From Nemertoderma westbladi (taxonomy: Eukaryota; Animalia; Xenacoelomorpha), in the NCBI GenBank assembly GCA_032718475.1, contig JAUCBJ010008828.1, positions 1 to 64,000 on the forward strand: a stretch of 64,000 nucleotides of DNA. Reading direction: 5' to 3'. A program made the translations under genes and the position numbers. Shown piece by piece: positions 1-64,000 of this stretch. The notes under the pieces were generated by a model. That model did not search any database, had not been told where the DNA came from, and saw only the letters and a program-made list of their open reading frames with translations. How positions within the stretch are numbered: the first letter of the stretch is position 1; the number at the start of each line of letters is the position of its first letter.

Positions 1-1000
1 GAAGTCCATCAAAAATCTGAATGTAATTTATGGAGAGAAGTAGCTTTATAAATTGAAGGAGTAAACTTTTGAGTCCAAACTGACGAAGCTTATAGATGAG
101 TTTATATACTCCTCGGAACAGAATCAAATATGCCTTCTTAAAGTCTGCAAAGCATGCGAAAAAGTTTAAAAATTAAAATTAGAAAAAAATTAAAAAGTTT
201 CTAAGACATTTCGAGAGAATGCTTGTGAGTATTTTGTAGACATTACAGAGTAGAGCTAATCCCCTTAGTTATCGGGATCATCACGTGGACCTTTTCCATT
301 AAAAGGACTTTGCAGATACTTGATTTCCGGCAGTACACTACCCGAGTGTTGAGGAGAAGCAAATGTTTAGGAGCATAACCGAGAAAGACAGAGTATATGG
401 CAACGCCGCTTCCAGTAGCTCATTGGGAAGGGAAGACTCATTTCCTTACTTCAGTTTCAGTAAATGCCTTACGATTAGGTCACATATTCCTCCTCGCCTA
501 CATCGCTGCTTTCCGAGGTGTGTCCATCTCAAGAGCGTTTGTTTCGAGAAGCAGGTTGCTAAAATTAGTTCCTCAAGTAGACAGAGGGATTAGACACGGA
601 CGTTGCATTGAATATTTGTGCCACCATAGATAAGGTTCTAATTCGGCATCGTTCTCCAATTTTTCCTCTCTGTGGCTGTTGGAAATGTCAATCTTTTCTT
701 GAAGGTGGTCTTTGTATTCCCGTTTCAGTTTACAAAGATTAAATCGTTGGGATGTATGCTTTTTGAAGTTTGGCTTCATGGTGTTTAGCGCGAAGTTCTT
801 TGCGCATAGGGATTGTTTCTCCTCGTGTTATCAAATGGCAAATCTAAGTCTTCTTGTTAAGTGTGAAATAAATCATAAAGTTTCCAAAAGCCGTATAATA
901 TTTAAACAGCCAGTACAGAACACTTTTAGAAAATATAATTAAAAATTCAATCCCGATCCCGAAAATCGGGATCCTGAGAGTGATAATCCCGAAAAGTGCA
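1..1000 (+). mobile_element. Degenerate hAT-like DNA transposon remnant (transposase C-terminal dimerisation region plus subterminal repeats)
   Basis: Broken frames at ~420-620 give HWEGKTHF...ALRL...SQERLFREAG...RLDTDVALN, resembling the hAT C-terminal 'SERxFSxAG...RL' motif. Clustered ATCCCG/CGGGAT motifs at 948-992. Many stops and frameshifts. Confidence 0.45.
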
Positions 1001-1184
1001 GTTTTTTTAACAAAGTATATTTTCCAAATCTAGTCGTATGTTGCGTCAAAATTTATTTAGTTTAAAATTATGTTTAAAAACCCAATTTACAAAAGGCTTA
1101 ATAATTAACCAATACAATAATTACAATTATTTGTTGTTGATGTGGGTAAATTAATTAACCCACATCCCTTGGTTTCAACCAACC

Positions 1185-4100
1185 ATCACTCACTCAACCA
1201 CATGGTAATTCCTCCCACTACCCACTCACTCACCCCTACGGTAAATCCATCCACTCACTCAACCCCACGGTAATTCCTCCCACTCACTCACCCCCACGGT
1301 AAATCCACCCAATCACTCACCCCCACGGTAAATCCACCCACTCACTCACCCCCACAATAAATCCTCCCACTACCCACTCACTCACCCCCACGGTATAAAT
1401 CCACCCAATCACTCACCCCCACGGTAAATCCACCCACTCACTCACCCCCACGGTAAATCCTCCCACTACCCACTCACTCACCCCCACGGTAAATCCACCC
1501 ACTCACTCACCCACACGGTAAATCCTCCCACTACCCACTCACTCACCCCCACGGTAAATCCACCCACTCACTCACCCCCACGGTAAATCCTCCCACTACC
1601 CACTCACTCACCCCCACGGTAAATCCACCCACTCACTCACCCACACGGTAAATCCTCCCACTACCCACTCACTCACCCCCACGGTAAATCCACCCACTCA
1701 CTCACCCACACGGTAAATCCTCCCACTACCCACTCACTCACCCCCACGGTAAATCCACCCACTCACTCACCCCCACGGTAAATCCAGCCACTCACTCACC
1801 CCCACGGTAAATCCTCCCACTACCCACTCACTCACCCCCACGGTAAATCCACCCACTCACTCACCCCCACGGTAAATCCAGCCACTCACTCACCCCCACG
1901 GTAAATCCCCCACCCACTCACTCACCCCCACGGTAAATCCACCCACTCACTCACCCACACGGTAAATCCAGCCACTCACTCACCCCCACGGTAAATCCAG
2001 CCACTCACTCACCCCCACGGTAAATCCAGCCACTCACTCACCTCCACGGTAAATCCAGCCACTCACTCACCCACACGGTAAATCCAGCCACTCACTCACC
2101 CCCACGGTAAATCCACCCACTCACTCACCCCCACGGTAAATCCACCCACTCACTCACCCCCACGGTAAATCCACCCACTCACTCACCCCCCACGGTAAAT
2201 CCAGCCACTCACTCACCCACACGGTAAATCCACCCACTCACTCACCCCCCACGGTAAATCCAGCCACTCACTCACCCACACGGTAAATCCAGCCACTCAC
2301 TCACCCCCACGGTAAATCCACCCACTCACTCACCCCCACGGTAAATCCACCCACTCACTCACCCCCACGGTAAATCCACCCACTCACTCACCCACACGGT
2401 AAATCCAGCCACTCACTCACCCCCACGGTGAATCCAGCCACTCACTCACCCCCACGGTAAATCCACCCACTCACTCACCCCCACGGTAAATCCACCCACT
2501 CACTCACCCCCCACGGTAAATCCAGCCACTCACTCACCCACACGGTAAATCCAGCCACTCACTCACCCCCATGGTAAATCCACCCACTCACTCACCCCAC
2601 GGTAAATCCACCCACTCACTCACCCCACGGTAAATCCACCCACTCACTCACCCCACGGTAAATCCAGCCACTCACTCACCCCCACGGTAAATCCAGCCAC
2701 TCACTCACCCCCACGGTGAATCCAGCCACTCACTCACGCCCACGGTAAATCCAGCCACTCACTCACCCCCACGGTAAATCCACCCACTCACTCACCCCCC
2801 ACGGTAAATCCAGCCACTCACTCACCCCCCACGGTAAATCCAGCCACTCACTCACCCCCACGGTAAATCCACCCACTCACTCACCCACACGGTAAATCCA
2901 GCCACTCACTCACCCCCACGGTAAATCCAGCCACTCACTCACCCCCACGGTAAATCCATCCACTCACTCACCCACACGGTAAATCCACCCACTCAATCAC
3001 CCCCACGGTAAATCCAGCCACTCACTCACCCCCACGGTAAATCCAGCCACTCACTCACCCCCATGGTAAATCCACCCACTCACTCACCCCCATGGTAAAT
3101 CCACCCACTCACTCACCCACACGGTAAATCCACCCACTCACTCACCCACACGGTAAATCCAGCCACTCACTCACCCACACGGTAAATCCACCCACTCACT
3201 CACCCCCACGTTAAATCCAGCCACTCACTCACCCCCACGGTAAATCCAGCCACTCACTCACCCCCACGGTAAATCCACCCACTCACTCACCCCCACGGTA
3301 AATCCAGCCACTCACTCACCCCCACGGTAAATCCAGCCACTCACTCACCCCCACGGTAAATCCAGCCACTCACTCACCCCCACGGTAAATCCAGCCACTC
3401 ACTCACCCCCACGGTAAATCCACCCACTCACTCACCCCCACGGTAAATCCAGCCACTCACTCACCCACACGGTAAATCCACCCACTCACTCACCCCACGG
3501 TAAATCCACCCACTCACTCACCCCCACGGTAAATCCACCCACTCACTCACCCCCACGGTAAATCCACCCACTCACTCACCCCCACGGTAAATCCAGCCAC
3601 TCACTCACCCCCACGGTAAATCCAGCCACTCACTCACCCCCACGGTAAATCCAGCCACTCACTCACCCCCACGGTAAATCCAGCCACTCACTCACCCCCA
3701 CGGTAAATCCACCCACTCACTCACCCCCACGGTAAATCCAGCCACTCACTCACCCACACGGTAAATCCACCCACTCACTCACCCCACGGTAAATCCACCC
3801 ACTCACTCACCCCCACGGTAAATCCAGCCACTCACTCACCCCCACGGTAAATCCAGCCACTCACTCACCCCCACGGTAAATCCACCCACTCACTCACCCC
3901 CACGGTAAATCCAGCCACTCACTCACCCACACGGTAAATCCACCCACTCACTCACCCCCACGGTAAATCCAGCCACTCACTCACCCCCACGGTAAATCCA
4001 CCCACTCACTCACCCCCACGGTAAATCCACCCACTCACTCACCCCCACGGTAAATCCAGCCACTCACTCACCCCCACGGTAAATCCAGCCACTCACTCAC

Positions 4101-4332
4101 CCACACGGTAAATCCAGCCACTCACTCACCCCCACGGTAAATCCAGCCACTCACTCACCCACACGGTAAATCCACCCACTCACTCACCCCCACGGTAAAT
4201 CCAGCCACTCACTCACCTCCACGGTAAATCCAGCCACTCACTCACCCACACGGTAAATCCAGCCACTCACTCACCCCCACGGTAAATCCACCCACTCACT
4301 CACCCCCACGGTAAATCCAGCCACTCACTCAC
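1185..4332 (-). repeat. Intronic minisatellite, 29-bp unit (minus strand CTGGATTTACCGTGGGG-GTGAGTGAGTGG), roughly 105 copies, each containing a 5' splice-site copy
   Basis: Period 29 is visible directly (ccactcactcacccccacggtaaatcca[g/c]). The array abuts the exon end at 4333 and decays toward 1185. Confidence 0.97.
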
Positions 4333-4507
4333 CCCCTGGTAACGTAGTTTTTCCTCCTGCGTTCGCTTGTCGTACTTCGCCTTGGTTACGGGATCCATCG
4401 CTCGCCACAGACCCCCCAACTCCACGCTGAGCTTAGCAACCGACCAATCAGGGTGCTCCTCTCTCAGTTTGGGTCTGTAATCCCCGGCGAATAGAAAGAA
4501 GCCGGAC
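4333..4507 (-). CDS. HMGB/Dsp1-like protein, coding exon 5 (HMG box B); terminal exon not found in window
   Basis: ttcAG|G TCC GGC TTC...TAC CAG GGG|GTGAGT. Encodes SGFFLFAGDYRPKLREEHPDWSVAKLSVELGGLWRAMDPVTKAKYDKRTQEEKLRYQG. Phase-2 join with the previous exon (AT|G = Met). Confidence 0.93.
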
Positions 4508-4844
4508 CTGAAATTATCGAATATATGTGAAATACACAAAACTTATTACAGAACTTTAATGGCTGTGCGTAATAACAGTGGGTGGAGAGTTAAAGTGATG
4601 TTTTAGAGTTGGCTGATATTGGAAATTAATAATCAACAACAACTAAGGGATATCGTCTCAATGTAAAATTATTAATTAAGGGAAAGGAGCAGGTTATAGT
4701 GAGACGTTATTCTAACCAAAACAATAAACGAATGTCAATAGAAAGGTTACACTTTGATTTTTAAAAGTAATCAGCTGTTATTTGAGTCGAATTTCCGCTG
4801 GGGAGAGGTGAATTTTTATTGTCACAGAAAGTCACCCTTATCTG

Positions 4845-5145
4845 CGCCAACGTGAAGAATACCAGGTTTTCACTTTTCGGTCGAAATTCTACTGGAATTT
4901 TATATATGAAGAATTTGTATTTTTCCAAATTTCACCTTATAAGTGTTTTATAGCGCTTATTTCTGTCTTATAACCTATAGATATATATTCGTTTATTGTT
5001 TTGGTTAGATTCAGCCCTTCTGAAATCTGTGGTATTAGTGGAAACATGGTATTCTGCACATGGGGGTAAACTGCAAAGTGAAATATAACGGCAGAAAGTC
5101 TGGTATACCTCTGCACTCGGTACATAAATACATTGGCCCATGTAC
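4845..5145. mobile_element. Small non-autonomous DNA element (MITE-like), inverted relative of the copy at 10165-10447
   Basis: Shares GTGAAGAATACCAG ends and the internal AATCTAACCAAAACAATAAACGAAT block (reverse orientation) with 10165-10447 and 10600-10775. Related pieces at ~4655-4835 and ~7775-7945. Confidence 0.6.
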
Positions 5146-5182
5146 GATTCCCATTCCCGCTATAAATAACTCGATTACTCAC

Positions 5183-5319
5183 ATCGCTCGTTTTGGTGCA
5201 TCGGGATCCTTCTTCCGCCCACGCACTTTGCCCCCCATCATCTCGACATCGTGCTTGTATCGGGCTTTATCATTATCCGCCATATCCTTATAAGGAGTTT
5301 TATCCTCCGTGGACATTCC
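5183..5319 (-). CDS. HMGB/Dsp1-like protein, coding exon 4 (end of box A, linker)
   Basis: ccccAG|GGA ATG...CGA GCG AT|GTGAGT. Encodes GMSTEDKTPYKDMADNDKARYKHDVEMMGGKVRGRKKDPDAPKRA(M), with the HMGB linker KKDPxAPKR. Confidence 0.93.
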
Positions 5320-5371
5320 CTGGGGAATAAAGAGGAAAACTCACCTTCCCATGTCAATGAGGTAATAATAT

Positions 5372-7501
5372 AAACTTACGTTCCAAATTGGGTAACATAC
5401 AAACTTACGTTCCAAATTGGGTAACATATAAACTACGTTCCAAATTGAGTAAAATATAAACTTACGTTCCAAATTGAGGAACATATAAACTTACGTTCCA
5501 AATTAAGGAAAATATAAACTTACGTTCCACTTTGAGAAACATATAAACTTACGTTCCACTTTGAGGAACATATAAACTTAAGTTCCACTTTGAGGAACAT
5601 GTAAACTTACGTTCCACTTTGAGGAACATATAAACTTACGTTCCACTTTGGGTAACATATAAACTTACGTTCCACGTTGATGAACATATAAACTTACGTT
5701 CCACTTTGAGGAACATATAAACTTACTTTCCACTTTGGGTTAAATATAAACTTACGTTCCACTTTGAGGAACATATAAACTTACGTTCCACTTTGGGTTA
5801 AATATAAACTTACGTTCCACTTTGAGGAACATATAAAACTTACGTTCCACTTTGGGTAACATATAAACTTACGTTCCACTTTGGGTAACATATAAACTTA
5901 CGTTCCACTTTGGGTAACATATAAACTTACGTTCCACTTTGGGTTAAATATAAACTTACGTTCCACTTTGATGAACATATAAACTTAAGTTCCACTTTGG
6001 GTAACATATAACTTACGTTCCACTTTGAGGAACATAAACTTACGTTCCACTTTGGGTAACATATAAACTTACGTTCCACTTTGGGTAACATATAAACTTA
6101 CGTTCCACTTTGGGTAACATATAAACTTACGTTCCACTTTGGGAAACATATAAACTTACGTTCCACTTTGGGTAACATATAAACTTACGTTCCACTTTGA
6201 GGAACATAAACTTACGTTCCACTTTGGATAACATATAAACTTACGTTCCACTTTGGGTAACATATAAACTTACGTTCCACTTTGGGTAACATATAAACTT
6301 ACGTTCCACTTTCGGTAACATATAAACTTACGTTCCACTATGAGGAACATAAACTTACGTTCCACTTTGGGTAACATATAAACTTACGTTCCACTTTGGG
6401 TAACATATAAACTTACGTTCCACTTTGGGTAACATATAAACTTACGTTCCACTTTGGGTAACATATAAACTTACGTTCCACTTTCGGTAACATATAAACT
6501 TACGTTCCACTATGAGGAACATAAACTTACGTTCCACTTTGGGTAACATATAAACTTACGTTCCAAATTGAGGAAAATAAAAACTTACGTTCCACTTTGG
6601 GTAACATATAAACTTACGTTCCACGTTGGGTAACATATAAACTTCGTTCCACTTTTATAGGAACATATAAACTTACGTTCCACTATGAGGAACATAAACT
6701 TACGTTCCACTTTGGGTAACATATAAACTTACGTTCCAAATTGAGGAAAATAAAAACTTACGTTCCACTTTGGGTAACATATAAACTTACGCTCCACTTT
6801 GGGTAACATATAAACTTACGTTCCGATTTGGGTAACATATAAACTTACGTTCCACTTTGGGTAACATATAAACTTACGTTCCGATTTGGGTAACATATAA
6901 ACTTACGTTCCACTTTGGGTAACATATAAACTTACGTTCCACTTTGAGGAACATACATATAAACTTATGTTCCACTTTGAGGAACATATATATAAACTTA
7001 CGTTCCACTTTGAGGAACATGTAAACTTACGTTCCACTTTGGGTAACATATAAACTTACGTTCCAAATTGAGGAAAATAAAAACTTACGTTCCACTTTGG
7101 GTAACATATAAACTTACGTTCCACGTTGGGTAACATATAAACTTCGTTCCACTTTTATAGGAACATATAAACTTACGTTCCACTATGAGGAACATAAACT
7201 TACGTTCCACTTTGGGTAACATATAAACTTACGTTCCAAATTGAGGAAAATAAAAACTTACGTTCCACTTTGGGTAACATATAAACTTACGCTCCACTTT
7301 GGGTAACATATAAACTTACGTTCCGATTTGGGTAACATATAAACTTACGTTCCACTTTGGGTAACATATAAACTTACGTTCCGATTTGGGTAACATATAA
7401 ACTTACGTTCCACTTTGGGTAACATATAAACTTACGTTCCACTTTGAGGAACATACATATAAACTTACGTTCCACTTTGAGGAACATATATATAAACTTA
7501 C
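5372..7501 (-). repeat. Intronic minisatellite, mostly 29-bp unit (minus strand TATGTTACCCAAAGTGGAAC-GTAAGTTTA), roughly 70 copies of the exon 3 donor junction
   Basis: Period 29 (tccactttgggtaacatataaacttacgt). The unit equals the exon end TGTTCCTCAAAGTGGAAC plus GTAAGTTTATA. A ~500-bp higher-order duplication is present (6641 vs 7141). Confidence 0.97.
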
Positions 7502-7639
7502 GTTCCACTTTGAGGAACAGGCTCTGCTGAACTCCTTGAAGTCGACGCTGCCGCCGGGGTCCAACACTTTGATTCGATCTCGTTCGCTCTTTACAAAAAA
7601 TGCGTAGGCGGACATTCTACCTTTCGGTTTTGCCTCATC
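7502..7639 (-). CDS. HMGB/Dsp1-like protein, coding exon 3 (HMG box A)
   Basis: tttAG|GAT GAG GCA AAA CCG AAA GGT AGA ATG TCC GCC TAC...TGG AAC|GTAAGT. DEAKPKGRMSAYAFFV...VDFKEFSRACSSKWN matches HMGB box A (KPRGKMSAYAFFV...F.EFSK.CSE.W). Confidence 0.95.
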
Positions 7640-8104
7640 CTAAACACAAAAATAAACTGTTTCGTAACCGAAAGAAAACCTCAGCCACATGACGCAAACC
7701 AAATCTCGTCGAATTATAAATTATGCGAAAGGAGCAGATTACTCAAAACCCACCTTGGCGAATTAATATCCCGCCTCAATGTAAAATTCTCAATTTAGGG
7801 AAAGGAGCTGGTTACAGTGGCACGTTATTTTAACCTAAACAATAAACTAAACACAATAGAACAGGTTACAGTTTTATTTTTGAGAGTAATCAGCTGTTAT
7901 TTGCTTTGAATTTCCCCTGGAGAGGGATGAATTTTTATTGCGTCCAATTTTCCCCTCTATATCTGGCAAACCCTGTGAATTAAAATGCTTCGGAATATCA
8001 ATATCATTTATTTCCACACAAAAACTTCGGATTTTCTGTATACCGGTACCTTGTTTTTATAATTTTGCTGTATAAAAATGCTTCTTCTGTAACACCTCAC
8101 TAAC

Positions 8105-9542
8105 GGGTGTAAACGTTGTACCGACAGTGTGCCGACAGTATCGGCGTTACGTTGTGCCGACAGTATCGGCGTTACGTTGTGCCGACAGTGTCGGTGTTAC
8201 GTTGTGCCGACAGTATCGGCGTTACGTTGTGCCGACAGTATCGGCGTTACGTTGTGCCGACAGTGTCGGTGTTACGTTGTGCCGACAGTATCGGTGTTAC
8301 GTTGTGCCGACAGTGTCGGTGTTACGTTGTGCCGAAAGTGTGGGTGTTACGTTGTACCGACAGTGTGCCGACAGTATCGGCGTTACGTTGTGCCGTCAGT
8401 GTCGGTGTTACGTTGTGCCGACAGTATCGGCGTTACGTTGTGCCGACAGTGTCGGTGTTACGTTGTGCCGACAGTATCGCCGTTACGTTGTGCCGACAGT
8501 ATCGGCGTTACGTTGTGCCGACAGTATCGGTGTTACGTTGTGCCGACAGTGTCGGTGTTACGTTGTGCCGACAGTATCGGCGATACGTTGTGCCGACAGT
8601 ATCGGCGTCACGTTGTGCCGACAGTATCGGCGTTACGTTGTGCCGACAGTATCGGCGTTACGATGTTCCGACAGTGTCGGTGTTACGTTGTGCCGACAGT
8701 GTCGGTGTTACGTTGTGCCGACAGTATCGGCGTTACGTTGTACCGACAGTATCGGCGTTACATTGTGCCGACAGTGTCGGCGTTACGTTGTGCCGACAGT
8801 GTCGGTGTTACGTTGTGCCGACAGTATCGGCGTTACGTTGTGCCGACAGTGTCGGTATTATGTTGTGCCGACAGTGTCGGTATTATGTTGTGCCGACAGT
8901 ATCGGCGTTACGTTGTACCGACAGTATCGGCGTTACGTTGTGCCGACAGTATCGGCGTTACGATGTTCCGACAGTGTCGGTGTTACGTTGTGCCGACAGT
9001 GTCGGTGTTACGTTGTGCCGACAGTATCGGCGTTACGTTGTACCGACAGTGTCGGCGTTACGTTGTGCCGACAGTGTCGGCGTTACGTTGTACCGACAGT
9101 GTCGGCGTTACGTTGTGCCGACAGTGTGGCGGATTGAAACCTAAATACAAATAGGAGACTGAAGGATAAATCAGCTGGGTTTCTGGCAAAATACAGCAAT
9201 GCCATTCAGCCATTTTGACCTGTCTGCCTGTACACTTACAGTACTTACTGCCTTAACATCCTAAAAACATACATATCCTACAGTCTCCTATTCTGCTATT
9301 TGTATTTAGGTTACAGCCCGCCACACTGTCGGCACAACGTAACGCCTACCTACACTGTCAGCACAACGCAAGGCCGACATAGTCGGCACAACATAACGCC
9401 GACACTGTCAGCACATTATCTGCACTGTCGGCACAACGTAACGCCTACCTACACTGTCGGCACAACATAACGCCGACACTGTCAGCTCAGCACATTATCT
9501 ACACTGTCGGGTCGGCACAGTTTCGGTACAACATTGACACCC
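8105..9542. mobile_element. Foldback/Mutator-like non-autonomous element with modular TIRs and 9-bp TSD
   Basis: Ends GGGTGTAAACGTTGTACCGA...TCGGTACAACATTGACACCC are inverted. CTCACTAAC is duplicated at 8096-8104 and 9543-9551. Inner arms ~9128-9165 and ~9275-9322 are also inverted. Confidence 0.85.
8116..9127 (+). repeat. 25-bp tandem repeat (GTGCCGACAGT[A/G]TCGG[C/T]GTTACGTT, about 40 copies) forming the left arm of the foldback element
   Basis: Period 25 seen directly, with an internal palindrome CCGAC-AGT-GTCGG. Inverted degenerate units at 9320-9530. The three overlapping ORFs are repeat artefacts. Confidence 0.95.
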
Positions 9543-9555
9543 CTCACTAACTAAC

Positions 9556-9858
9556 CTTCCTCTGCGTCTGTTTCCCAGCTGCCCTTGATGGCGCCGCTTG
9601 AGCCGGTTGCTGCATCATATACTGCGGCGCCGCAGCCACCGCCATCGGCTGGGCCTGTACCGTCTGCACCTGTCCCGCCACCGACGGCTGCATTGCGCCG
9701 GCTGTCGTGGTGTAGAACTGCGGCTGTCCAGACGCGTACTGCGCCGCCGCAGCCTGCGCCGCAGCCGCTTGTGCTGCAGCAAATTGCTGCGGAGTGTATT
9801 GCGGGATACTTTGTGCTGCGGCGGCTCCGTATTGTGCCGCGGCTCCCTGGAACCAATC
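9556..9858 (-). CDS. HMGB/Dsp1-like protein, coding exon 2 (Ala/Gln-rich N-terminal region)
   Basis: aaacAG|GAT TGG TTC CAG...AGG AAG|GTTAGT. 303 nt, phase 0/0, stop-free: DWFQGAAAQYGAAAAQSIPQYTPQQFAAAQ...AAGKQTQRK. Not shown in this frame by the ORF track. Confidence 0.88.
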
Positions 9859-10164
9859 CTGTTTTAAATTAAAAACAACTAAATATTAAATAACGTCTTC
9901 GAACATAAACTTTACTGTACTTACTGTTATACCGGACCGGTAGGCCTAGTGCGAAAAAGAAAGAAAGGGTCGCAATGCTGTAAAGTAGAATCATTACCCC
10001 CTTCAATGAAAGTGAAACATAAAACAGCGGAGGCAACCCGTAGAATTCTCTTGTCTGTGATCTTGGATGTCTTGGCTCTTGTCCGGATCTTGGAAGGGGG
10101 GGGGGGGGGGGGGGGGGGGGGGGCTAGTTCCTTATACACTTATACAATAACCTTACACCGGCCC

Positions 10165-10447
10165 CGGCCCATGTGAAGAATACCAGACTTTCTGCCGTTA
10201 TATTTCACTTTGCAGTTACCCTCATGTGAAGAATACCAGGTTTTCACCAAAACCACAGGTAACAGAAGGGTTGAATCTAACCAAAACAATAAACGAATAC
10301 TTATAAGTACAGGTTATAAGACAGAAATAAGCGCCTAAAACACTTAATAAAGATAAATTAAAAAAAATAAAAAATCTTCATATATAAAATTCCAATAAAA
10401 AGTCGACCGAAAAGGAAAATCCTGATGGTATTCTTCACATGGGCGCT
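10165..10447. mobile_element. MITE with TIRs (CCCATGTGAAGAATACC...GGTATTCTTCACATGGG)
   Basis: About 17-bp terminal inverted repeats. Related copies lie in neighbouring introns. Confidence 0.7.
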
Positions 10448-11933
10448 TACACCGACTGGACTACTACATTCACAACTAGGTAAGGTGTGTGAAGGTGTAG
10501 TCGACGACCGCCTTATTGACTTAAGTTTATTGTTTTGGTTACAATAAAGTTAACCTGCTCCTTTCCCTTAAATAAAAAATTAACATTGTGACAAGATATT
10601 AATTTCACTAAAAACACAGGTTACAAAAGGGCTGAATCTAACCAAAACAATAAACGAATTAGTATCTGTACAGGTTCTTAGAAAGAAATTGAGGTACAAA
10701 TTCTACCTCATATAAAATTCCAATAAACTTTCGACCAAAAATGTAAAAACCTGGTATTATTCACAAAAGCGCACAGGGTGGGTAAAAATTATAAAAAAGT
10801 TAAACAAAAAATTTTAGAAAACCGTGGACTATGATCTAATCTGCCAAATTTTCTGAACAGTCAATTATATAATGGCCGCTCATTAATTCTGTTTCGTTAA
10901 TTTATTTCATTAATAATTTTTTGTCGACCGAAAAATAATTAATGTCGACCAACAAAAAAATTATTTGTCAACAATTAAGTCATATATAGCGTATGGGAAA
11001 GATGGGATGGTTTAATTAATTTAAATAATAATATCCGTTAAATAAAATCAACTACGTTAATAATTAACATATTCTAAAGAGTTACCAGCAGGAACAGCCA
11101 TTCACAAGCAATGCTATCCGATCTCATTAACATAATGAGTATGCGAACCAGGCCCAAATAATACTAAGGTGGTTAGCCTGGCAACCATTGACGTAATGGA
11201 AATGAACCCAGGCAGGCAGCTGAGCCAAAAACACGTAAAGCTTAGTCAACCTAGCTACTGGTCCCATAGAGACAATGTAAAGGCTTGGCAGGCCTCTTGG
11301 ATGGAGCCAGCAAGAACTAATATACTGCCCCAATGGCGTATATTGGATAATGGCGTAGGCGAGCTCAGCAATGTGGAAATATAACTGATTCACCTTAATT
11401 TGCACAAAAAAACCATATAAAAAAGAGGAAAAGAAAAAATAAAACATACGTATAATACGTAACGCAGTGCGGGGAATCTCGTGGTAACATTTGTTTCTGC
11501 AAAAAGTAAAGTATAAACGAATAAAACGGATAAACATGTCAATAAATGCCATGAAAAACGAGCTAAAATGGCGTCCATTAATCTCTATGGGAGAAAAGCC
11601 GGGTTTAATCAGTGAAACTGATAAATCAACGATTTACAATCTAAAATTTAACCACCTAAATTATTATAAATATGTCTATAAATCAATAGATGCAATGTCA
11701 ATCATTCCTAAAAGCTTTTAGTAGCAAAAAAATGTAAGAAAATTGGTTTAGAAACGGAAATAATCGACTGCAAACATCCCCATGTTGAGAATGCCTGCAA
11801 TGATAACCTATGGGCCCATAGAATAATATTACGCATAAACAAGTTTTAAAACTTAAATATATCAAACGATTTACAACAAAAACAAATTCTACATAGCACA
11901 AGTTGTTAAGATATGATATGGCAATGTACTCAC

Positions 11934-11936
11934 CAT
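11934..11936 (-). CDS. Putative start-codon-only first coding exon of the HMGB/Dsp1-like gene
   Basis: AAAAATG|GTGAGTAC gives a phase-0 join to exon 2 (M-DWFQ...). A CCAAT box lies upstream on the minus strand (~12093-12098). Inferred, no transcript evidence. Confidence 0.6.
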
Positions 11937-13799
11937 TTTTTGTAATTTTCTAAATCGATTTACGGTGTAGAAATAACTTTAACAATTGTAATGTTAAGCA
12001 ATACACTGGGAAGGCGCAATGGTGAGATAATAGATTGCTATGTGGGTGGACGTGCCGTAGAGTAACATTATTTGTTGAGGGAGGTGACTCCTAATTGGTT
12101 AATCTATGAGAGGCATGCTATCATTACATGGCGGGAAGTTTTAACTTGAAATATTTTAAGTACACCACTAAACTGCCGGCACAGCGCAAACCATAGTAAC
12201 TGCTCATTTTATTATCCTGTTATACTAGGGATAAATACTTTTTATTGAATAATATTTTATATATGCTACAACTCCTTGTGGCTTACATGCCGCAGTTTCA
12301 TGAAAATATGTCACGTATTTCATACATTTATATAATATTTGTGTGCTAAATAATTTAATATTCTGGTAAATTAATTAATAATTGTGGCCTAATTTAAAAA
12401 ATAAATTCTTCCTGGCATATTATTTTAGTTAAATTTGCCCCCTTTATATTGAATAAATGGCGGCAAATATAATGATGTAATAATTATATGTAATATAATT
12501 ATTACATCGTATGATGGGTATTTAGTTAGAAAATTGAATAATAGAGTATATACAGTATTTGATCCATATATTATATATATTTGAATAATATATAGAGAAT
12601 AATAAAGTGAAACATATTTTTTTTGGGATGCTGAAGAAAAATATGACACTGAAATATACCGTACATTGTTGATAAGGGTATTTTTGGATATGTGTCAATG
12701 TGCGGCACGAAAAATACAAGTCGCTTAAAATTGATAAAAAAAAAATAATTACCAAATCAACCTGGTTTTTAGATATTAGGGGTTTTCTGGGACGCTGATC
12801 ATGCATCGATTTTGCAGTTTAAAATTTTATGCAACTCGTATTTTTCGTCCCATCCCACTAGACAAGCATAAAAAATGATGGTAGCGTTACCACGAATAAT
12901 TTTTAACGAGTTGTATCGTGATCAGCAGCGACCTTGAAAACCAGTATAGCTTCTGAATTACCAAACCAAAGGCAAGATCTAACAGTTTATAATTTTTTGC
13001 TACTTGTAGGCCACTTTTCGTTCTGGGGCACCAGAATGGGGCCAAATTTGTATCAGAAATATTTATAACTATTGCAGTTTCATCGTTATCAGCGAACTCG
13101 AAAACCCGTATAGGCATGTGGCGGGGCGACCTTGGAACTAGAACGTTACCGGTAGCTACTAGGTATCCCACCTAAGGATTCTGTATCTGTTGCTAGGCAC
13201 CAAAACAATTATTCCAATCTTCTACAGTCCCATGGCCACAGTAGTGTACAACTTTACAGAGCCAATTACAGACTTGTGTCCACAGTAAAAATCCTCTCAT
13301 ACATACTATAGGAATCAGCTGATCTATAGCTATCAGCTGATACCAAAATATAGGTAGCCCTCATAAAAATTTTCATATTATTCTCGTTTTAATGTGAAGC
13401 TGGAAGTCGAGTCTACGTTTTCGGTTATAGTTTCTATTCATTTGATCCAAATTACGTTTTGAAAAGTTTTTTTTGAAACCTGAATAACTGTTTCTTATAT
13501 TTCATTAGCATTGGTAGGAAAAAAATATAATATGTCGATTCCTGGATCACATTTATTGCCTTGTCCACAGATGTGGACAACAGGACTACATTACATCAAT
13601 CATTTACACCATATCTTTTGGTTTTTTATTATTTTTGGTTGCTTATTACAAACATTTGAATTGTAAATATATGAAAAGGTAAATGATTAAAGGATTATAC
13701 TAAAGGCAAGTGTGTGTGTGTTAGGGTAAGTGTATGTACATTATTTATCAATTAAAATTTGTCAATATTTATTAACACTGATATCCATAGGAATTCAAT

Positions 13800-14068
13800 T
13801 TAAAAGTAAAGTAAATTTTCTTCGGCCAGGGATTAGGCACAAAGTCTGACGACTTATTTCCAGTGCGGTCCCCCCAGAACTGTACTCCCCAGAGGAAACT
13901 CCAGTACTCATTTAGCTACCACTTAAGGATGCAAGGCAGAGATGCGCCCTGGTTGGTTCCTTTAAAACATTCGTGCCGAAACGAAAACCGCCCTGGCCCA
14001 TGTGAGGATCGAACCCACGACCTACAGGAGATGTGAATTCAATGCAACCACTACACCAAGGTGGAACC
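13800..14068 (-). mobile_element. tRNA-derived SINE
   Basis: Minus-strand head has A box TGGTGTAGTGG and B box GGTTCGATCC, then a ~200-bp body and a (TTTAC)-like simple tail. Confidence 0.75.
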
Positions 14069-14202
14069 TATAAAAGCAAAGAGGTGGACAATGGGACATG
14101 AGGAAGTGGAACTTTTGGGAGTAGGCATCACAGACCCCACTGCCATATATGTGTAGGTACATGTACATCTACTTACCATTCCATGGGTGTTGCACTGCAT
14201 CT

Positions 14203-16563
14203 TGCATTGATCTCGATTGCTACAAAGCTATACAATAGAATTCTATTAAATCGCATCAGGGATCCCATTGAGAGACTGCTCCGTGGAAATCAAAATGGGT
14301 TCCGTAAAGGTCGTGGGACCATGGAGCCCATTTTGGCACTTAGAAGGATAATTGAAGAGTTATCAAAAAAGAAAGACAGGCATCTGGCTGTTATCTTTGT
14401 TGACTTCTTCAAGGCCTTTGATTCAGTCTCTCGCTCACGTATGTTCAGCATACTTTCATTATATGGGATTCCTGATGAAATTATTGCAGCAATCAGATCA
14501 GTATACGATGGTTCGACAACATTTGTGTCTACTGTTGACGGTGACACAGAACCATTTGAAGTGTTATGGGGCGTCCTCCAGGGAGACACACTTGCACCAT
14601 TCTTGTTCATAATTGTGGTTGACTATGTTCTACGCATGTCCTTAGATCATCATAATGATGATGGGGTGATGATAACTCCACCTACTGGCTCCAGAAGTCG
14701 AGGAAATCCTGCAAGTACCTAACTGATCTAGACTTTGCTGATGACTTAGGAGTACTCTCAGAATCGCTAGAGGGAGCCCAACGGCTCCTCAGCTCATTAG
14801 AACATGCTGCTTCTAGTGTTGGTCTTTTTATTAACTCCAGAAAGACCAAAATTTTGACAGTTAACTTTGAAAGTTCTCAGCAAGTCTCTGATCGGATGAG
14901 CATAAGCTCAAAGGATGGTATGCTTGAGCATGTGGACGACTTCTGTTACCTGGGATCATGGATCCGGAAGTCAGGTGAGGACCTTCGAATACGTAAGGGA
15001 AAGGCATGGGCAGCTTTGAATAGGCTTTCCAGGATTTGGAAGTCACCGAGAATTAATCGGAAACTTAAGGTCCGACTATTTAGAGCAGCAGTAGTTCCAG
15101 TACTCCTCTACGGGAGTCCATGCTGGGCTCTAACTGCTGAGGACACCAAATCTCTGGATGGCACATTCACAAGAATGCTACGCCGTGTTCATTGTGTCAA
15201 GTACAATGCACACATCTCCAACCAGACACTATATAACATTGGAGGTGACTCATTGGTTCCCCCAAGCTTGACACTAGAACAAAATCGCCTCCGCTTTGCA
15301 GGACATTGCTTTCGCCGTGAGGACCAGCCAGTGCATAATCTTGTACTTTGGCAGCCTCATGGAGTGAATAAGCATGGTGGACAGCCCATGACTTTCTTGA
15401 GACGCATCTTAAAGGACACTGGCCTTGAAGATGCGGATGATCTAGCAAATGTCATGGGTGATAGGGAGTTGTGGCGGTGCAATTTTGTTGACAAGCCGGC
15501 ACAGCATTCTTAAAAAGGCAGCTGCAATGCAGCATGCCGATCCTAGTAGTAGTAGAGAATTAATCGGAAACTTAAGGTCCGGTTATTTAGAGCAGCAGTA
15601 GTTCCAGTACTCCTCTATGTGAGTCCATGCTGGTCTCTAACTGCTGAGGACACCAAATCTCTGGACGGCACATTCACAAGAATGCTACGCCGGGTTCATT
15701 GTGTCAAGTTCAATGCACACATCTCCAACCAGACACTATATAACATTGGAGGTGTCTCATTGGTTCCCCCAAGCTTGACACAAGAACAAAATCGCCTCCG
15801 CTTTGCAGGACATTGCTTTCGCCGTGAGGACCAGCCAGTACATAATCTTGTACTTTGGCACCCTCATGGAGTGAATAAGCATGGTGGACAGCCCATGACT
15901 TTCTTGATACGCATCTTAAAGGACACTGGCCTTGAAGATGCGGATGATCTAGCAAATGTCATGGGTGATAGGAAGTTGTGGCGGTGCAATTTTGTCGATA
16001 AGCCGGCACAGCATTCTTAAAAAGGCAGCTGCAATGCAGCATGCCGATCCTAGTAGTAGTAGAGAATTAATCGGAAACTTAAGGTCCGGTTATTTAGAGC
16101 AGCAGTAGTTCCAGTACTCCTCTATGTGAGTCCATGCTGGTCTCTAACTGCTGAGGACACCAAATCTCTGGACGGCACATTCACAAGAATGCTACGCCGG
16201 GTTCATTGTGTCAAGTTCAATGCACACATCTCCAACCAGACACTATATAACATTGGAGGTGTCTCATTGGTTCCCCCAAGCTTGACACAAGAACAAAATC
16301 GCCTCCGCTTTGCAGGACATTGCTTTCGCCGTGAGGACCAGCCAGTACATAATCTTGTACTTTGGCACCCTCATGGAGTGAATAAGCATGGTGGACAGCC
16401 CATGACTTTCTTGATACGCATCTTAAAGGAAACTGGCCTTGAAGATGCGGATGATCTAGCAAATGTCATGGGTGATAGGAAGTTGTGGCGGTGCAATTTT
16501 GTCGATAAGCCGGCACAGCATTCTTAAAAATGCAGCTGCAATGCAGCATGCCGATCCTAGTAG
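14203..16563 (+). mobile_element. 5'-truncated RTE-clade LINE (RT, frameshifted) with its 3' ~507 bp present three times
   Basis: QNGFRKGR, DFFKAFD, GVLQGDTLAPFLF, DLDFADD (frameshift at ~14715). (TAG)n tails at ~15543, ~16050 and ~16558. 12-bp TSD TGCACTGCATCT at 14191-14202 and 16564-16575. Confidence 0.92.
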
Positions 16564-16899
16564 TGCACTGCATCTGATGAATATCAGAACATGTTTTTGT
16601 GACGCTAGAGGGCGTATTAGGATGTTCGAATCATTCATTGTACACTTGTGGGGACGTCGGGACTCTAGAGGCTATAGCTAGCTACAGTAGATCACTACAA
16701 TTTGTACTGATAAACATATAGATGTATTTATACTTATATAATATATTATTTTAATGGGAAATAATAATAATGCACTAAATTTAGCTCACGCTAAACCACC
16801 GAACTCATTTTACTGAGCAAAAACGCACGCGATGGATCAAAACGACATACAGCTACTAGCTCAGGCCATCAAAATCCTACAAAGCCCGTCACTGATCCA

Positions 16900-17710
16900 T
16901 ATCACGCACCAGTAATTTCGTCTGATTCTGTCAAACTCCCTGTGTTTTGGACATCCGAACCAGAGAAGTTTGGTTTGCTCAGGTGGAGGCTCAGTTTGAA
17001 ACGAGAACACCCCCGAATACTACTACTAGTATCGGCATGCTGCATTGCAGCTGCATTTTTAAGAATGCTGTGCCGGCTTGTCGACAAAATTGCGCCGCCA
17101 CAACTCCCTATCACCCATGACATTTGCTAGATCATCCGCATCTTCAAGACCAGTGTCCTTTAAGATGCGTCTCAAGAAAGTCATGGGCTGTCCACCATGC
17201 TTATTCACTCTATGGGGTTGCCAAAGTACAAGATTATGCACTGGCTGGTCCTCACGGCGAAAGCAATGTCCTGCAAAGCGGAGGCGACTTTGTTCTAGTG
17301 TCAAGCTTGGGGGAACCAATGAGACACCTCCAATGTTATATAGTGTCTGGTTGGAGATGTGTGCATCCCCGAATACTGTCAACAAGACAAAGTTTAATTA
17401 CATCGTTGCAGTTCTGGACAATGCCACTGCTAAGGAAGTTAGATCGATTATCCTCAGCCCTCCAATTGATGATCGCTATGAAACTTTGAAGACAGCCCTT
17501 AAATCTCTAGCGGCCATAGACAATTAATTATTCTCATTATCTGGTCCTGGGGACTGTAAACCGTCGGGACTGCTTCGACACATGCATTCTCTCAATGGTA
17601 ACCTTCTCAATGGATATTTTCCGTGCTCTTTTCTTGACTCAAATGCCTATCGAAGTGCGCCGTATCCTGATTGGTTCCAAAACGTCGGAGCTTGACCAAC
17701 TGGTAATAGA
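16900..17710 (+). mobile_element. Ty3/Gypsy gag relic, interrupted by an RTE fragment
   Basis: VKLPVFWTSEPE..FAQVEAQFETR | NKTKFNYIVAVLDNATAKEVRSIILSPPIDDRYETLK...GDCKPSGLLRHM, typical of invertebrate Gypsy gag. Frameshifted. Confidence 0.75.
17022..17366 (-). mobile_element. Short 3'-end copy of the same RTE family, inverted
   Basis: Matches 15207-15550 in reverse and has a (TAG)n tail. 11-bp TSD CCCCGAATACT at 17011-17021 and 17367-17377. Confidence 0.92.
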
Positions 17711-17740
17711 GGTGGCAACAGTTCCTTTGCAATATATACT

Positions 17741-19861
17741 TTGCAAGTAAATGACAGCTATGAGTACTTTGAACGTGAAATTGAAACGGTGTTTAATGCA
17801 CATGTACCACTAAAAAGAAAGTTAATTAAAAGAAACAAAAATTTGAAACAAAACGAGTGGTATACAAAAGAATTGGAAGACCTAAAATGTGACAAGGATA
17901 CAAAATTATATAAATTTCGATCGACAAAAACCACCGAAGATTATAAAATATTCAAATTAGCTAGAAATAAATATAACAACCTAAATAGCCGATTGAAAAA
18001 TATGCATATCAAGTCAAAATTTGTAAATGAAAAATCAGTTCGCTCCCGTTGGTCTATAATTAATTCAATATTAAATAAAAACAAAAATAACAATCCAGTT
18101 GAACAAATTCAAAATGCAAAGGGCTATAAAATCACGGATCCGATAAAAATTGCAAATATATTCAATCGCGTATTCGAAAAATTAGGTGAATTTAAAAAAT
18201 TTACAAATAAAATGATATCAAAACAGCCAAATAGTAGTTATATAGCAACACAAAATGCAGACGATACATTTGCTTTTAAAAACATATCTGAATTTGAAAT
18301 AATGAATATTCTCGAAAAACTTAATACAAATAAACCAAACGGGCCGTCTAACTTACCACCACGTATAATTAAATTAGCGAGATCAAAAATTATATTTCCA
18401 TTTACATCAATAATAAATAAATGCCTCACAACATCTACTTTTCCTGATAAATTAAAAGCCGCATATGTTACACCTGTATTTAAAGACGGAGACAGACTGA
18501 AACCTACTAACTACAGGCCGATTGCAGTTATATCTACCTTCAGTAAAATATTTGAAACTGTGATACTGAACCAAATGCTTAATTACGTTACAGACGAGAA
18601 AATAATTAATCGTAGACAATTTGGATTTAGAAAACGTTATTCTACTACTGATGCATTAATATACACAACAGAAACCTGGCGATCATCATTAGACAAAAAT
18701 AAATATGTCGCAGTTGCAGCTCTAGACTTAGCGAAAGCATTTAATTCCATTAATCATAAAATATTGCTTGAAAAATTAACTAGATTGGGGTTTCACAGTA
18801 CATCGATTCGATTACTAAATAGTTACTTAACCGACAGAAAACAAAAAGTAAAGATAAATAATGTTTTTTCGGAATGGGTCAAAATTAACAGGGGGGTACC
18901 ACAGGGAACACAGCTAGGGCCGCTTTTGTACCTACTATACGCTAACGATATTGCACTACTAAAAGATCTAGACCTAGTACAATACGCCGATGACACATTG
19001 ATATTTTACACCCATTCAGACCCACAAACTGCAACTAAAATTCTCTCAGAGCAAATAACCGCAGTAGAAAAGGAATTGACAAAAAATCAGCTCATGTTAA
19101 ATACAGGTAAAACTAAATTTATACTAATATCACCAAAACAACGAAATGACAATGTAAATACAATCACCCTTGATACAGCAACATGTAAAATAGAACAATG
19201 TACAACATTTAAATATCTAGGAGTAATTTTGGACAATCAGCTTAATTGGAAAGAACAGATAAAAAAGGCTTCACATAAAATGGCGCTAGCCATATCTTGC
19301 CTACGACGAATAAAAGGCCAGCTTCCACGCAAGACTAAGCTAAATATATATAAGGCTACTGTACTTCCCTTTCACAACTACTGTTCACAATTGCTAATAC
19401 CATTACATGACCTACACGGATACAAGCAGTTACTGTACGATCTTGAAAAACAACAGAATTACGCACTACGACTAGTATTTGGGAGGCAAATAAGAGACAG
19501 TACTGGGACCGAACTACGACAACTTGCTAAATTGCCGAATCTACACTCATTGCGTGAATTCAATGGACTCAACTTTTTATTTAAATATATACACAATCTA
19601 TCTATTCCATTTCAATCCTTAACACTACCATTTCTAAATAATATACACACAGACCCACAACTACTAAATGCTCGTACCAAAATTATAAAAATACCAAGGA
19701 CCTATAACAGCTACGGACACAACAGTTTATTAATTTCACTTATCAAATTATGGAACTCAACTGATATCAAACTGAAACAAATTCAATCTCATAAGGAATA
19801 CTACACAACAACAAAGAAAAAGTATTACGAACTACACATGCGCTATGATGAAATCACATAA
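17741..19861 (+). CDS. Reverse transcriptase ORF2 (5'-truncated, no endonuclease) of a CR1/L2-group LINE; the element extends to an A-rich tail at ~20217
   Basis: NYRPIAV, QFGFRK, DLAKAF, GVPQGTQLGPLLYLLYAND, YADD, KYLGVILD motifs. 3' UTR ends in AATAAA/(AAAT)n. Confidence 0.9.
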   Translation: MQVNDSYEYFEREIETVFNAHVPLKRKLIKRNKNLKQNEWYTKELEDLKCDKDTKLYKFRSTKTTEDYKIFKLARNKYNNLNSRLKNMHIKSKFVNEKSVRSRWSIINSILNKNKNNNPVEQIQNAKGYKITDPIKIANIFNRVFEKLGEFKKFTNKMISKQPNSSYIATQNADDTFAFKNISEFEIMNILEKLNTNKPNGPSNLPPRIIKLARSKIIFPFTSIINKCLTTSTFPDKLKAAYVTPVFKDGDRLKPTNYRPIAVISTFSKIFETVILNQMLNYVTDEKIINRRQFGFRKRYSTTDALIYTTETWRSSLDKNKYVAVAALDLAKAFNSINHKILLEKLTRLGFHSTSIRLLNSYLTDRKQKVKINNVFSEWVKINRGVPQGTQLGPLLYLLYANDIALLKDLDLVQYADDTLIFYTHSDPQTATKILSEQITAVEKELTKNQLMLNTGKTKFILISPKQRNDNVNTITLDTATCKIEQCTTFKYLGVILDNQLNWKEQIKKASHKMALAISCLRRIKGQLPRKTKLNIYKATVLPFHNYCSQLLIPLHDLHGYKQLLYDLEKQQNYALRLVFGRQIRDSTGTELRQLAKLPNLHSLREFNGLNFLFKYIHNLSIPFQSLTLPFLNNIHTDPQLLNARTKIIKIPRTYNSYGHNSLLISLIKLWNSTDIKLKQIQSHKEYYTTTKKKYYELHMRYDEIT

Positions 19862-22329
19862 TTAATTAAAACAACGCTGCACGGGAACTTTGTCTCACTT
19901 TTAATTTTCACCCAGTGTAAGATAGTTTATTGAAGCGTCAAATAACATTATTGTGCTATATTCTGAATATTTGGTACGGTACATTACTGTATTCTAGCTA
20001 CATATAGGATTGTATTGTATGTTGTATTTATTTTATAGTACTTGTAGCTACTGTAGGAGTGTACAATAGACCAGCCCCTGCTGGACTGAATCCTGACGCT
20101 ATTTACGGTCTTCAATTATCAGCTGGTATATTATCGTACTGTGCTGCCTCACTATAATTGTATTATTGTGAGTTTTACCGTAAATAAAGAAATAAAAATA
20201 AAAAAATAAATAAATAAGTTCCGTATAGCGCTACATTTTTATAACATAAATCATTGTTACCAAGGCAACATTGTAGAGTTCTAGAACAAAATATCAATAT
20301 TATACACTATTCTAGAACATAAATATATTAAAAAATATAATGTTCTAGAACACATAGCTAGAAATTAAAAAAATTATTCAAAAATTTTTTGGGGTACGAA
20401 ACGCACAAAAGTCAAATTAAGGCAATTAAAAGACAAGTACTTTGAAAAATAAGAAAGATATAGTCGACGCCGGAGCTTTGTGTGAGGAGTACATTAAACT
20501 TTAAAGATAAATTCTGCGAAAAACGGACAGAATACATGTGGAGGCACCATTGTAGTCAGTATGCTACATTATTATTTTAGGCAGTACGGTAGGTACATAT
20601 CTAGATACTATGTCTGTACACAATTGTACATATATTGCACTTAGATCCCAGTCATTGCATTCGCGACACTCCCGACACCAAAAATAAATACAATTTATAT
20701 ACTTTTTACCAATTATTGCATTCGTGACATTCCCAATACCAAAAAATTACTAAAAAATAAATAAAAAATTTATTCAATTTCTTCATAACAGTTCTTAATA
20801 TTCTTCTCCGCAATAATTGCTGTTTTTCGTTTTGGTCTGGATGTGACTTCATTTACTTTCAGTTTCGACTTGATAGCTAGGTGGGATAAATATTTCTCCA
20901 TTTGACGCAACACCGCCGCGGCCGCTATGAGGGAGGTGAATACCGCGGCCGCTCCTAAAGCCGCAGGCCATCGCTAACTATATAGGTTAACTTGGGATTC
21001 TGGGGGACTTTTCGATGAAGGAACAGACCAATTTTTTTTATTTTCACACCAGGGGAGTGACTCGGAATTCTAAGATATTAGCCACTCTAACATTAGCAAA
21101 TCTATCCCCTCGACGGACACGGCGGACAAAAAACCGTCATTTTTTTTGACAATTTTAAAAATTTTTTGAAAGGCGCTCTACAGTGACTCGAAAAAACCCT
21201 AGGTTATTGCTTAACCGACGCCGGGATACGATAGAAGGGATTAATTACTGTAGTGAATTCGTTTTTTTTTTTCAAAAAAGATTACCACGCCTTTTTCCCG
21301 AAATTGTCCGTCAAAGTTGAAAAAACGGACAAAATGGCTTTGCGGGATCCGCTCTGACTCGGCTAATATTAATCGTACGGGGACGAAATTAACGCGGTTG
21401 GAAAGGGGAAGAGTGGTACTACCTTCGTATCGAATGGGGGTAAGATATTTATTAATATTTCGGGTGGAAAAAGGGGCCGTAACTTTGTCCGTTTTTCCAT
21501 CTTTTTTACATAATTATTATTTCCAAAATTTTTAATTCGACAACGCTAGTAGGAATCTGCCAATTCTTTTTCGGAAAGCGTAGAAGACCACAGGGGCTAC
21601 ATTCCTATCGAATGGGGGTACAAAAAATATGTAGGCAAAGGGGTCCAAAAAGGGCCAGAAAATAATAAAAAGTTTATAACTAACAACTTTTTTATTTTTG
21701 ACTCTTGAATGTTAAAGTACATTTTATACGGTTAATATCGATACGGGGAATCCAAATATTCGATTGGTTTTGCCGCGCAAACGATATTAAAAAAATTAGG
21801 GCCCAAATTATAATTTCACGCTTCAAACTCGCTTCGCGGGAACTCGTCTAGCTCGAAAAATACATAAGGTCTGGGAGACTTATTTAAACAGTCTTATAGA
21901 GCGTCAAATTATCTATCTTTCAACGGTAGTTACAGCGCCATAGCTATTATATAACTGAAGCGGCAGACGATCGTGTGAAATATACTACTTATAAAAAAGG
22001 GACGAAAAAATTTTTTTTTAATAAATCGCCATTACATTATAATTTAACCTTTTGCGCCAAAAGTTCCAGTAAAATGTAGCAAATTAACTCCACTATCTTT
22101 TTTCTTAACATTTATAATTAAAATAACGAGTTTTAAGGGTCGAAAAATATCGCGTAATTTTGGCCCTTTTTTTTCATTTTTTTTGGGGCCAAAAATACCC
22201 CCTCTCAAAAGATAGAAAAAAAATTACGGCAAAGAATATACCAATTTTATTGAATTTGGAGCACCAGAACCGAAATTTAGTCAAAAATTAAAAATACTTT
22301 TTTTTGCAAAAAATTAAGAATGGTCATAT

Positions 22330-22393
22330 TGGGTTTCGAACCCACGAACTTTAAGTATCGTTAACGTGATTGATTACCACTAGACTACGTGAC
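22330..22393 (-). other. tRNA-like/SINE-head remnant embedded in AT-rich repeat DNA
   Basis: Minus strand TAGTCTAGTGG (A box)...GGTTCGAAACCC (B box). No convincing anticodon or acceptor stem. Confidence 0.45.
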
Positions 22394-24134
22394 CAAGAGA
22401 ATTTGAAATTTTCGAGTGATTATTTTTAAACATCAATAACTTCTGTTCTACTGGGCCGTTTGATCTGAAACTTTTTTCATTGGATAGAGGATAGATTGTA
22501 GTGTGTGAAATAGGATACAACTTGGGAAAACGCATGTGCACTTAGTGCATAATGCACTTAAAAAGTACACATTTTTTCGATATTTCAAACACTATTATTT
22601 CCAGTTCCATTCATCGTAGAATGTTATTTTTTGGATTAAAATGTAGTTTGGAGTGATTTCTAACTATAATCGTAACATTTGTTTAACTTTTTATGTATAT
22701 AAAGTGACTTAAAATGCCTATGAATATGGTCCAAAATCGCAAATGTCGCGATTTATTAAATTAGATTTTTTACACTTTTAGTGACTGACACTTGATCATA
22801 CACCATCGTAGATCGGTAGAGGATAAACATAAGTTTGTTAAATAAGAACCACAATTACGATCTGCTGAAGTGCACTTGTACAAATAAGTGTGCAAAAGTG
22901 CAAATTTTTTAATAAGGTCAAATTATATAGCATTGGGTTCTTTTCTTTGCAGATACTTTAATTTCATATTAATATGTTGTTTGGCTCATACTGAGCGCAT
23001 TAGGGATATGCGTACAAATAAGCGGCCCTTATTAAGGCTTCGATTGGGGTAATAAATAAAACATAAGGTTGTAATATTCTAAAAAACCAGTGTGATATTA
23101 AATGCACTTTAAACAATAAATAGAGATCAAATAACAAATGGACTACACAATTAAAAACTCGCACAATTTTGTACTTATCATATCGCTTCAAATTAATTTA
23201 ACAGTGGATATTTGGGGGAAGGGGGAAGTTACAGTGTGCATTCGGGGGAAGTTTGGTGAACTGCATTTATGCAGTGAATCCAAACTTCCCCCTTTGATAT
23301 ATCATATACTTAAGACATGCTAGGGTGACGGGGAAATATTTGTTACTGTCACACTTTGCTTCCATTTATCCTATCCTTTTATTATTACCCCTGTCAGATA
23401 AGAGATAATAATCAGTAAAAACCAAACTAAACTGTTAATTTCGAATTAAAGACGGGTGAATGACCATGACCATGGAAATAATTTTAAATATAATCGTATA
23501 TCAACTATTTGGGGAGGCTTCCAAACCCAAAAACAATTATTTCGTTACATATAATATAGTAAATAACGTTGTATGTTCTTCTTCCTCTCATAATAAAATA
23601 TATATGAAATATCTCTGATCGCTGTGCCCTGAACATTTCACAACCAAAATGTTTCAGTGTGAAAAGTGTAGGCCTACCACACCCCGCCCAAACAGCCGCA
23701 AACGCATAGCCAACAAATTTATCAAAAGTTTACATACATGTTGTGTTCATGACGAGATGAGTGAAAATTGATCGCGTAATATAAACTAAAAATTGAGAGT
23801 CGGGCCTGGCTCTTCTCCACTTTCTTACCCAATGGAAATGTTGTTGTTATAATCTAATATTGGGGCGGCTTTCTCTCGTTTCGGTCTGTCTAATTGTTTA
23901 TCTATTGAGCTATCTGTATGTGTGTCACATTCTATTGGGTATAAAAGAGTTACATGTCTTTCTATTATTTTCTTTGATGGAAGCTTTACTTTTACGGAAC
24001 GAACTTGACCATCAGAACTAGGTAATAATTTATGAATACGACCGAGTTCTGATGGTCAAGATGGTCAAGAGTTTTGATAATTCAGATTGATGATATTGAT
24101 AAATATATATTAAACTGTTTAGCAATAAATGATA

Positions 24135-27075
24135 CTTTATTCTTATTTATTATTTATTTATTTACCGCAGGCAACATATGGAAAATATAATATATTATAA
24201 TCGCACAATCAGCCCATATCGTCTACCTACGCTACAGCACAATAATTAAGTATGTAATTGATTATGTATGCGTGTACTTAGTAATACTAATAATTCGCTA
24301 AATTAACAGATTTTCGGAATTGCACATTTCAAAAATTCTAGAACTATGCAACGCGGTGTAACAATATACAGCATTTACAATATAATTACTGGAACATTTT
24401 ATCCTACGAAATAAACTTTGAATTGATTTGAAACGTAAATGAATGAAGCACGGAATATTGTTGCAACCAAAGAAATATGACATACTAGAACCTACAGAGA
24501 TGAAAAATAGCTTTCTTGCTGCATTATTGTATGCTACCCTTAACCGATTATAGACAACAGATGAGTAGTTCCTACGTGACCACAGAGCATTACAATATAG
24601 TGGAGTTATAAATGCTAGAAATAAACGAACTTTCACTGCAACGGTACAGGTACTAAATTTTCTAAACAACGTATTTGTACGGGCGTACATACTACCTATT
24701 TGTTTCTTAATGTCAAGATCATCATCACGTGATTCGTGTATTATATGACCCAAATATGTAAATTTATCAGTTCTAGAAATAACACGCTGGTATAAATATA
24801 TTGGAGCTATTGTACTTAAGTTACAAGATTTCGGGCACAAAAACATTACCTTAGTCTTCTTTAAATTAAACATTATAGAATGTGAAATTGCATAATCCTG
24901 ACACACATTAACTAACTTTTGTAAACCTATAAGTGAATTTGACATTAAACCAATGTCGTCTGCATACATTGTATGATTAATCCTTTGACCATTAATTGAA
25001 CAACCTACGTTAGCCATTATAAGTTTACGGGATAAGTCGTCCATGTAAACATTAAATAAATAACCAGATAATATTCCGCCTTGCTTCACGCCATTAAACA
25101 CTGCAAACGTTCTGGAATATGTAGCACCCCAGCGCACTTGTAATGTTTGATGTCGGTACCAAAAGGCTAAAATACGCACCAAATAGAGTGGTACATTCCT
25201 ATTTATTAATTTCTGAAAAAGTTTATCGTGCTCTATTCTGTCAAATGCTTTAGATGCATCCAAGAAACAAATATACATAGGAGAATCATTATCTAAGTAA
25301 TAATCAATAACCTCTTTCAGAGTATATACACAAAGCTCGGTACCGCTATTTGCCTTATATGAGAATTGGTGATCGCTACAAATTAAGAAAGACTGCATTC
25401 TAGATAATAAAATACGTTCAAATATCTTACTTATTGCTGTTGAAATAGCAACGGGCCGATAGTTTGATTTCTCATCTATAGCACCATTTTTATCTTTAAT
25501 GATTGGTACAATAATACTATGAATAATGGAGCTTGGTAAATAACCATGTACCATACAAGAACTGAAAATAAAGCTAATAAAATATTTAGCCTACTACTAT
25601 TACTGTAAATGAAATGTTCCCCAGTCCCCCATGAAATGTCCTATCGCTTTACCTAATTTTAAATTAGCTATTGCACATCCTACTTCTGCTGCACTTATAT
25701 TCATATCAGTTGTGTACAGTACTTTATTTAGTTGTTCGTATATGCTACTGCCAACACAAAACTCAGTTACTCCATTAGTTTTGTTACAATTAAACAATAT
25801 TTCAAAATCGTTTGCAAAATTACTACAAATTTCTCGTTCACCGGTCGCACCACTAACAACATTGGGTAAGGGTATTTTGCACGAAATATCTTTCTTCACG
25901 GATTTCCAAAATGAATTAAAGTCCTTAGAAAGGTTCGATTGTGCTAATTTATCGACCCGTTTTTGATTTTCGGAACGTTTACATTGTCTAAAAATACGTT
26001 TAAAATTTGCTCTGGCGTTAAGGTAGTCATCATGGTGAAGACTACCCTGCCGAGGACAGCCGGCATCTTTCCACTGTATAAAAGTATCCCGAGATTCCTC
26101 ATAGAGCGCTTTAACATGATCATTCCAACCAGGAACGTTGTAACTATTGTTTGAATTCATGTTAATATTATTACTCGGTATGGACGTTGACGCACTTTCT
26201 ACTAAAGCACCTACTATACGGTCCCACAAACTACTAAGATTGTTCACATGTGATTCATCATTACAGTTTATGGAGGTACATGTGAAGGCCTCGGGTATTT
26301 ATATATTATTCAATGAATCATTAAGTCTACGGTAATTATCGAGTTGCACCGGCCGAGCTGCAGTCCAAATAAACTTAGTAGGATTTGTAATCATAGTATC
26401 GCTTTTATCCGTAGTATTTACCGTAGCGTTAACATTAATATCAATAGTAAATCTTAAAGGTATATGATCAATGGTAGCTAGATCATAAATAACATCGACA
26501 TCCTTAATTAAAGAGTCGGACGTGGTGGTGCTGACAATATGGTCTAACCAAGAGGTGGTACTAAATGCTGCACTCACAATTGTAAACGTATGTGGTGGTA
26601 ATCGTTTTACATCGGACAAAATAATTCCGCAATTAGCGCACCAATCAGATAACTCTCTATAAAATGATTTTTGTGGCGAGGCATTAAAATCACCGACTAT
26701 ACAGCATTTCACAGTTGGGGCATTATCAATTATTGATTGTATGCGTCCTAGGTACTCTAAGTACAAATCCAAATTGTCAGATGATTCGAAAGGTAAATAT
26801 AAATTCAATATTAAAATTTTCGATTTATCCGATAGGTTTACATAAAATCCCATTATTCGTTCATCCGCTATATTTAAATACTCAATAGAAGATGAAATTT
26901 CTTCCCTTACCATAACCGCCAGACCTCCATGTGGACGGCCGCGCAATAATCCATTGGATAAATCTACTGAGATTCGCCTCGACAGATAAACTTGTCATCT
27001 ATTTTCGAGAGGAAACTTAATTCCTGTTTCGGAAGTAGATGCTCTTGTAACAAAACAATATCCGAAATATCACAC
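24135..27075 (-). mobile_element. LINE, RTEX-like, disrupted ORF2 (APE endonuclease + RT)
   Basis: Three fragments (26299-26946, 25600-26247, 24298-25554) with GRPHGG, GDFNA, WLDH, DHIP, NYRPVAI, DASKAFD, GVKQGGILS, YADD. (AAT/AAAT)n tail at ~24135-24165. Confidence 0.88.
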
Positions 27076-27329
27076 AAAAACCTATCAGTAGAAATCGATT
27101 TAGGTGTACGTAGAGTTACAGTTATATGTTGTTATTCTTATTGGATCCATTGTGAATTAATAAGGCCGAAATTTGAAATATATGAAAATTAAGGAAAATA
27201 AACAAGTACAAAAATATACAATGATATATAAAAGGTGTATATACGTGAATGAATTAAGCGAATCAAATTGATACTGCTTAATTATTCATGCTGAAACCCG
27301 ACGTGAATTATTCTATTCCACTTATATTC

Positions 27330-28090
27330 GCTGCAAAGGTGGAACCGCACTGGCTTCTGGTATCGCTCCGCTCTCCTCTAAAGTGGCAGCTATCCTTGAA
27401 TATCCAACCCCCAAGTCAAAACTCGCCCTACAACGTTTCCTTGGAATTATAAACTACTATCATCGCTTTATGGCAAGTATTGCCGCCACCCTCGCAGCTC
27501 TCCATGATGCCAATATGGGATAGGGGAAAGACATAACGTGGACCACCGAATGTCAGTCTGCCTTTGAAGCTGCTAAGGCAACGTTAACATCTGCAACTCT
27601 TCTCATGCATCCAAGTTCTAAGAGTGAGATGAGGATCAGCACCGATTCATCAAATCGCAGTCGGAGCCCAAATTGAACAGCTAAACTCTGTTTCTGATAC
27701 ATGGCTTCCCCTGGCGTTTTCTCCAGGAAACTCACCACTGCTGAGTCAAAATACAGTACCTTCGACAATGAACTGTTGGCGATATTCACCTCAGTCAAAC
27801 ACTTCCAACACTTTATTGAAGGCCGGAAGTTCCATATCTAAACCAACCACAAGCCTTTGACTTTCGCCTTCTCTTCAACCACTGACAGATCACCACAACA
27901 AACTTGACAACTCTGATACATATCAGAGTTTACCACTGATGTTCGCCATATCAATGGCTCTGATAATGTGGTTGCAGATGCACCCTCTCGTGTAGTCAGT
28001 CCAACTCTCTCTGCGATTCATGTTCCTACTATTGATTACCAACAATTGGCAGCTGACCAGGTTTCTTCCGACGAAATCGCATCCTCTGTA
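27330..28090 (+). mobile_element. Ty3/Gypsy pol relic (RT thumb + RNase H)
   Basis: KVAAILEYPTPKSKLALQRFLGIINYYHRF, WTTECQSAFEAAK, STDSS, PLAFFSRKLTTAESKYSTFDNELLAI, NHKPLTFAF, GSDNVVADAPSR, with stops and frameshifts. Confidence 0.85.
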
Positions 28091-28180
28091 GATGACCGTA
28101 AGGTCGAAATGTCATTAGACTAGAATGTCATTAATTTATTATCAGTATTTTTCCTATTTTATTAAATTTAAATAAATACA

Positions 28181-28212
<32 letters not shown>

Positions 28213-28679
28213 AACACAAAGTCAATATTAATATTAATAATTAAATAATGTAAACAATAAGATATTATAGTGGTCGGTGCTTGTCCCAACAATTCAAATA
28301 ACCCATCCTATTCTTCTTGCTATAAAGTTCCAGTTCTTTGCAACTGTCTTTTATGTCCATCACCATTAACAGATTGCTTTGCTATTGGCCCTTCTGTCAG
28401 TCTGCCCTTCCTTCTTCCTTCATATATGTAGTCCAGGTGCCGGAAGAGGTGCGTGCTATCTAGATGCCTAGGATATCGAATAGGCCCTTTGACGGAGATT
28501 CAACTGTACCGAGGACTGCGGCCGAGTTTTTTAATTTAATTTTAAATAAAAACTTCTTTATTCATATTTACTATACCGGGAAGATAGACCCCAAGTTTCA
28601 CCTTATGATAATTTTGATATAATGAACTCTTCCCTGAAAGCGGTTTGTCGATAACTTAACGATTTTGAGAACACTTTGT

Positions 28680-29026
28680 GTATGGCATGAATAATGAAAT
28701 GCTAATTCTTCTGGCACATAATATGTTTAGAATAAGAGAAACCGGTTCTTGCCATTCTAAACTAAAGGAATCACTACTCATACCAATTTATAAGGGGAGG
28801 TCCCTCGACAAAACAGTACCAAAGAATTATAGTGGGGTAATCACCCTAATCAGGATATTAGGGGAAGCTGAGATCCTTAAAGGAACCCTCATATCTACTA
28901 TGGGGACAAACGAACTCCAGATGGGTTTCAAACCAAAAATCAGCACTGGAATAACAATAACATATTTGAGTGTAACTAAAATCATTCAGTACTTACTTTA
29001 TATAAACACCACTCAGCTGCACATAT
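28680..29026 (+). mobile_element. Highly degenerate LINE RT remnant, split by the BEL insertion and continuing at ~42977-44030
   Basis: LKESLLIPIYKGR...PKNY...ELQMGFKP on the left; an SAFDRV-like motif at ~43075 on the right. Confidence 0.5.
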
Positions 29027-29555
29027 TGTGACGGGATCCAGGAGGGATCTCGATTTATCCGGTATTTTAGTTTACGCGTCCCCGCCGTGTATAAAGAGTA
29101 AACGAAACAGTGAATGAGTTCTGATGTTCGGTGTATAATAACTGATGGGTATAAGATATAGATATAGATATGTGGAAGGCGGGATATGGTAACTAAAAGT
29201 CCCGTGCTCCCCTATCTAAACTAACTAACCTATGCTAGTACTACTGCATTGAGATAACTGAATTACTGATTAATAGGTTACTGATTATATTGCACGGTTG
29301 GCCTAATTACTACCTAATCGATGCCTTGCCCCCCTCTGATTGGTTGATACCCTTGTTGGCGCCCCGTGGAGTGTTCCCGTTCACTCCACCTGTACTCTCT
29401 GGGTTAGGGGTTTGGCCCCTGACCCTTTATTGTGTGCTTCCTTCCCACTCTTATTGGGATGGCACGAGTTGGTTAATTGCCCAATCTCGTGGCTCCCAAT
29501 ATTGCTTATCGGCTTATAACTTTATGGGGTGTTAGCGGGATTGAGTAAGCTAACA
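29027..29555 (-). repeat. 3' LTR of BEL/Pao element 1
   Basis: Direct repeat of 42442-42971, preceded on the sense strand by the purine tract GGGGGGGAG. Confidence 0.97.
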
Positions 29556-30266
29556 CTCCCCCCCATGCTATCTTCCCGGTAAGAAGATAGCATCAACCAA
29601 AAAGTGCGCTACAATCCCGCTGGATCCCGATCTAGTATCGGGTGTGGGGTGGAATTCTTTTCTCTCGGAGTCGGCTTTCCAGGCCGCCCCCTATGGGTAT
29701 GATAACGCTACCCTGTGTGCCTGGCGTCTCATGTCGGGCCGATCGCGCTCACCTCTCGCGCGACTTTTGTTTCCCCAACACTTTCGCCCTATCTCACCTT
29801 CACTCTCACCCTAACTCTCTCACACTCGGACCTCCTCGTCCCCCACTCAGCCTCTTATTCTCCCCCCCCCCCACACTAGAATTGCGTCCGCACTCTCTCT
29901 GCACTCCGCACTATTATTCCGTCCCTCAACCTCACTTCGACTGTCTCTTCCCTTCTGACGAATCTCCCCCCCCCTCTCGTGCCGTCGCACTCAAGAAGTG
30001 TGAAATTGTCTGGTGTCTCGTCCATAGTGCCATAGTCAGTTATCCCCCAGTCCCAGTAGCTAATTGAGAAAGGTTGTATGACTATAGTACTTACTCCGAA
30101 CGTATATATTTCTAGATTACTAATTACTACGTACGTACATACAAATTGCACTTATATGATTATTTTGCATTAATTGAATTTGTACTTAATAGTTCGTATA
30201 TCCCACGCGGCGCCCACCAGGCGTACCACGTCCAAGTCCCAGTCTCTCTCCCTCGACTCTGGGAAC

Positions 30267-32802
30267 CTATCTGTTCCTCCGGGGGTAGTTCCCCCTAGCG
30301 TCCTCTTCCCTGGGCCGCTTCTTGGTTATCACCGTTCCTCTGGCATCATCCGCTTTCTGCTTTCGGACCTTCGCCGCCACTTCCTTGCTGATCCCGGTCG
30401 TTGGCTCCTTGGGCGCTGGTGTTATTAGTGCCCGATATCGCTTCGCCGGTGGCCCCTCAGAATGGCCCGGTTGTCTCCCTCTAGTGGCGTCCCATAGGAT
30501 CATTTTCATTGCCTTTGGTACGTGCTCCGCCAAGAAATCCCTAAACTCCCTTCGGTTCTCTGGCGTCCACCTGTCCAGATACCTTTGCGTGTTCATCACT
30601 CCAGCGTACGACGCCGCCGTTGCTACCTCTTGGTAGGTAAACGGTAGCCTCCGCTTTATGATTTCCATGTGAGTCTCCTGATTGATAAGGAAGAAACCCC
30701 ACTTAAACTCCTGGGCCTTCATGCGCTGGCGCGTCATGGCCCCGACGTCGGCCCACTCCTCGAATCTTGTGAACTTCTCCTCGTCGTTCATCCAGTCGCA
30801 CTCGCGTCCGTAGTGTCCCCGAAAGTGGCACTTTGGACATCGGTTATGCAACCGTGGACACGCCCCCATCCTGTGGCTTGGTTCTCTGCAGTAGAGACAA
30901 AAGGTTCCCTGTTGGAACCGGTATAGACAGCTGCTTTCCCGATGGGTCCGTCTCCCACAGTAATCGCAGCCGAGTACCAATGTCTCCCGTCCCACCTCGT
31001 CTTTCGTCCCAAGCGATCTCCGCGGTCTGTGGAGTCGCTGGTAGGCGAATTTCTCTACGTTGGTCTCCCTGTCTACGTCGATCTCTCCGCCCCTCTCGGG
31101 CATCGTCTCCCCGAATACTATCCGTGGTGCCGTCCCCGGTTGCTCGCCCAACCTGATGGTGCTCCCCGCGAAATCCATCGCCGGCTCCTCGTGCACCCAG
31201 GTCCGCTTGCCGGATCTGTTCCAGAAGGCCCTTGCCCCACTGGCCGTCACCACCCTTCCGCCAACCCAGTCCGTGTCCGAGTGGCCTATCCTCTCGATGG
31301 GCGGTATCTCTCCAAACTCGTCGTCGTCGTCCTCCTCTTCTGGTAGTGTCTCCAATCCCGGTATCCCGATGGATCCACTATGTCCCTTCCCGCCTTGGCT
31401 CTCGCCCGTAGCTCTCCATCCCTCTAGCTCCCTTAACTTCCTTGGCGGTTGGTCGCCCTCGGCGCCCGCTGGTATGGGCATCGTTCGCAACCCCGACGTC
31501 GACTGTTTCGGCGATCCCACCGTCCATCCCAATTCTCGCCCTAGAGACTCCCCCGAACTCCCTGACGAAGTCCAATGAAGTTCGTCTAGGCCCGCCTGTT
31601 CCTCGAAGCCGTAACTCTGTGTCCTGGCCTCCTCTTCCCTCTCCTCTGCTTCTATCCTCTCCCGTCTAGCGACTTCTTCCAGTCGCTTTGCTTCTCGTCT
31701 ATCCGTCTCTAACTGCTCCCATCTCTGATACGGTGTATCTGTCTCCCCGTCTACCAGATGTCGGCTGTTGTAATACACCGACTCGCCCTTCAGCCCCGGG
31801 TGGTCTACCAGACCGTCAAAGGCCACTTTAAAGGCTCTCCTGTAGCTTAGGGGTGATCCCGATAACAGAAATGCCCCTGGTTCCCTCTCGATAATCACGG
31901 TCATGAATAAGTTAAGCAAACTTATCATCATCCAGTCCTCCTGCAGGATATATCGCTTCTGATATACCTTTATCGCTCCCCTGCGGAACTGATATACCTC
32001 CTGCTTTCCCGGTCTCGCTCCCCACTTTAGCGAGTTCGCTAGTTCTGCCCCGTATTCTTCCCTAAACTTCCCCCAGGAATACGAGCCCCAATAATTGGCC
32101 CATCGCCACCGCCCCGCATTGGCCTGTGTTTTCGACTACCCCCAATCCATCCGGTGCCGTCATAGCCATAAAGACTTTCTGCATATCCAGGAGGTTGGTG
32201 GCGTCCGGACCGATGATCCTCTCCGCGTCCTCGCGAATCGCCGATCCCACTTTCGTCGTCGACTTCTCTCTTACTAAGACTTGTACCGCTTTCGGTAATC
32301 GGTCTAATTTCGGCCCGTCCTTCTTCCCATACGTCCCTAGGTCGAATAAGAAGATGTCCCCATTTGGCGCGGCCAAATGTAGGAGTATGGTCCTGGCCGA
32401 CCCTGCCGTTCCTCGTCTCGAACCCGCTTCGTCTTCCACGGTTCCCTCGTCATCTAGGATCATATATCCTCCTCTGTTGACGGACTCTATGAATCTTTTC
32501 CAGTCCTTCCTCGGTGATTCCCTCGGGTATTTCGGAATCCCGAACTTCGCCTCGTCCCCTTTCACCACGTAGTGGAAGTGTTGGAAGATCGCGTTGTCTA
32601 GCGACGGGGTCCCGTAGGTCCCGACCAGCCGCTGTTCGTGCGCCTCCCGGAAGTGATCCTGCAGCGCTCGTGCCGCGTGACCCCTTTCCAACCTCTCGTA
32701 GTATCCTCTCGTCTTCTCTTCCGGATGTCTCTAGGTGAAATCCACCAGTATCTCCTTTCCTCCTGACTCCGCCTTTCTCTTTCTGATCAACTTACTCGCC
32801 AT
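30267..32802 (-). pseudogene. Extra ORF of BEL element 1: DEDDy (RNase D/WRN-like) 3'-5' exonuclease + coiled coil + three CCHC zinc knuckles; one in-frame TAG (32733-32731) and one frameshift (~32135-32064)
   Basis: ATG at 32802 (MASKLIRKRK...). ExoI-like YMILDDEG, LLHLAAPNGDIFLFDL, ExoII-like LPKAVQVLVREKSTTKVGSAIREDAERI, NLLDMQ, ExoIII-like YQKRYILQED. Knuckles CDYCGRRTHRESSC, CLYCREPSHRMGAC, CPKCHFRGHYGREC. Confidence 0.75.
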
Positions 32803-33289
32803 TCCGAACGTTCACTCGCTCACCTGCAAGGTGGTGCCTTACCAAGGCGCAATACAGATGAGTGATGTATCTAGGATGTTCTGTACAGTTCGATAATGGC
32901 CTACTTCTACTTAACTGCGCCTTTTAACCTAAATTATTCCTAATTAATTTTGAAGCTAGTAAATACACCCTAATTTCGATTTCTGTCCGTTACTTTTATT
33001 ATGTTCTAGAATAGCTTCCCTTGTGTTGCCACTATTTTACAATTTTCAGCCCTATTCTATTTATTTATTTATTTACTTTGATTCTACTGTCCTACTACTT
33101 GCTACTGCCTATGGATTACTCTATTCTCTAATCCACATTCTGGCCTACTCTGTGGGTCTATGCAGTACAGCAGTATACGTCGTGTGGCCACACGATTTAC
33201 CCAGCTGTACTCATATGCCCCCCTCTCGCTACTAACTGCTAACTAATATCTATATCTTATATACCCCTTTTACTTCTTACTTTCTCTCT

Positions 33290-33895
33290 TCTAACTAACG
33301 GTACTACGTACCCTCTAACTCTCTAACTAACTAACGGTACTACGTACCTTCTAACTCTCCTCTAACTATCGGTACTACGTACCCTCTAACTCTCTAACTA
33401 ATGGTACTACGTACCCTCTAACTCTCTAACTAACTATCGGTACTGCGTACCCTCTAACTCTCTAACTAACTATCGGTACTACGTACCCTCTAACTCTCTA
33501 ACTAACTATCGGTACTACGTACCCCCTAACTCTTCTAACTAACTATCGGTACTACGTACCCTCTAACTCTTTAACTAACTAACTAACGGTACTTACGTAC
33601 CCTCTAACTAACTCTCTAACTGGCGGTACTACGTACCTCCTAACTAACTAACTAACTAACGGTACTTACGTACCCTCTAACTAACTCTCTAACTGGCGGT
33701 ACTACGTACCTCCTAACTAACTAACTAACTAACGGTACTTACGTACCCTCTAACTAACTCTCTAACTAACTAGCGGTACCACGTACCCTCTAACTAACTT
33801 TCTAACTGGCGGTACTACGTACCTCCTAACTAACTAATTAACTAGGTACTACGTACCTTCTTACTAACTCTCTGCCTACTAACTGCGTACCTACC
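33290..33895. repeat. Internal tandem array of BEL element 1 (GGTACTACGTACC core + (CTAA/CTCT)n spacer, about 15 units)
   Basis: Seen directly between the pol stop and the extra ORF. The core is a short hairpin (GGTAC-TAC-GTACC). Confidence 0.9.
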
Positions 33896-34004
33896 ATGTA
33901 CTATTTTTTTATTTATTTTATTTTGTTTGTGGGAAGGGCGTCTCGCCCTCAATCCCACCCCCCTCAGTCCAAAACTTGGACGACTAAAATATCCTCTAAC
34001 TTTG

Positions 34005-37000
34005 CTAAGGTGCCCCTTCTAATAGACAACATTTACCTACAGCTCTCCTGTAGGTTTTTCTGTCCTTCGCACCTATCTTTCCACCTATCCGCACTTCTAC
34101 CGATCGGACTCTTCCGTCCTCGTCGGAGTAGGTGCCTACAACTCTCGCCAACTGCCACTGGTTGTTGATGATAGTATCATCCGTAACGATTACGAGATCT
34201 CCCTCTCTTAACTCCCTGTTCGGCTTCCTCCACTTGCTTCGCTTATGGAGTGTGGGTAGGTATTCCTCGACCCACCTCCTCCAATACTCTGCGCTTATTG
34301 CTTTAGCGACTTTCCAACTTTGGCGGGAGTGTATGTCATCTGGGTCTACACCCCGCATATCGATGGTCGCTGGCCTTTCCATCAGGAAATGGCTAGGCGT
34401 CAGCACGTCTAATGACTCAGGGTCATCATTCTCCGGATATAGCGGTCTGCTATTAATGATCCCCTCGCACTTCGCAAGTACTGTCCGTAAGACGTCCTCA
34501 GTGACCATGTGGGTGTTCATCAGCTTCGTCATTAGACGCTTTGAACTGCCCACTAGTCTCTCGACGCATCCTAGTGTATGTGGTGCATACGGCGTCCTTC
34601 TCTCCCACTTTACTTGTCGTCGTCTCATGGCTGCCCTGACTTCTTCTCCCTCCAGGATGTCCAAGGCCTCTGCCATCTCACTCTCTGCGCCCACAAAGTT
34701 GGTGCCGTTGTCGCTGTATATCACTGCGATCGTCCCACCTTTGCGGTCCCTAAATCTTTCTAAGGCGTTAATGAACGCTGATGCGGTTGCATCTTGGGCG
34801 AGTTCTATCCCTACCGCCCGCGTATTGTTGCATACGAAGATAATGCCGTAGCGTTTCTCCGTGTGTCGCATCACTTTGATCTTTATCGGCCCGAACATGT
34901 CCACACCGCAATGCGTAAATGGCGGGTCGTGCTGTCTTACCCTACTCGCCGGTAGTGGTGCCATCTCCTGTACGGCTCGCTCCTTCTTCGCTCGTCGGCA
35001 GGTCTGGCACTGCCCCACTACCGCTTTAACCTTCTTCCTTAATTGTTTGACCCAATAGGTCCTCCTTATCTCTGTGAGGGTTCGGTTGGTGCCCCCGTGC
35101 AGTATCGATTTGTGGGAGTCCCATATAATCTGGTGGACTATTGGCGATCCTGTAGGAATGATGATGGGTTTCGGTGGTACCACTATGCTGTTGTTGTATC
35201 CCACCCTAGAATTCATTACTAGAATCCCGTCGTCATTGAGTTGTGGCGACAGCGTAATCAGCTCGCTGTCCCGTCGGATGTGCTGTTGGTTACCGACGCG
35301 TTCCACCTCGTCGCCGTAGTTCTTCCGTTGTTCATAGCGGATCACTGCCTTGGCCGCTCCTTCCAGATCTATGGTTGTCCTGATTTTCTTGTCCTTGCCG
35401 ACTCCCGCAAGGAAATTCCCGAAGGCTCTCCAATACGCCACTAGTTTCTTGGTCTTATACCAACTAGAACTGTAGCTGAGGAGTTTATCCGTTGGGTTAT
35501 CGCACAGTTCCCTTCCTGGTTGCACGTCCCTAATCTCCCTCACCATCTGGGAGTATATCTCTTCTCCCTCTGAATCTCCCTCTTCTCCTTCTGATACTAC
35601 TTCCGAGCCCGGGTCCACCTTCCTCATCGGCGGCCAGGCCTCCCTATCGCTCAGAAATTGTGGCCCATGTTGCCACAATACTTCCTTCTTCAGGAAAGTG
35701 TGGCGTTCCACGCCCCTCGACAGCAAGTCCGCTGGGTTCTCGTCTGTTGGGCAGTAGTGCCACCTTTCCAGTTCTGTGCTCGCCCTTATTTCGTCCACTC
35801 TATTCGCGACGAATATCGGGTATCTCGTCTTTTCGTTGTGTAGCCAACCAAGCACTACCATGGAGTCCGTCCAGTAGTGTGTCTCCACTATGTTGGGAAT
35901 AGTATCCACTAGGTAGGCTGTGGCTCTTACTCCTAGTCTCGCAGCTGTCAATTCTAACTTGGGAACAGATGCTGAATCTGGGGGCGTTGACTTTGCTTTG
36001 CTAAAGGCTAGTCTGGGCCTGTGAGCCCCCTCTCGTTGTACTAAGTAGAGTGCCGCTCCGTACGCTTCCAACGACGCGTCGGAGAACATGTGTAGGTCCA
36101 GATTCGTCATGTTCCCATCCGGGAAATACACCCTTGGCATGTTGTATGTTCCCATCTTCTCCAAGTTTCCTGTCCACTTGCTCCACTGTCTCTTGATTTC
36201 CTCTGGTACCTCTACGTCCCACTCATCTTTCAATTTGTATACTCTCTTGAGTATCTCTTTCCCCGTGACTAATAATGGGGATGCTAGGCCTAGGGGATCG
36301 TATATCCTTGCTATATACGATACATAGCCCCTCTTCGTGTGGATGTCTGCGCCCTCCTGGCTCAGCTGATACTTCAGTTCGTCTGTCTTTCTATCCCACA
36401 CGATTCCCAATGCCTTCTGCTGAGATTCTGTTCTCTTAATCGCCATGTCCTGCCCTTTGGCTGTTGTGGGGTTATCCATGGTCGATTCTGGTTTCCTGTC
36501 CTCTATGGCTTTGATAAATTCTTCCGAACTGGATTGGAATTTGGTCAGGTTAAAGCCGGATCCTTTTAGGATGTCGCGAACCTCGCGCCCTGTATCCAGT
36601 ATCTCCTTAACCGTATTCCCAGACTCCATTCCGTCGTCTACGTAGAAGCCACGTCGAATCATATCGACGGCTCTACCGCTGTATCTATCTTCCTTCCCCT
36701 TTACTGTGTCTCTCACTGCCATAGTCGTCGTAAATGAAGACGACTTGGCCCCCATGTTCTGTACTATCATCTTATATGCTGGTATTATCGGCGGTTCTTC
36801 TTCGCCGTTATACCATAAGAAGCGTTGACTGTCGCTATCTTCTTCCGTTACACGGACTTGGTTGAACATGCCTTCTATGTCACACGTGAAGGCGTGTTTC
36901 CCATTTCGAAATCTAAGTAACACCTCTATGCCCGAATTGTAAATGTTTGGGCCTTCTAACAGGTAGTCGTTTAAGCACTTTCCGTCGGTCTTTGCCGATG

Positions 37001-40000
37001 CGTCGACTACCATCCTTAGTTTACCTTTCTTTGGATCTAAAGCCACGTGCAGTGGCAGGTAATATGTTCTATCCGTGTTCGGCTCGTCGACCGGTAACTC
37101 CACGGCCCATCCTTTCTCGACGTACTTCTTAATCGTCCTGTGGATGTACTCATTCTTCTCGGGGCTCCGTTTTAGTGTTTGTTTCAGCTTGCGGAGTCTC
37201 GTGAACTGTCTGAGCAGTCTTTTAAGCTGCTCCTCTGCTCCCTCATCACCCATTTCCTGCATTGTTCCCGCGAACATGCATCCTGATGTCTCCGACATCC
37301 TAAATGGTATCTTACTCTTGATTGGACCACTCAGCGTCCACCCGAATGGTGTTAATATGGCCACCGGGTCACTCTGCTTGTCTTCGCCGAAGACCGTTTG
37401 CATTCTTTCGTGGGCTGTTGGGCAGTCCATACCTACTATGATGGATACCTTCCTAACGTCCACGTCTGGGATTGAGAAGTCAATGTTGTCCAGGAATTTG
37501 TACTGCTCAACCTCGATGTTGGTTGGTCGCCTGGCATTGATATTAATTGACTCTATCACTTGAATGGGGTCGATTGTTGCCCCATAGTCGCATCCTGGTG
37601 CCACTGCTGCAATTGCGCACCATCCTGTTCTCATCTCCAGGATCTCATCTTTGCTAGAGATGGTTGTTACCGCCATCCTGCTTGGCCTCGTTCTCAATCC
37701 TATCTCCTCGGCCACCCATTCCTCGACTAATGTGAAGGCAGCTCCACTATCAACCAGCATTAGTGTTGTTACTGATCGATTGCCTTCCCCGATCACTCGT
37801 ACTGGTACTACTCCAAGTAGCACCGTTCCTCTCTTCTTCGCCCCTACTGTGCTCGTCGCCATCGTTTGGCCTCTCCTTTGACCAAATTTCATTGGCTTCT
37901 CTTTGCACTCCCTTGCTCTATGTCCACTCATTACACATCGCGAGCAGATTTTATTGCTGAACGCATAATCTATCTGATCTTGCCTAGGTAGCGCCTGCCA
38001 GTACCTGCAGTTCATAGTTTGATGAAGCGCATTTGCGTGTAGCTGACATTTGCTCTTTGGGTCGTAGCCCTCTTTATACAGTGCATTGCGTATCGCAGTT
38101 GCGTTCGTACCAAAGTCCCTACTATTCTTATTGTTTGGGTTTTGCCTATTGGACGTACTGGGGTTATGTTTATTCGTGTTATTATTATTTCCCTGTCCAT
38201 TCCATGATGTTGTCTTATCCTCGGCTAGCTGTGGACTTGCAGTCCCCTGCGTCGCTGCATACGGCAATGATTGCCTAAGTCTCGGTAATGCGTTCGATGT
38301 GTTGTGCTCTGGTTTCGGTCTATGGTAGTCTGTCTTCGGTCCCTTTCCCAGGCTGTCTTCGCTATAGACTGGGTCAGTTATTAGTTCAGCCTCGTAGTTT
38401 AAGAAGTTTGACATTTCTTCTAAACCCGGTTCCGCACCCTTCTTATCTCGAGTAGAGAAGGCGATTTTTCTCCACTTGTTGCGCAGCCAGTTTGGTAGTG
38501 CCTGCGCTATCGTGGTGATGTTGTTGGACGCATTGAGCTCGTACGGCGCGTCTAGCGTCTTCAGCACGATTAGCGCCTTTTCGACTTTGTTAGCGAACGT
38601 CTTAATGCTAACGGGATTATCCTGCAGGCCACCCGATGTTATGCCCCTCAGCGTCTGCCTGATGATCTTGGCCGGGTGCCCGTATTCCCTATCCAGTGCC
38701 CGCCATGCTGTCGTGAAGCCGCCCTCTATTCCTTGATATTGCCTCACGATGTCGTATGCTGGGCCTCCCGTGTACACTTGTAGATACTTTAGGCACTCCG
38801 CCTGCGTCAAGTTTTTTGTTAGTATTTCGTTACTATACATGCGCCGAAACTGTAGATATTCTTCCGGCCTACTCCCATCGAATTTGAATGGTTCCACTGG
38901 TGGTAGCTCGATCCTCGTTTTCAACGCATCGATCAACGTGGCCATCCCCATTGCCTGCGCTTCCAATGGATTCGACGGGTGCTGTATAGTTTCCCCTGTC
39001 TGGTGCGGTTCATCCGTCCTATTTCTCGATCTTCTCTGACTTGGGTATGTCATCGGGGGTAGCGGCCCCCTCCATATCTCCGTGTCACACGACTTATTCT
39101 CATCCAAGGGTCTCGTTGTTCTTGCTCCTATCAGGGTAGATTGTTGATATTGTGATGGGGGAATGTCACCCTGCCCCCCCCCCACCGGTATGTTTGGTAC
39201 TGGGGTTGATGTTAATATGTTGGGGCCCATGCACCTATCCGCAATAATTCCCCCCTCCCCTGGGTATATGTTATGTCCCTGCATGCTGTAGTCATACTGC
39301 TGTGCTGGTACCGGTATAGGCCTATCAGCTTCTGGCCTACCCGCCGGTATGTATTCCGCGACTTCCGGGTTTAATCCCGTTGTCCACGCTATCCTATCGC
39401 CTACATTGCCCCTCTCAGTATGGCCTATGGTATGTGCAGTAAGGCCTACAGTATGTCCTACAGTCTGCATGTGTTGTTCGGGATCGAAGTTTATTCTTCT
39501 CGAATAATCCTCCCCGCGGCTACCGTATTCTCGATCGGTAGGTATATCCCGTCGGAAAGTTTCTCTTCGACCCCCCTCTCTACTGTTCTCATCTTCGTAC
39601 CGGTACATCGCGTACCCCTCTCTCGGCGCGTAGTGCGCCTCGCCGGGTCGCATCCCTCCGGGGCGACGGCAATCTCCCGGAGTCCGACCCCACTGACTCT
39701 CCGTTCTCATCTCGACTATCGACGGCTCGCTATCCGTCCTCGCTCTTCTATCGTTCGCGGCGATACTTCTACTACTGTCTTCCTTTCTTCTCCTATCAGT
39801 GGAATATTCCCGCTCGTGAGATCTCTCGTCGACCTCCCGGTTAAACCCCACTGTTCTTCTTCCTTCCTCTGATCGGGCTCGACGCTTCATCCGCCCTCTC
39901 GCGACGTCAACCCGGCTCTCTCTGCTCGGTTGCACGCCGCTGGGGATATCCGCAATCCCCCTATTACTTTCCGTCGCCGGTTGTTGCGGTTTACCTATTT

Positions 40001-40793
40001 CGGCCCTCGCATTATCCACTGACGGCTGTGGGACACTCTCTGCACCCCCCCTTTCGCCGCTAACTTGCTGTTGTGGGGTTCTCGTAGCCCCCCCCCAATC
40101 GCCACATCTAACTTCGCTACTCCTCACCTCGCTACTATATCCCTCTCCAGTCGACACATCAACCCTACCGCGGTCGGGTCTATTCACCCCCGCTTCTCCT
40201 CCTGCTATTGCGTGGCCTTCCAGGCCCTCTACTCCCTGTCTACCAACTACGTGGCCTACCAGGCCCTCTGCTCCCTGCCTACCAACTACGTGGCCTACCA
40301 GGCCCTCTGCTCCCTGCCTACCAACTACGTGGCCTACCAGGCCCTCATCTGCCTGGCCATATACGCCCGACGCGTTTACATTAATAGCACCCGTATTGGA
40401 AACAGAATTAATTTGTCCGTTTGAAATAAAATCACTTGGATTATCTTGCGCGACTACACTATCTGAATTATTTTGTAAATTCGGGCTCGCTGAATTATTT
40501 AAGTTATTTAGATTATTTTGTGTTATTGCATTACTTAAATTATTTTCTAAGTTCGAATTTCGGTTATTACTTTGATTAATTGGATTATTTTGCGTAGCTA
40601 CATTAACATTAGAATTATTTTCTACACTAATATTAGGAATGTTCTTATTTAAATTTAAATTACTACCACTAGGTAAAGTATTGCCTGCAATAAAGGTTTG
40701 ATTAGAATTGTCCCATACGGTACTATTAATATTAACCACGTCTACTGTACCATTATCATTATTACCCCCCCCCCCCCGCCCGTACGGTCGCAC
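34005..40793 (-). CDS. BEL/Pao Gag-Pol polyprotein (gag, aspartic protease, RT, RNase H, integrase)
   Basis: PFKFDGS...LKYLQVYTGGPA (BEL gag), CSRCVMSGHRAREC, LVDSGA, YYLPLH/VVDAS/DIEGMFNQV/FYVDD, FSDASLEAYG/PKLEL/WTDS/NPADLLSRG, H..ILH...CQTC, GVDMFGP, SDNGTNF, ERLV, W.LARV. Confidence 0.95.
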   Translation of the reverse strand: MRPYGRGGGGNNDNGTVDVVNINSTVWDNSNQTFIAGNTLPSGSNLNLNKNIPNISVENNSNVNVATQNNPINQSNNRNSNLENNLSNAITQNNLNNLNNSASPNLQNNSDSVVAQDNPSDFISNGQINSVSNTGAINVNASGVYGQADEGLVGHVVGRQGAEGLVGHVVGRQGAEGLVGHVVGRQGVEGLEGHAIAGGEAGVNRPDRGRVDVSTGEGYSSEVRSSEVRCGDWGGATRTPQQQVSGERGGAESVPQPSVDNARAEIGKPQQPATESNRGIADIPSGVQPSRESRVDVARGRMKRRARSEEGRRTVGFNREVDERSHEREYSTDRRRKEDSSRSIAANDRRARTDSEPSIVEMRTESQWGRTPGDCRRPGGMRPGEAHYAPREGYAMYRYEDENSREGGRRETFRRDIPTDREYGSRGEDYSRRINFDPEQHMQTVGHTVGLTAHTIGHTERGNVGDRIAWTTGLNPEVAEYIPAGRPEADRPIPVPAQQYDYSMQGHNIYPGEGGIIADRCMGPNILTSTPVPNIPVGGGQGDIPPSQYQQSTLIGARTTRPLDENKSCDTEIWRGPLPPMTYPSQRRSRNRTDEPHQTGETIQHPSNPLEAQAMGMATLIDALKTRIELPPVEPFKFDGSRPEEYLQFRRMYSNEILTKNLTQAECLKYLQVYTGGPAYDIVRQYQGIEGGFTTAWRALDREYGHPAKIIRQTLRGITSGGLQDNPVSIKTFANKVEKALIVLKTLDAPYELNASNNITTIAQALPNWLRNKWRKIAFSTRDKKGAEPGLEEMSNFLNYEAELITDPVYSEDSLGKGPKTDYHRPKPEHNTSNALPRLRQSLPYAATQGTASPQLAEDKTTSWNGQGNNNNTNKHNPSTSNRQNPNNKNSRDFGTNATAIRNALYKEGYDPKSKCQLHANALHQTMNCRYWQALPRQDQIDYAFSNKICSRCVMSGHRARECKEKPMKFGQRRGQTMATSTVGAKKRGTVLLGVVPVRVIGEGNRSVTTLMLVDSGAAFTLVEEWVAEEIGLRTRPSRMAVTTISSKDEILEMRTGWCAIAAVAPGCDYGATIDPIQVIESININARRPTNIEVEQYKFLDNIDFSIPDVDVRKVSIIVGMDCPTAHERMQTVFGEDKQSDPVAILTPFGWTLSGPIKSKIPFRMSETSGCMFAGTMQEMGDEGAEEQLKRLLRQFTRLRKLKQTLKRSPEKNEYIHRTIKKYVEKGWAVELPVDEPNTDRTYYLPLHVALDPKKGKLRMVVDASAKTDGKCLNDYLLEGPNIYNSGIEVLLRFRNGKHAFTCDIEGMFNQVRVTEEDSDSQRFLWYNGEEEPPIIPAYKMIVQNMGAKSSSFTTTMAVRDTVKGKEDRYSGRAVDMIRRGFYVDDGMESGNTVKEILDTGREVRDILKGSGFNLTKFQSSSEEFIKAIEDRKPESTMDNPTTAKGQDMAIKRTESQQKALGIVWDRKTDELKYQLSQEGADIHTKRGYVSYIARIYDPLGLASPLLVTGKEILKRVYKLKDEWDVEVPEEIKRQWSKWTGNLEKMGTYNMPRVYFPDGNMTNLDLHMFSDASLEAYGAALYLVQREGAHRPRLAFSKAKSTPPDSASVPKLELTAARLGVRATAYLVDTIPNIVETHYWTDSMVVLGWLHNEKTRYPIFVANRVDEIRASTELERWHYCPTDENPADLLSRGVERHTFLKKEVLWQHGPQFLSDREAWPPMRKVDPGSEVVSEGEEGDSEGEEIYSQMVREIRDVQPGRELCDNPTDKLLSYSSSWYKTKKLVAYWRAFGNFLAGVGKDKKIRTTIDLEGAAKAVIRYEQRKNYGDEVERVGNQQHIRRDSELITLSPQLNDDGILVMNSRVGYNNSIVVPPKPIIIPTGSPIVHQIIWDSHKSILHGGTNRTLTEIRRTYWVKQLRKKVKAVVGQCQTCRRAKKERAVQEMAPLPASRVRQHDPPFTHCGVDMFGPIKIKVMRHTEKRYGIIFVCNNTRAVGIELAQDATASAFINALERFRDRKGGTIAVIYSDNGTNFVGAESEMAEALDILEGEEVRAAMRRRQVKWERRTPYAPHTLGCVERLVGSSKRLMTKLMNTHMVTEDVLRTVLAKCEGIINSRPLYPENDDPESLDVLTPSHFLMERPATIDMRGVDPDDIHSRQSWKVAKAISAEYWRRWVEEYLPTLHKRSKWRKPNRELREGDLVIVTDDTIINNQWQLARVVGTYSDEDGRVRSVEVRIGGKIGAKDRKTYRRAVGKCCLLEGAP

Positions 40794-42375
40794 CAGTTTT
40801 GAGTCTGTCGTGCGGTCCCTGTCAGTGGGGTATCAATAAATGTATCTACGGCCCCCGGCTCCCCAAAAATACTCGAGCCGGCCCCGCTTTCAGACGGCGA
40901 CGCTCGCACCAGTTGCAGCTCGTGCGCCCGTCTAATCTTATCTTCCGCAAGCACACTCTGGCGTCTCTTTAATTCCTTGTGCTCTCGTTCAGCCTCTGCC
41001 ATTCTCCTCTCACACTCCTGGGTGTCCCGGGCGGCCGACTCCGCTACACTCCTAATGCTCTCCCTTCGTCTCACCTCGCGCTCCTTGCGTTCCTTTTCCC
41101 TTCTCGCCTCATGTTCCTTGCGTTCCTTTTCCCTTCTCGCCTCATGTTCCTTGCGTTCCTTTTCCCTTCTCGCCTCATGTTCCTTGCGTTCCTTTTCCCT
41201 CCTCGCCTCATGTTCCTTGTGTTCCGCCTCACGCTCTTTGCGTTCCCTATCCTCCCTCGCCTCACGCTCCCTACACTCCTTTTCCTCTATTTCCTCACAC
41301 TCCCTAAGGCTTCTCAAAGCCCTTTCGGCCCTCTCTCCGGTTTCTCTAATCAATGCCGCTTCCCTCGCTAACCGCACTCTCCCCTCCTCTAACCGTTCCT
41401 CCATTTCCCTCTGACCTTGTTCTACCATGTTGAGACGGTATGCGGCACCTATCTCTCTCACCACTCTTTCTTTCGCGGAGGATGTAGCAGACTTATCGGT
41501 TACGACGGACCCCCTCCGCCTTCCCGACCTACTAACTTTCCCCCGCCTCCCGGAACTTTCTCCGACCGACGAGCTGAATCCTCGGGGTTAACCTCGGATT
41601 CGCCCCCCTCGGGTCCCCTCCAACCCACTAATTTTACTCCCCGGGCATCGACCAAGTATGGCCCTATGTACACTGGCGCTACGCTAGGTTCCATACTCCC
41701 ACACTCCCATAGTTCAAACAGTTCGCCGGCAACCCCTTTTGCTCTCTCCTCGGCTAGTTCTCTCTGCCCAAAACGTATTAGGTAATTAAAGTGTCTATCC
41801 GACTCACCTAGTCGCTTTCTCAGTCTCACCTCGTCTACCTTCGCCCCTTCCTTCTTGGCGTCCTTCATTAGCTTCCGGGTCGCGTTGTAGGCCCGTCGAA
41901 GTCGCTCTGAAACCCCGACGTCCTCGTCGCCGACCTCTCCTCCGTCCCTCCGGGTTCGACGTCGTACCGGCGGCTCCACCGTCGCCGTTCCGGTGGGCCG
42001 TCCGTCGCCCTCGGCCTGTAGCTGGCCGGCGACATCGGTACCGATGTCTCCTCCGTCTCTCTGCGTCCGGGGCCGCACCGTCGGCCCCACCGTCGCCGTT
42101 TCGGCGGGCCGCTCGTCGCCCTCGGCCTGTGGCTGGCCGGCGACACCGGTGCGTCGACCCCCGTCCCGTGTCGACTCGTCTCCGTCTCCCTCCGTCCCGC
42201 TCTCTCTTTCTCTCGGTTCGACCTCGGGTTCCAGGCCCCCCTCGTCCTGAACTGCCGGATGACCCGTTACCGATGGGTCCGGCGTTGTGGGCCTGTATCG
42301 CCTGGTTGCGGCCTCGCGGATCGTTAGGTCTTCGTCCGGGGTCCGCGTCGGTGTCGTGTCACCTGACTGACTCAT
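40742..42375 (-). CDS. N-terminal gag extension of BEL element 1 in two fragments (42375-41500, 41464-40742), each offset -1 from the next
   Basis: ATG at 42375, 66 nt after the LTR. Charged/coiled-coil sequence with KERKEHEARRE repeats. The second break lies over a 13-nt G run (40765-40777). Confidence 0.65.
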
Positions 42376-42441
42376 CCTCTTCTGCAGATTTCGGTGGCTA
42401 GTGGTTGAGTTTTATCTGGGGCGGCAGCTGGTTTTAGTTAC

Positions 42442-42971
42442 TGTGACGGGATCCAGGAGGGATCCCGATTTATCCGGTATTTTAGTTTACGCGTCCCCGC
42501 CGTGTATAAAGAGTAAACGAAACAGTGAATGAGTTCTGATGTTCGGTGTATAATAACTGATGGGTATAAGATATAGATATAGATATGTGGAAGGCGGGAT
42601 ACGGTAACTAAAAGTCCCGTGCTCCCCTATCTAAACTAACTAACCTATGCTAGCACTACTGCACTTGAGATAACTGAATTACTGATTAATAGGTTACTGA
42701 TTATATTGCACGGTTGGCCTAATTACTACCTAATCGATGCCTTGCCCCCCTCTGATTGGTTGATACCCTTGTTGGCGCCCCGTGGAGTGTTCCCGTTCAC
42801 TCCACCTGTACTCTCTGGGTTAGGGGTTTGGCCCCTGACCCTTTATTGTGTGCTTCCTTCCCACTCTTATTGGGATGGCACGAGTTGGTTAATTGCCCAA
42901 TCTCGTGGCTCCCAATATTGCTTATCGGCTTATAACTTTATGGGGTGTTAGCGGGATTGAATAAGCTAACA
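42442..42971 (-). repeat. 5' LTR of BEL/Pao element 1
   Basis: Sense TGTTAGC...CCGTCACA, followed by GTAACTAAAA rather than a TGG-type PBS. Confidence 0.97.
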
Positions 42972-45756
42972 CATATTATCTTATGTCAGGGCCCCAACCG
43001 CAGGTTATCGTGTTCGGAGAACCCGATTCTGTGCTCGGCCACGGAACTAGTCTTGCGCACGCCTTTATCTATCATCAGCCTTCGACAGGGTTAACTTCTC
43101 AAGATTAAACAGTATCCTATGGAATCAAACCTAAAGGTTGTAGGGTACCCCAACAATTAAAAAAAAGATTCTTATGACATACTTCCTATCAGGCTCGTTA
43201 TACCTCTGTGTAAGAAAAATACAGCAGGAAAACCGTATTCCTATAGAACTTGGATTATGACAGGGAAGTTGGCTATCACTGTTCTTCAGTAACGTCTATA
43301 TCGCATAACTATTCGATTACAAAGTTAACAGTAATTATTGAGTTCATGTGGGAAGCCTTTTATTCGGTATAATTAGTTATGGGGATGATATCATATTGTA
43401 ATCGCTAATCTCAAGACAGACGACAGCTCAGTCAGTCAGCAAGAAAGTCAATAGCTACTATGTGTTATACTTACTTAATAACTTAATCTTATAAAACAAA
43501 AGGACTCACTATCTTCTCATAAATAAAAAAGGGCGCAGTGCAACTGATATAATGTCTATGGGTTCCAGGGCATAAAATCACCCATAGATTTATTTTGGAA
43601 ATGTTTGTCCAGGTCGCGAGCGAGGCAGGTGTGGTAGAAGTAGATAGGTACATTTATACAACTGTCTTCAAACGAAATTGCTTTGAGATATTCCAGTCAA
43701 CTGACGAAGACAAATCCAACGATTATATATACAAGAATATTTGAACAATCACAATTATTGACAACCCACAAATTATTGAACAACCAGGAGCCATAAACAA
43801 GAACCAGGTTAAGAAAGATAGAAAATCTTAAAGTGGCCGACTACATCAGCCATGAGAAGTACGTGCAAGGTAAAATTGAAGCATCACAAACTGCTCACAT
43901 AAAGCAACAGTCAATACTCTTGCCTTACAAAATTAGCTATCTGGAAGGGAATATTGTGCTAAGGGGCGCCTAATAGCTGATAGTCCTGAAGAACATGTTT
44001 GGAATTGGACATATAGAACCAAGAAGTCCACCAGAATTAAAGTGATTTATACATAAACTAAACTACGAGATGATAGTGTCGTATAAATTTAATTAAAGTT
44101 CTTCCTTTATATTACTCTATCTACCTTATCATATTCGCTGTACTGCATAATTTTATTAATTTAGAGTAGAGGGATATGAGAGAATGTTGGACGTTATAAT
44201 TCCATCATAGTTGTTGTAGCTATTGATTCGGTCTTCAAGAAATCCCGTGTATATTGGTATCTGACTACAGTGTTCTATAGAAGCTGTAGATAAACTCAGC
44301 ATGATACGAATAACATATAGATAGCACGCTATGAACGACCAAATGTGTTGGATTAAATATATAATTATGTAAAAATAACATTTCGTACCATTCATTTATT
44401 TTTGAAACTGAGTGAGAGTGCATAATGTAGTTATCCCTAGGTCTAGCGAAGATGTTTTTGAGAAACAAAAATATGAAGATATTTTCGTAACAAAAACTGT
44501 AAATATTGTTTCAATATTCTGAATCCGGTGTAAAATTTGATTAGACGGACTACTGAAGCCACAATTGTCGCTTCATTTACTCATTGAGAACTTTAAACCT
44601 CAGAATTACACCTCAGAAGTATTTATTTTGAGTAAAATACCGGTTAAATTTCTTTAGAAATTGTCGTTTCATTATTGATTATAAATTTAGGATATTATAT
44701 ATAAATTATATATATTTTTTAAGAGAATCAGCACCCCATAGCGGGGTAAATATATTCTTATTGTTACTGCACAAAACTGAATTGATAAGGATATTGGAAA
44801 CAGCAGTAACACAGTAATAATACCATATATGTACGGTGCATTATAAAGTTAATAAAATAATTTAGAGTAAAAGGCCATGCAATAAAGTTATTAAAGATTA
44901 TTATTTATAAATATATTAAATAACAACAAAAGAAGATTATTGTTTGTTTTATTGCATGCTCATGCAGCTAGAATTATATTTAATTTTAAATTAAATGCGG
45001 GGGGGGGGGGGGGTGGCGGGGGGTGTACACAATTTTTGGACAACTCTTCGATTTATCACTCCCAGCGTTTCAAATATTTTTGGTTTTGGCTATAATTTGG
45101 AATAAAGTTACCTAAGATGCTATTCTACATTGATAGCTCAGAAAAATTTTATTTTTGGCTATTTAATATTATTTAAAGCTACAGTTAACAATGAAAAAAC
45201 GTGGTTGATAAGATGAGTTTTTTTATAAATAGTATTAAATGTTATTAACTAAAAATTTCAAAAGGTTGTCTATACTTTTATGCAGGGTTGCTATGTAGAC
45301 AGACATTTGTAGAAGTAGTAGGGTTATGAAGTTGACAATTTCCCAAAAAAATATTTGGCGATAATAGATCGTTCATTATGCATAGTAATAGTAATTTCAA
45401 TAGGTCTCCCTAAATGTAAATTGTTATAATTTGAAAAAGTAAAAGAGCTATTAAATACCCCCCCCCCCCCCCCCCCCCCCCACCCCCCTTAATTAGTTAT
45501 AACTTAGTATGGAATGGTGATATAGAATTACAATGAATTGCAGAAGTTACCAGAATTACAGAAGCCACCTGGACTAACAAATATATATAATAACATCATT
45601 GTAAAAAATAATATTGTTTAATTTAATTCTTCAACATTTTAACTGGTAAATTTGTATCAAATAATAACATCGATCTACACAACCTCGCTACTAACTAACT
45701 ACTAACTACTAACATCGATTTAATCAACTTCCATGGATAATGAGTGATTCATTAAA

Positions 45757-46463
45757 ATGATAATCATTATTGTTCTGCTTGTTACATTCCACACGGTAGC
45801 CACTCAGCTGAGTAACAACACAACCTCGCAGAAGACCACCACTGGTACACAACTCAGAATACCGGTCACACATGCCCCGAAGGTAGAAATTGGACACTGT
45901 CCTCAAAAAACATCGAGTTGCAAGAGATTTATGAAGCCAGGCTGCATAAGTTTATGAAAGCCAACGATTTAATTAAACCGGTTATCGACTGGTATGGCTG
46001 CCACACTTGTTCACTCATATCTGTGGTATTCAGTGCGTGGTCCGCTGAATACAAGGCTGATATTACATTCGAAGTAGAAGATTCATGGTGCTACTATGAA
46101 GAATATAAAGGCAACTGTCTACCTATGCCTGAAACAGGTTGTCTCTATTTTGCGAACGTGGTACTTCCAGAACATAAACCTGACCCAGACGACCCAAATG
46201 CTGTGAATCTCTTTGGGTTGATATCATATTACAACTACCTCCAGCTGGCACTCACTGTAACACACGAGACTTGCCAGTCTCAGTGCTGCAACGATGCGGC
46301 TTGCCCAGCTCCCGTATGGACTCACGAGAAAACCTCTACATCAGAAACCACTACCGAATACGTGCCGTTCACCTGGGGAAACGGATCGGCTAATGTCAAC
46401 CAAATGGTGACGTCTCATCTGGCTTGGGTCATCATTGTTGCCATAGTTCTCAGAGCGTTCTAG
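45757..46463 (+). CDS. Secreted, probably GPI-anchored Ly6/uPAR (quiver-like) cysteine-rich protein, copy 1; split over two frames (-1)
   Basis: Signal-like MIIIIVLLVTFHTVATQ, CHTC start, CQSQCCN end motif, Thr-rich stalk, GNGS plus hydrophobic tail, AATAAA at ~46494. Confidence 0.7.
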
Positions 46464-46691
46464 AATATAGGCCTAACTGAAGCTAAAACTTCAATAAATA
46501 AACAATCCATTTGGATCCACATATTCTAGGAACAAAAACCGTCTAGAAATCACTTCTAGAAATATTTATCGGAAATTCTTTATGGTGATTGATTCCAATT
46601 TCAAAGGTTGTGGGTTCGATTTATTATCCGGCAAAATTATGTTTATTATATATCTTCAATAATTATTTCAGGGGGGGGGGGGGGGGGGGGG

Positions 46692-48061
46692 GGTAGCACC
46701 CCCAAACAGAACCTCACATTTTGTTATCTCTGAACCCTAAAATTGGATGAAAATTATTTTTTGTGATACTAAACATCGTCTGGGGTGAAGTTTATGAATA
46801 GCCAAAGGAAATATTTTTAATCTGGCCTCAAAATGGCACTGCAATTGTGCCAAAAGTGCCTTTTGCGCCAAACACAATTTCAGAATATAAGTTCAGAAGA
46901 ATCCTGCAACCAATTCTTATATTTTTGGCCCTTTGATCTAAAGAGGCTCCGGAGCGTTTGAGGCAAAATTTCTTCAGAATTTATTGTCAAAGGTATTCTG
47001 AATAAGTGTACCAAATTTCAACTCATTTATAGTTTTAGGAACAATTTTCACATTTTTATTTAGTCAACAATAACGAAATTTTTCATCATTGCTAAAAATA
47101 TATCTAATAAAACAACTTTGTAGTATTTTTAGTCATATACAGTATGTACCGTGAGAGCCTTTTTGATGAAAAGGACCTTATTCAATTGTAATAACTATTT
47201 ACATCATTGTGTGTAAAGTAGCACTTTGCAGCGTTATGACCCGAGTTAATTTATGTACCGAGCGAGCGCAGCGCGGGAGGTTTACATAAATAACCAAGGG
47301 TCTTTAACGCTGAAAAGTGACCTTTGCAAGCAATTATGTATGTAATTTTGTTACATTATGTCAACTTATCACCGTTCGGTATTTGAAGAAAAGATTTTAA
47401 GGATACTCATTTATACATTTTAATCATGTACTATATCGAATATAAGTTAAATTTATTAACAGGTGCACTGGTACACAGTATTAATTATACATTTAAATCT
47501 AATTAAAGTTTATTGGAAGTTATCTCCTGCATGGATGTGATAAATCATTAATCCATCTTGACTATAGTCGACTGTAGCAAACTTAGTCACCGTCTTGTGT
47601 CCGTTCAGTTTTACTGAACACTGTCGTCACTTTCTTTCCTATTTTACTGTCTTCTATTGGACGTTTCGGCATAATGGAAAACAATATACTTTAAACAATT
47701 ATTTTTACATACAGTAGCTAGTCCTGTAGTCCCTTCACTGCCAACTGGATAATAAAGCAGCACTCATTAACATAAATGGAAATAAAAAATTCTGGAAAAC
47801 GGTAATGTTGTTTCCATGTCATTGATTACTTTGCAGCGTTACGAGAAATTCACCAGAACGCTGTAAAGTTGACATAAATGTAACAAAATATCGTGCTGCT
47901 AGAAGGCTTTTCAAAAATCAGACTAGCTCTTACGTTTTGGGTAATAACTTGAGTTTGAGAAACGATATGAGAAAACTGCTTGAGATTTGAAATCTCCATT
48001 AAATTCTGCACATAATAGGATTCAAAAATGTCGAAAATTATCGAATTAGGGGGGTGCTACC
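46692..48061. mobile_element. Non-autonomous DNA transposon with GGTAGCACCCCC...GGGGGTGCTACC ends and a nested MITE-like insert (~47200-47885); duplicated at ~55285-56590
   Basis: 12-bp terminal inverted match, no ORF, internal inverted CTTTGCAGCGTT/AACGCTG blocks. Confidence 0.55.
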
Positions 48062-48449
48062 ATGACCTACTACACCAACTGTATTATCACAATTCTGTTG
48101 GGCACAGCTTTGCAAAGTCGGCAATGACGTCCATGTGGGATCGAACTGGTGACCTTAGAGTTGGAAGTCTGACGCTCTAGTCTCTTTCCAACGACATGTT
48201 ATAGTAGGTCATCGTGCTACCTCCCCTCCCTCTCTTAAGTATTTAGCATAAACTCTCTAATAATAACTCAAATTTTCCGAAGCACACCCATTACGGTTCG
48301 CTGTTAACTCAGTACACATCCTTTATACTTTCCAATAAGGTTTCTCTAATTATTCAATCAATTTTGTTGATATTAAACATTCTCATTTAGCGATATTCTA
48401 TATTACTTTTCATTATGTTATGTTAATATCCCATTATTTACTTAATTAA

Positions 48450-49398
48450 TGTGACGGGATCCTGGTTGGCCTGGGATGCCCCCCCCCCCCCCCCTTTTTT
48501 TTTTTTACTTAGTGGTGCCTTTCCTACTTGCTGCCGCTCTAGAAGACTGACTGGCCGTAGGCCTGATAAAACTAGAGTTATGAGATTGCCGATAATATTA
48601 TAATAGTCTCAATAGTGTAGTTTACCGGTACAATATACTGTAGCACAAAGTCAGTAGTGTGGTATACGACATGCAGTGAAAACGGTTCACCTTCTTTACA
48701 GAGTCAATTGCCAACTGGTTACATAATGCACGTGATCGTTAATATAGGGAAAAATATATTGCCTATCTATCACATCTTTATAGTCCCATTGGCCTGTGGA
48801 TTTAATGTCTTATTATATTAGATATTATACTGTATTATAATACAGTATAAATTAATTAGTATTTTCAGTCTTTTTCGAGGTGATACGAGGTTGATTGCCA
48901 ATCAACCTCGTATCACCCCAATAACCGGGGCGACAAACCCCAAAGGGACACACACAGCGGGGGTCAGAGGTTACACCTCCGGGAGGGAGAGAGTGACAGC
49001 AGCCGGGGGAAACACTCCCAGAGAGATGGGAGGGCGAGAATTGGGTTATTAGCCAATGGGGGGGAGGCATCCACTGAGTAATGTAATACGGCCAACCAGT
49101 GCAATATATTACCAGTTATTGTTCCTCATTTATTTCACTCAGTTAGTCAGTTTAGTTAGGACAGAACGGTGACTTCTATTACCGTCCACTGCCGCCATCA
49201 TTCACTTATACTTTACCGGTACATTATTTCTTCACTCCAACAACTGTGTCTATGCTTATTCTATATCAGTCATATTATTCTATATCAGTCGACAAGATCA
49301 GAACTCTCAATCCAACTATAATAACTCTTTTCACTCACACGGCGGGGACGCGTAAATAGAACCACCGGGATAAATCGGGATTCTCGGATCCCGTCACA
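48450..49398 (+). mobile_element. Solo-LTR-like element related to BEL element 1 LTR (partial second copy at 56957-57307)
   Basis: TGTGACGGGATCC...GGATCCCGTCACA ends. The 3' ~500 bp aligns by eye to the sense strand of the element 1 LTR (GGCCAACC.GTGCAATATA, ACACGGCGGGGACGCGTAAA, GGATAAATCGGGAT). Confidence 0.8.
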
Positions 49399-50140
49399 AA
49401 GTCCAAGAAGTCCACCAGAATTAAAGTGATTTATACATAAACTAAACTACGAGATGATAGTGTCGTATAAATTTAATTAAAGTTCTTCCTTCATATTACT
49501 CTATCTACCTTATCATATTCGCTGTACTGCATAATTTTATTAATTTAGAGTAGAGGGATATGAGAGAATGTTGGACGTTATAATTCCCTCATAGTTGTTG
49601 TATCTATTGATTCGGTCTTCAAGAAATCCCGTGTATAACTACACCGCATTGTATATGTTGGTATCTGACTACAGTGTTCTATAGAAGCTGTAGATACACT
49701 CAGCATGATACGAATAACATTTAGATAGCACACTATGAACGACCCAATGTGTTGGATTAAATATATAATTATGTAACAAATAACATTTAAATCCGGTGTA
49801 AGATTTAATTAGACGGACTACTGGAGCTACAATATGTCGTTTCATTTACTCATTGAGAACTTTAAACCTCAGAATTACACCTCAGAAGTATTTATTTTGA
49901 GTAAAATACCGGTTAAATTTCTTTAGAAATTGTCGTTTCATTATTGATTATAAATTTAAGATATTATATATAAATTAAATACATTTTTTAAGAGAATCAG
50001 CACCCCATAGTGGGGTAAATATATTCTTATTGTTACTGCACAAAACTGAATTGATAAGGATATTGGAAACAGCAATAACACAGTAATAATACCATATCTG
50101 TACGGTGCATTATAAAGTTAATAAAATAATTTAGAGTAAA

Positions 50141-53100
50141 CTACTACTAGGTCGAGCGAACTCGGACAGTGGAAATGAGATCCTTCCAGGCTTCCCGATT
50201 CTCCATAGTTGTCGCAATTTCGTTTCTCTCAAGTTCAGTATCCCTTTCAAGTTGATCTATATATGTTATGGCAGGTCGTCCACGACTACGCTTTCCATGA
50301 GTTGGTTGCCAGAGAAGTAGATCTGGTATGACCTCGTCTTTACTTCGCCAGCAGTGCCCACTGAATCTTAATCTGCGTTCACGGAGGGTGGTTGATACAG
50401 GTGGTATTGTACCATAAAGCTCGGCGTTTGTCATGTGTTGTCTCCAGCTGATGTTTAGGGCTGCCCTTAGTAGTCTTGTGTAGCAACCATCAATTCGTTG
50501 TTCAAGTGATTTAGTCAGTGTCCAGGTCTCACCGCCGTATAAAAATACACTTTCCACTGTGGCTCGAAAGAACTTAGTCTTCAGGTGCCTGGAGAGATCT
50601 GATTTCCAGATGGTATCCATTTTTGATAGAGCTACCCAAGCCTTTGCTTTCCTAACTTCTATGTCCTTTTTGCTACTCTCTATCCATGATCCAAGGTACT
50701 GGAAGTCATCGACCTTCCTTAGTTGATTATTATCAATGGTTGTCAAGTTTCCATCAACATTAAAGGTCATGAATTCGGTCTTGGTAGCATTTATATGTAA
50801 TCCAACCTCCTTAGCAGCCCTCTCCACTTTATTTAGTAGAAGCTGTGCATCTGCTAGCGTATTAGAGAGCAGGGCGATGTCATCCGCAAAGTCGGTGTCT
50901 GTGACTGTAGTTGCCGGATATCTACTACTTCTGCGTTCTTGAAGTGTGAATCCCAGATCTTCACCCTTTGTGGCCGTCCTCATTGCGTAATCCAGCACAA
51001 TTACAAATAGTAATGGTGCTAATGTGTCACCTTGCAGTACGCCAGCCAGGATTGAGAAAAACTCAGTTTCACCATCTGGTGAGAGTACCTGCGCTTCTGT
51101 GTCACAATATAACAATCCAATGCCAGCAACAATTACTTCTGGTATTCCATAAGCTCTTAGGATTTCAAGCATTTTACCTCTATGGATGGAGTCGAATGCC
51201 TTCTTGAAGTCCACAAAAGTCATGACTGCGGGGAGATTCTTTGACTTAATTCCTTCAATCAGTCTCCGTAGTGCAAGTATCTGAGCTATTGTTGATCTAC
51301 TTGGTCGAAATCCGTTTTGGCTCTTACGCAGTAGTTTCTCTATGTGAGGCCTAATCCTATATAGAATCATTTTATTGTATATTTTGGCAGCTACCACAAG
51401 CAGACAGATCCCACGATAGTTTGTTGGTATGCCGAGGTCTCCTTTCTTGGGGAGAGGCTTTAGTTGACCTTTAGTCCAAATTGGTGGTGGCTTTTCCCCT
51501 TTTAACATCCGGTTGCAAACATTCAATAATGGTCTATTTAGCACTCCGGTTTTCCATACCTCCGCTGGGATTTCATCTAATCCACTCGCTTTATTATTGG
51601 ACATGCTTTTAATGCTTCTTTGGAGTTCGGCAGGTGTGAAGTCCCCTGTTTCTATAGGTAGTGTCTTGTCATATATTTTCCTTGTAGGGCTGACCTCGAT
51701 GTTTGGTGGCTGCCCAAGCAAGTTGCTGAAGTGATTTTTCCACTTCCCAACACGTTCTTCAGGACTATCGGCTTTGAGGCGCCCCTTTGCACAACTTTTC
51801 CGACCAGATACCTCATTTACAGTTTGCCAGGTAAGTCTTGATTGTTGCTGTATGTGAGCAGTTGTAATTGCTTCAGTTTTATCCTGTATGTACTTTTCCT
51901 GGCTGATGTTGTAGGCCAATTTAAGATCGTCCTTAGCTTTCTCAACCTTGTTAATGTTTTCGGTTGTTGGTTGTTCGGTTTTAACTTTGTAGGCTATCTT
52001 AAGATCTTCTCTCTTACAAGTAACCTCAGAGTTTTGCCATGGCACATACTGTTTTCGTTTAGGTTTCTGGGGGATATGCCTCTTAGCTGATTCCTTGTGG
52101 GCTGTTATTATATTCTGGTATATTGAATCGGTGGATTGGTCTTCATCCATTGACTGAAGTGCTTCAAAGCGGTTTCGAACTTCTACTGTATAAGCATCCT
52201 TTACAGCATTGTCAGTTCTGAGTTTCTCCCAGTCATAGTTGATTTGCTTGCTTGTCCTGGGTTTGCTGGCTCTCAAACTGAGTCTGATCTCTGCAGTCAC
52301 AATTCTGTGGTCCGAACCAATTAGGTTGAACGAGCTGTATGCCTCGCAGTTGATCATGCTATTTCGCCACTTTTTGTTTATAAGGATGTAATCCAGTTGT
52401 GCTTTGGTTCCATTAGGGTATTGAAAGGTCCATAGCTTCCCCTTACTCTTTTCGAATGTGTTGTTTGTTGGTATCAATTCACATTCTTCCATTAGGTCTA
52501 AAAGTAAGTACCCATTTCTGTTAGAACTGGTGTTATAGGTGTAACCCTTGATGTCTTCTGGGCCAATTTGCGCATTCAGGTCACCAGCAATGACTTTAAC
52601 ATTGTGTTTCGGGATGTCCTTAATAAGTCCAGTCAGTTCTTCATAAAACTTGACTGCTTGTTCTGGCTCTGATGCATTGGTTGGACTGTAGCAACATATA
52701 ACTGTTGTCTTGGGATTCCCATCAAATGTTGCGATCATAACCCTGGAATTTATAGATTCGATGTTGTTTAGGGTCTTAAGTGCAAATGGGCTTAGCAGAA
52801 TTCCTACTCCACCAATTGATGCATTGGCCGAGTTTCTTACTGCTGAGCTTGTTACTAACGTCCATCCATTTCCAATGTCATTGTACTTCATGGCAGTGTC
52901 TTCATGACAAATCCGATGTTCTTGGATGCAGATGATGTCGATGTTATATTCCATTGCCAGAGCGACCATGTCACCCTGTTTGCTCTGTGCTTTCAGCGTG
53001 CGTGCGTTCATTGTAGCAATCTTTAGTGTCTTTTTACATTTCAACAGGTTGGTTCTTCTTTCTTCTCTGTCTTCTGTTCCAGTAGCCAATTTATCGACCC

Positions 53101-53502
53101 CAGCCTGGTGTACCACTGAGGGACGCGGTCCTTGTTGACCCGGGCGACGACCGAGCCGGTATTTCTCCTGGAGGGTTCTCATACTCATATCTTTCAGTTG
53201 CGGGAGTAAACCGCTTGTGGTCGCAACTCCTACAAGCGTCTTCGCAGTAGGCCGCCGTTGGTTGATTACCTTCCGCCGACCTTGTCAGCATGTCTAGCCG
53301 TTGGTTGATTACCTTCCGCCTATTCATGGCCTACAGCCCTGCTGCCGACTGTAGGGGTCCATTTGTTACACCCTGAACCAAGTGTGCCTCCTGGGTTAGG
53401 TTACCTAACACTGGTAGAGGAGCATCCAGTATAGACAGGGCGGGGCTTGTATCATCTCTAATGCAGATGCGTATCAAGCCTTTGCCTTCAATTTTGCCTT
53501 TT
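50141..53502 (-). mobile_element. Full-length RTE-clade LINE with 11-bp TSD
   Basis: TTTAGAGTAAA duplicated at 50130-50140 and 53503-53513. Empty site visible in the paralog at ~44861. (TAG)3 tail. Confidence 0.96.
50147..53188 (-). CDS. RTE ORF: APE endonuclease + reverse transcriptase, intact (1013 aa)
   Basis: ATMNARTL, IQEHR, YSPT, GDLNA, LDYI, SDH; QNGFRP, DFKKAFD, GVLQGDTLAP, DFADD, FQYLGS. Confidence 0.96.
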   Translation of the reverse strand: MSMRTLQEKYRLGRRPGQQGPRPSVVHQAGVDKLATGTEDREERRTNLLKCKKTLKIATMNARTLKAQSKQGDMVALAMEYNIDIICIQEHRICHEDTAMKYNDIGNGWTLVTSSAVRNSANASIGGVGILLSPFALKTLNNIESINSRVMIATFDGNPKTTVICCYSPTNASEPEQAVKFYEELTGLIKDIPKHNVKVIAGDLNAQIGPEDIKGYTYNTSSNRNGYLLLDLMEECELIPTNNTFEKSKGKLWTFQYPNGTKAQLDYILINKKWRNSMINCEAYSSFNLIGSDHRIVTAEIRLSLRASKPRTSKQINYDWEKLRTDNAVKDAYTVEVRNRFEALQSMDEDQSTDSIYQNIITAHKESAKRHIPQKPKRKQYVPWQNSEVTCKREDLKIAYKVKTEQPTTENINKVEKAKDDLKLAYNISQEKYIQDKTEAITTAHIQQQSRLTWQTVNEVSGRKSCAKGRLKADSPEERVGKWKNHFSNLLGQPPNIEVSPTRKIYDKTLPIETGDFTPAELQRSIKSMSNNKASGLDEIPAEVWKTGVLNRPLLNVCNRMLKGEKPPPIWTKGQLKPLPKKGDLGIPTNYRGICLLVVAAKIYNKMILYRIRPHIEKLLRKSQNGFRPSRSTIAQILALRRLIEGIKSKNLPAVMTFVDFKKAFDSIHRGKMLEILRAYGIPEVIVAGIGLLYCDTEAQVLSPDGETEFFSILAGVLQGDTLAPLLFVIVLDYAMRTATKGEDLGFTLQERRSSRYPATTVTDTDFADDIALLSNTLADAQLLLNKVERAAKEVGLHINATKTEFMTFNVDGNLTTIDNNQLRKVDDFQYLGSWIESSKKDIEVRKAKAWVALSKMDTIWKSDLSRHLKTKFFRATVESVFLYGGETWTLTKSLEQRIDGCYTRLLRAALNISWRQHMTNAELYGTIPPVSTTLRERRLRFSGHCWRSKDEVIPDLLLWQPTHGKRSRGRPAITYIDQLERDTELERNEIATTMENREAWKDLISTVRVRST

Positions 53503-54345
53503 TTTAGAGTAAAAGGCCATGCAATAAAGTTATTAAAGATTATTATTTATAAATATATTAAATAACAACAAAAGAAGACTATTGTTTGTTTTATTGCATG
53601 CTCAGGCAGCTAGAATTATATTTAATTTTAAATTAAATGCGGGGGGGGGGGGGGGGGGGGGGTGTACACCATTTTTGGACAACTCTTCGATTTATCACTG
53701 CCAGCGTTTCAAATTTTTTTGGTTTTGGCTATAATTTGGAATAAAGTTACCTAAGATGCTATTCTACATGATAGCTCAGAAAAATTTTATTTTTGGCTAT
53801 TTATATTATTTAAAGCTACAATTAACAATGAAAAAACGTGGTTGCTAAGAGGAGTTTTTTTATAAATAGTATTAAATGTTATTAACTAAAAATTTCAAAA
53901 AGTTGTCTATACTTTTATGCAGGGTTGCTATGTAGACAGACATTTGTAGAAGTAGTAGGGTTATGAAGTTGACAATTTCCCAAAAAAATATTTGGCGATA
54001 ATAGATCGTTCATTATGCATAGTAATAGTAATTTCAATAGGTCTCCCTTAATGGAGATAGCTATAACTTGAAAAAGTAAAAGAGCTATTAAATAGCCCCC
54101 CCCCCCCCGACCCCCCTTAATTAGTTATAACTGAGTATGGAATGGTGATATAGAATTACAATGAATTGCAGAAGTTACCAGAATTACAGAAGCCACCTGG
54201 ACTAACAATTATATAATAACATCATTGTAAAAAATAATATTGTTTAATTTAATTCTTCAACATTTTAACTGGTAAATTTGTATCAAATAATGAACTACTA
54301 ACATCGATTTAATCCACTTCCATGGATAATGAGTGATTCATTAAA

Positions 54346-55052
54346 ATGATAATCATTATTGTTCTGCTTGTTACATTCCACACGGTAGCCACTCAGCTGA
54401 GTAACAACACAACCTCGCAGAAGACCACCACTGGTACACAACTCAGAATACCGGTCACACATGCCCCGAAGGTAGAAATTGGACACTGTCCTCAAAAAAC
54501 ATCGAGTTGCAAGAGATTTATGAAGCCAGGCTGCATAAGTTTATGAAAGCCAACGATTTAATTAAACCGGTTATCGACTGGTATGGCTGCCACACTTGTT
54601 CACTCATATCTGTGGTATTCAGTGCGTGGTCCGCTGAATACAAGGCTGATATTACATTCGAAGTAGAAGATTCATGGTGCTACTATGAAGAATATAAAGG
54701 CAACTGTCTACCTATGCCTGAAACAGGTTGTCTCTATTTTGCGAACGTGGTACTTCCAGAACATAAACCTGACCCAGACGACCCAAATGCTGTGAATCTC
54801 TTTGGGTTGATATCATATTACAACTACCTCCAGCTGGCACTCACTGTAACACACGAGACTTGCCAGTCTCAGTGCTGCAACGATGCGGCTTGCCCAGCTC
54901 CCGTATGGACTCACGAGAAAACCTCTACATCAGAAACCACAACCGAATACGTGCCGTTCACCTGGGGAAACGGATCGGCTAATGTCAACCAAATGGTGAC
55001 GTCTCACCTGGCTTGGGTCATCATTGTTGCCATAGTTCTCAGAGCGTTCTAG
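54346..55052 (+). CDS. Ly6/uPAR-like GPI-anchored protein, copy 2; same frame split
   Basis: Translation identical to copy 1 in both frames. Confidence 0.7.
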
Positions 55053-57307
55053 AATATAGGCCTACCTGAAGCTAAAACTTCAATAAATAAACAATCCATT
55101 TGGATCCTACATATTCTAGGAACAAAAACCGTCTAGAAATCACTTCTAGAAATATTTATCGGAAATTCTTTATGGTGATTGATTCCAATTTCAAAGGTTG
55201 TGGGTTCGATTTATTATCCGGCAAAATATGTTTATTATATATCTTCAATAATTATTTCAGGGGTGGGGGGGGGGGGGGGGGGGGGTAGCACCCCCAAACA
55301 GAACCTCACATTTTGTTGTCTCTGAACCCTAAAATTGGATGAAAATTATTTTTTGTGATACTAAACATCGTCTGGGGTGAAGTTTATGAATAGCCAAAGG
55401 AAATATTTTTAATCTGGCCTCAAAATGGCACTGCAATTGTGCCAAAAGTGCCTTTTGCGCCAAACACAATTTCAGAATATAAGTTCAGAAGAATCCTGCA
55501 ACCAATTCTTATATTTTTGGCCCTTTGATCTAAAGAGGCTCCGGAGCGTTTGAGGCAAAATTTGTTCAGAATTTATTGTCAAAGGTATTTTGAATAAGTG
55601 TACCAAATTTCAACTCATTTATAGTTTTAGGAACAATTTTCACATTTTTCTTTAGTCAACAATAACGAAATTTTTCATCATTGCTAAAAATATATCTAAT
55701 AAAACAACTTTGTAGTATTTTTAGTCATATACAGTATGTACCGTGAGAGCCTTTTTGATGAAAAGGACCTTATTCAATTGTAATAACTATTTACATCATT
55801 GTGTGTAAAGTAGCACTTTGCAGCGTTATGACCCGAGTTTATTTATGTACCGAGCGAGCGCAGCGAGGGAGGTTTACATAAATAACCAAGGGTCTTTAAC
55901 GCTGAAAAGTGAGATTTGCAAGCAATTATGTATGTAATTTTGTTACATTACTGTATGTCAACTTATCAGCGTTGGGTATTTTGAAGAAAAGATTTTAAGG
56001 ATACTCATTTATACATTTTAATCATGTACTATATCGAATATAAGTGAAATTTATTAACAGGTACACGGTATTAATTATACATTTAAATCGAATTAAAGTT
56101 TATTGGAAGTTATCTCCTGCATAGTTGTGATAAATCATTAATCCATCTTGACTATAGTCGACTGTAGCATACTTAGTCACTGTCTTGTGTCCGTTCAGTT
56201 TTACTGAACACTGTCTTCACTTTCTTTCCTATTTTAGTGTCTTCTATTGGACGTTTCGCCATAATGGAATACAATACACGTTAAACAATTATTATTTACA
56301 TTCAGTAGCTAGTCCTGTAGTCCCTTCACTGCAAACTGGATAATAAAGCAGCACTCATTAATATAAATGGAAATAAAAAATTCTGGAATACGGTAATTTA
56401 AGTTGTTTCCATGTCATTGATTACTTTGCAGCGTTCCGTCCTATAGGCCGCAACGAGAAACTCACCAGAACGCTGTTAAGTTGACATATATGTAACAAAA
56501 TATCGTGCTGCTAGAAGGCTTGTCAAAAATCAGACCAGCTCTTACGTTTTGGGTAATAACTTGAGTTTGAGAAACGATGAGAAAACTGCTACCATGACCT
56601 ACTACACCAACTGTATTATCACAATTCTGTTGGGCACAGCTTTGCATTGGAAGTCTGACGAACTGGTGACCTTAGAGTTGGAAGTCTGACGCTCTAGTCT
56701 CTTTCCAACGACATGTTATAGTAGGTCATCGTGCTACCTCCCCTCCCTCTCTTAAGTATTTAGCATAAACTCTCTAACTCAAATTTTCCGAAGCACACCC
56801 ATTACGGTTCGCTGTTAACTCAGTACACATCCTTTATACTTTCCAATAAGGTTTCTCTCATTATTCAATCAATTTTGTTGATATTAAACATTCTCATTTG
56901 GCGATATTCTATATTACTTTTCATTATGTTATGTTAATATCCTATTATTTACTTAAGGTGACGGGATCCTGGTTGGCCTGGGATGTCCCCCCCCCCCTTT
57001 TTTTTTTTTTTTTTTACTTAGTGGTGCCTTTCCTACTTGCTGCCGCTGTAGAAGACTGACTGGCCGTAGGCCTGATAAAACTAGAGTTATGAGATTGCCG
57101 ATATTATTATAATAGTCTCAATAGTGTAGTTTACCGGTACAATATACTGTAGCACAAAGTCAGTAGTGTGGTATACGGCATGCAGTGAAAACGGTTCCCC
57201 TTCTTTACAGAGTCAATTGCCAACTGGTTACATAATGCACGTGATCGTTAATATAGGGAAAAATATATTGCCTATCTATCATATCTATACATAGTCCCAT
57301 TGGCCTG

Positions 57308-57867
57308 TCGTGGTTGACATGTACCGAACAACAAGAGTCCCACAAGAAATGAAAACAAATAAGTTGGTGCCAGTTCCCAAGCAGGGCAACCTAACACTCT
57401 ATGGTTCTTTTCGGGGAATCTCATTGATCTCGATTGCTGCAAAGCTACACAATAGGATTCTAATAAATGGGGATCCCATTGAGAGACTGCTCCGTGGAAA
57501 TCAGAATGGGTTCCGTAAAGGTCGTGGGACCATGGAGCCCATTTTGGCACTTAGAAGGATAATTGAAGAGTTATCAAAAAAGAAAGACAGCAAGGCCTTT
57601 GATTCAGTCTCTCGCTCACGTATGTTCAGCATACTTTCATTATATGGGATTCCTGATGAATTATTGCAGCAATAAGATCAGTATACGATGGTTCGACAAC
57701 ATTTGTGTCTACTGTTGACGGTGACACAGAACCATTTGAAGTGTTATGGGGCGTCCTCCAAGGAGACACACTTGCACCATTCTTGTTCATTATTGTGGTT
57801 GACTACGTTCTACGCATGTCCTTAGATTATTATAATGATGATGGGGTGATGATAACTCCACCTACTG
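57308..57867 (+). mobile_element. RTE RT fragment (same family as 14203-16563) with internal deletions
   Basis: Near-identical to 14205-14687. Cut at 57867 by the next LTR. Confidence 0.9.
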
Positions 57868-58548
57868 TGTAAAAGCTTTTGCGTAATTAGCCGGTTATTA
57901 TCCCCGTAAAGTACTCTGTGGTTGGTTTACCAGGCATAAAAAGGCCGTGTCCTTGCTGTACTGGTGTTTTGGAGGACATAAAAGCCATTTCTTCTGTATT
58001 TGTACTTTAGAGGACATAATCTGCAATTTCGTGACGTAAAAGCTCGATACTCTTGAAAACAGTGTCGCTACCATGACGACGGCTAACGGCTGATATTGCC
58101 ACGTTGCCCCATAGCCCTGCCTTCTGTATCTGCCAATAGGATTTGAGTTGGTTTTGATTTTGACCTATCACAGATCTACTGAACTGAATTTCCTATCTGT
58201 ATGCTCATTCTCTGTGGTGGGTGAGATCTTTGTAGAATAAGGGTAGCTGGTATTCTTATAGTTATTCTTATCAGTTTTTAGTGTTGTTGGTGATTCTAAG
58301 CCAGGAAGAACGGCTTTAGCCCTACACTAGTAGGCTTAATTATAAGGACATATATCCGTTATCTGCATTTATCACAACATAACATACCATACCTAATCAA
58401 ACAACCTGTGCATACTTTATATTGTTATACTGCTATTTACTGTCAGTTCTTCATAATATGGTTGATGAATTATTATATTTGGAATAACGATAAATAACCC
58501 CGAAACCCAATATTCTTGATATACCGAAGGTAGGAGAGAAGGGTTACA
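57868..58548 (+). repeat. Putative 5' LTR of BEL/Pao element 2
   Basis: Starts TGTAA exactly where RTE homology stops and ends TTACA (terminal inverted match). The partner LTR is outside the window, so the right boundary is inferred. Confidence 0.65.
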
Positions 58549-59221
58549 TATAACAATTGTGACTTATGTTAAAGTGGTTTGAAGTGAATCTAATGTTATT
58601 TGATAGACCCTACATGATTCGGTCCGTGTTCCTTTTATATGTGACTAAAATCAGTGAAGATCGGCAGATTAGTGTGCAGTATTGTGCAGCATTGTGTATG
58701 AGTGAGACTGATAACGAAGCATTTCCTAAAGAATGCGCCATATATGTGAATTGTAACTAAGCCATATCGTTGTGAGTAGTTTAAGTCATAACTCTGTTTA
58801 TATAGATAGAGCGCCACGTCCTAAAGGAACTGTTAATATTCCCCGAAGGTGAATAATATTGTCAGAGATTATATAATACTGTCAGTCGAATAATACATTA
58901 GGCTTACATAGCAATACGATTAAGCTGTCGAAATCAATCTCCCGGGTATATCCAACGGGTGAATGATCGCGCACAGATTGGTTTCAACTAGTGTAGTGAA
59001 TCAAATACTTGTTAGAGGCTAAAGCGATTTATTATCTAGAAGACATCCTAATTTGGCGGGTTAAACTGCCAAAGGTCTGAAAGCGCGAACAATAACGGAT
59101 ATTTAGTCTGTATTGCAGTGTAGGCATTAAATACAGTTTAATATTGTTCTGGTAAGAACAATAACGGATATAGCTTCTTTATTGCAGTAAGCAATAAAGT
59201 TGAAAGTACCGGTTGACCGGT

Positions 59222-60070
59222 AAACCTGAACCGGTACTTCTGTAGGTCAGTAGGCCCAACTGCCAGAACCGGTACTGCTGTAGATCCGTAGGTCCAACTG
59301 TCAGAACCGGTACTTCTGTAGGTCCGTAGGCCCAACTGTCCTAACCGGTACTTCCAGTATAAGTACAATAGTATTATTCGATTGTGATATATTGTATATT
59401 GTAGGCTGCTAAGGGATTAGGGATTGATCAACCCTTATTCCTTTGTATGGTTTACTTATTTCTGTCAGTTTTATTTGTTTGTAGGCCAATATTGAGCAGA
59501 AGGCGTGTAAGCCTGATCAGATTGTACAGACAATTTGTAGGCTGAGCTGTTGTCTGATTGCTGTTAAGTCCGAACGGATTGCAGTGTGTGTAGATCACCT
59601 GTCCGATAAAGAACGGTTAGGAAGTAGGGGCAGCCAATACTGTAAGGTAAACCCCCAACTAAAGAATAAGTCGTACTACTGGGTTAGAACGCATACTACC
59701 TAATCATTTCGGAGTCTGCATGTCCTGTAGTTTATTTGGGCTTGAGAGTAGTCTGCCATCGTTTAGTCTGTACTTTGTTTGTGTAGTCGGTACAGGTAGC
59801 GTATAATATTTTATTTAGATAATTTGTAGGCTGGATAGTTGTCTGGCTGATTGTTGGGTTTGAGGAAATTTCGGTGTGTGTAAAGCATCTGTCCGATAAA
59901 GAACGGTTAGGAAGTAGGGGCAGCAAAAGCTGTAAGGTAAACCCCCATCTAAAGAATAAGTCGTACTACTGGGTTAGAACGCATACTACTTAACCATTTC
60001 GGAGTCTACATATACCGTAGTTTGTTTAAGCTTGATAGTAGTCTGTCAGTATTTGGTCTGCATTTTGTTT
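59222..60070 (+). repeat. Repeats in the long 5' leader of BEL element 2 (38-bp x ~3.5 at 59222-59355; ~300-bp duplication ~59530-59770 / ~59820-60065)
   Basis: GAACCGGTACTTCTGTAGGTC.GTAGG.CCAACTG units; CTGTCCGATAAAGAACGGTTAGGAAGTAGGGGCAGC occurs twice. Confidence 0.85.
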
Positions 60071-61425
60071 GAATGGTCTGTACGCGTAGCGTAATATTTA
60101 TTATTCAGAGTTTATGCGATTATTCGCAACATTCATATCCCCAAGATTATTCCTACAGTAATTGTGTTTGTTATACATACCGTTATAGTTAAACTAACCC
60201 CGGTACTATACGGGCTGCTCGGCGTAGGTAAAGACTGGTGATTTTGTGCACCGGTCACTCCAGCAGATACCGTGGTTCTTTTAGCTGTTCAAGTATTTTT
60301 AACTACTGATTATTTGTTATACAAGTACTTGTACCTAATTTAGGGTTTAGTGTACAGTACTTTCCGAAAGTAATTATTGTAGGCATTATATTTGTGTTGT
60401 AAAGTGGTTGATAGGCACATACGTTAGCTCTATTAACTTCTAGGTAGGAACACTCCGTGATACATAACGTAGTACCTATAGCGATACGGCTATAGGTCGT
60501 CAGGCGGTGGTATTTTCCTATCTGGACAGCGCAGTGTATTTACTACTACTTATTATTTTCAAATACCGTAGTAACCTGTCCGTTGTAATAACCAGATTTC
60601 TAACCCTTTGTTAGGCTGGTTTGTAGACTTCTTGTAAAATTACCCTGGAAATTCGTATTTTGTGTTTTTGTAAATTTTTGTGTTTATTTAGAGATTGTAA
60701 TCTCACCCGAATTGTACGTAATTAGTAGTATTAAGTAACTTAGGTAAATTAGCATTATTTGTTTTAGTGTCCTATAAGTAACACTTCACTGAAAGCGCAC
60801 CGCTTTGTGTAGTGATTACTCCCCAGAAATAATAACATTTATTTCAAACATTGACAAAAACCCATTTCAACGGGTATATATATATTATAAATCAACTCAA
60901 ACGATTTATAAATAGTAGGCCTGCCATACACCCATTAGGTCTCAATATCAGTTGGACTACTGCTCAAATAACGGTAATAAAGTAAGTAAAGTAACCAAGT
61001 AACCCTAAAATTCAGAAATTCAATTATTTAAAATAATTGGTATACCGGTATTTACGATAGGCCTATTATCTTTATTTCTATAAATTTTAGGTTGAAATCA
61101 TACCGGTACTCTGTAATTAATTCTAGTCTGTAATTATACTTATATATATACACTATAAGTGTAAACTGCATACCGGTATTCATGATAGGCCTATTATATA
61201 TTTATATATATTTGTGCTAAAATTACCTACCGGTATTCTGTGATAAACTAGTCTGTAATAATACTTATATATACTATAAGCATACCGGTATTCTAATATA
61301 TTATATATATCACGCTACATTGAGTAGCAGTATCGGTAATTAATTACTAGGCTAACAGTGATACTGAATTACTAGACTTGCTTTAACTGTAATATAGCAG
61401 TAGGCATTCAACTGTACCATCAAAC

Positions 61426-64000
61426 ATGTCTGACACAACCCAATCACTGTCGGATAGTCTCCTAGATAGTGTTAGAATGACTGTTAGACAGTGTCTTAAA
61501 AAGATCAGTGACCCAGATCCAAGTATAGAACATCCTAGATCCAAGTCGAAGTCACCTCCTGCTGTAAGAAAGGCCATCCCTACTGTAGTAATCTCAGACC
61601 CTAGGCTAGTCCAACATCGTAGGTCTATCATTGGCACTCGGGCCCAAGTCAAGCGGGATCAAGAAGCAGCGGAACCTCAACAACCCGCGAGCCAAGAACT
61701 TACTTCTCAACGGCCCGATAGCTCCAGTAGTTCGGATACTGTTGAGCGGACGCCCGAACGCGGAGCGAAGATGGCGGATAAGGTTTATGATGAGCGGCCA
61801 ACCTATGAAGAATCAACCGACGCCACTTCTTCTCAAGAAGAAAGCGAAGTGACAGCAGAGAAACCGCATAAGAGGGATGCCATTGACATTTATCTGTCAG
61901 ACTATCAACGTTTTTTAGGTGATGACGAGTTGAGGAGAAGGTTAGAGGGACTTAGCCCTAATAGTGAAGGAACCAAGCTTGTGTTGGATGCCATCGATGT
62001 GGAAATGAGGGCTGCGAATCAGGCTAAATTTGATGAACAACTCCGCATCACACGAGTCCAGGAAGAACAAGTAAAGAAAAAACGTATAGAAGACAGAAAG
62101 GCAGCGGCGGTAGCAGCAGCAGTGGCAGCTGCAGAAGCAGAAACAAAAGCGGCAGTAGCAGCAGCAAAAGCAGCGGCCGAAGCAGAAACAAAAGCGGCAG
62201 CGGCAGTGGCAGCGGCAGAGACAAAAGCGGCAGTAGCGGCAGCGGAGGCGGTGGCCGAAGCGGAAAGAAAAGCGGCGGAGGCAGTGGCAGAAGCCGAACG
62301 GAGAGCGACTGAAGAAACCACCCAATTAGAATTGGAAAACATTCAGGAGAATCAAGACTGCATAAATAAACAGTTAACAGCTAGTAATATGCAGATGATG
62401 AATCGATCTACTCCCAAAAGACAGGGATATACATCATCTGAGGAAGGCGATACCACCGATACTGAAGGCAAGGGAAATAGATCTCGTCTAAGTAGACGTA
62501 AAAGAACATTCCACCGTCAGAAATTGCCTGATTTGCCTCCAGCTGTTAGAAGGCAACTAAATAATACCAACTTAGGTAGTGCAGAGCCCACAGACCAAAT
62601 AATTAAAATAGAAAGACTCCCTACTATAGTAGATGAGCCTGAAATAATTAGGCCTGTTCTTGAAATCACCCCTTCGGTGATAGACACACCTGTGCTCCCT
62701 GAAACTACCTCTAAATTCCCTCTGCATAGCACTAAGCTACCTGTGCCCCGTAGAACTGCCCAGGAGACAGTTCAGGTTCTGGACCCCGAGCGAAATACTC
62801 CTGATTTGTCGCCCGTTGTCCCTCGTCCGCCCGCTACAACGTTGGCGACTCCCGCTTCGGCGGTCGAATGGGTGGACGAGAGAAGGCGGGGGATGGATCT
62901 CCTGCTCGGGCAGATGCAGGAGACTGTTCAGCAATTTAAGGGCACAGTAAGGGAAAGTAGGCTAGAGTTGCAAGAAGTGCAGCAAAGTATCGCGCTAGAA
63001 CGCGATAAATTAGTAAATACCCAAAAGGGTATACCACCACCCTCTGTAACAATGTGTCAACCTGTTAGGTCTGAAGTATCGCATGCGCAAGGTGTGGAGC
63101 CTACACGCATCTATACTGCTAGCGAAGTAGAAACTCCTATAGTGAACCCTATTAAGGGTAATTATAGACCTGTTGATAATGACATTCCCTATAGAACTGA
63201 TCATAATCCGAGAAATTTATATACCGATAACTCGATATTAAATAACACGATGGCCCAAGAAAGTTTTACGCGTCAAATGGCTAGAACCGAAGCCCGGCAA
63301 GCGGTAAAGGTGGGAGAGATCGTCAAGTTCAATGGAGATGAGATGAAATGGTTACCTTTTAATGAATATTACAAAGATAACATACAGAACTCTGTACTAT
63401 CTAATGGAGAAAAACTTAGATACCTCATCGAGTGCTTGGAAGGATCTCCCAAGTCAATGGCGTTAAAATTTATTGGACATCCAGATGGATTAAGACAAGT
63501 TTGGGATACACTAAACATCAGGTATGGTAATAGGACTAACATAGCTAGGTATTTATATGCGAAATTAATGGCGCCCCGAAAGTTTCTTAGCAGCGGGATT
63601 ATAGAGTTTTCCGATGAGATTCAGGAGATCTGTAGACAACTAGATTGGTTAGGTAAGTCTCATGAATACCAGAATTCTATGGTTGTAGGAGCCTTAGCAT
63701 CTACTTTGCCCAAGGGTGGAGTAGGTACACGCTGGGACAAGAAGGTGTTATATATGATGGAACAACAACAACGAGACCCTACCATGGCTGATCTCATGTC
63801 ATTCTTGGATAGCGAGGTGAAATTACAGCTCATAAAGCAGTCCAGAGAGAAGACAGCGGAAAGTAAGGTAAGTGAGAAACCCGTTTCTAGGAGAAGGGTA
63901 ACACCAGTATGTTATACCGACGACGGTGAAAGCCAAACTTCTCAAGGAGAGGACAGCGGGAAAGACACTGACAGATCTTATTATGTCAATAAAATGCCTA
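61426..64000 (+). CDS. BEL/Pao gag (element 2), long open frame running off the window
   Basis: ATG at 61426 (MSDTTQSLS...), Ala-rich coiled coil, then IVKFNGDEMKWLPF...LSNGEKLRYLIECLEGSPK...VWDTLNIRYGN (BEL gag core). No stop seen; absent from the ORF track because it is unterminated. Confidence 0.88.
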   Translation, partial: MSDTTQSLSDSLLDSVRMTVRQCLKKISDPDPSIEHPRSKSKSPPAVRKAIPTVVISDPRLVQHRRSIIGTRAQVKRDQEAAEPQQPASQELTSQRPDSSSSSDTVERTPERGAKMADKVYDERPTYEESTDATSSQEESEVTAEKPHKRDAIDIYLSDYQRFLGDDELRRRLEGLSPNSEGTKLVLDAIDVEMRAANQAKFDEQLRITRVQEEQVKKKRIEDRKAAAVAAAVAAAEAETKAAVAAAKAAAEAETKAAAAVAAAETKAAVAAAEAVAEAERKAAEAVAEAERRATEETTQLELENIQENQDCINKQLTASNMQMMNRSTPKRQGYTSSEEGDTTDTEGKGNRSRLSRRKRTFHRQKLPDLPPAVRRQLNNTNLGSAEPTDQIIKIERLPTIVDEPEIIRPVLEITPSVIDTPVLPETTSKFPLHSTKLPVPRRTAQETVQVLDPERNTPDLSPVVPRPPATTLATPASAVEWVDERRRGMDLLLGQMQETVQQFKGTVRESRLELQEVQQSIALERDKLVNTQKGIPPPSVTMCQPVRSEVSHAQGVEPTRIYTASEVETPIVNPIKGNYRPVDNDIPYRTDHNPRNLYTDNSILNNTMAQESFTRQMARTEARQAVKVGEIVKFNGDEMKWLPFNEYYKDNIQNSVLSNGEKLRYLIECLEGSPKSMALKFIGHPDGLRQVWDTLNIRYGNRTNIARYLYAKLMAPRKFLSSGIIEFSDEIQEICRQLDWLGKSHEYQNSMVVGALASTLPKGGVGTRWDKKVLYMMEQQQRDPTMADLMSFLDSEVKLQLIKQSREKTAESKVSEKPVSRRRVTPVCYTDDGESQTSQGEDSGKDTDRSYYVNKMP

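Follow-up and report, generated by a model that had tools for sequence, protein, structure and literature searches.

The third intron of a gene for an HMGB-type protein in Nemertoderma westbladi is made up almost entirely of copies of its own 5' splice site. The intron runs from 7501 to 5320 on the minus strand of the window (the whole stretch of 64,000 nucleotides that was analysed) and is 2182 nt long. Just 60 nt separate the last copy from the acceptor at 5320, so that the array accounts for practically the entire intron. Assembled spliced sequences leave exon 3 at the authentic donor, and the array is probably a minisatellite that straddles the exon 3 donor and is tolerated since splicing picks the first donor by its position.

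The gene lies on the minus strand and encodes a DNA-bending protein of the HMGB type, in which matches to Pfam and HMGB1 follow the order box A, linker, box B. A putative start codon (11934–11936), recognised in the sequence, forms the last codon of the first coding exon (ATG/GTGAGT, the slash here and below marking the splice site). One spliced contig, X5, has 88 letters 5' of exon 2, a length compatible with a first coding exon ending in ATG. Exon 2 (9556–9858, 303 nt, phase 0) encodes an Ala/Gln-rich N-terminal region; its 3' end is joined to exon 3 in the spliced contigs X4 and X5, while its 5' boundary is a sequence prediction. Exon 3 (7502–7639, 138 nt) encodes the first part of box A (Pfam HMG_box_2, E 1.5e-10; HMGB1 residues 5–49, E 1.4e-11) and ends after 7502 in the authentic donor AAC/GTAAGT. 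Exon 4 (5183–5319, 137 nt) contains the end of box A and the linker (HMGB1 residues 52–97), and both contigs join it to exon 3 on one side and exon 5 on the other. Exon 5 (4333–4507, 175 nt) contains box B (Pfam HMG_box, E 8.6e-16; HMGB1 residues 100–156) and has its authentic donor, GGG/GTGAGT, after 4333. These four exons have GT-AG boundaries and when joined form a single open frame. Given the stretches of HMGB1 to which exons 3, 4 and 5 correspond, the join from the first donor is colinear with HMGB1 and free of any insert, and it is the only exon 3–exon 4 join that is colinear. Vertebrate HMGB1 has its introns at these positions. At the 3' end of the gene, no frame for an acidic C-terminal tail follows any [CT]AG acceptor in 1–1197, and the last exon was not found there. 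A candidate last exon at 947–973 (minus strand, acceptor at 974) would extend the protein by just 8 residues and would not supply an acidic tail.

Tandem Repeats Finder places the array at 5368–7519, with a period of 29, 74.0 copies and 88% matches. Parsed into units, it consists on the minus strand of the real donor unit, with its donor after 7502, and 73 copies, whose donors are at 7469, 7436, 7407 and so on to 5380, at a spacing of 27–33 nt, mostly 29. The original prediction, of about 70 tandem copies of the intron's own 5' splice site in units that straddle the exon end and the donor, is thus borne out, the modal 29-nt unit comprising 12 intron nucleotides and 17 exon-derived nucleotides. 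It was correct in placing the array at the start of the intron, but understated its extent, since all but the last 60 nt are filled. That residual sequence (5320–5379, minus strand), with its pyrimidine tract and CAG acceptor, is likely from its sequence to be the intron as it was before the expansion.

GT is retained in 68 of the 73 copies and lost in five, and GTAAGT is kept in 67. The real donor context from -3 to +6 is matched exactly by 64 copies, and the whole context from -18 to +11 is unchanged in nine. The 17-mer AAGTGGAAC/GTAAGTTT, which had been said to be present in most units, is found in 44 of the 73 (60%); across the window the minus strand contains it 45 times (the real site and these 44 copies) and the plus strand never, far above chance. 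There are 29 distinct unit types. The array also contains a higher-order duplication of 500 nt, in which 7519–7020 and 7019–6520 are identical at 497 of 500 positions.

The two copies nearest the exon are 33 nt each and in frame, reading VSLYICSSKWN and VSLYVCSSKWN exactly as predicted. No stop precedes the corresponding donors, 7469 and 7436, and both have the same sequence as the real donor. The fourth donor shifts the frame, and an in-frame TAA at +97 to +99 is present in all products from donors past the fourth. The expectation that later units would be out of frame therefore holds to the extent that only copies 1 and 2 near the exon are in frame, but the main block is this TAA, whatever the frame. 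The two in-frame donors speak for a possible regulatory or isoform device, which would lengthen box A by 11 or 22 residues, feed nonsense-mediated decay (NMD), or hold the transcript by loading it with U1 snRNP. In chicken, a repeat RNA with many predicted donors is reported to concentrate spliceosomal snRNAs (bioRxiv 10.64898/2026.03.19.712899). However, the insert would sit directly after a conserved tryptophan (W49 of HMGB1). Moreover, the 500-nt duplication has placed the pair of 33-nt units a second time at 7002–6936, deep in the array and beyond stop codons, so that the in-frame pair need not be adaptive. Together with the contig evidence described below, this makes a device of this kind quite improbable.

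An internal duplication with 497 of 500 identities can arise by assembly error, and the total length of the array rests on the assembly, no contig spanning it. The sequencing runs nevertheless make it extremely improbable that the array or its duplication is an artefact, one of the outcomes that were to overturn the original prediction. Six runs were listed, five of them containing part of the region; none is recorded as RNA, X4 and X5 being listed as 'DNA?'. For X3 the comparison of coverage took in exon 3 alone, and for X1 exons 4–5 alone. Two DNA runs, X2 from study P2 and X3 from study P1, have a single-copy exon 3 contig that ends at 7490, where the 31-mers of the assembly become two-copy because of the 500-nt duplication inside the array. 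A 63-nt array contig of X3 has 2.29 times the single-copy depth, against 2.36 times expected from the assembly, and a 62-nt contig of X2 matches the far end of the array (5770–5831) at 2.92 times, against 2.31 times expected. The array is therefore matched at both ends by DNA contigs from two studies, which argues against an error of assembly. The assembly itself may derive from one of these studies. X3 differs from the window at 7526 and so carries an allele other than the assembled one.

The choice of donor can be seen in X4 (study P3) and X5 (study P1), which cover exons only and skip intron 4 at GT..AG. The single-copy parts of introns are covered by X1 and X2 and are absent from X4 and X5. 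On the basis of this exon-only cover, we take X4 and X5 to be RNA. In each of them one contig covers exon 3 over 7641–7501, with loose ends that are the start of exon 4 and the end of exon 2. The X4 contig is 561 nt long with a depth of 1358, with exons 3, 4 and 5 at record positions 81–221, 221–359 and 360–533; the X5 contig is 863 nt long with a depth of 38. Exons 2-3-4-5 are unbroken in both, exons 3, 4 and 5 being assigned to one record by length and depth. The first donor, after 7502, is thus used in two of two RNA-like runs, this being the main product only, as contigs drop rare variants. An origin of the spliced contigs from a retrocopy is unlikely, the depth of the intron 4 joint being 0 in the DNA runs X1 and X2.

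No contig uses the donor at 7469 or any later one, and those of X4 and X5 include none within 7465–7500, at a contig level at which rare or NMD-sensitive products are not visible. Products containing stops would be depleted by NMD, and their absence from contigs therefore does not measure how often they are formed. Use of the last copy as donor would leave a 60-nt intron, but also 2.1 kb containing stops in the mRNA. The strict selection of the first donor that had been proposed fits the contigs of both studies, whereas the proposed roles as a source of isoforms, in NMD-coupled regulation or in U1 loading find no support, either in contigs or in any extra conservation of the donor positions.

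It is of interest to ask what distinguishes the first donor from the others. Donor strength does not, 64 of the 73 copies being identical to it. Nor does RNA structure: in predicted accessibility the real donor is no more open than the copies, ranking 16th of 74 in this array (and 74th of 107 in the second array, in intron 5, described below). Since the copies are identical and the accessibility ordinary, the feature that distinguishes the real donor is its position. Recursive splicing was also considered. A ratchet point has YAG immediately before GT. Here the unit junction is AAC/GT and not YAG/GT, and the entire array contains only five YAG, which leads us to reject recursive splicing.

Selection on the copied donors was assessed by comparing distinct mutations per position at -3 to +6 with those in the rest of the unit, a comparison of low power (22 and 16 substitution types in the two arrays). 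In the intron 3 array, four mutations at nine positions were found against 18 at 20, a non-significant lean toward conservation of the donor positions (p 0.14; 0.30 with indels). In the intron 5 array the counts were 5 against 11 (p 0.63; 0.33 with indels). Purifying selection on the copied donors was thus not detected in either. The modal units show drift away from the exon sequence as well as homogenisation, and there are higher-order blocks of 500 and 172–173 nt. From their sequences, the arrays show ordinary minisatellite turnover. The end of exon 3 is predicted to form a 6-pair hairpin (-6.6 kcal/mol), and the intron 5 array is G-rich; both features could promote slippage.

Arrays that span a donor have been described before. 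In minigenes of the 37-bp VNTR of human F7 intron 7, the most upstream intact donor is reported to be used, and if it is mutated the next one takes over (Borensztajn et al. 2006, PMC1557585). The HMGB array is like that of F7 in that its first unit lies across the exon–intron boundary, identical donors follow downstream and the most upstream is used. It differs in scale, F7 having 5–9 units of 37 bp with 4 exon nucleotides and HMGB 74 units of 29 nt with 17–18, and in that it fills nearly the whole intron and is accompanied by a second array in the same gene. For F7 the competence of the copies and the length polymorphism have been demonstrated (PMC1557585), whereas the HMGB copies are known from sequence. 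The same source describes donor-spanning minisatellites of 10–26 units in the human genes 6-16, CBS (IVS13), LMNB2 and PDGF (intron 4). In 6-16 and CBS the second and third donors are also used (PMC1557585), which lends some weight to a regulatory role; in HMGB no such use is seen at the sensitivity of contigs.

The 25-bp VNTR of human ABCA7 intron 18 is reported to range from about 12 to 427 units with a donor in the unit, and a minor product retains one unit; the length of the array affects disease risk and how often the following exon is skipped (PMC5954066). The 74 or 107 units of the HMGB arrays are therefore no record. The ABCA7 unit begins with the GT and contains no exon sequence (PMC5954066), in contrast to the HMGB units, which include exon-derived nucleotides. 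A further parallel is with the 'mirages' of amphioxus, described in Adh3, the globins BflGb6 and BflGb9, troponin C and PGBD5, where normal splicing is reported to be undisturbed (PMC3087553, PMC3902484). These too are tandem duplications of exon–intron boundaries in a non-vertebrate animal, with units that evolve in concert. The globin mirages, however, have 3–6 units of 150–160 bp and involve both types of boundary (PMC3087553, PMC3902484), while the HMGB arrays involve donors only and are far longer. A GTEx paper on tandem repeats and splicing does not, in the portion of its text consulted, address donor-spanning arrays (PMC10078293).

The HMGB array shares with F7-type arrays and mirages a head-to-tail unit of 10–100 nt, a first unit that spans the boundary, a repeated donor and main use of the upstream donor. 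The HMGB donor arrays are thus a further case of the published donor-spanning minisatellites.

The second array, of 106 copies, went unmentioned in the original prediction. It lies at 1198–4344 on the minus strand and consists, according to Tandem Repeats Finder and the unit parse, of the real donor unit of intron 5 and its copies, 107 units in all with a period of 29. The G-rich 29-nt unit contains about 11 exon-derived and 18 intron nucleotides, with two overlapping GTGAGT motifs (at +1 and +5) and a G-tract in each unit; there are 23 unit types. GTGAGT is kept in 103 of the 106 copies, and the context from -3 to +6 is identical in 80. The units of the two arrays are alike in little but the donor, which points to separate origins, each from its own boundary. 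The first copy shifts the frame, with a stop at +31, and the array is without any in-frame, stop-free copy, a further point against a device that lengthens the protein. The X4 contig matches the window as far as 4332 and diverges beyond it, which fits use of the first donor of this array. With X5 the match to exon 5 ends at 4338 rather than 4333, and 4338 is the first difference between the exon and the array unit. An allele, a contig tip or conversion of the exon end by the array could account for this.

The window contains other repeats. Intron 2 has a 25-nt satellite at 8128–9510, whose inverted arms (8128–9125 and 9323–9510) flank a core of roughly 200 nt that has inverted ends; the whole looks like a foldback or MITE-type element. 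A dispersed repeat of very high copy number (4649–5116; summed contig depth 1e4–2e5, where single copy is about 20) occupies most of intron 4, and related pieces lie in introns 1 and 2 at 7761–7940, 10180–10446 and 10514–10764. A BEL/Pao-type retrotransposon at 34005–40832 (minus strand) has an open frame of 2275 codons, and a 36-nt tandem array just downstream of this frame (33284–33865) is probably in its LTR. Neither the 25-nt nor the 36-nt array consists of donor copies. Reverse transcriptase frames of LINE type are present at 14102–15513, 17696–19861, 24298–26994 and 50147–53284, one of them of 1045 codons with endonuclease and reverse transcriptase domains. An open frame of 215 codons occurs twice on the plus strand, at 45816–46463 and 54405–55052, with 2 differences in 648 nt, within a duplication of about 4 kb (44861–48797 and 53503–57308); its one Pfam hint, to KIAA0319_N (E 0.007), is weak and below the cut-off, and it has no usable atlas match. 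A comparison of 35 ORFs and exons with Pfam gave no second multi-exon gene in the rest of the window, the non-HMGB matches being retroelements.

The presence of two donor arrays in one gene exceeds what a uniform model would give, roughly 0.04 given the first, and this counts against tolerance of chance expansions as a full account. It raises the possibility that 5' splice sites are, as a general process in this lineage, favoured places for arrays to arise or survive, either through a mutational bias at donors or because many U1 sites would guard an expanding intron from premature cleavage; on this view two unrelated units would have been amplified, each on its own, at two donors of a single essential chromatin gene. 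Two of the five HMGB donors seed arrays, with unrelated units, and none of the four located acceptors does. For the null model, the arrays were collapsed, which leaves a gene of about 4.5 kb, in which a random 29-nt seed spans one of the five donors with p 0.023; given the selected array, one or both of the two others would then be at a donor with a probability of 0.037, as a rough figure. In addition, intron 3 has no AATAAA or ATTAAA in its 2182 nt, against three in the 675 nt of intron 4, and the amphioxus work describes mirages as possibly general in that group (PMC3087553). Against this, the evidence is from one gene, picked for its first array, and the null disregards both the purging of arrays seeded in exons and the possibly shorter introns that preceded the insertion of other repeats. 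A 29-nt unit without AATAAA is unremarkable, and the donor positions of the copies carry no conservation signal. Among titles and abstract openings, we found no published genome-wide test of enrichment at donors versus acceptors, and no report of the HMGB case. On balance a general bias toward donors seems unlikely, though appreciably less so than a regulatory device. It is compatible with use of the first donor, and with the tolerance of a donor-straddling minisatellite that we prefer.

We therefore propose that the tolerated minisatellite arose as follows. A piece of about 29 nt lying across the donor would have been duplicated by slippage, with the hairpin at the exon end perhaps helping. 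Unequal exchange or more slippage would then have expanded and homogenised the copies, taking an intron of about 60 nt to 2.2 kb. The spliceosome would pick the most upstream donor by its position, anchored on the exon and working 5' to 3', and not by strength or accessibility; choice by position in the human F7 minigenes suggests that the same mechanism operates here. Any leakage past the fourth donor would meet a premature stop and be cleared by NMD. The tolerance of copies would allow donor arrays to persist and drift. Since the first donor is the one used in the assembled transcripts, splicing removes the copies as part of the intron, and they are probably close to neutral. Some leakage at low level is plausible, in view of the use of downstream donors in 6-16, CBS and ABCA7, and the further donors of 6-16 and CBS and the exon-skipping effect in ABCA7 indicate that donor arrays need not be silent.

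As a single locus the array matters little, both its design and its splicing outcome having been published already. It does provide a clean natural case of donor choice by position, in which 64 identical competitors are present, the last copy lies just 60 nt from the acceptor, and the main mRNA is nevertheless made from the first donor. The two independent donor arrays in one gene are the sole hint of anything beyond the known cases. If a preference for donors were true genome-wide, the splicing machinery, through U1 binding or splicing-coupled DNA slippage, would govern where satellites grow and how introns gain length, and this animal would offer many natural tests of first-donor selection.

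Follow-up and report, generated by a model that had tools for sequence, protein, structure and literature searches.

LTR retroelements are thought to need just gag and pol; where a third gene is present, it is mostly read as env. The question raised by the present locus is what a third gene contributes to such an element when its product is not an envelope protein. The window analysed here, a stretch of 64,000 nucleotides from Nemertoderma westbladi, contains on its minus strand a 13.9-kb BEL/Pao LTR retrotransposon, in which a long additional reading frame (ORF3) is located between pol and the 3′ LTR on the same strand as the element. The BEL/Pao setting, already proposed in a preliminary description, was confirmed by the LTRs, a CATAT duplication, a polypurine tract and the gag-pol domains, arranged as follows:

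29022..29026, second copy at 42972-42976: target-site duplication CATAT, adjoining both LTR ends
29027..29555, minus strand: 3′ LTR (TG..CA), from the LTR pair alignment
29556..29577, minus strand: polypurine tract abutting the 3′ LTR, from direct reading of the sequence
30267..32802, minus strand: ORF3, 845 positions with one TAG and one frameshift, ending in TAG at 30269-30267
33284..33865, strand not given: 36-nt unit in 16 tandem copies, within the pol-ORF3 spacer
34005..40832, minus strand: gag-pol frame of 2275 codons, with DUF1759 gag, one CCHC knuckle, Pao peptidase A17, integrase and DUF5641
42442..42971, minus strand: 5′ LTR, from the LTR pair alignment

The two LTRs were identical at 528 of 533 aligned bases, with one indel in addition. 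Pfam matches in the gag-pol frame comprised Peptidase_A17 (1.8e-39), DUF5641 (4.2e-24), Integrase_H2C2 (3.8e-12) and DUF1759 (1.4e-10), and rve was matched below the family cut-off. This domain set (Pao-type peptidase, integrase, gag and C-terminal domains), held in one gag-pol, assigns the element to BEL/Pao. A primer-binding site was looked for in the element and not identified, and the window yielded neither tRNA genes nor Rfam matches. When the integrase part of pol was compared with metagenome and viral contigs, the former gave a single contig of 1459 bp with 34% identity and no context, and the latter no related locus.

ORF3 was read from 32802 to 30267 as 845 positions, with an X at the TAG and another at one four-letter step, and no further stop was met across both breaks, in agreement with the sense frame of about 845 codons with one TAG and one frameshift that had been described between pol and the 3′ LTR. 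Its natural pieces have 23 codons (32802-32734), 222 codons (32730-32065) and 622 codons (32135-30270), so the present copy is unable to make the ORF3 protein. None of the 40 listed copy differences (of 333) falls on the TAG. At the frameshift site, sibling contigs from the sets X2 and X6 have a different and longer sequence, with a length difference that is not a multiple of three and that would bring both ORF3 frames into phase. RKRK occupies residues 7-10. No membrane-like stretch was found in ORF3, the top 19-residue Kyte-Doolittle mean being 1.39, as expected from the earlier reading; because it lacks both a signal peptide and a membrane segment, the ORF3 product is not an envelope protein. 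In this it differs from the env-like third genes that some BEL/Pao elements carry in the same slot (PMC3118150, PMC8742986, as described there). Expression would be from a subgenomic, probably spliced, RNA, and a CAG|G sequence, a candidate splice site, is located about 20 nt ahead of the ATG. The breaks and the parts of ORF3 outside its N-terminal domain and its knuckles are located as follows:

32731..32733, minus strand: in-frame TAG, codon 24 of ORF3
32077..32080, minus strand: frameshift site, with loose contig ends at 32076 (X2, 5 reads) and 32081 (X6, 1)
30981..31718, minus strand: acidic, Gly/Pro/Ser-rich linker, in which the majority of the listed differences change the residue
30270..30803, minus strand: C-terminal part, predicted to be helical, then a basic tail (KKRPREE..RRNR)

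Sibling copies carry ORF3. The stretch 30000-33300 was matched at no less than 85% likeness by 6867 contigs of X1 and 3778 of X2, from two studies of one organism, with all 30 bins of the stretch occupied. Further matches came from X5 (56 contigs) and from X6 (7 contigs; another organism label), X6 being possibly an RNA data set. The element is young and of high copy number. Selection was assessed from the 40 listed differences of 333, of which 37 fall within ORF3; 22 of these are synonymous and 15 are not, and they are distributed over the three codon positions as 13/2/22. Within 32028-32802, corresponding to the N-terminal domain, 11 of 12 listed differences are synonymous against an expected fraction of 0.31 (p 1.9e-5), whereas in the rest of ORF3 the count is 11 of 25 (p 0.08). 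The N-terminal domain therefore evolves under purifying selection. A one-off captured fragment, the outcome against which the preliminary description had set its own proposal, is refuted because the sibling contigs cover ORF3 and its N-terminal domain is under purifying selection.

The feature of ORF3 that can be recognized most directly is a set of zinc knuckles, all three of those described beforehand being recovered by a pattern scan of the six frames:

30968-30927, 30899-30858 and 30839-30798, minus strand: three strict CX2CX4HX4C knuckles

In the whole window and all six frames only four such patterns exist, three in ORF3 and the fourth in the gag of the same element. The spacing is that of retroviral and retrotransposon nucleocapsid CCHC knuckles (PF00098), although here the knuckles are in an accessory protein, outside gag. 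The sole Pfam knuckle match in ORF3 was zf-CCHC_5 at E 0.32, and the best PDB matches, none of them significant (E 0.2 to 4.4), were to the three-knuckle CCHC protein 7c42 and to gag or retroviral nucleocapsids. A word-index protein search with the knuckle and C-terminal part gave no relative.

The N-terminal domain had been assigned to the DEDDy nucleases on the basis of motifs of the forms DxE, LLxLA..FLFDL, KVG..I..D and Y...[ED], accompanied by RKRK. All of them are present, as ILDDEG, ILLHLA..IFLFDL, KVGSAIRED and YILQED in the case of the four nuclease-type motifs, and in order they read D-E-D-(E)-Y. The reference family consisted of 31 bacterial PF01612 domains, from which a custom HMM, the hhalign comparisons and the column counts were made. 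Together with WGARP, five motifs stand in the order of the PF01612 family:

31890..32490, minus strand: likely exonuclease domain of the DEDDy (RNase D/Rrp6-like) type, distributed over two frames, with weak statistics
32446..32454, minus strand: ExoI, D-D-E (D93 and E95 of the 222-aa piece), aligned by hhalign with the D-T-E of the family
32227..32253, minus strand: ExoII block KVGSAIRED, from the HMM alignment; block score 16.6 bits, the top of six blocks
32010..32024, minus strand: WGARP, identical to the most frequent residue at each of five consecutive positions in the family block SDWGARPL; block score 8.2
31935..31952, minus strand: candidate ExoIII, YILQED, read from the sequence, with Q at -3 of the tyrosine and the acidic residues E and D at +4 and +5

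Both HMMER and hhalign aligned KVGSAIRED with the family string KvfhaarqD, and hhalign placed D-D-E against D-T-E, LLH against llQ and KVG..D against KVfHa..D. In the ExoIII region, QKRYILQED, an E is found at Y+4 and a D at +5, whereas Q, Y and D(+4) are present in 31 of the 31 family members; this part alone obtained no score from the custom HMM. The hhalign and HMM alignments to the 31 domains placed ExoI, ExoII and W..RP in register. By hhalign, the N-terminal piece gave P values of 0.007-0.013; 2 of 248 shuffles scored equally well, and the 222-aa piece ranked first among 39 frames of the window. The custom HMM gave 5.3 bits, rank 2 among 409 window frames, with a 58-residue frame scoring above. 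An ordered six-block score was equalled by 11 of 1000 shuffles, and its best ExoI and ExoIII placements were off the motifs read by eye. These HMM, hhalign and block statistics are weak and mutually non-independent. BLASTP against E. coli RNase D likewise gave its best segment at ExoII, with an unchanged register. A language-model look-up returned three ESM-Atlas clusters carrying PF01612 as the nearest, with a score of 0.89, a recognition value of 2736 and 161 shared features. Its ten best named matches were all within the PF01612 family or clan, although the 161 shared features are below 170, the level reached by nine in ten true family matches. The DEDDy assignment is supported by the motif register and by the language-model result, with PF01612 in first place, and only weakly by sequence statistics: the Pfam search gave no PF01612 row for ORF3 even at E 10 and the hhalign P value was only about 0.01. 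The N-terminal domain of ORF3 likely has a DnaQ-like fold bearing the acidic positions D-E-D-(E) plus the tyrosine.

The main rival to this assignment, of small but appreciable probability, is that the N-terminal domain is not DnaQ-like and that ORF3 is an orphan accessory protein, for instance a second nucleic-acid chaperone or a packaging factor. No curated profile, solved structure or phmmer relative matches it. NCBIfam and PHROGs gave for ORF3 no match, or matches with E values above 0.2 that were attributed to chance, the N-terminal piece found nothing in a PDB sequence search, and an exhaustive phmmer search of the 222-aa frame against 1.84 billion protein representatives (E 0.001) found no true relative; the sole match, a repeat protein of 2805 aa with 14 matches over a 19-residue stretch, was taken as spurious. 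A word-index search with the 845-position read-through protein was empty, no related loci were found with the 222-aa frame in metagenome and viral contigs, and no HRDC domain was detected in ORF3. Homologues of RNase D, tried as a profile, comprised only enterobacterial sequences at least 88% identical and were rejected, the contig scan likewise giving Enterobacteriaceae only, and the best match of the 222-aa frame in a Klebsiella genome (E 0.19, in an AcrB-family pump) was attributed to chance. Single-sequence AlphaFold2 models of the N-terminal domain (pLDDT 33.9) and of the C-terminal part (pLDDT 40.3) were both unusable. With targeted tests reaching only p ~0.01 and an HMM rank of 2 in 409, the triple knuckle is the sole unambiguous feature of the protein. 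Against an orphan, the independent look-up put a family named beforehand in the first three places; HMM, hhalign and BLASTP all picked the same, correct register; and a domain with five motifs in family order, WGARP included, is strongly constrained among the copies.

Compared with the cellular PF01612 proteins (RNase D, Rrp6/EXOSC10, WRN-exo and MUT-7), ORF3 follows the order h-h-D-x-E, LLQLA-like strand, K-h-G..D, hDxQ, W..RP and Q..Y...(D/E), but it stays under every curated threshold, differs by an E at Y+4 and by additional residues ahead of ExoIII, and is encoded by a mobile element and joined to zinc knuckles. RNase D-like ORFs in nematode BEL elements, mentioned in the preliminary description, were not found in the literature searched; what was found instead were the DEDDy ORF3s of bdelloid rotifers, in print for the Juno1/2 and Vesta2/5 LTR elements and for Penelope-like elements of the Athena/Terminon type (Rodriguez et al. 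2017, PMC5408684; PMC6431247). As described in PMC5408684, these too are additional non-env genes that separate pol from the 3′ LTR; their domain is DEDDy-like with a change at one acidic position and was recognised only via remote homology, and the Vesta ORFs have noted Cys/His motifs, comparable to the present knuckles. ORF3 shares what defines the bdelloid type, a same-strand extra ORF before the 3′ LTR that is common to the copies of the family. In contrast, its carrier is BEL/Pao and not Gypsy-like or Penelope-like, and it differs from the bdelloid ORF3s, as these are described, by its three complete CX2CX4HX4C knuckles, an acidic linker of 250 residues and a C-terminal part predicted to be helical. 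The two are likened by description, the present ORF3 having no relative at E 0.001 in the 1.84 billion representatives. A DEDDy domain is also borne by Dada transposases, whose authors think that it processes the 3′ ends made by transposition; there it is inserted within the transposase of a DNA transposon, whereas here it forms part of a separate retroelement gene (PMC3706591, in the account given there).

In the explanation that we consider best, and moderately probable, a young BEL/Pao element has ORF3 as its third gene, whose product combines three CCHC knuckles with a likely, very divergent RNase D/Rrp6-like DEDDy domain that would trim 3′ ends in the replication complex. The knuckles would hold single-stranded RNA or cDNA, and the DEDDy domain would trim the 3′ ends of the RNA or cDNA so held within the replication complex of the element itself; we infer both the catalytic activity of the domain and its substrate. 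A similar role, 3′-end processing of element RNA or ssDNA, was proposed by the authors of the bdelloid work (PMC5408684, in their discussion of ORF3).

Two further readings keep the nuclease fold and change its task, and both appear quite unlikely. The enzyme could be aimed at the host, trimming or destroying the silencing small RNAs (piRNA, siRNA) that target the element, or their precursors, as suggested in the preliminary description. The cellular DEDDy proteins MUT-7, Nibbler and EXD1 act in small-RNA pathways, and a silencing suppressor could explain the great abundance that the family has reached in its host; abundance, however, has many alternative explanations, ORF3 has no relative among known suppressors, and knuckles of nucleocapsid type suggest instead the RNA or cDNA of the element. 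PMC5408684 mentions both EXD1 and mut-7. Of similarly low probability is a non-catalytic RNA-binding adaptor, comparable to EXD1, Maelstrom or Egalitarian, that would retain the fold and deliver element RNA to host machinery such as transport, granules or the exosome. For this speak the fourth acidic position, E in place of the D of 31/31 family members, the insertion in the ExoIII region relative to the family and the existence of RNA-binding inactive DEDD derivatives, as reported in PMC5408684 (see also bioRxiv 10.1101/2025.08.03.668247). However, the D and E of ExoI, the D of ExoII and the Tyr are all present. Glutamate is also able to bind metal, and bdelloid ORF3s with DEED instead of DEDD were judged possibly active by their authors (PMC5408684, as stated there).

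Lower still in probability is that the nuclease acts as a trans-acting proofreader or 3′-end repair enzyme of reverse transcription, recruited into the particle by the knuckles, in which case misincorporated or untemplated 3′ nucleotides would be removed from the growing cDNA. If true, the enzyme would correspond, among retroelements, to nidovirus ExoN, which permits oversized genomes. The present element measures 13.9 kb, compared with 4.2-10 kb given for BEL/Pao in PMC3118150 and PMC8742986, and the carriers of DEDDy domains include Terminons of 40 kb (PMC6431247, according to that account). Finally, that ORF3 is foreign to the element, being a nested repeat insertion or a host fragment captured by a single copy, is barely probable: a long spacer of 1.2 kb with a tandem array separates ORF3 from pol, and the contigs are too short to span pol, ORF3 and LTR together, but ORF3 is on the same strand within one LTR pair with one target duplication, the element contains no second repeat pair and no poly(A) ahead of the purine tract, GC by codon position is similar to that of pol, and thousands of sibling contigs cover ORF3 and both flanks.

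A full-text literature search found no DEDDy third gene in BEL/Pao, so that such a gene appears to be new there, its kind being known from the bdelloid Gypsy-like and Penelope-like elements. If the exonuclease reading is true, the same enzymatic cargo would have been taken up by a third, deeply separate retroelement lineage, and here, joined to nucleocapsid-type knuckles, would be maintained by selection in a highly successful family. This would argue that retroelements have repeatedly needed 3′-end trimming, or repeatedly used it as a weapon, and the abundant family described here would offer a test system for its role.

The third gene of the element (ORF3), between pol and the 3' LTR, sits on the minus strand within a complete LTR retrotransposon of 13,945 bases (29027-42971). 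The features of the element and of the gene are as follows.

29027-29555 and 42442-42971, minus strand: LTR pair, 529 bases each (528/533 identical, one indel)
29556-29577, minus strand: purine tract adjoining the 3' LTR
32802 (ATG) to the TAG at 30269-30267, minus strand: ORF3
32733-32731, minus strand: in-frame TAG at ORF3 codon 24
near 32077-32080, minus strand: the one ORF3 frameshift
33284-33865, 3' of pol and 5' of ORF3: tandem array of a 36-nt unit (16 copies, 83% matches)
40832-34005, minus strand: gag-pol frame of 2275 codons with the BEL/Pao domain set
41587-40742, minus strand: open frame 5' of the gag domain
42411-41500, minus strand: open frame 5' of the gag domain

Both LTRs run from TG to CA, and the pair is bordered on each side by the five bases CATAT. 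In the gag-pol frame, DUF1759, one CCHC knuckle, Peptidase_A17 (1.8e-39), Integrase_H2C2 and DUF5641 were recognised, and a match to rve fell below the cut-off of that family. Pol is followed by 140 bases, the tandem array, an AT-rich spacer and the ATG at 32802. According to the accessible portions of PMC3118150 and PMC8742986, BEL/Pao elements are found in metazoans and are 4.2-10 kb long, whereas the element studied here reaches 13.9 kb; the additional length is found in ORF3, the spacer and a 5' coding region of low complexity. The two open frames upstream of the gag domain and the frame after them are related by successive -1 shifts with overlaps of about 90 nt each, the first holding an in-phase GGGAAAG at 41542 and the second a 13-G run; within 40742-42411 (minus strand), tandem repeats with units of 33, 39 and 111 nt lie in frame. 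Programmed frameshifting, slippage or, at the G run, misassembly may account for the frame shifts in this region.

The remainder of the window is likewise made of retroelements, among them another BEL/Pao gag and several frames of LINE type.

14102-19858, plus strand: LINE-like element
24301-26994, minus strand: LINE-like element
50150-53284, minus strand: LINE-like element
61393-63999, plus strand: second BEL/Pao gag frame (DUF1759, 4.7e-14), continuing past the window end

The LINE-like content comprises one 1045-codon frame with Exo_endo_phos and RVT_1, one broken endonuclease-RT set and further RT frames. As the second gag is only 23% identical to that of the studied element, it belongs to another family. 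GC skew is strongly negative over positions 1-4000 (-0.37 to -0.69; GC 0.45-0.58). For about 350 codons at 8076-9151, none of the three plus-strand frames contains a stop, a pattern that suggests simple or satellite-like repeats.

When both breaks were replaced by X, ORF3 extended over 845 positions with zero further stops. All the motifs from which the preliminary description had read a DEDDy exonuclease with zinc knuckles were present, including three strict CX2CX4HX4C knuckles; the six frames of the window contain four such patterns, the fourth being in the gag of the studied element. The lack of a membrane segment was likewise borne out, with a top 19-residue mean hydropathy of 1.39, and ORF3 is therefore not an env. 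Taken by codon position, the GC content was 0.59/0.42/0.67 and 0.56/0.49/0.66 in ORF3 versus 0.52/0.42/0.57 in pol, thus of the same shape.

Pfam gave no row in ORF3 for any nuclease at E values up to 10, including PF01612 (DNA_pol_A_exo1), the family that the preliminary description had proposed for checking. Nuclease matches to the ORF3 domain were absent from NCBIfam and PHROGs, and from a PDB sequence search with the N-terminal piece. A 222-residue natural frame (32730-32065, minus strand), covering part of the candidate exonuclease domain, was compared by phmmer with 1.84 billion representatives; the single match, a repeat protein aligned 14 times over 19 residues, was rejected. The AlphaFold2 model of this frame without relatives had a pLDDT of 33.9, too low for a fold search. 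The three nearest clusters returned by the ESM-Atlas feature look-up were all eukaryotic (scores 0.89, 0.88 and 0.88), and 40%, 29% and 16% of their members have PF01612, the family already named from motifs in the preliminary description; the recognition value was 2736 and the ten best named matches all fell in one family or clan. This result is taken as a lead only, because the 161 shared features are below the 170 typical of true matches in the calibration of the look-up.

A custom family profile was made from 31 proteobacterial PF01612 domains. In HMMER without filters the 222-residue frame reached 5.3 bits (E 5.4e-4, single sequence), a score attained by 0/2000 shuffles, with LLHLA..KVGSAIREDAERI aligned to llqla..KvfhaarqDleil, the strand-2 to ExoII region. 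It ranked second among 409 stop-to-stop window frames of at least 50 residues, behind a 58-residue frame (44399-44572, minus strand; 6.0 bits) regarded as chance on account of its short length and its place outside any element gene. By hhalign (P 0.007-0.013 against the family profile), D-D-E was paired with D-T-E, LLH with llQ and KVG..D with KVfHa..D; the frame was the top scorer (22.1 vs 16.6) among the 39 window frames that are 120-400 residues long, and 2 of 248 shuffles scored equally well. Scored in order over six family blocks that were chosen objectively, the frame was equalled by 11 of 1000 shuffles; its score came mostly from ExoII (16.6 bits) and LKWGARPGK (8.2 bits), the best placements of ExoI and ExoIII differing from the sites read by eye. 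WGARP agrees with the family at five consecutive columns, having the most frequent residue of each (W 28/31, G 10/31, A 17/31, R 20/31, P 20/31). The ExoIII candidate Q-x-x-Y-x-x-x-E-D, to be compared with the Q, Y and D(+4) of 31/31 family members, follows an insertion and receives no HMM score. With BLASTP against E. coli RNase D the best segment was the ExoII region in agreeing register (E 0.37). These tests, each at about p 0.01, use overlapping residues and are not independent.

On the 3' side of the domain lies an acidic linker of some 250 residues, rich in Gly, Pro and Ser. The best PDB matches of the knuckles were the three-knuckle CCHC protein 7c42 (E 0.2) and the retroviral nucleocapsids 1cl4 and 2ec7, none of them significant. 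After the knuckles come a part predicted to be helical and a basic tail; a word-index search found no relatives of the knuckle and C-terminal part, and the AlphaFold2 model of the C-terminal part was unusable at a pLDDT of 40.3.

Sibling copies were sought among contigs from public sequencing runs that match 30000-33300 with at least 85% likeness. Half or more of the sampled words from the ORF3 stretch occur in three runs, all of one organism. Two runs from two studies gave 6867 (X1) and 3778 (X2) contigs, covering 30/30 bins and distributed across every likeness class; 56 further contigs came from X5 and 7 from X6 (another organism label, 90-97% alike). ORF3 and both flanks are thus part of a very abundant, diversified repeat family. 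Deletion derivatives lacking most of ORF3 also exist, as one X5 contig skips 30654-32497 and has 10 other letters in its place, between 30653 and 32498. Near the frameshift, five X2 contigs and one X6 contig carry a longer differing stretch (loose ends 32076 and 32081); the extra length is not divisible by three and, by a count of the frames, brings them into phase in those copies. The gene itself is therefore not at fault, and the frameshift is a lesion of this copy or of its subfamily.

Differences among copies were evaluated in the best-supported 40 of 333 rows, 37 of which lie within ORF3; 22 of these were synonymous and 15 not (codon positions 13/2/22), the expected synonymous share being 0.31 from the substitution spectrum of the runs themselves. 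In this best-supported set, 11 of 12 differences in the N-terminal domain (32028-32802) were synonymous (p 1.9e-5) and 11 of 25 in the linker, knuckles and C-terminus (p 0.08), those in the linker being mostly residue-changing. Both differences 5' of the in-frame TAG in the same 40 rows were synonymous, weakly suggesting that codons 1-23 are coding. ORF3 is a real accessory gene under selection.

Taken together with the language-model look-up and with the strong constraint seen among copies, the targeted tests make it probable that the N-terminal domain is DnaQ-like; its identity as an exonuclease is likely. That ORF3 is instead an orphan protein other than a nuclease, as the empty library searches might be read, is unlikely beside these results. 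We infer a role at nucleic-acid 3' ends, which the exonuclease would shorten within the replication complex. Intact copies would express the protein from a subgenomic RNA. Single-stranded RNA or cDNA would be retained by its knuckles, which are of nucleocapsid type as in the element itself, the nuclease would trim primer, genomic RNA or cDNA ends, and the basic N- and C-terminal stretches may permit nuclear entry. A counter-silencing role for the nuclease is rather improbable, and an inactive RNA-binding adaptor is equally so. A nested or one-off insert is scarcely credible, the one-off captured fragment weighed in the preliminary description being contradicted by thousands of sibling contigs over ORF3.

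DEDDy-type ORF3s are known, from the accessible portions of PMC5408684 and PMC6431247, in the bdelloid rotifer elements Juno and Vesta and in Athena/Terminon Penelope-like elements; the bdelloid ORF3s are described there as detected only by HHpred and as having a changed acidic motif, and the Vesta ORFs as having Cys/His motifs. The available part of PMC3706591 places a DEDDy domain within the transposase of Dada DNA transposons from a fungus and a brown alga. For BEL/Pao elements, the available portions of a survey and of the ICTV profile describe env-like third genes only. Full-text literature searches found no BEL/Pao element with a DEDDy third gene, nor the RNase D-like ORFs that the preliminary description mentions for some nematode BEL elements. 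ORF3 has no sequence relatives detectable in the searches described above; what is new in it is the carrier lineage, BEL/Pao, and the combination of domains.

Follow-up and report, generated by a model that had tools for sequence, protein, structure and literature searches.

INTRODUCTION

LTR retrotransposons of the Osser, Bryco and Bianca type are primed by half-tRNAs, their primer-binding site (PBS) complementing a tRNA that is cut in the anticodon stem. A nematode BEL element reportedly encodes its own tRNA-like primer; a report of this was not found in our literature search. For the BEL/Pao elements in general, the ICTV profile of the Belpaoviridae gives an 18-nt PBS for tRNA-Arg or tRNA-Gly and priming by tRNA, and describes replication in this family as poorly understood (PMC8742986).

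Some LTR elements of other groups are primed by their own RNA. According to the accessible parts of the respective papers, Tf1 uses the 11 bases at its start as primer, with RNase H cutting between bases 11 and 12 (PMC7175516), and Tf1 cDNA retains a copy of the PBS (PMC11042837); Tj1 is proposed to self-prime as Tf1 does (PMC4600332), and self-priming is predicted for Tcn1 and for the TAR lineage of copia elements (PMC6317226). No report of a self-priming BEL/Pao element turned up in our literature search, which left most subscription papers, supplements, Repbase and GyDB outside it, so prior mention is possible. In their accessible text, the Sinbad paper (PMC554778) and a BEL/Pao survey (PMC3118150) make no mention of PBS, primer binding, tRNA or priming, and the corresponding parts of PMC3601003, PMC6934838 and PMC4558846 hold nothing on BEL/Pao priming.

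We describe a BEL/Pao element in a window of 64,000 nt, by which we mean the whole stretch of DNA that was analysed. Self-priming of some form is very probable for this element. Our preferred reading, with a probability of about two in three, is that it primes reverse transcription with an internal piece cut from its own RNA, the predicted 3′ end of that piece being the LTR segment 42613-42604.

STRUCTURE AND CLASSIFICATION OF THE ELEMENT

The element is 13.9 kb long and lies on the minus strand; the LTR-PBS junction discussed here belongs to its 5′ end (Table 1). Its LTRs differ by only 4 substitutions and 1 indel (~99% identity), so the insertion is young. Domains of the open gag-pol frame follow the order DUF1759, aspartyl protease, RT (YVDD), Peptidase_A17, H2C2, integrase core and DUF5641; in a Pfam search of the 2275-aa frame, Peptidase_A17, which is the Pao RNase H region, scored E 1.8e-39 and DUF5641 E 4.2e-24. 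The open frame includes the RNase H region. Among the matches listed, all of 120 homologues contain PF05380 and the best are 30-39% identical.

Table 1. Coordinates of the element, its proposed priming features and a related solo LTR in the window
Feature	Position	Strand	Remarks
5′ LTR	42442..42971	-	530 nt, TGT...ACA
Candidate promoter	42672..42759	-	CCAAT 42759, TATAA 42705, initiator-like TCAGTT 42677-42672
Exact 10-nt PBS complement, predicted 3′ end of self-primer	42604..42613	-	Sequence match
5′ arm of R-U5 helix	42593..42603	-	Directly after predicted cut; predicted folds and duplex test
U5 'guide' arm	42480..42501	-	Pairs across predicted primer end, leaving one base bulged
Terminal U5 hairpin, 8-bp stem	42447..42467	-	5 nt before PBS; predicted fold
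Primer-binding site GTAACTAAAA	42432..42441	-	No spacer, no TGG
Two overlapping frames, 303 and 281 aa	40742..42411	-	Acidic, coiled-coil-like, upstream of main frame
Open gag-pol frame, 2275 aa	34005..40832	-	Pfam domains and ORF list
Array of ~36-nt repeats	33279..33850	-	Between pol and extra ORF
Extra ORF, two overlapping frames, 222 and 622 aa	30267..32730	-	Three CCHC-type knuckles
Perfect 11-bp hairpin	29593-29565	-	Directly before polypurine tract
Polypurine tract GGGGGGGAG	29564-29556	-	Abuts 3′ LTR
3′ LTR	29027..29555	-	529 nt, TGT...ACA
Target duplication ATATG, 5 bp	42976-42972 and 29026-29022		Both flanks of element
Diverged solo LTR relative	48830..49398	+	Start approximate; no PBS, as host repeat follows

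By its predicted proteins the element is a BEL/Pao member far from known relatives. It resembles the Belpaoviridae (PMC8742986) in having LTRs with TG...CA ends and a target duplication, the order gag-PR-RT-RH-IN with Pao-specific Pfam domains, a polypurine tract of ~10 nt and an animal host. It departs from the profile in lacking a tRNA PBS, in its length (13.9 kb versus 4.2-10 kb) and in its extra ORF. The polyprotein gave no chromodomain match, such as a Ty3/gypsy chromovirus would have, and has Pao-type domains instead.

The two frames upstream of gag-pol gave no Pfam match and are likely the front of gag, split over separate frames in this copy. For the extra ORF no Pfam family, PDB match or homologue was found, one spurious 19-residue match apart, and its structure model reached a pLDDT of 34. 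DEDDy-like exonuclease ORFs are reported in rotifer elements in the accessible text of PMC5408684; a by-eye impression of such an exonuclease in the N-terminal part of the extra ORF found no support and was dropped.

THE PBS AND ITS COMPLEMENT IN THE LTR

The initial annotation, made from the sequence, noted that no TGG follows the 5′ LTR and that pairing with an exact 10-nt complement inside the LTR begins at the first nucleotide outside it. Both observations hold. TGG first appears 209 nt downstream from the 5′ LTR, and the PBS complement at 42613-42604 ends 162 nt before the LTR end. An 18-nt PBS fitting the 3′ end of tRNA-Arg or tRNA-Gly, of the kind in the ICTV profile, is absent; ARAGORN found no tRNA in the 64-kb window, and positions 42300-43000 gave no Rfam match. 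BEL/Pao proteins together with a PBS lacking TGG make the element an anomaly against the priming described for its family. A PBS complementary to the element's own LTR is instead what characterizes the Tf1/sushi group.

A complement of the PBS 10-mer was present in 7 of 20000 mononucleotide shuffles of the LTR, the first-order Markov expectation of a 10-nt match in the LTR is 0.001, and in a control on the internal region 15 of 12856 start points reached a match of at least 10 nt. The same 10-mer does occur once more in host DNA (28981-28972); the word is thus no rarity in this DNA, and this chance copy means that a self-match in a single element is not by itself proof.

As far as the available parts of the sources go, the element is like Tf1 and Tf2 of Schizosaccharomyces pombe, Tj1, Tcn1 and the Tf1/sushi group generally in having a PBS of 10-11 nt that matches its own LTR, no tRNA site and additional RNA structure. 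It differs from Tf1 as those sources present it in belonging to another superfamily and in a primer that is likely internal and, in most relatives, built by splicing. The plant Ty1/copia TAR lineage (Houba, Osr-1) is similar in that self-priming was predicted from PBS-LTR complementarity outside Ty3/gypsy; it is a copia lineage of plants, and the accessible text of PMC6317226 describes neither a splice-built primer nor a guide helix for it.

RELATIVES IN METAGENOMES

A scan of metagenome contigs gave 79 BEL/Pao loci with 32-38% RT identity, 30 of them with an LTR-like repeat pair. In twelve the LTR end at first looked defined; two of these, L070 and L063, were removed since the repeats they carry are not LTR ends. 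Complementarity of PBS and LTR in related families had been proposed as a check on the self-priming idea, and eight of the 10 relatives with both LTR ends independently defined have a perfect self-match of 10-15 nt, in letters different from those of the window element and beginning 2-4 nt after the LTR. In six of the eight the match spans an intron that lies within the LTR, has GT-AG borders and is 72-164 nt long (L022, L031, L039, L050, L068 and L073, with L031 and L039 being sister families); in two it is direct, as in the window element (L043, L059). L033 misses a perfect self-match by one G-U pair. L053, standing among self-matching relatives, has a TGG tRNA-type site after a 5-nt spacer (L053:55-80), so that both priming types occur within one superfamily.

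Pairings across elements reach 10 nt in 3 of 110 cases, two of which are L031 with L039, and 1 of 660 shuffled sites does so. At 22 further loci with one LTR, whose LTR end was found by scanning, 15 reach at least 10 nt (two of these repeat families already counted), compared with 5 of 22 for the reverse complement and 2 of 22 for the RT region. No relatives were found among viral contigs. On this comparison of sequences, the existence of a self-priming BEL/Pao lineage, as first suggested for this DNA, is well supported.

The primer spans a splice junction, with an exon upstream of the segment, in 18 of the 22 self-matching relatives. The remaining four match directly and are scattered over the tree, where direct types among spliced ones take 5 changes for 5 rows, a pattern that repeated loss of the intron would produce. 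The RT trees are trees of the loci found here, containing no named reference elements (BEL, Pao, Tas, Sinbad, Suzu and others), and the FastTree tree left out 13 loci with short matches. The window RT has a very long terminal branch (2.4) and at most 39% identity to its relatives. A sister relation to L041 in FastTree did not hold in a quick IQ-TREE run, which left the window element unplaced.

L041 (6885-7350) has its primer junction across a 33-nt intron, and shares with the window element the absence of a spacer, the type of polypurine tract and a bulged U5 arm. In the LTR and leader of L008, L012 and L054, alternative acceptors or a second PBS-like leader copy also match the junction. In L043 (5871-6070) the partner of the primer segment is not a U5 arm but a stretch upstream of it, with which it forms a local hairpin.

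SIBLING COPIES IN PUBLIC SEQUENCING RUNS

Sibling copies of the window element were read from contigs of public sequencing runs of three studies, in which the LTR and the junction are deeply covered. Siblings in runs of all three keep the LTR-PBS junction. Five of six sibling joints fall at 42430-42433, so the sequence diverges right after the PBS; this suggests that diverged subfamilies keep the LTR end plus ~9-11 nt and then differ.

Sibling changes listed in or beside the PBS, from 40 of the 144 rows for substitutions and 12 of the 93 for indels, occur at 42435, 42432 and 42430, and none of these rows has a change at 42441-42436. The change at 42435 (A to G in the sense strand) accounts for 2-4% of depth in X1 and X3 and 58% in X5; it is compatible with the primer only as a G-U pair, and no compensating change at 42610 is among the three substitution rows listed for the segment. 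A shorter A run at 42432 makes up 23-26% of depth in X1 and X3, and loss of one T at 42610 makes up 6-9% in three runs; no contig spans both positions, and the shorter T run cannot be linked to the shorter A run. None of the three listed rows is a substitution in the segment region 42591-42620, which is weak evidence of conservation since this table omits changes near contig ends. Within the family of the window element no two-sided change of PBS and primer was found; the only two-sided changes seen lie in the LTR-internal helix treated below.

These data bear on whether the match could be due to chance, or could stand where a normal tRNA site was deleted in this copy. The 10-nt word is AT-rich and recurs at 28981, L053 demonstrates tRNA-type sites among relatives, and the sibling evidence comes from 40 of 144 substitution rows. 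Against this, the chance expectation is ~0.001, the junction is kept by siblings in three studies with no listed change at 42441-42436, and the window element has its bulged U5 arm in common with relatives of ~35% RT identity. We regard both possibilities as very improbable and largely refuted.

The sibling variants at 42432 and 42430 also resemble the end of an exon before a possible donor at 42730. They speak for the idea that the family's true primer is spliced, with TTTTAG (42613-42608) as acceptor, and that the PBS of this copy was copied from unspliced RNA; the segment does have the form of relatives' acceptors, for example those of L041 and L052. However, the best junction matches over 8 nt (7 with strict donors) versus 10 nt for the unspliced segment, the solo LTR relative has no AG at this place and also lacks the C paired to it in its U5 arm, and four relatives scattered over the tree match directly. 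This origin of the primer seems quite improbable. A splice-built primer for the window copy was rejected, since the junction gives 7-8 nt only, and the copy was assigned to the direct type; a primer from a trans-spliced leader was dropped because the solo relative is without the AG.

THE LTR-INTERNAL HELIX AND THE U5 ARM

The initial annotation held that bases following the segment can pair with U5 GGCGGGGACG (42501-42492) and that U5 ends in a hairpin. Predicted folds contain both, the hairpin at 42467-42447. What had been missed is a competing partner for the segment itself: beyond 42501-42492, which complements the bases after the predicted cut, the U5 arm has a bulged C (42491) and then a bulged copy of the PBS (42490-42480). 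When the R-U5-PBS RNA is folded uncut, the segment is predicted to pair with this copy, continuing the R-U5 helix, and not with the PBS (-41.1 versus -39.3 kcal/mol; pairing probability ~0.90 versus ~0.05, with 0.90-0.97 for the U5 arm across folds). A cut made in silico raises the probability of PBS pairing from 0.02-0.08 to 0.68-0.81 with 10-40 nt retained upstream. For the cut 10-nt primer it is 0.78, and a cut 72-nt fragment starting at 42675 is predicted to fold on itself (PBS pairing 0.04). The cut itself is predicted between 42604 and 42603, from the PBS start and the position of the bulge.

The solo LTR relative provides a natural comparison for this helix. Its segment (49174-49182) covaries with its own U5 arm: one U-A pair has become C-G, one G-C pair has gone from the two arms together, and additions on both sides lengthen the outer stem. 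Cognate duplexes have predicted energies of -30.2 and -34.9 kcal/mol, versus -28.3 and -28.5 for the swapped ones. A helix kept through paired changes in this way is a real one. The terminal U5 stem is kept as well, with another loop. Supporting R-U5 and U5 stems, which accompany the PBS in Tf1/sushi elements, thus have counterparts here that are predicted and covarying in the solo relative; they are known from prediction, not matched stem by stem to those of Tf1. For Tf1 we found no account of a bulged second PBS copy in U5 in the accessible text of the sources, the primary structure papers being outside the comparison.

In 24 elements U5 was searched for a partner using each element's own predicted primer end; four had no match. 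The gap is 1 nt in 16 of the 20 elements with a U5 match, a count in which the cut of the solo relative is placed one nucleotide off, versus 939 of 3610 in shuffles. A strict pattern, in which the complement to the 3 nt that follow the cut is separated by 1 nt from the complement to the final 2 nt of the primer, is found in 15 of the 24, these being related elements chosen for their self-match and not independent trials, with 13 cut positions taken from scanning where no LTR end was independently defined. With gaps of 0, 2 and 3 nt the pattern is found in 2, 0 and 2 elements, and 2.1 are expected in shuffled U5. After related elements are merged the pattern stands in 12 of 17, and when the cut is slid by 1-6 nt the count falls to 1-10. 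Among the 14 full elements that have a bulged base, 11 have C at this position. The position of the bulge is thus a second feature, independent of the PBS start, that points to the same bond.

The poly(A)-type signal A(A/T)TAAA follows the cut in 11 of 23 elements, in agreement with a cut that falls inside R, and precedes the guide in all six having both; no AATAAA follows the predicted cut in the window LTR. Uncut RNA of the relatives is already predicted on the PBS in 20 of 23 cases with 14 nt upstream and 17 of 23 with 40 nt, so a two-step switch is not generally predicted. Instead of acting as a guide, the U5 arm may be a decoy or an intermediate of folding. If the element does self-prime, we give somewhat less than even odds to a role of the bulged helix in cut and handover, the weakest part of the explanation, and the full guide model is tentative and rather unlikely.

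The helix could also be the selected feature in itself, with the PBS match serving an RNA switch, dimerisation or packaging while a host RNA primes, be it a fragment of a tRNA or some other small RNA. The predicted preference of uncut RNA for the U5 arm (0.90-0.97) is in keeping with this, as are the restriction of two-sided changes within the family to the LTR-internal helix and the tRNA priming given for the family by ICTV (PMC8742986). Yet the site tracks each element's own LTR in many different sequences, even across splice junctions, which a fixed host RNA cannot explain; it begins 0-4 nt past the LTR, at the place required of a primer, and in the window element no TGG follows for 209 nt. 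We consider priming by a host RNA to have a small probability.

PROBABLE TRANSCRIPTION START AND PROPOSED PRIMING ROUTE

In the candidate promoter, whose motifs are similar to those of the solo relative, CCAAT lies 146 nt and TATAA 92 nt upstream of 42613, and the spacing between TATAA and TCAGTT is the usual one. Judged by these motifs, transcription likely starts near 42675, ~60 nt upstream of the segment. An initiator-like TTAGTT (42611) is also found inside the segment, and together with pairing that stops exactly at 42613 it could mean that transcription begins at 42613 or immediately before it and that the first ~10 bases of the RNA are the primer, strictly as in Tf1. A cut 10-nt primer, predicted on the PBS with a probability of 0.78, would moreover avoid the self-folding of the 72-nt fragment. 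Such a start is at odds with the spacing of the upstream promoter motifs, and the splice junction crossed by the primer in 18 of 22 self-matching relatives implies that their start is upstream. A start at the segment is therefore unlikely in our estimation. The early description of the element as Tf1-like is apt in outline only: motifs and relatives suggest an internal primer in place of Tf1's first 11 bases. The element works like Tf1 in outline and is not a member of the Tf1/sushi group.

Our preferred reading, an internal self-primer, would proceed as follows. Transcription would start upstream of the segment, probably near 42675, so that the primer would come from within the RNA and not from its very beginning. 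The segment would first pair with the U5 arm, whose transcription precedes that of the PBS, leaving the bulged C opposite the 42604-42603 bond. That bond would be cut, most likely by the element's RNase H by analogy with Tf1. The freed 3′ end would then move to the PBS, and extension by RT would lead directly into the end of the LTR. Strand transfer would use R downstream of the cut, and the discarded 5′ piece would be restored from the copy at the 3′ end of the RNA. Under this explanation most relatives would build the primer end by splicing an intron out of the LTR, and the family in the window would represent the intron-less form. It is possible, if doubtful, that a broad branch of BEL/Pao has a priming route distinct from both tRNA and Tf1 priming. 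Its internal primer end would come from host splicing in most families and would have become fixed in some through loss of the intron; a U5 guide helix, its single bulge marking the cut, would hold this end before the PBS receives it.

IMPLICATIONS AND OTHER FEATURES OF THE WINDOW

The feature is real; self-priming itself is known, and the BEL/Pao form with a probably internal primer is a variant of it. Should a large part of BEL/Pao self-prime, this would mean a third origin of self-priming among LTR elements, or a greater age for it than has been assumed. Such elements would be independent of host tRNA and might escape control by tRNA fragments, and splice-built primers would tie their mobility to host splicing. 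Annotation software that relies on a tRNA site would overlook these elements or label them wrongly. The bulge amounts to a single-base prediction of an RNA cut, testable with short RNAs.

Near the LTR start of the element there are hairpins at 42946-42971 and 42880-42907 (minus strand); by eye, the latter has a counterpart of ~19 bp with other letters in the solo relative (48880-48920, plus strand). Short matches to the LTR end lie behind a poly-G tract at 48442-48465 and 56948-56972 (both minus strand), within a duplicated host segment (~45143-48778 and 53780-57287). Non-LTR retrotransposon frames (RVT_1, some with endonuclease) occupy 14102-19861, 24298-26994 and 50147-53284. Direct and inverted repeats of 507 nt are found at 15048-17366, and satellite arrays with units of 29 and 25 nt at 1205-9510.

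Follow-up and report, generated by a model that had tools for sequence, protein, structure and literature searches.

Priming by an element's own RNA has been described for the Tf1/sushi group of LTR retrotransposons, and Tcn1 and one copia lineage are predicted to use it as well (PMC6317226, in part). In Tf1, the primer-binding site (PBS) lies right after the 5′ LTR and is the complement of ~11 nt of the element's own RNA, from which an RNase H cut yields the primer (accessible portions of PMC7175516, PMC4600332 and PMC10085805). As far as such excerpts go, a self-complementary PBS directly after the LTR, accompanied by further leader duplexes, is found in Tf1 and Tf2 of S. pombe, Tj1, Tosmo, and the Tf1/sushi and Tcn1 groups, which are Ty3/gypsy chromoviruses. 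The plant copia TAR lineage (Houba, Osr-1), for which self-priming is predicted, has the same signature of at least 10 nt starting 0–5 nt after the LTR (PMC6317226, in part).

For the Belpaoviridae, the ICTV profile describes tRNA priming from an 18-nt tRNA-Arg/Gly PBS, complementary to the 3′ end of the host tRNA, and a genome of 4.2–10 kb, and calls BEL/Pao replication poorly understood (PMC8742986). We found no report of BEL/Pao self-priming in the literature searched (subscription journals, Repbase and GyDB entries, and supplements lay outside its scope), and the words primer, PBS and tRNA do not occur in the main text of PMC3118150.

Here we analyse a stretch of 64,000 nt (the window) of repeat-rich eukaryotic DNA with satellites and LINEs, in which an intact BEL/Pao element and a solo LTR related to it can be compared. 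Sequence comparison and computed folds lead us to favour, with some reserve, the reading that the solo LTR is related to a BEL/Pao family that likely primes with its own RNA, the primer being held locked by a near-copy of the PBS in U5. Self-priming in BEL/Pao, taken alone, we consider quite likely; what is added here is the primer-locking U5 partner.

An intact BEL/Pao element

Element 1 (E1) is an intact BEL/Pao LTR retrotransposon at 29027-42971 on the minus strand. Its 5′ LTR (42442..42971, minus; 530 nt, TGT..ACA) shows 5 differences from the 3′ LTR (29555-29027, minus), which follows a PPT at 29564-29556, and a 5-nt TSD, ATATG, flanks both ends. The 530-nt LTRs and the PPT agree with the BEL/Pao criterion of LTRs of 0.2–1.2 kb with a PPT before the 3′ LTR. 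A gag-pol ORF of 2275 aa (34005..40832, minus) carries BEL/Pao domains, with Pfam matches to DUF1759, Peptidase_A17, integrase H2C2 and DUF5641 and an Asp protease below the cut-off; the domain order, PR-RT-RH-IN, is of the BEL/Pao type. The translation contains motifs that we take to be RNase H catalytic residues. Its domains are shared by 204 homologues, with identities of 26–39% among the 120 listed; at best 39%, the E1 protein has no close relative among the homologues listed, many of which come from aquatic animals where the source is named.

E1 resembles the Belpaoviridae in LTR size, PPT and gag-pol order, whereas it has no tRNA-type PBS and, at 13.9 kb with its extra ORFs included, lies outside their 4.2–10 kb range. 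Its placement in BEL/Pao is by predicted protein only and departs from the ICTV profile in PBS and genome size. The extra ORFs lie before gag-pol and after the integrase (40742-42411 and 30267-32730, minus) and have no Pfam match in those tested; the downstream ORF, of 622 aa, has several CxxC motifs. A hairpin at 29565-29591 stands directly before the E1 PPT, with an LTR-end-like inverted repeat just upstream (29614-29635). Tandem repeats occupy 1200-7400, 8000-9500 and 33280-33880, with units of 29/36, 25 and ~36 nt, respectively, the last of them within E1.

A self-complementary primer-binding site in E1

There is no TGG, the mark of a tRNA-type PBS, after the E1 5′ LTR, and no tRNA gene within the 64-kb window. 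The 10 nt immediately after the 5′ LTR, GTAACTAAAA (42432..42441, minus), are perfectly complementary to a segment of the LTR itself, P, which reads TTTTAGTTAC on the minus strand and occurs at 42613-42604 and 29198-29189. This 10-nt match at offset 0 was equalled in length in 1 of 300 LTR shuffles, and it has the features by which self-primers are recognized in silico, at least 10 nt of the element's own 5′ LTR starting 0–5 nt after it (PMC6317226, available part).

The E1 PBS is thus placed and built like those of the Tf1/sushi and Tcn1 groups. E1 is not a member of Tf1/sushi, since its Pol is of the BEL/Pao type and has no chromodomain match; judged from its sequence alone, it would work like one. 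Promoter-like motifs suggest that its primer is probably internal, unlike that of Tf1, which is 5′-terminal and consists of the first 11 nt, and a near-copy of the PBS in U5 would compete for the primer. The plant copia TAR lineage differs from E1 in superfamily and host kingdom, and the accessible text on it mentions no locking stem.

A splice-built primer was rejected for E1, where the best candidate is 8 nt, as long in 8 of 100 shuffles, compared with 10 nt unspliced; the corresponding sequence check of the solo LTR found no AG before the primer's end. A GCCGCC in the E1 leader (42420..42425, minus) could pair with the GGCGG arm of U5 and was not chosen in the computed folds; strand exchange between the two is possible.

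The rule is kept in relatives

Scanning metagenomes yielded 79 BEL/Pao loci, from the best 80 of at least 440, with repeated pieces in 34. The 45 loci without an LTR repeat were dropped, L014, L031 and L060 had no convincing LTR end, and L032, L033, L037, L038, L039 and L049 were left out of the analysis. A direct repeat fixes the 5′ LTR end in 13 loci, and 12 of these (11 families) carry a self-complement of 11–15 nt starting 0–4 nt after the LTR; the thirteenth, L073, has TGG. Ten of the 12 self-complements span a GT..AG junction within the LTR (0–2 of 100 shuffles were as long), and two, in L015 and L058, are contiguous. For 11 further loci the choice of LTR end followed the best score, a circular procedure; canonical splice sites are present in 10 of these, and three are consistent with relatives whose ends are fixed. 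Altogether, a PBS complement across an intra-LTR GT..AG was found in L007, L010-13, L018, L021-23, L029, L030, L035, L041, L042, L053, L057, L063, L065 and L069. Most primers predicted for the spliced families end in AC or AT. These relatives would differ from Tf1 in building the primer across a splice junction.

The letters of the self-complementary PBS differ from family to family, and each PBS matches its own LTR. LTR/PBS pairs of at least 10 nt were obtained in 20 of 21 elements when each LTR was matched to its own PBS (10/11 among those with repeat-fixed ends), against 18 of 420 crossed pairs, 12 of which fall among four related families sharing a PBS. The pairing at the PBS position might serve translation, dimerisation or packaging, with priming by an unrecognised host RNA, a tRNA fragment or other. 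In keeping with such a role for host RNA, the ICTV describes the Belpaoviridae as tRNA-primed (PMC8742986), and half-tRNA priming exists in copia lineages (PMC6317226, in part). However, the match begins 0–5 nt past the end of the LTR in all families, with letters that vary between them, and one host RNA would not follow such variation. We therefore regard priming by a host RNA as quite improbable, and self-priming as the better account of these loci.

A quick tree computed with IQ-TREE from 42 RT/RH rows groups E1, on a very long branch (2.91), with L010, L011-13, L015 and L022 (SH-aLRT 97). Every PBS in this group lies at offset 0 and begins with GT, a grouping by offset that was defined after the tree was seen; L071 has offset 0 and falls elsewhere in the tree, and the match in L004 starts at offset 2. 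L047 and L073, the only analysed loci with a TGG-type PBS, lie nearer to insect BEL/Pao proteins. Spliced primers occur throughout the tree and contiguous ones are scattered, a distribution that, in a tree without a root, fits repeated loss of the splice requirement.

A solo LTR of a sister family

LTR2 (48876..49398, plus) is, by alignment to the E1 LTR, a 5′-truncated solo LTR of a sister family of E1. From about position 57 of the E1 LTR to its end, 338 of 422 aligned letters are identical, with 153 gap positions. LTR2 lacks a TG start and a TSD, and no PBS follows it, the next letters being AAGTC; we read it as truncated because upstream of 48884 the family contigs part from the window sequence and look like the E1 U3 instead. 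Its assignment to BEL/Pao would follow from LTR homology to E1. The family is high-copy, with contigs in two studies covering LTR2 tens- to hundreds-fold more deeply than its flanks, a measure that gives no copy number.

Within U3, a near-perfect inverted repeat of 39 nt (48879..48917, plus) has a homologous hairpin with different letters in E1, with energies of −29.7 and −22.8 kcal/mol for LTR2 and E1, respectively. A putative TATA-like box (49099..49109, plus) occurs in E1 too. The 5′ arm of the R-U5 stem (49167..49196, plus) is made up of an outer helix (49167-71), the putative primer P (49174-82) and an inner helix (49183-96). Its 3′ arm (49340..49367, plus) supplies the inner-helix partner (49340-50), the primer partner P′ (49352-61) and the outer-helix partner (49363-67). 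A terminal hairpin of 7 bp and the TCACA end follow (49376..49398, plus).

Matched changes in both arms of the R-U5 stem

The preliminary description had located the two paired motifs of LTR2 correctly, TTCTATTAC at 49174-49182 and GTAAATAGAA at 49352-49361. In E1, the partner of P on the minus strand is P′, GTAAACTAAAA, at 42490-42480 and 29075-29065. Pairwise comparison of E1 and LTR2 bears out the claim that both arms had changed together: a U-A pair has become C-G and one G-C pair has been deleted from both arms, and P:P′ pairing is kept through these changes. A bulged A and a bulged C are retained in both stems, and the outer helix goes from 3 pairs in E1 to 5 in LTR2. The terminal CGGGAT..ATCCCG hairpin is likewise where it was said to be, at 49376-49393 of LTR2. 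The supposed conservation of GCCGCC/GGCGG pairing stands for the invariant 3′ arm, but E1 has TCCCGCC in R, and the 5′ arm re-pairs in a shifted register.

The predicted fold common to both LTRs comprises the outer helix, P:P′, the inner helix, a loop of ~110–140 nt and the terminal hairpin. Pairing of the R arm with the downstream LTR reaches −33.0 kcal/mol in LTR2 (z −6.2, 0/500 shuffles as good) and −29.9 kcal/mol in E1 (z −4.3, 1/500 as good), and folds of the whole region of the two LTRs have z of −2.25 and −2.69. For the primer-sized segment P alone, the pairing is borderline (p 0.074 and 0.042 in the two LTRs). The comparison is one of two independent sequences, E1 and LTR2, which are too few for covariation statistics.

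A near-copy of the PBS in U5 may lock the primer

With the PBS omitted, computed pairing of the primer with the distal LTR is 0.98 in E1, 0.98 in LTR2, 1.00 in L015, 0.92 in L022 and 0.88 in L010, each with 0/40 shuffles as high, and 0.76 in L011 (2/40). Among 11 other families, six reach 0–3/40 shuffles and five do not; the U5 partner is weak or absent in L007, L018, L063, L057 and L071. As modelled, the partner appears strongest in E1's tree group and variable outside it.

With the PBS present, E1 is computed to be locked at 0.93, against 0.04 for P on the PBS, and L015 and L022 are also mostly locked (0.71 and 0.78, respectively); the PBS is preferred in the computed folds of 11 of 12 spliced families and L058. 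Forcing P onto the E1 PBS costs 1.1–2.5 kcal/mol and leaves the inner R-U5 helix and the terminal hairpin in place; around the Tf1 PBS there are three duplexes, arranged as a 'pretzel'. Because the two folds differ by only 1–2.5 kcal/mol, a switch between a locked and a priming state is plausible, and since the computed equilibrium favours the locked fold, priming would need a trigger.

A parallel is the primer activation signal of HIV-1, a priming element that is first base-paired in the leader and needs release, as would the primer here; HIV-1 differs in using a tRNA primer and in masking an enhancer rather than the primer, and a global leader switch has been excluded as its regulator (PMC1865047, in the sections accessible). 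In our relatives, P′ might have been thought to replace the intron in discriminating 5′ from 3′ ends, an idea weakened by the intron-bearing L010, L011 and L022, which have the partner too. The U5 partner is not a simple substitute for the intron, because in L022 and L011 it pairs across the spliced junction.

Self-priming could be real and P:P′ still be an ordinary leader or 3′-end structure, or an inverted repeat matched by template switching, without any regulatory switch. The U3 hairpin, which lies outside the presumed 5′ leader, has also changed in step, so that concerted change is no peculiarity of the priming region; the pairing of P by itself with P′ is borderline, and several self-complementary families lack a strong partner. 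Yet in distant relatives the U5 partner has family-specific letters that resemble each family's own PBS, and E1 and LTR2 retain bulges that templated correction would tend to erase. On this evidence we think a purely structural origin unlikely, though deserving of some weight, and prefer a partner that would hold the primer back.

The expected junction of the LTR2 family

Plus-strand synthesis would copy the primer back into the PBS. For this reason the PBS should track P, and the LTR2 family is therefore expected to carry GTAATAGAA after its 5′ LTR, of which P′ at 49352-61 is a near-copy. Since the PBS would follow P automatically, P:PBS matches bear on the mechanism, whereas P:P′ matches need selection or templated correction. 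The preliminary description had proposed a primer that switches between a U5 partner and the PBS, and had predicted the same junction. The two-state idea is supported by the structure, the E1 PBS, the relatives and the close fold energies; the predicted GTAATAGAA was not seen after LTR ends, following none in the window or in 80 loci.

To produce GTAATAGAA, the E1 junction requires a one-base deletion at 42437. Contigs from two studies (141 and 148 records) were compared with 42375-42478, and this deletion is in 0 of 6 indel rows at the E1 junction, the substitution table being empty. Several contig records run from the LTR end to an E1-type leader with 0–4 other letters, in several variants and both studies, and in one loose contig end the PBS is retained and followed by a diverged leader. 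No tRNA-type PBS occurs among the family contigs listed; with 12 of the 35 loose ends listed, and 16 of the 290 pieces, a diverged LTR2-type or TGG-type junction would hide in clipped ends. Scans with the LTR-end pattern gave no match in viral contigs or metagenomes, and searching viral contigs at the protein level yielded a single weak locus, which was left out.

The same contigs bear on whether the matched changes in LTR2 are chance or private mutations of one decayed copy. Only two independent sequences are compared, the window copy has private letters (e.g. 49161), and in LTR2 family contigs G49359>A makes up 47–71% of depth while the matching change on the other arm, C49176>T, is absent from the rows listed (40 of 89). 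As far as those rows go, this counts against family-wide P:P′ covariation. Set against chance are the arm duplex, at z −6.2, and the depths in three runs: 4660, 4968 and 3192 for the P arm, close to 4139, 4652 and 3413 with G at 49359, and far above single-copy. If A-carrying subfamilies lose the P arm to clipping, the two depths should come out close, and we take this as a rough hint that a C-G subfamily exists in many copies. Chance or decay of a single copy seems to us very improbable, and matched change within a self-priming family remains the reading we follow.

A possible priming pathway

Under this reading, the transcript would start ~30–60 nt before P, and the RNA would first fold P:P′. 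In the particle P would shift to the PBS, with the Gag nucleocapsid probably acting as chaperone, without disturbing the inner R-U5 helix or the terminal hairpin. A cut by RNase H just 3′ of P would follow, and RT would extend from P, as in Tf1. Selection would hold P′ in step with P, as a means of postponing priming in RNA that is being translated and/or of protecting the additional P in the 3′ R against the PBS and against cleavage.

More speculatively, and against what we would expect on balance, a large aquatic BEL/Pao branch might be tRNA-independent and gated by an RNA switch, with an internal self-primer, spliced in most families and contiguous in some; a U5 copy of the PBS would lock this primer, and packaging would set it free. 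The E1 PBS may then have been re-templated from unspliced RNA, because its primer resembles a 3′ splice site followed by the start of an exon (TTTTAG|TTAC), with LTR2 later losing the AG on both arms.

If true, self-priming from an internal primer that the element itself can lock would be a further origin of this mode, in an animal superfamily. It would explain BEL/Pao elements that have no tRNA PBS and free them from tRNA supply, it might allow escape from tRNA-fragment silencing, and it predicts a precise RNA cut site. Within this argument LTR2, as one solo LTR, is a supporting piece.

Surroundings of LTR2

A 949-nt element with inverted ends (48450-49398) was considered and rejected, as it has no TSD and its left end lies within a duplicated block. 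A 12–13-nt reverse-complement copy of the family's LTR end is found at 48450-48462 and again at 56958-56969; the first faces the LTR2 end 949 nt away, beside C and T homopolymers and with no TSD. It may be a remnant of another minus-strand LTR.

LTR2 lies between the two copies of a 4.8-kb block duplicated at ~95% (44019-48797 and 49403-57308). The block holds a cysteine-rich ORF of 215 aa (45816-46463) with a hydrophobic end and no Pfam match. A LINE at 50147-53284 on the minus strand, with an open endonuclease and RT frame of 1045 aa, is inserted in the second copy of the block and flanked by an 11-nt target duplication.

Follow-up and report, generated by a model that had tools for sequence, protein, structure and literature searches.

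BEL/Pao retroelements, as the ICTV profile of the Belpaoviridae (Semotivirus) describes them, replicate from host tRNA primers, the 3' end of tRNA-Arg or tRNA-Gly being matched by an 18-nt primer site (PMC8742986). Two elements of this type in the window (the whole 64,000-nt stretch of Nemertoderma westbladi DNA analyzed here, which is eukaryotic and repeat-rich) raise the question of whether certain lineages of the superfamily might start reverse transcription from their own RNA: in both, the bases that adjoin the LTR are complementary to a stretch within it. A sequence-only reading had singled out this arrangement in the second of the two (element 2) and had regarded it, as the same geometry in a sequence-unrelated element, as independent support for the mechanism suggested by the first (element 1).

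The insertion and the bases adjoining its LTR

Element 2, all of whose features lie on the forward strand, opens at 57868 with TGTAAAAGC, where it breaks into the reverse transcriptase (RT) region of a non-LTR retrotransposon. The RT-coding fragment of this LINE-type element that was split by the insertion (57600..57867, forward strand) is 97% identical to 14479-14687, and this uninterrupted host copy (14479-14687 onward) agrees with the sequence to 57867 and departs from it at 57868. The same empty-site continuation beyond 57867 is found in 86 contigs of the public run X1, and one contig of run X4 couples 57868 to other upstream sequence, i.e., it captures another insertion with the same terminus. 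Thus, the intact LINE copy, the X1 empty-site contigs and the X4 contig confirm 57868 as the LTR start of element 2, the five bases ahead of which (57863-57867) read TACTG. The 5' LTR would then span 681 nt (57868..58548, TGTAA...TTACA), its end at 58548 being placed by the TG..CA termini and a 5-nt terminal inverted repeat.

The last bases of this putative LTR, GGGTTACA, occupy 58541-58548, with the CA at 58547-58548, and directly after them lies TATAACAAT (58549..58557), the position of a candidate primer site. It is the exact reverse complement of ATTGTTATA (58421..58429; hereafter the A-site), a stretch within the LTR 119 nt upstream, with no extension possible on either side. The letters and coordinates originally given for the 9-mer, its complement and the LTR-end bases are thus borne out by the sequence. 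The same holds for the claim that no TGG follows 58548: TATAACAATTGTGAC adjoins the LTR without one, so that the primer-site feature for tRNA-Arg or tRNA-Gly is absent, and none of the 148 CA dinucleotides considered as candidate LTR ends between 58018 and 61390 has a TGG at +0 or +1. What is present is the feature typical of Tf1, namely that the bases adjoining the 5' LTR find their complement further upstream, in the LTR of the same element, here over 9 nt exactly from +1. In Tf1 itself, the self-primer pairing comprises 11 nt.

We put at roughly 45% the probability that 58549-58557 is a Tf1-like self-primer binding site of a BEL/Pao-type element. On this reading, the genomic RNA would fold back and bring 58421-58429 of the LTR into a duplex with 58549-58557; cleavage at the 3' edge of the LTR strand of that duplex would then provide a 3'-OH facing the first base outside the LTR, from which the reverse transcriptase would proceed through U5 to yield minus-strand strong-stop DNA, as in the fission yeast Tf1. 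A related and slightly more tentative proposition is that BEL/Pao elements prime reverse transcription with their own leader RNA, with the primer of element 2 being internal and trimmed to the edge of the duplex, possibly by an element-encoded 3'-5' exonuclease, as hinted at by what follows the pol of element 1. The ORFs after that pol have no Pfam match better than E = 0.2 and no match to a PDB sequence at E up to 10.

Chance pairing and host primers

It is unlikely, in our estimate, that the 9-mer is a chance match between AT-rich sequences and that a host RNA, e.g., a tRNA fragment or half, primes at or near 58549 instead; yet this explanation draws on several observations. When each position of the window, on both strands, is made to stand in for an LTR end, 1578 of 126598 positions (1.25%) have an exact reverse complement of at least 9 nt that starts at +1 and lies inside the 681 nt before them; with the match confined to 200 nt, the share is 0.37%. 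Among dinucleotide shuffles of the element 2 LTR, 25 of 2000 attain such a match of at least 9 nt at +1, and 147 of 2000 do so if G·U pairs are allowed. Provided that 58548 is the LTR end, the 9-mer at +1 is therefore moderately rarer than expected by chance (about 1%), which speaks against coincidence as long as the exact Watson-Crick pairing is considered.

The copies of the family in public runs qualify this picture. Copies of the element 2 family are very abundant in three DNA runs under one organism label, and a run under a second label contains them as well. At 58555, the window has A, a minority letter, and G makes up about 95% of the family depth in the public runs (in X1, 531397 of 562020 depth units; in X3, 379462 of 393349; in X4 and X5, all of the 514.6 and 40.1 units, respectively). 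As this G stands opposite T58423, the usual pairing in the family consists of 8 Watson-Crick pairs and one G·U, a match equaled by 203 of 2000 shuffles (~10%) once the majority G is placed at 58555 and G·U counts as a pair. The shuffle check, which the sequence-only reading had named as a possible refutation should such 9-mers prove common in AT-rich LTRs, thus cuts both ways: the exact match is uncommon, and the form prevalent in the family is commoner. The A of the window, which falls within a CpG, may reflect simple decay, and may equally fit the expected look of a site copied from a primer.

On the side of the complement, the contigs that cover the A-site have no variants at 5% or above at 58421-58429. 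At the same time, 21 contigs (16 from X1, 2 from X3, 2 from X4 and 1 from X5) turn to unrelated sequence upstream of 58425, i.e., inside the complement, so that many members of the family lack the full A-site of the window; further contigs switch sequence at 58415/58416 and at 58461. The block shared by the family hence starts within or just past the complement, which fits a nearby U3/R border or plain turnover of U3.

The energy of the duplex, -7.9 kcal/mol, is weak, and 284 of 300 LTR shuffles bind the 18-nt window equally well or better. This accords with chance, but the test is uninformative at AT-rich sites because any short GC-rich pairing outdoes them. As for a host primer, copia lineages that use half-tRNA primers are known (PMC6317226); against one here, ARAGORN finds no tRNA gene in the whole window and a search of 57500-61500 against Rfam gives nothing at E up to 1, the set of host tRNAs lying outside this search. 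Further evidence on this alternative comes from elements in which the same geometry recurs with other letters.

Element 1 and the metagenomic relatives

Element 1, on the minus strand, is bounded by two LTRs (42971-42442, and a copy from near 29556; TGTTAGC...GTCACA), with the 5-bp target-site duplication (TSD) ATATG flanking it on both sides. Its LTR end is therefore fixed independently. The gag-pol is of the BEL/Pao type, with Peptidase_A17, DUF1759, integrase and DUF5641. The first ten bases past the LTR, GTAACTAAAA, match the complement of TTTTAGTTAC (42612-42603) without exception, the latter lying 162 nt upstream; a 10-nt match at +1 has a background of 0.55% and turns up in 5 of 2000 shuffles. 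Thus, the likeness in geometry that had been asserted for the two elements holds: in both, the pairing starts at +1, with the complement 119 versus 162 nt upstream, the letters are different and TGG is lacking. The description of element 2 as sequence-unrelated is apt for these letters; the elements themselves are distant relatives, with 23% identity between their gag proteins over 178 aa.

Among metagenome contigs, an RT-based scan recovered 80 loci of the BEL/Pao type that are 30-40% identical to element 1, the nearest proteins carrying PF05380. Both LTR ends could be defined in 7 of the 80 by comparing the two LTR copies, and TGG follows the LTR in none of these 7. An exact complement of at least 9 nt at +1 is present in two of them, namely the L019/L018 family (9 nt, with the complement 91 nt upstream in an LTR of 455 nt) and L023 (11 nt); with per-locus backgrounds of 0.02-0.44%, the probability of finding at least 2 in 7 by chance is 1.2e-4. 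One more, L030, has a 10-nt complement, at +5, and the other four (L014, L042, L048 and L059) are without an exact complement of at least 8 nt at +0 to +3. None of the 80 loci is a close relative of element 2, the best gag match being 26% (tblastn), and viral contigs scanned with an RT alignment and the element 2 gag yielded no relatives.

A survey of inverted repeats (loop of 50-320) covered the 43 loci with at least 250 nt upstream of a long ORF, with intra-ORF stretches of equal length as controls. Repeats of at least 9 nt whose downstream arm begins with GT number 10 upstream of gag as against 1 in the controls. Without this filter, repeats of at least 10 nt show no enrichment (12 upstream of gag versus 11 in the controls), so that the signal hinges on where the repeats lie and on their GT start. 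In L051, L076 and L078, the downstream arm immediately follows ...CA. The letters of the two arms are specific to the family, the pairs being AGTTTTTAC/GTAAAAACT, AGTGTTTAC/GTAAACACT, CAGTTTTCGAC/GTCGAAAACTG, AGTTCTCAC/GTGAGAACT and TAGCTTTGAC/GTCAAAGCTA, and between element 1 and L030 a matched change is seen on both sides (TTTTAGTTAC/GTAACTAAAA versus TTTTCGTTAC/GTAACGAAAA). In L019 and L076, both sites are kept at an overall identity of 78%. A further variation on the theme appears in L023/L026 and L030, wherein the LTR contains a canonical GTAAGT...YAG intron and the complement becomes complete where the exons join, whereas elements 1 and 2 have no such complement split by GT..AG, it being contiguous in both.

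The use of different letters in each family speaks against one shared host primer, and the repetition of the geometry in element 1 and several families of relatives is not what would be expected from such a primer. That it recurs in relatives with other letters also makes the self-priming mechanism plausible. The mechanism is best backed by element 1 together with the relatives. Element 2 adds support that is moderate and not independent, which upholds the original claim in part: the support is real, and its independence is not. It is only moderate because the LTR boundary is inferred, the exact match rests on a minority letter and the promoter motifs may exclude the complement from the RNA.

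Transcription and folding of the complement

Self-priming requires an RNA whose 5' part includes the complement, with a poly(A) site downstream of it. In the LTR of element 2, the only TATA-initiator pair with canonical spacing consists of TATAT at 58418 and TCAGT, the latter part of an initiator-like TCAGTT (58443..58448, a motif match only) whose A at 58445 is 27 nt after the TATAT. Since the start predicted at 58445 is downstream of the complement, the complement would fall outside the 5' end of the RNA. Moreover, the A-site overlaps the TATA-like motif, which favors a chance match. An alternative TATAA at 58341 would set the start upstream of the complement. Transcription of 58421-58429 at the 5' end of the RNA is thus presumed by the self-priming reading, and the motifs of element 2 lean slightly against it. 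The situation in element 1 is different, with a TATAA (42705) followed at 30 nt by a TCAGT (A at 42675), itself 63 nt upstream of the complement, so that the complement there would be transcribed; in the relative L026, a TATATAAA box is found about 120 nt before the exon joint. The predicted start in element 1 and L026 is some 60-95 nt upstream of the complement. Downstream of the complement, AATAAA and ATTAAA are absent from the LTRs of both elements 1 and 2.

Turning to structure, the minimum-free-energy fold of 58415-58575 holds both the pairing of the A-site with the primer site and a stem at the end of U5 formed by TAACCC (58495-58500) and GGGTTA (58541-58546), which together span 58495..58546. 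This fold is no more stable than expected (z = -0.51; 61 of 200 shuffles are as stable). Hence the stem with which U5 had been said to close exists, and nothing sets it beyond chance. Much the same applies to a second near-partner, the same-sense near-copy of the primer site ATAACGAT (58484..58491): it is present, and the significance earlier attached to it as mirroring element 1 falls away with 973 of 1000 shuffles doing as well. [quoted passage not shown]

These folds bear on another alternative, in which the pairing is real and selected but serves as RNA structure (masking of the primer site, or dimerization or packaging of the genome), something else acting as the primer. In its favor, the A-site of element 1 is predicted to fold with a longer imperfect partner of about 22 nt in U5 and not with the primer site (z = -2.38; 4 of 200 shuffles), and stems between U5 and the surroundings of the primer site are reportedly a known retroviral feature, going by the title of a 1998 paper by Lin and Levin that PMC4600332 cites. 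However, no other primer site is seen, the lack of TGG extending to all candidate ends of element 2 and all relatives with defined ends, and the pairing begins exactly at +1 in elements 1 and 2, L019, L023, L051, L076 and L078, a register that a primer needs and a stem does not. A purely structural role is accordingly improbable.

The LTR end and the leader up to gag

For the self-priming reading, the LTR of element 2 has to end at 58548. Only 2 of the 148 CA candidates, 58548 and 58908, offer a terminal inverted repeat of at least 5 nt with the LTR head (TGTAA/TTACA), and 58548 alone combines it with a reverse-complement match of at least 8 nt. The terminus ...GGTTACA is common to element 2 and the LTR of the relative L042, and ...GTTACA to that of L023. 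A second copy of 57868-61500, and hence a second LTR, is not found within the window. In X1, the changes A>C at 58548 and T>A at 58549 are almost equally deep (82721 and 85427 units, respectively, of about 357000-377000, ~23%); they are found together in the one X5 contig and jointly preserve the CA one base further on.

Contigs of the public runs are less instructive in this regard. Of the 24 loose contig ends listed from four public runs over 58330-58680, none is at 58548/58549, an absence that is uninformative because short contigs break at repeats and contigs cannot reveal starts or ends. The summed depth is unbroken from about 58425 past 58680, and so across 58548, and is uneven along the leader; in X1, it amounts to 1.2-1.4 million over 58450-58533, drops to 0.6-0.7 million over 58534-58557 and is back at 1.2-1.6 million over 58570-58665. 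The ratio of LTR to leader depth is about 1 in X1 and X3, with no 2:1 excess in either, and 2-6 in X4. Summed contig depth being a poor and unreliable measure, the boundary receives no confirmation from it.

Beyond the candidate primer site extends a leader of 2.9 kb (58558..61425) with ORFs of at most 92 aa and tandem repeats at 59528-60109 and 61042-61308, followed by a gag-type ORF (61426..63999) that reaches the edge of the window. It matches Pfam PF03564 (DUF1759) with E = 4.7e-14 over residues 646-774 of the frame that opens at 61393, and the ORF 61393-63999 thus has the gag domain that marks membership in BEL/Pao (Belpaoviridae). In element 1 and the relatives, an ORF begins tens to a few hundred nt past the LTR end; because coding adjoins the LTR there, an ORF-free leader of 2.9 kb is unusual. 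Long leaders with tandem repeats have nevertheless been described in other LTR elements (PMC3286476), and the LTR at 57868 and the gag ORF, with 2.9 kb between them, are likely parts of one element. It seems quite improbable, despite the unusual leader, the course of the depth and the second CA with an inverted repeat at 58908, that the repeat opening at 57868 ends elsewhere or belongs to another (e.g., non-autonomous) element, with the gag at 61426 having lost its LTR or never had one, given that 58548 is the sole candidate with both inverted repeat and complement, that its terminus is shared with LTRs of relatives and that the paired changes retain the CA.

Comparison with known systems

Self-priming as the most favored account of element 2 has its closest parallels among Ty3/gypsy elements, wherein Tf1 and Tf2 of Schizosaccharomyces pombe, Tj1 of S. 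japonicus and the Tf1/sushi group at large are described as self-primed (PMC4600332). The experimental demonstration pertains to Tf1, and the mechanism has been inferred for Tj1, the Tf1/sushi group, the plant Tcn1 and the TAR copia lineage (PMC4600332, PMC6317226). If it held here, self-priming would extend to a third LTR superfamily besides gypsy and copia, which would likely be new: a full-text search of the literature, with subscription journals mostly outside its reach, found no paper linking BEL/Pao to self-priming. Were self-priming routine in BEL/Pao, the annotation of these elements would change, since tools that search for tRNA primer sites would miss them or misplace their bounds, and so would models of their replication and views on how priming strategies arose among reverse-transcribing elements. 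To this, the copy studied here contributes one added data point, and the case is not carried by element 2 alone.

With canonical BEL/Pao elements, those described here share the DUF1759 gag, the TG..CA LTRs (in element 2 with a putative end) and, in element 1, the 5-bp TSD, and differ from them in the absence of TGG from elements 1 and 2 and from all 7 relatives with defined ends. The plant gypsy and copia cases are similar in that self-priming was likewise deduced from sequence in groups with tRNA-using relatives, and dissimilar in hosts and superfamilies (PMC6317226); the portion of that report devoted to these cases mentions none from BEL/Pao. From the Tf1 group, the elements are set apart by superfamily: the pol is not of the chromovirus type of Ty3/gypsy that Tf1/sushi descent would entail, the domains being of the BEL/Pao type, as indicated by the DUF1759 gag and, in element 1, also by Peptidase_A17. 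Further, the complement in Tf1 is the 5' end of the mRNA itself, whereas in element 1 and L026 the predicted start is displaced upstream of it; and self-priming, which in this type involves an RNase H-dependent cut of the RNA duplex, is established by experiment in Tf1, whereas in element 2, with its pairing of 9 nt, cut and priming are proposed from the sequence. What unites element 2 with the Tf1 group, over and above these differences, is the combination of an LTR without a tRNA-type primer site beside it and of bases next to the 5' LTR that can pair with LTR-derived RNA of the same element from further upstream (PMC4600332).

Introns within the LTRs of metagenome relatives

A canonical intron, opening with GTAAGT and closing with a pyrimidine tract and AG, lies within the LTR in two metagenome BEL/Pao families related to element 1, the retrotransposon with both LTRs on the minus strand of the window. 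One is represented by loci L023 and L026, where the intron spans 536 nt (L026:1-700 compared with L023:6780-7110), and the other by locus L030, where it spans 117 nt (L030:1-214 compared with L030:6935-7265). In both families the intron is present in one LTR copy on the contig and precisely absent from the other, and the resulting exon joints, CGATGT/TTTAC in L023/L026 and AGAT/TTTTCGTTAC in L030, complete a primer-site complement of 11 or 14 nt.

Folding, promoter-like motifs and junction polymorphism

Element 1 has in its LTR a stretch complementary to the primer site (the A-site), and this stretch falls within a longer and imperfect inverted repeat of about 22 nt whose other arm is in U5 (window 42613-42592 and 42482-42460, minus strand). 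The predicted fold favours pairing of the A-site with U5 over its pairing with the primer site (z = -2.38; 4 of 200 shuffles as stable). By motif match, the LTRs of both element 1 and element 2, the BEL/Pao-type element on the plus strand, each carry one TATA-like motif followed 27-30 nt downstream by a TCAGT initiator-like motif. In element 1 (42705-42675, minus strand) both motifs precede the complement, and in element 2 (58418-58445, plus strand) they overlap it and extend beyond its downstream edge.

Polymorphisms of the element 2 family cluster at 58541-58555, the inferred junction of LTR and primer site. In the public sequencing run X1, A>C at 58548 co-occurs with T>A at 58549 at about 23% of the contig depth summed over family copies, with CA retained one base downstream; T>G at 58549 accounts for about 26% and A>G at 58555 for about 95%. 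The ORF-free 2.9-kb leader of this element contains internal tandem duplications at 59528-60109 (period about 290 nt), 61042-61308 (about 128 nt) and 59228-59352 (about 76 nt).

Other repeats in the window

Satellite-like arrays occupy 1200-7400 (periods 29 and 36 nt), 8000-9150 (25 nt) and 33279-33850 (36-37 nt), the last being an array in element 1 that separates pol from the ORFs downstream of it. Several non-LTR retrotransposon copies are spread across 44019-57867 and 14102-19861, including one with Exo_endo_phos and RVT_1 domains (50147-53284, minus strand) and one with RVT_1 (17696-19861); the segments 45143-48778 and 53780-57287 are duplicates of each other, with a spacing of about 8.6 kb. 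In public runs, the depth of contigs shows that the host genome is very rich in these families.

Open reading frames of element 1

The open frames of element 1 begin about 30 nt past the LTR end and run into the 2275-aa gag-pol frame. The leader frames, of 303 and then 281 aa in different frames (42411-40742, minus strand), had no match in a Pfam search; they could represent either a leader ORF in its own right or a long N-terminal extension disrupted by frameshifts. A 222-aa ORF (32062-32730, minus strand) follows pol and precedes the 3' LTR; it is overlapped in another frame by a 622-aa ORF with CCHC-like cysteines (30267-32135). Pfam and PDB sequence searches returned no match for the 222-aa product; in its nearest Atlas clusters (scores 0.88-0.89), 16-40% of members have the PF01612 3'-5' exonuclease domain, which is no more than a lead to a possible 3'-5' exonuclease.
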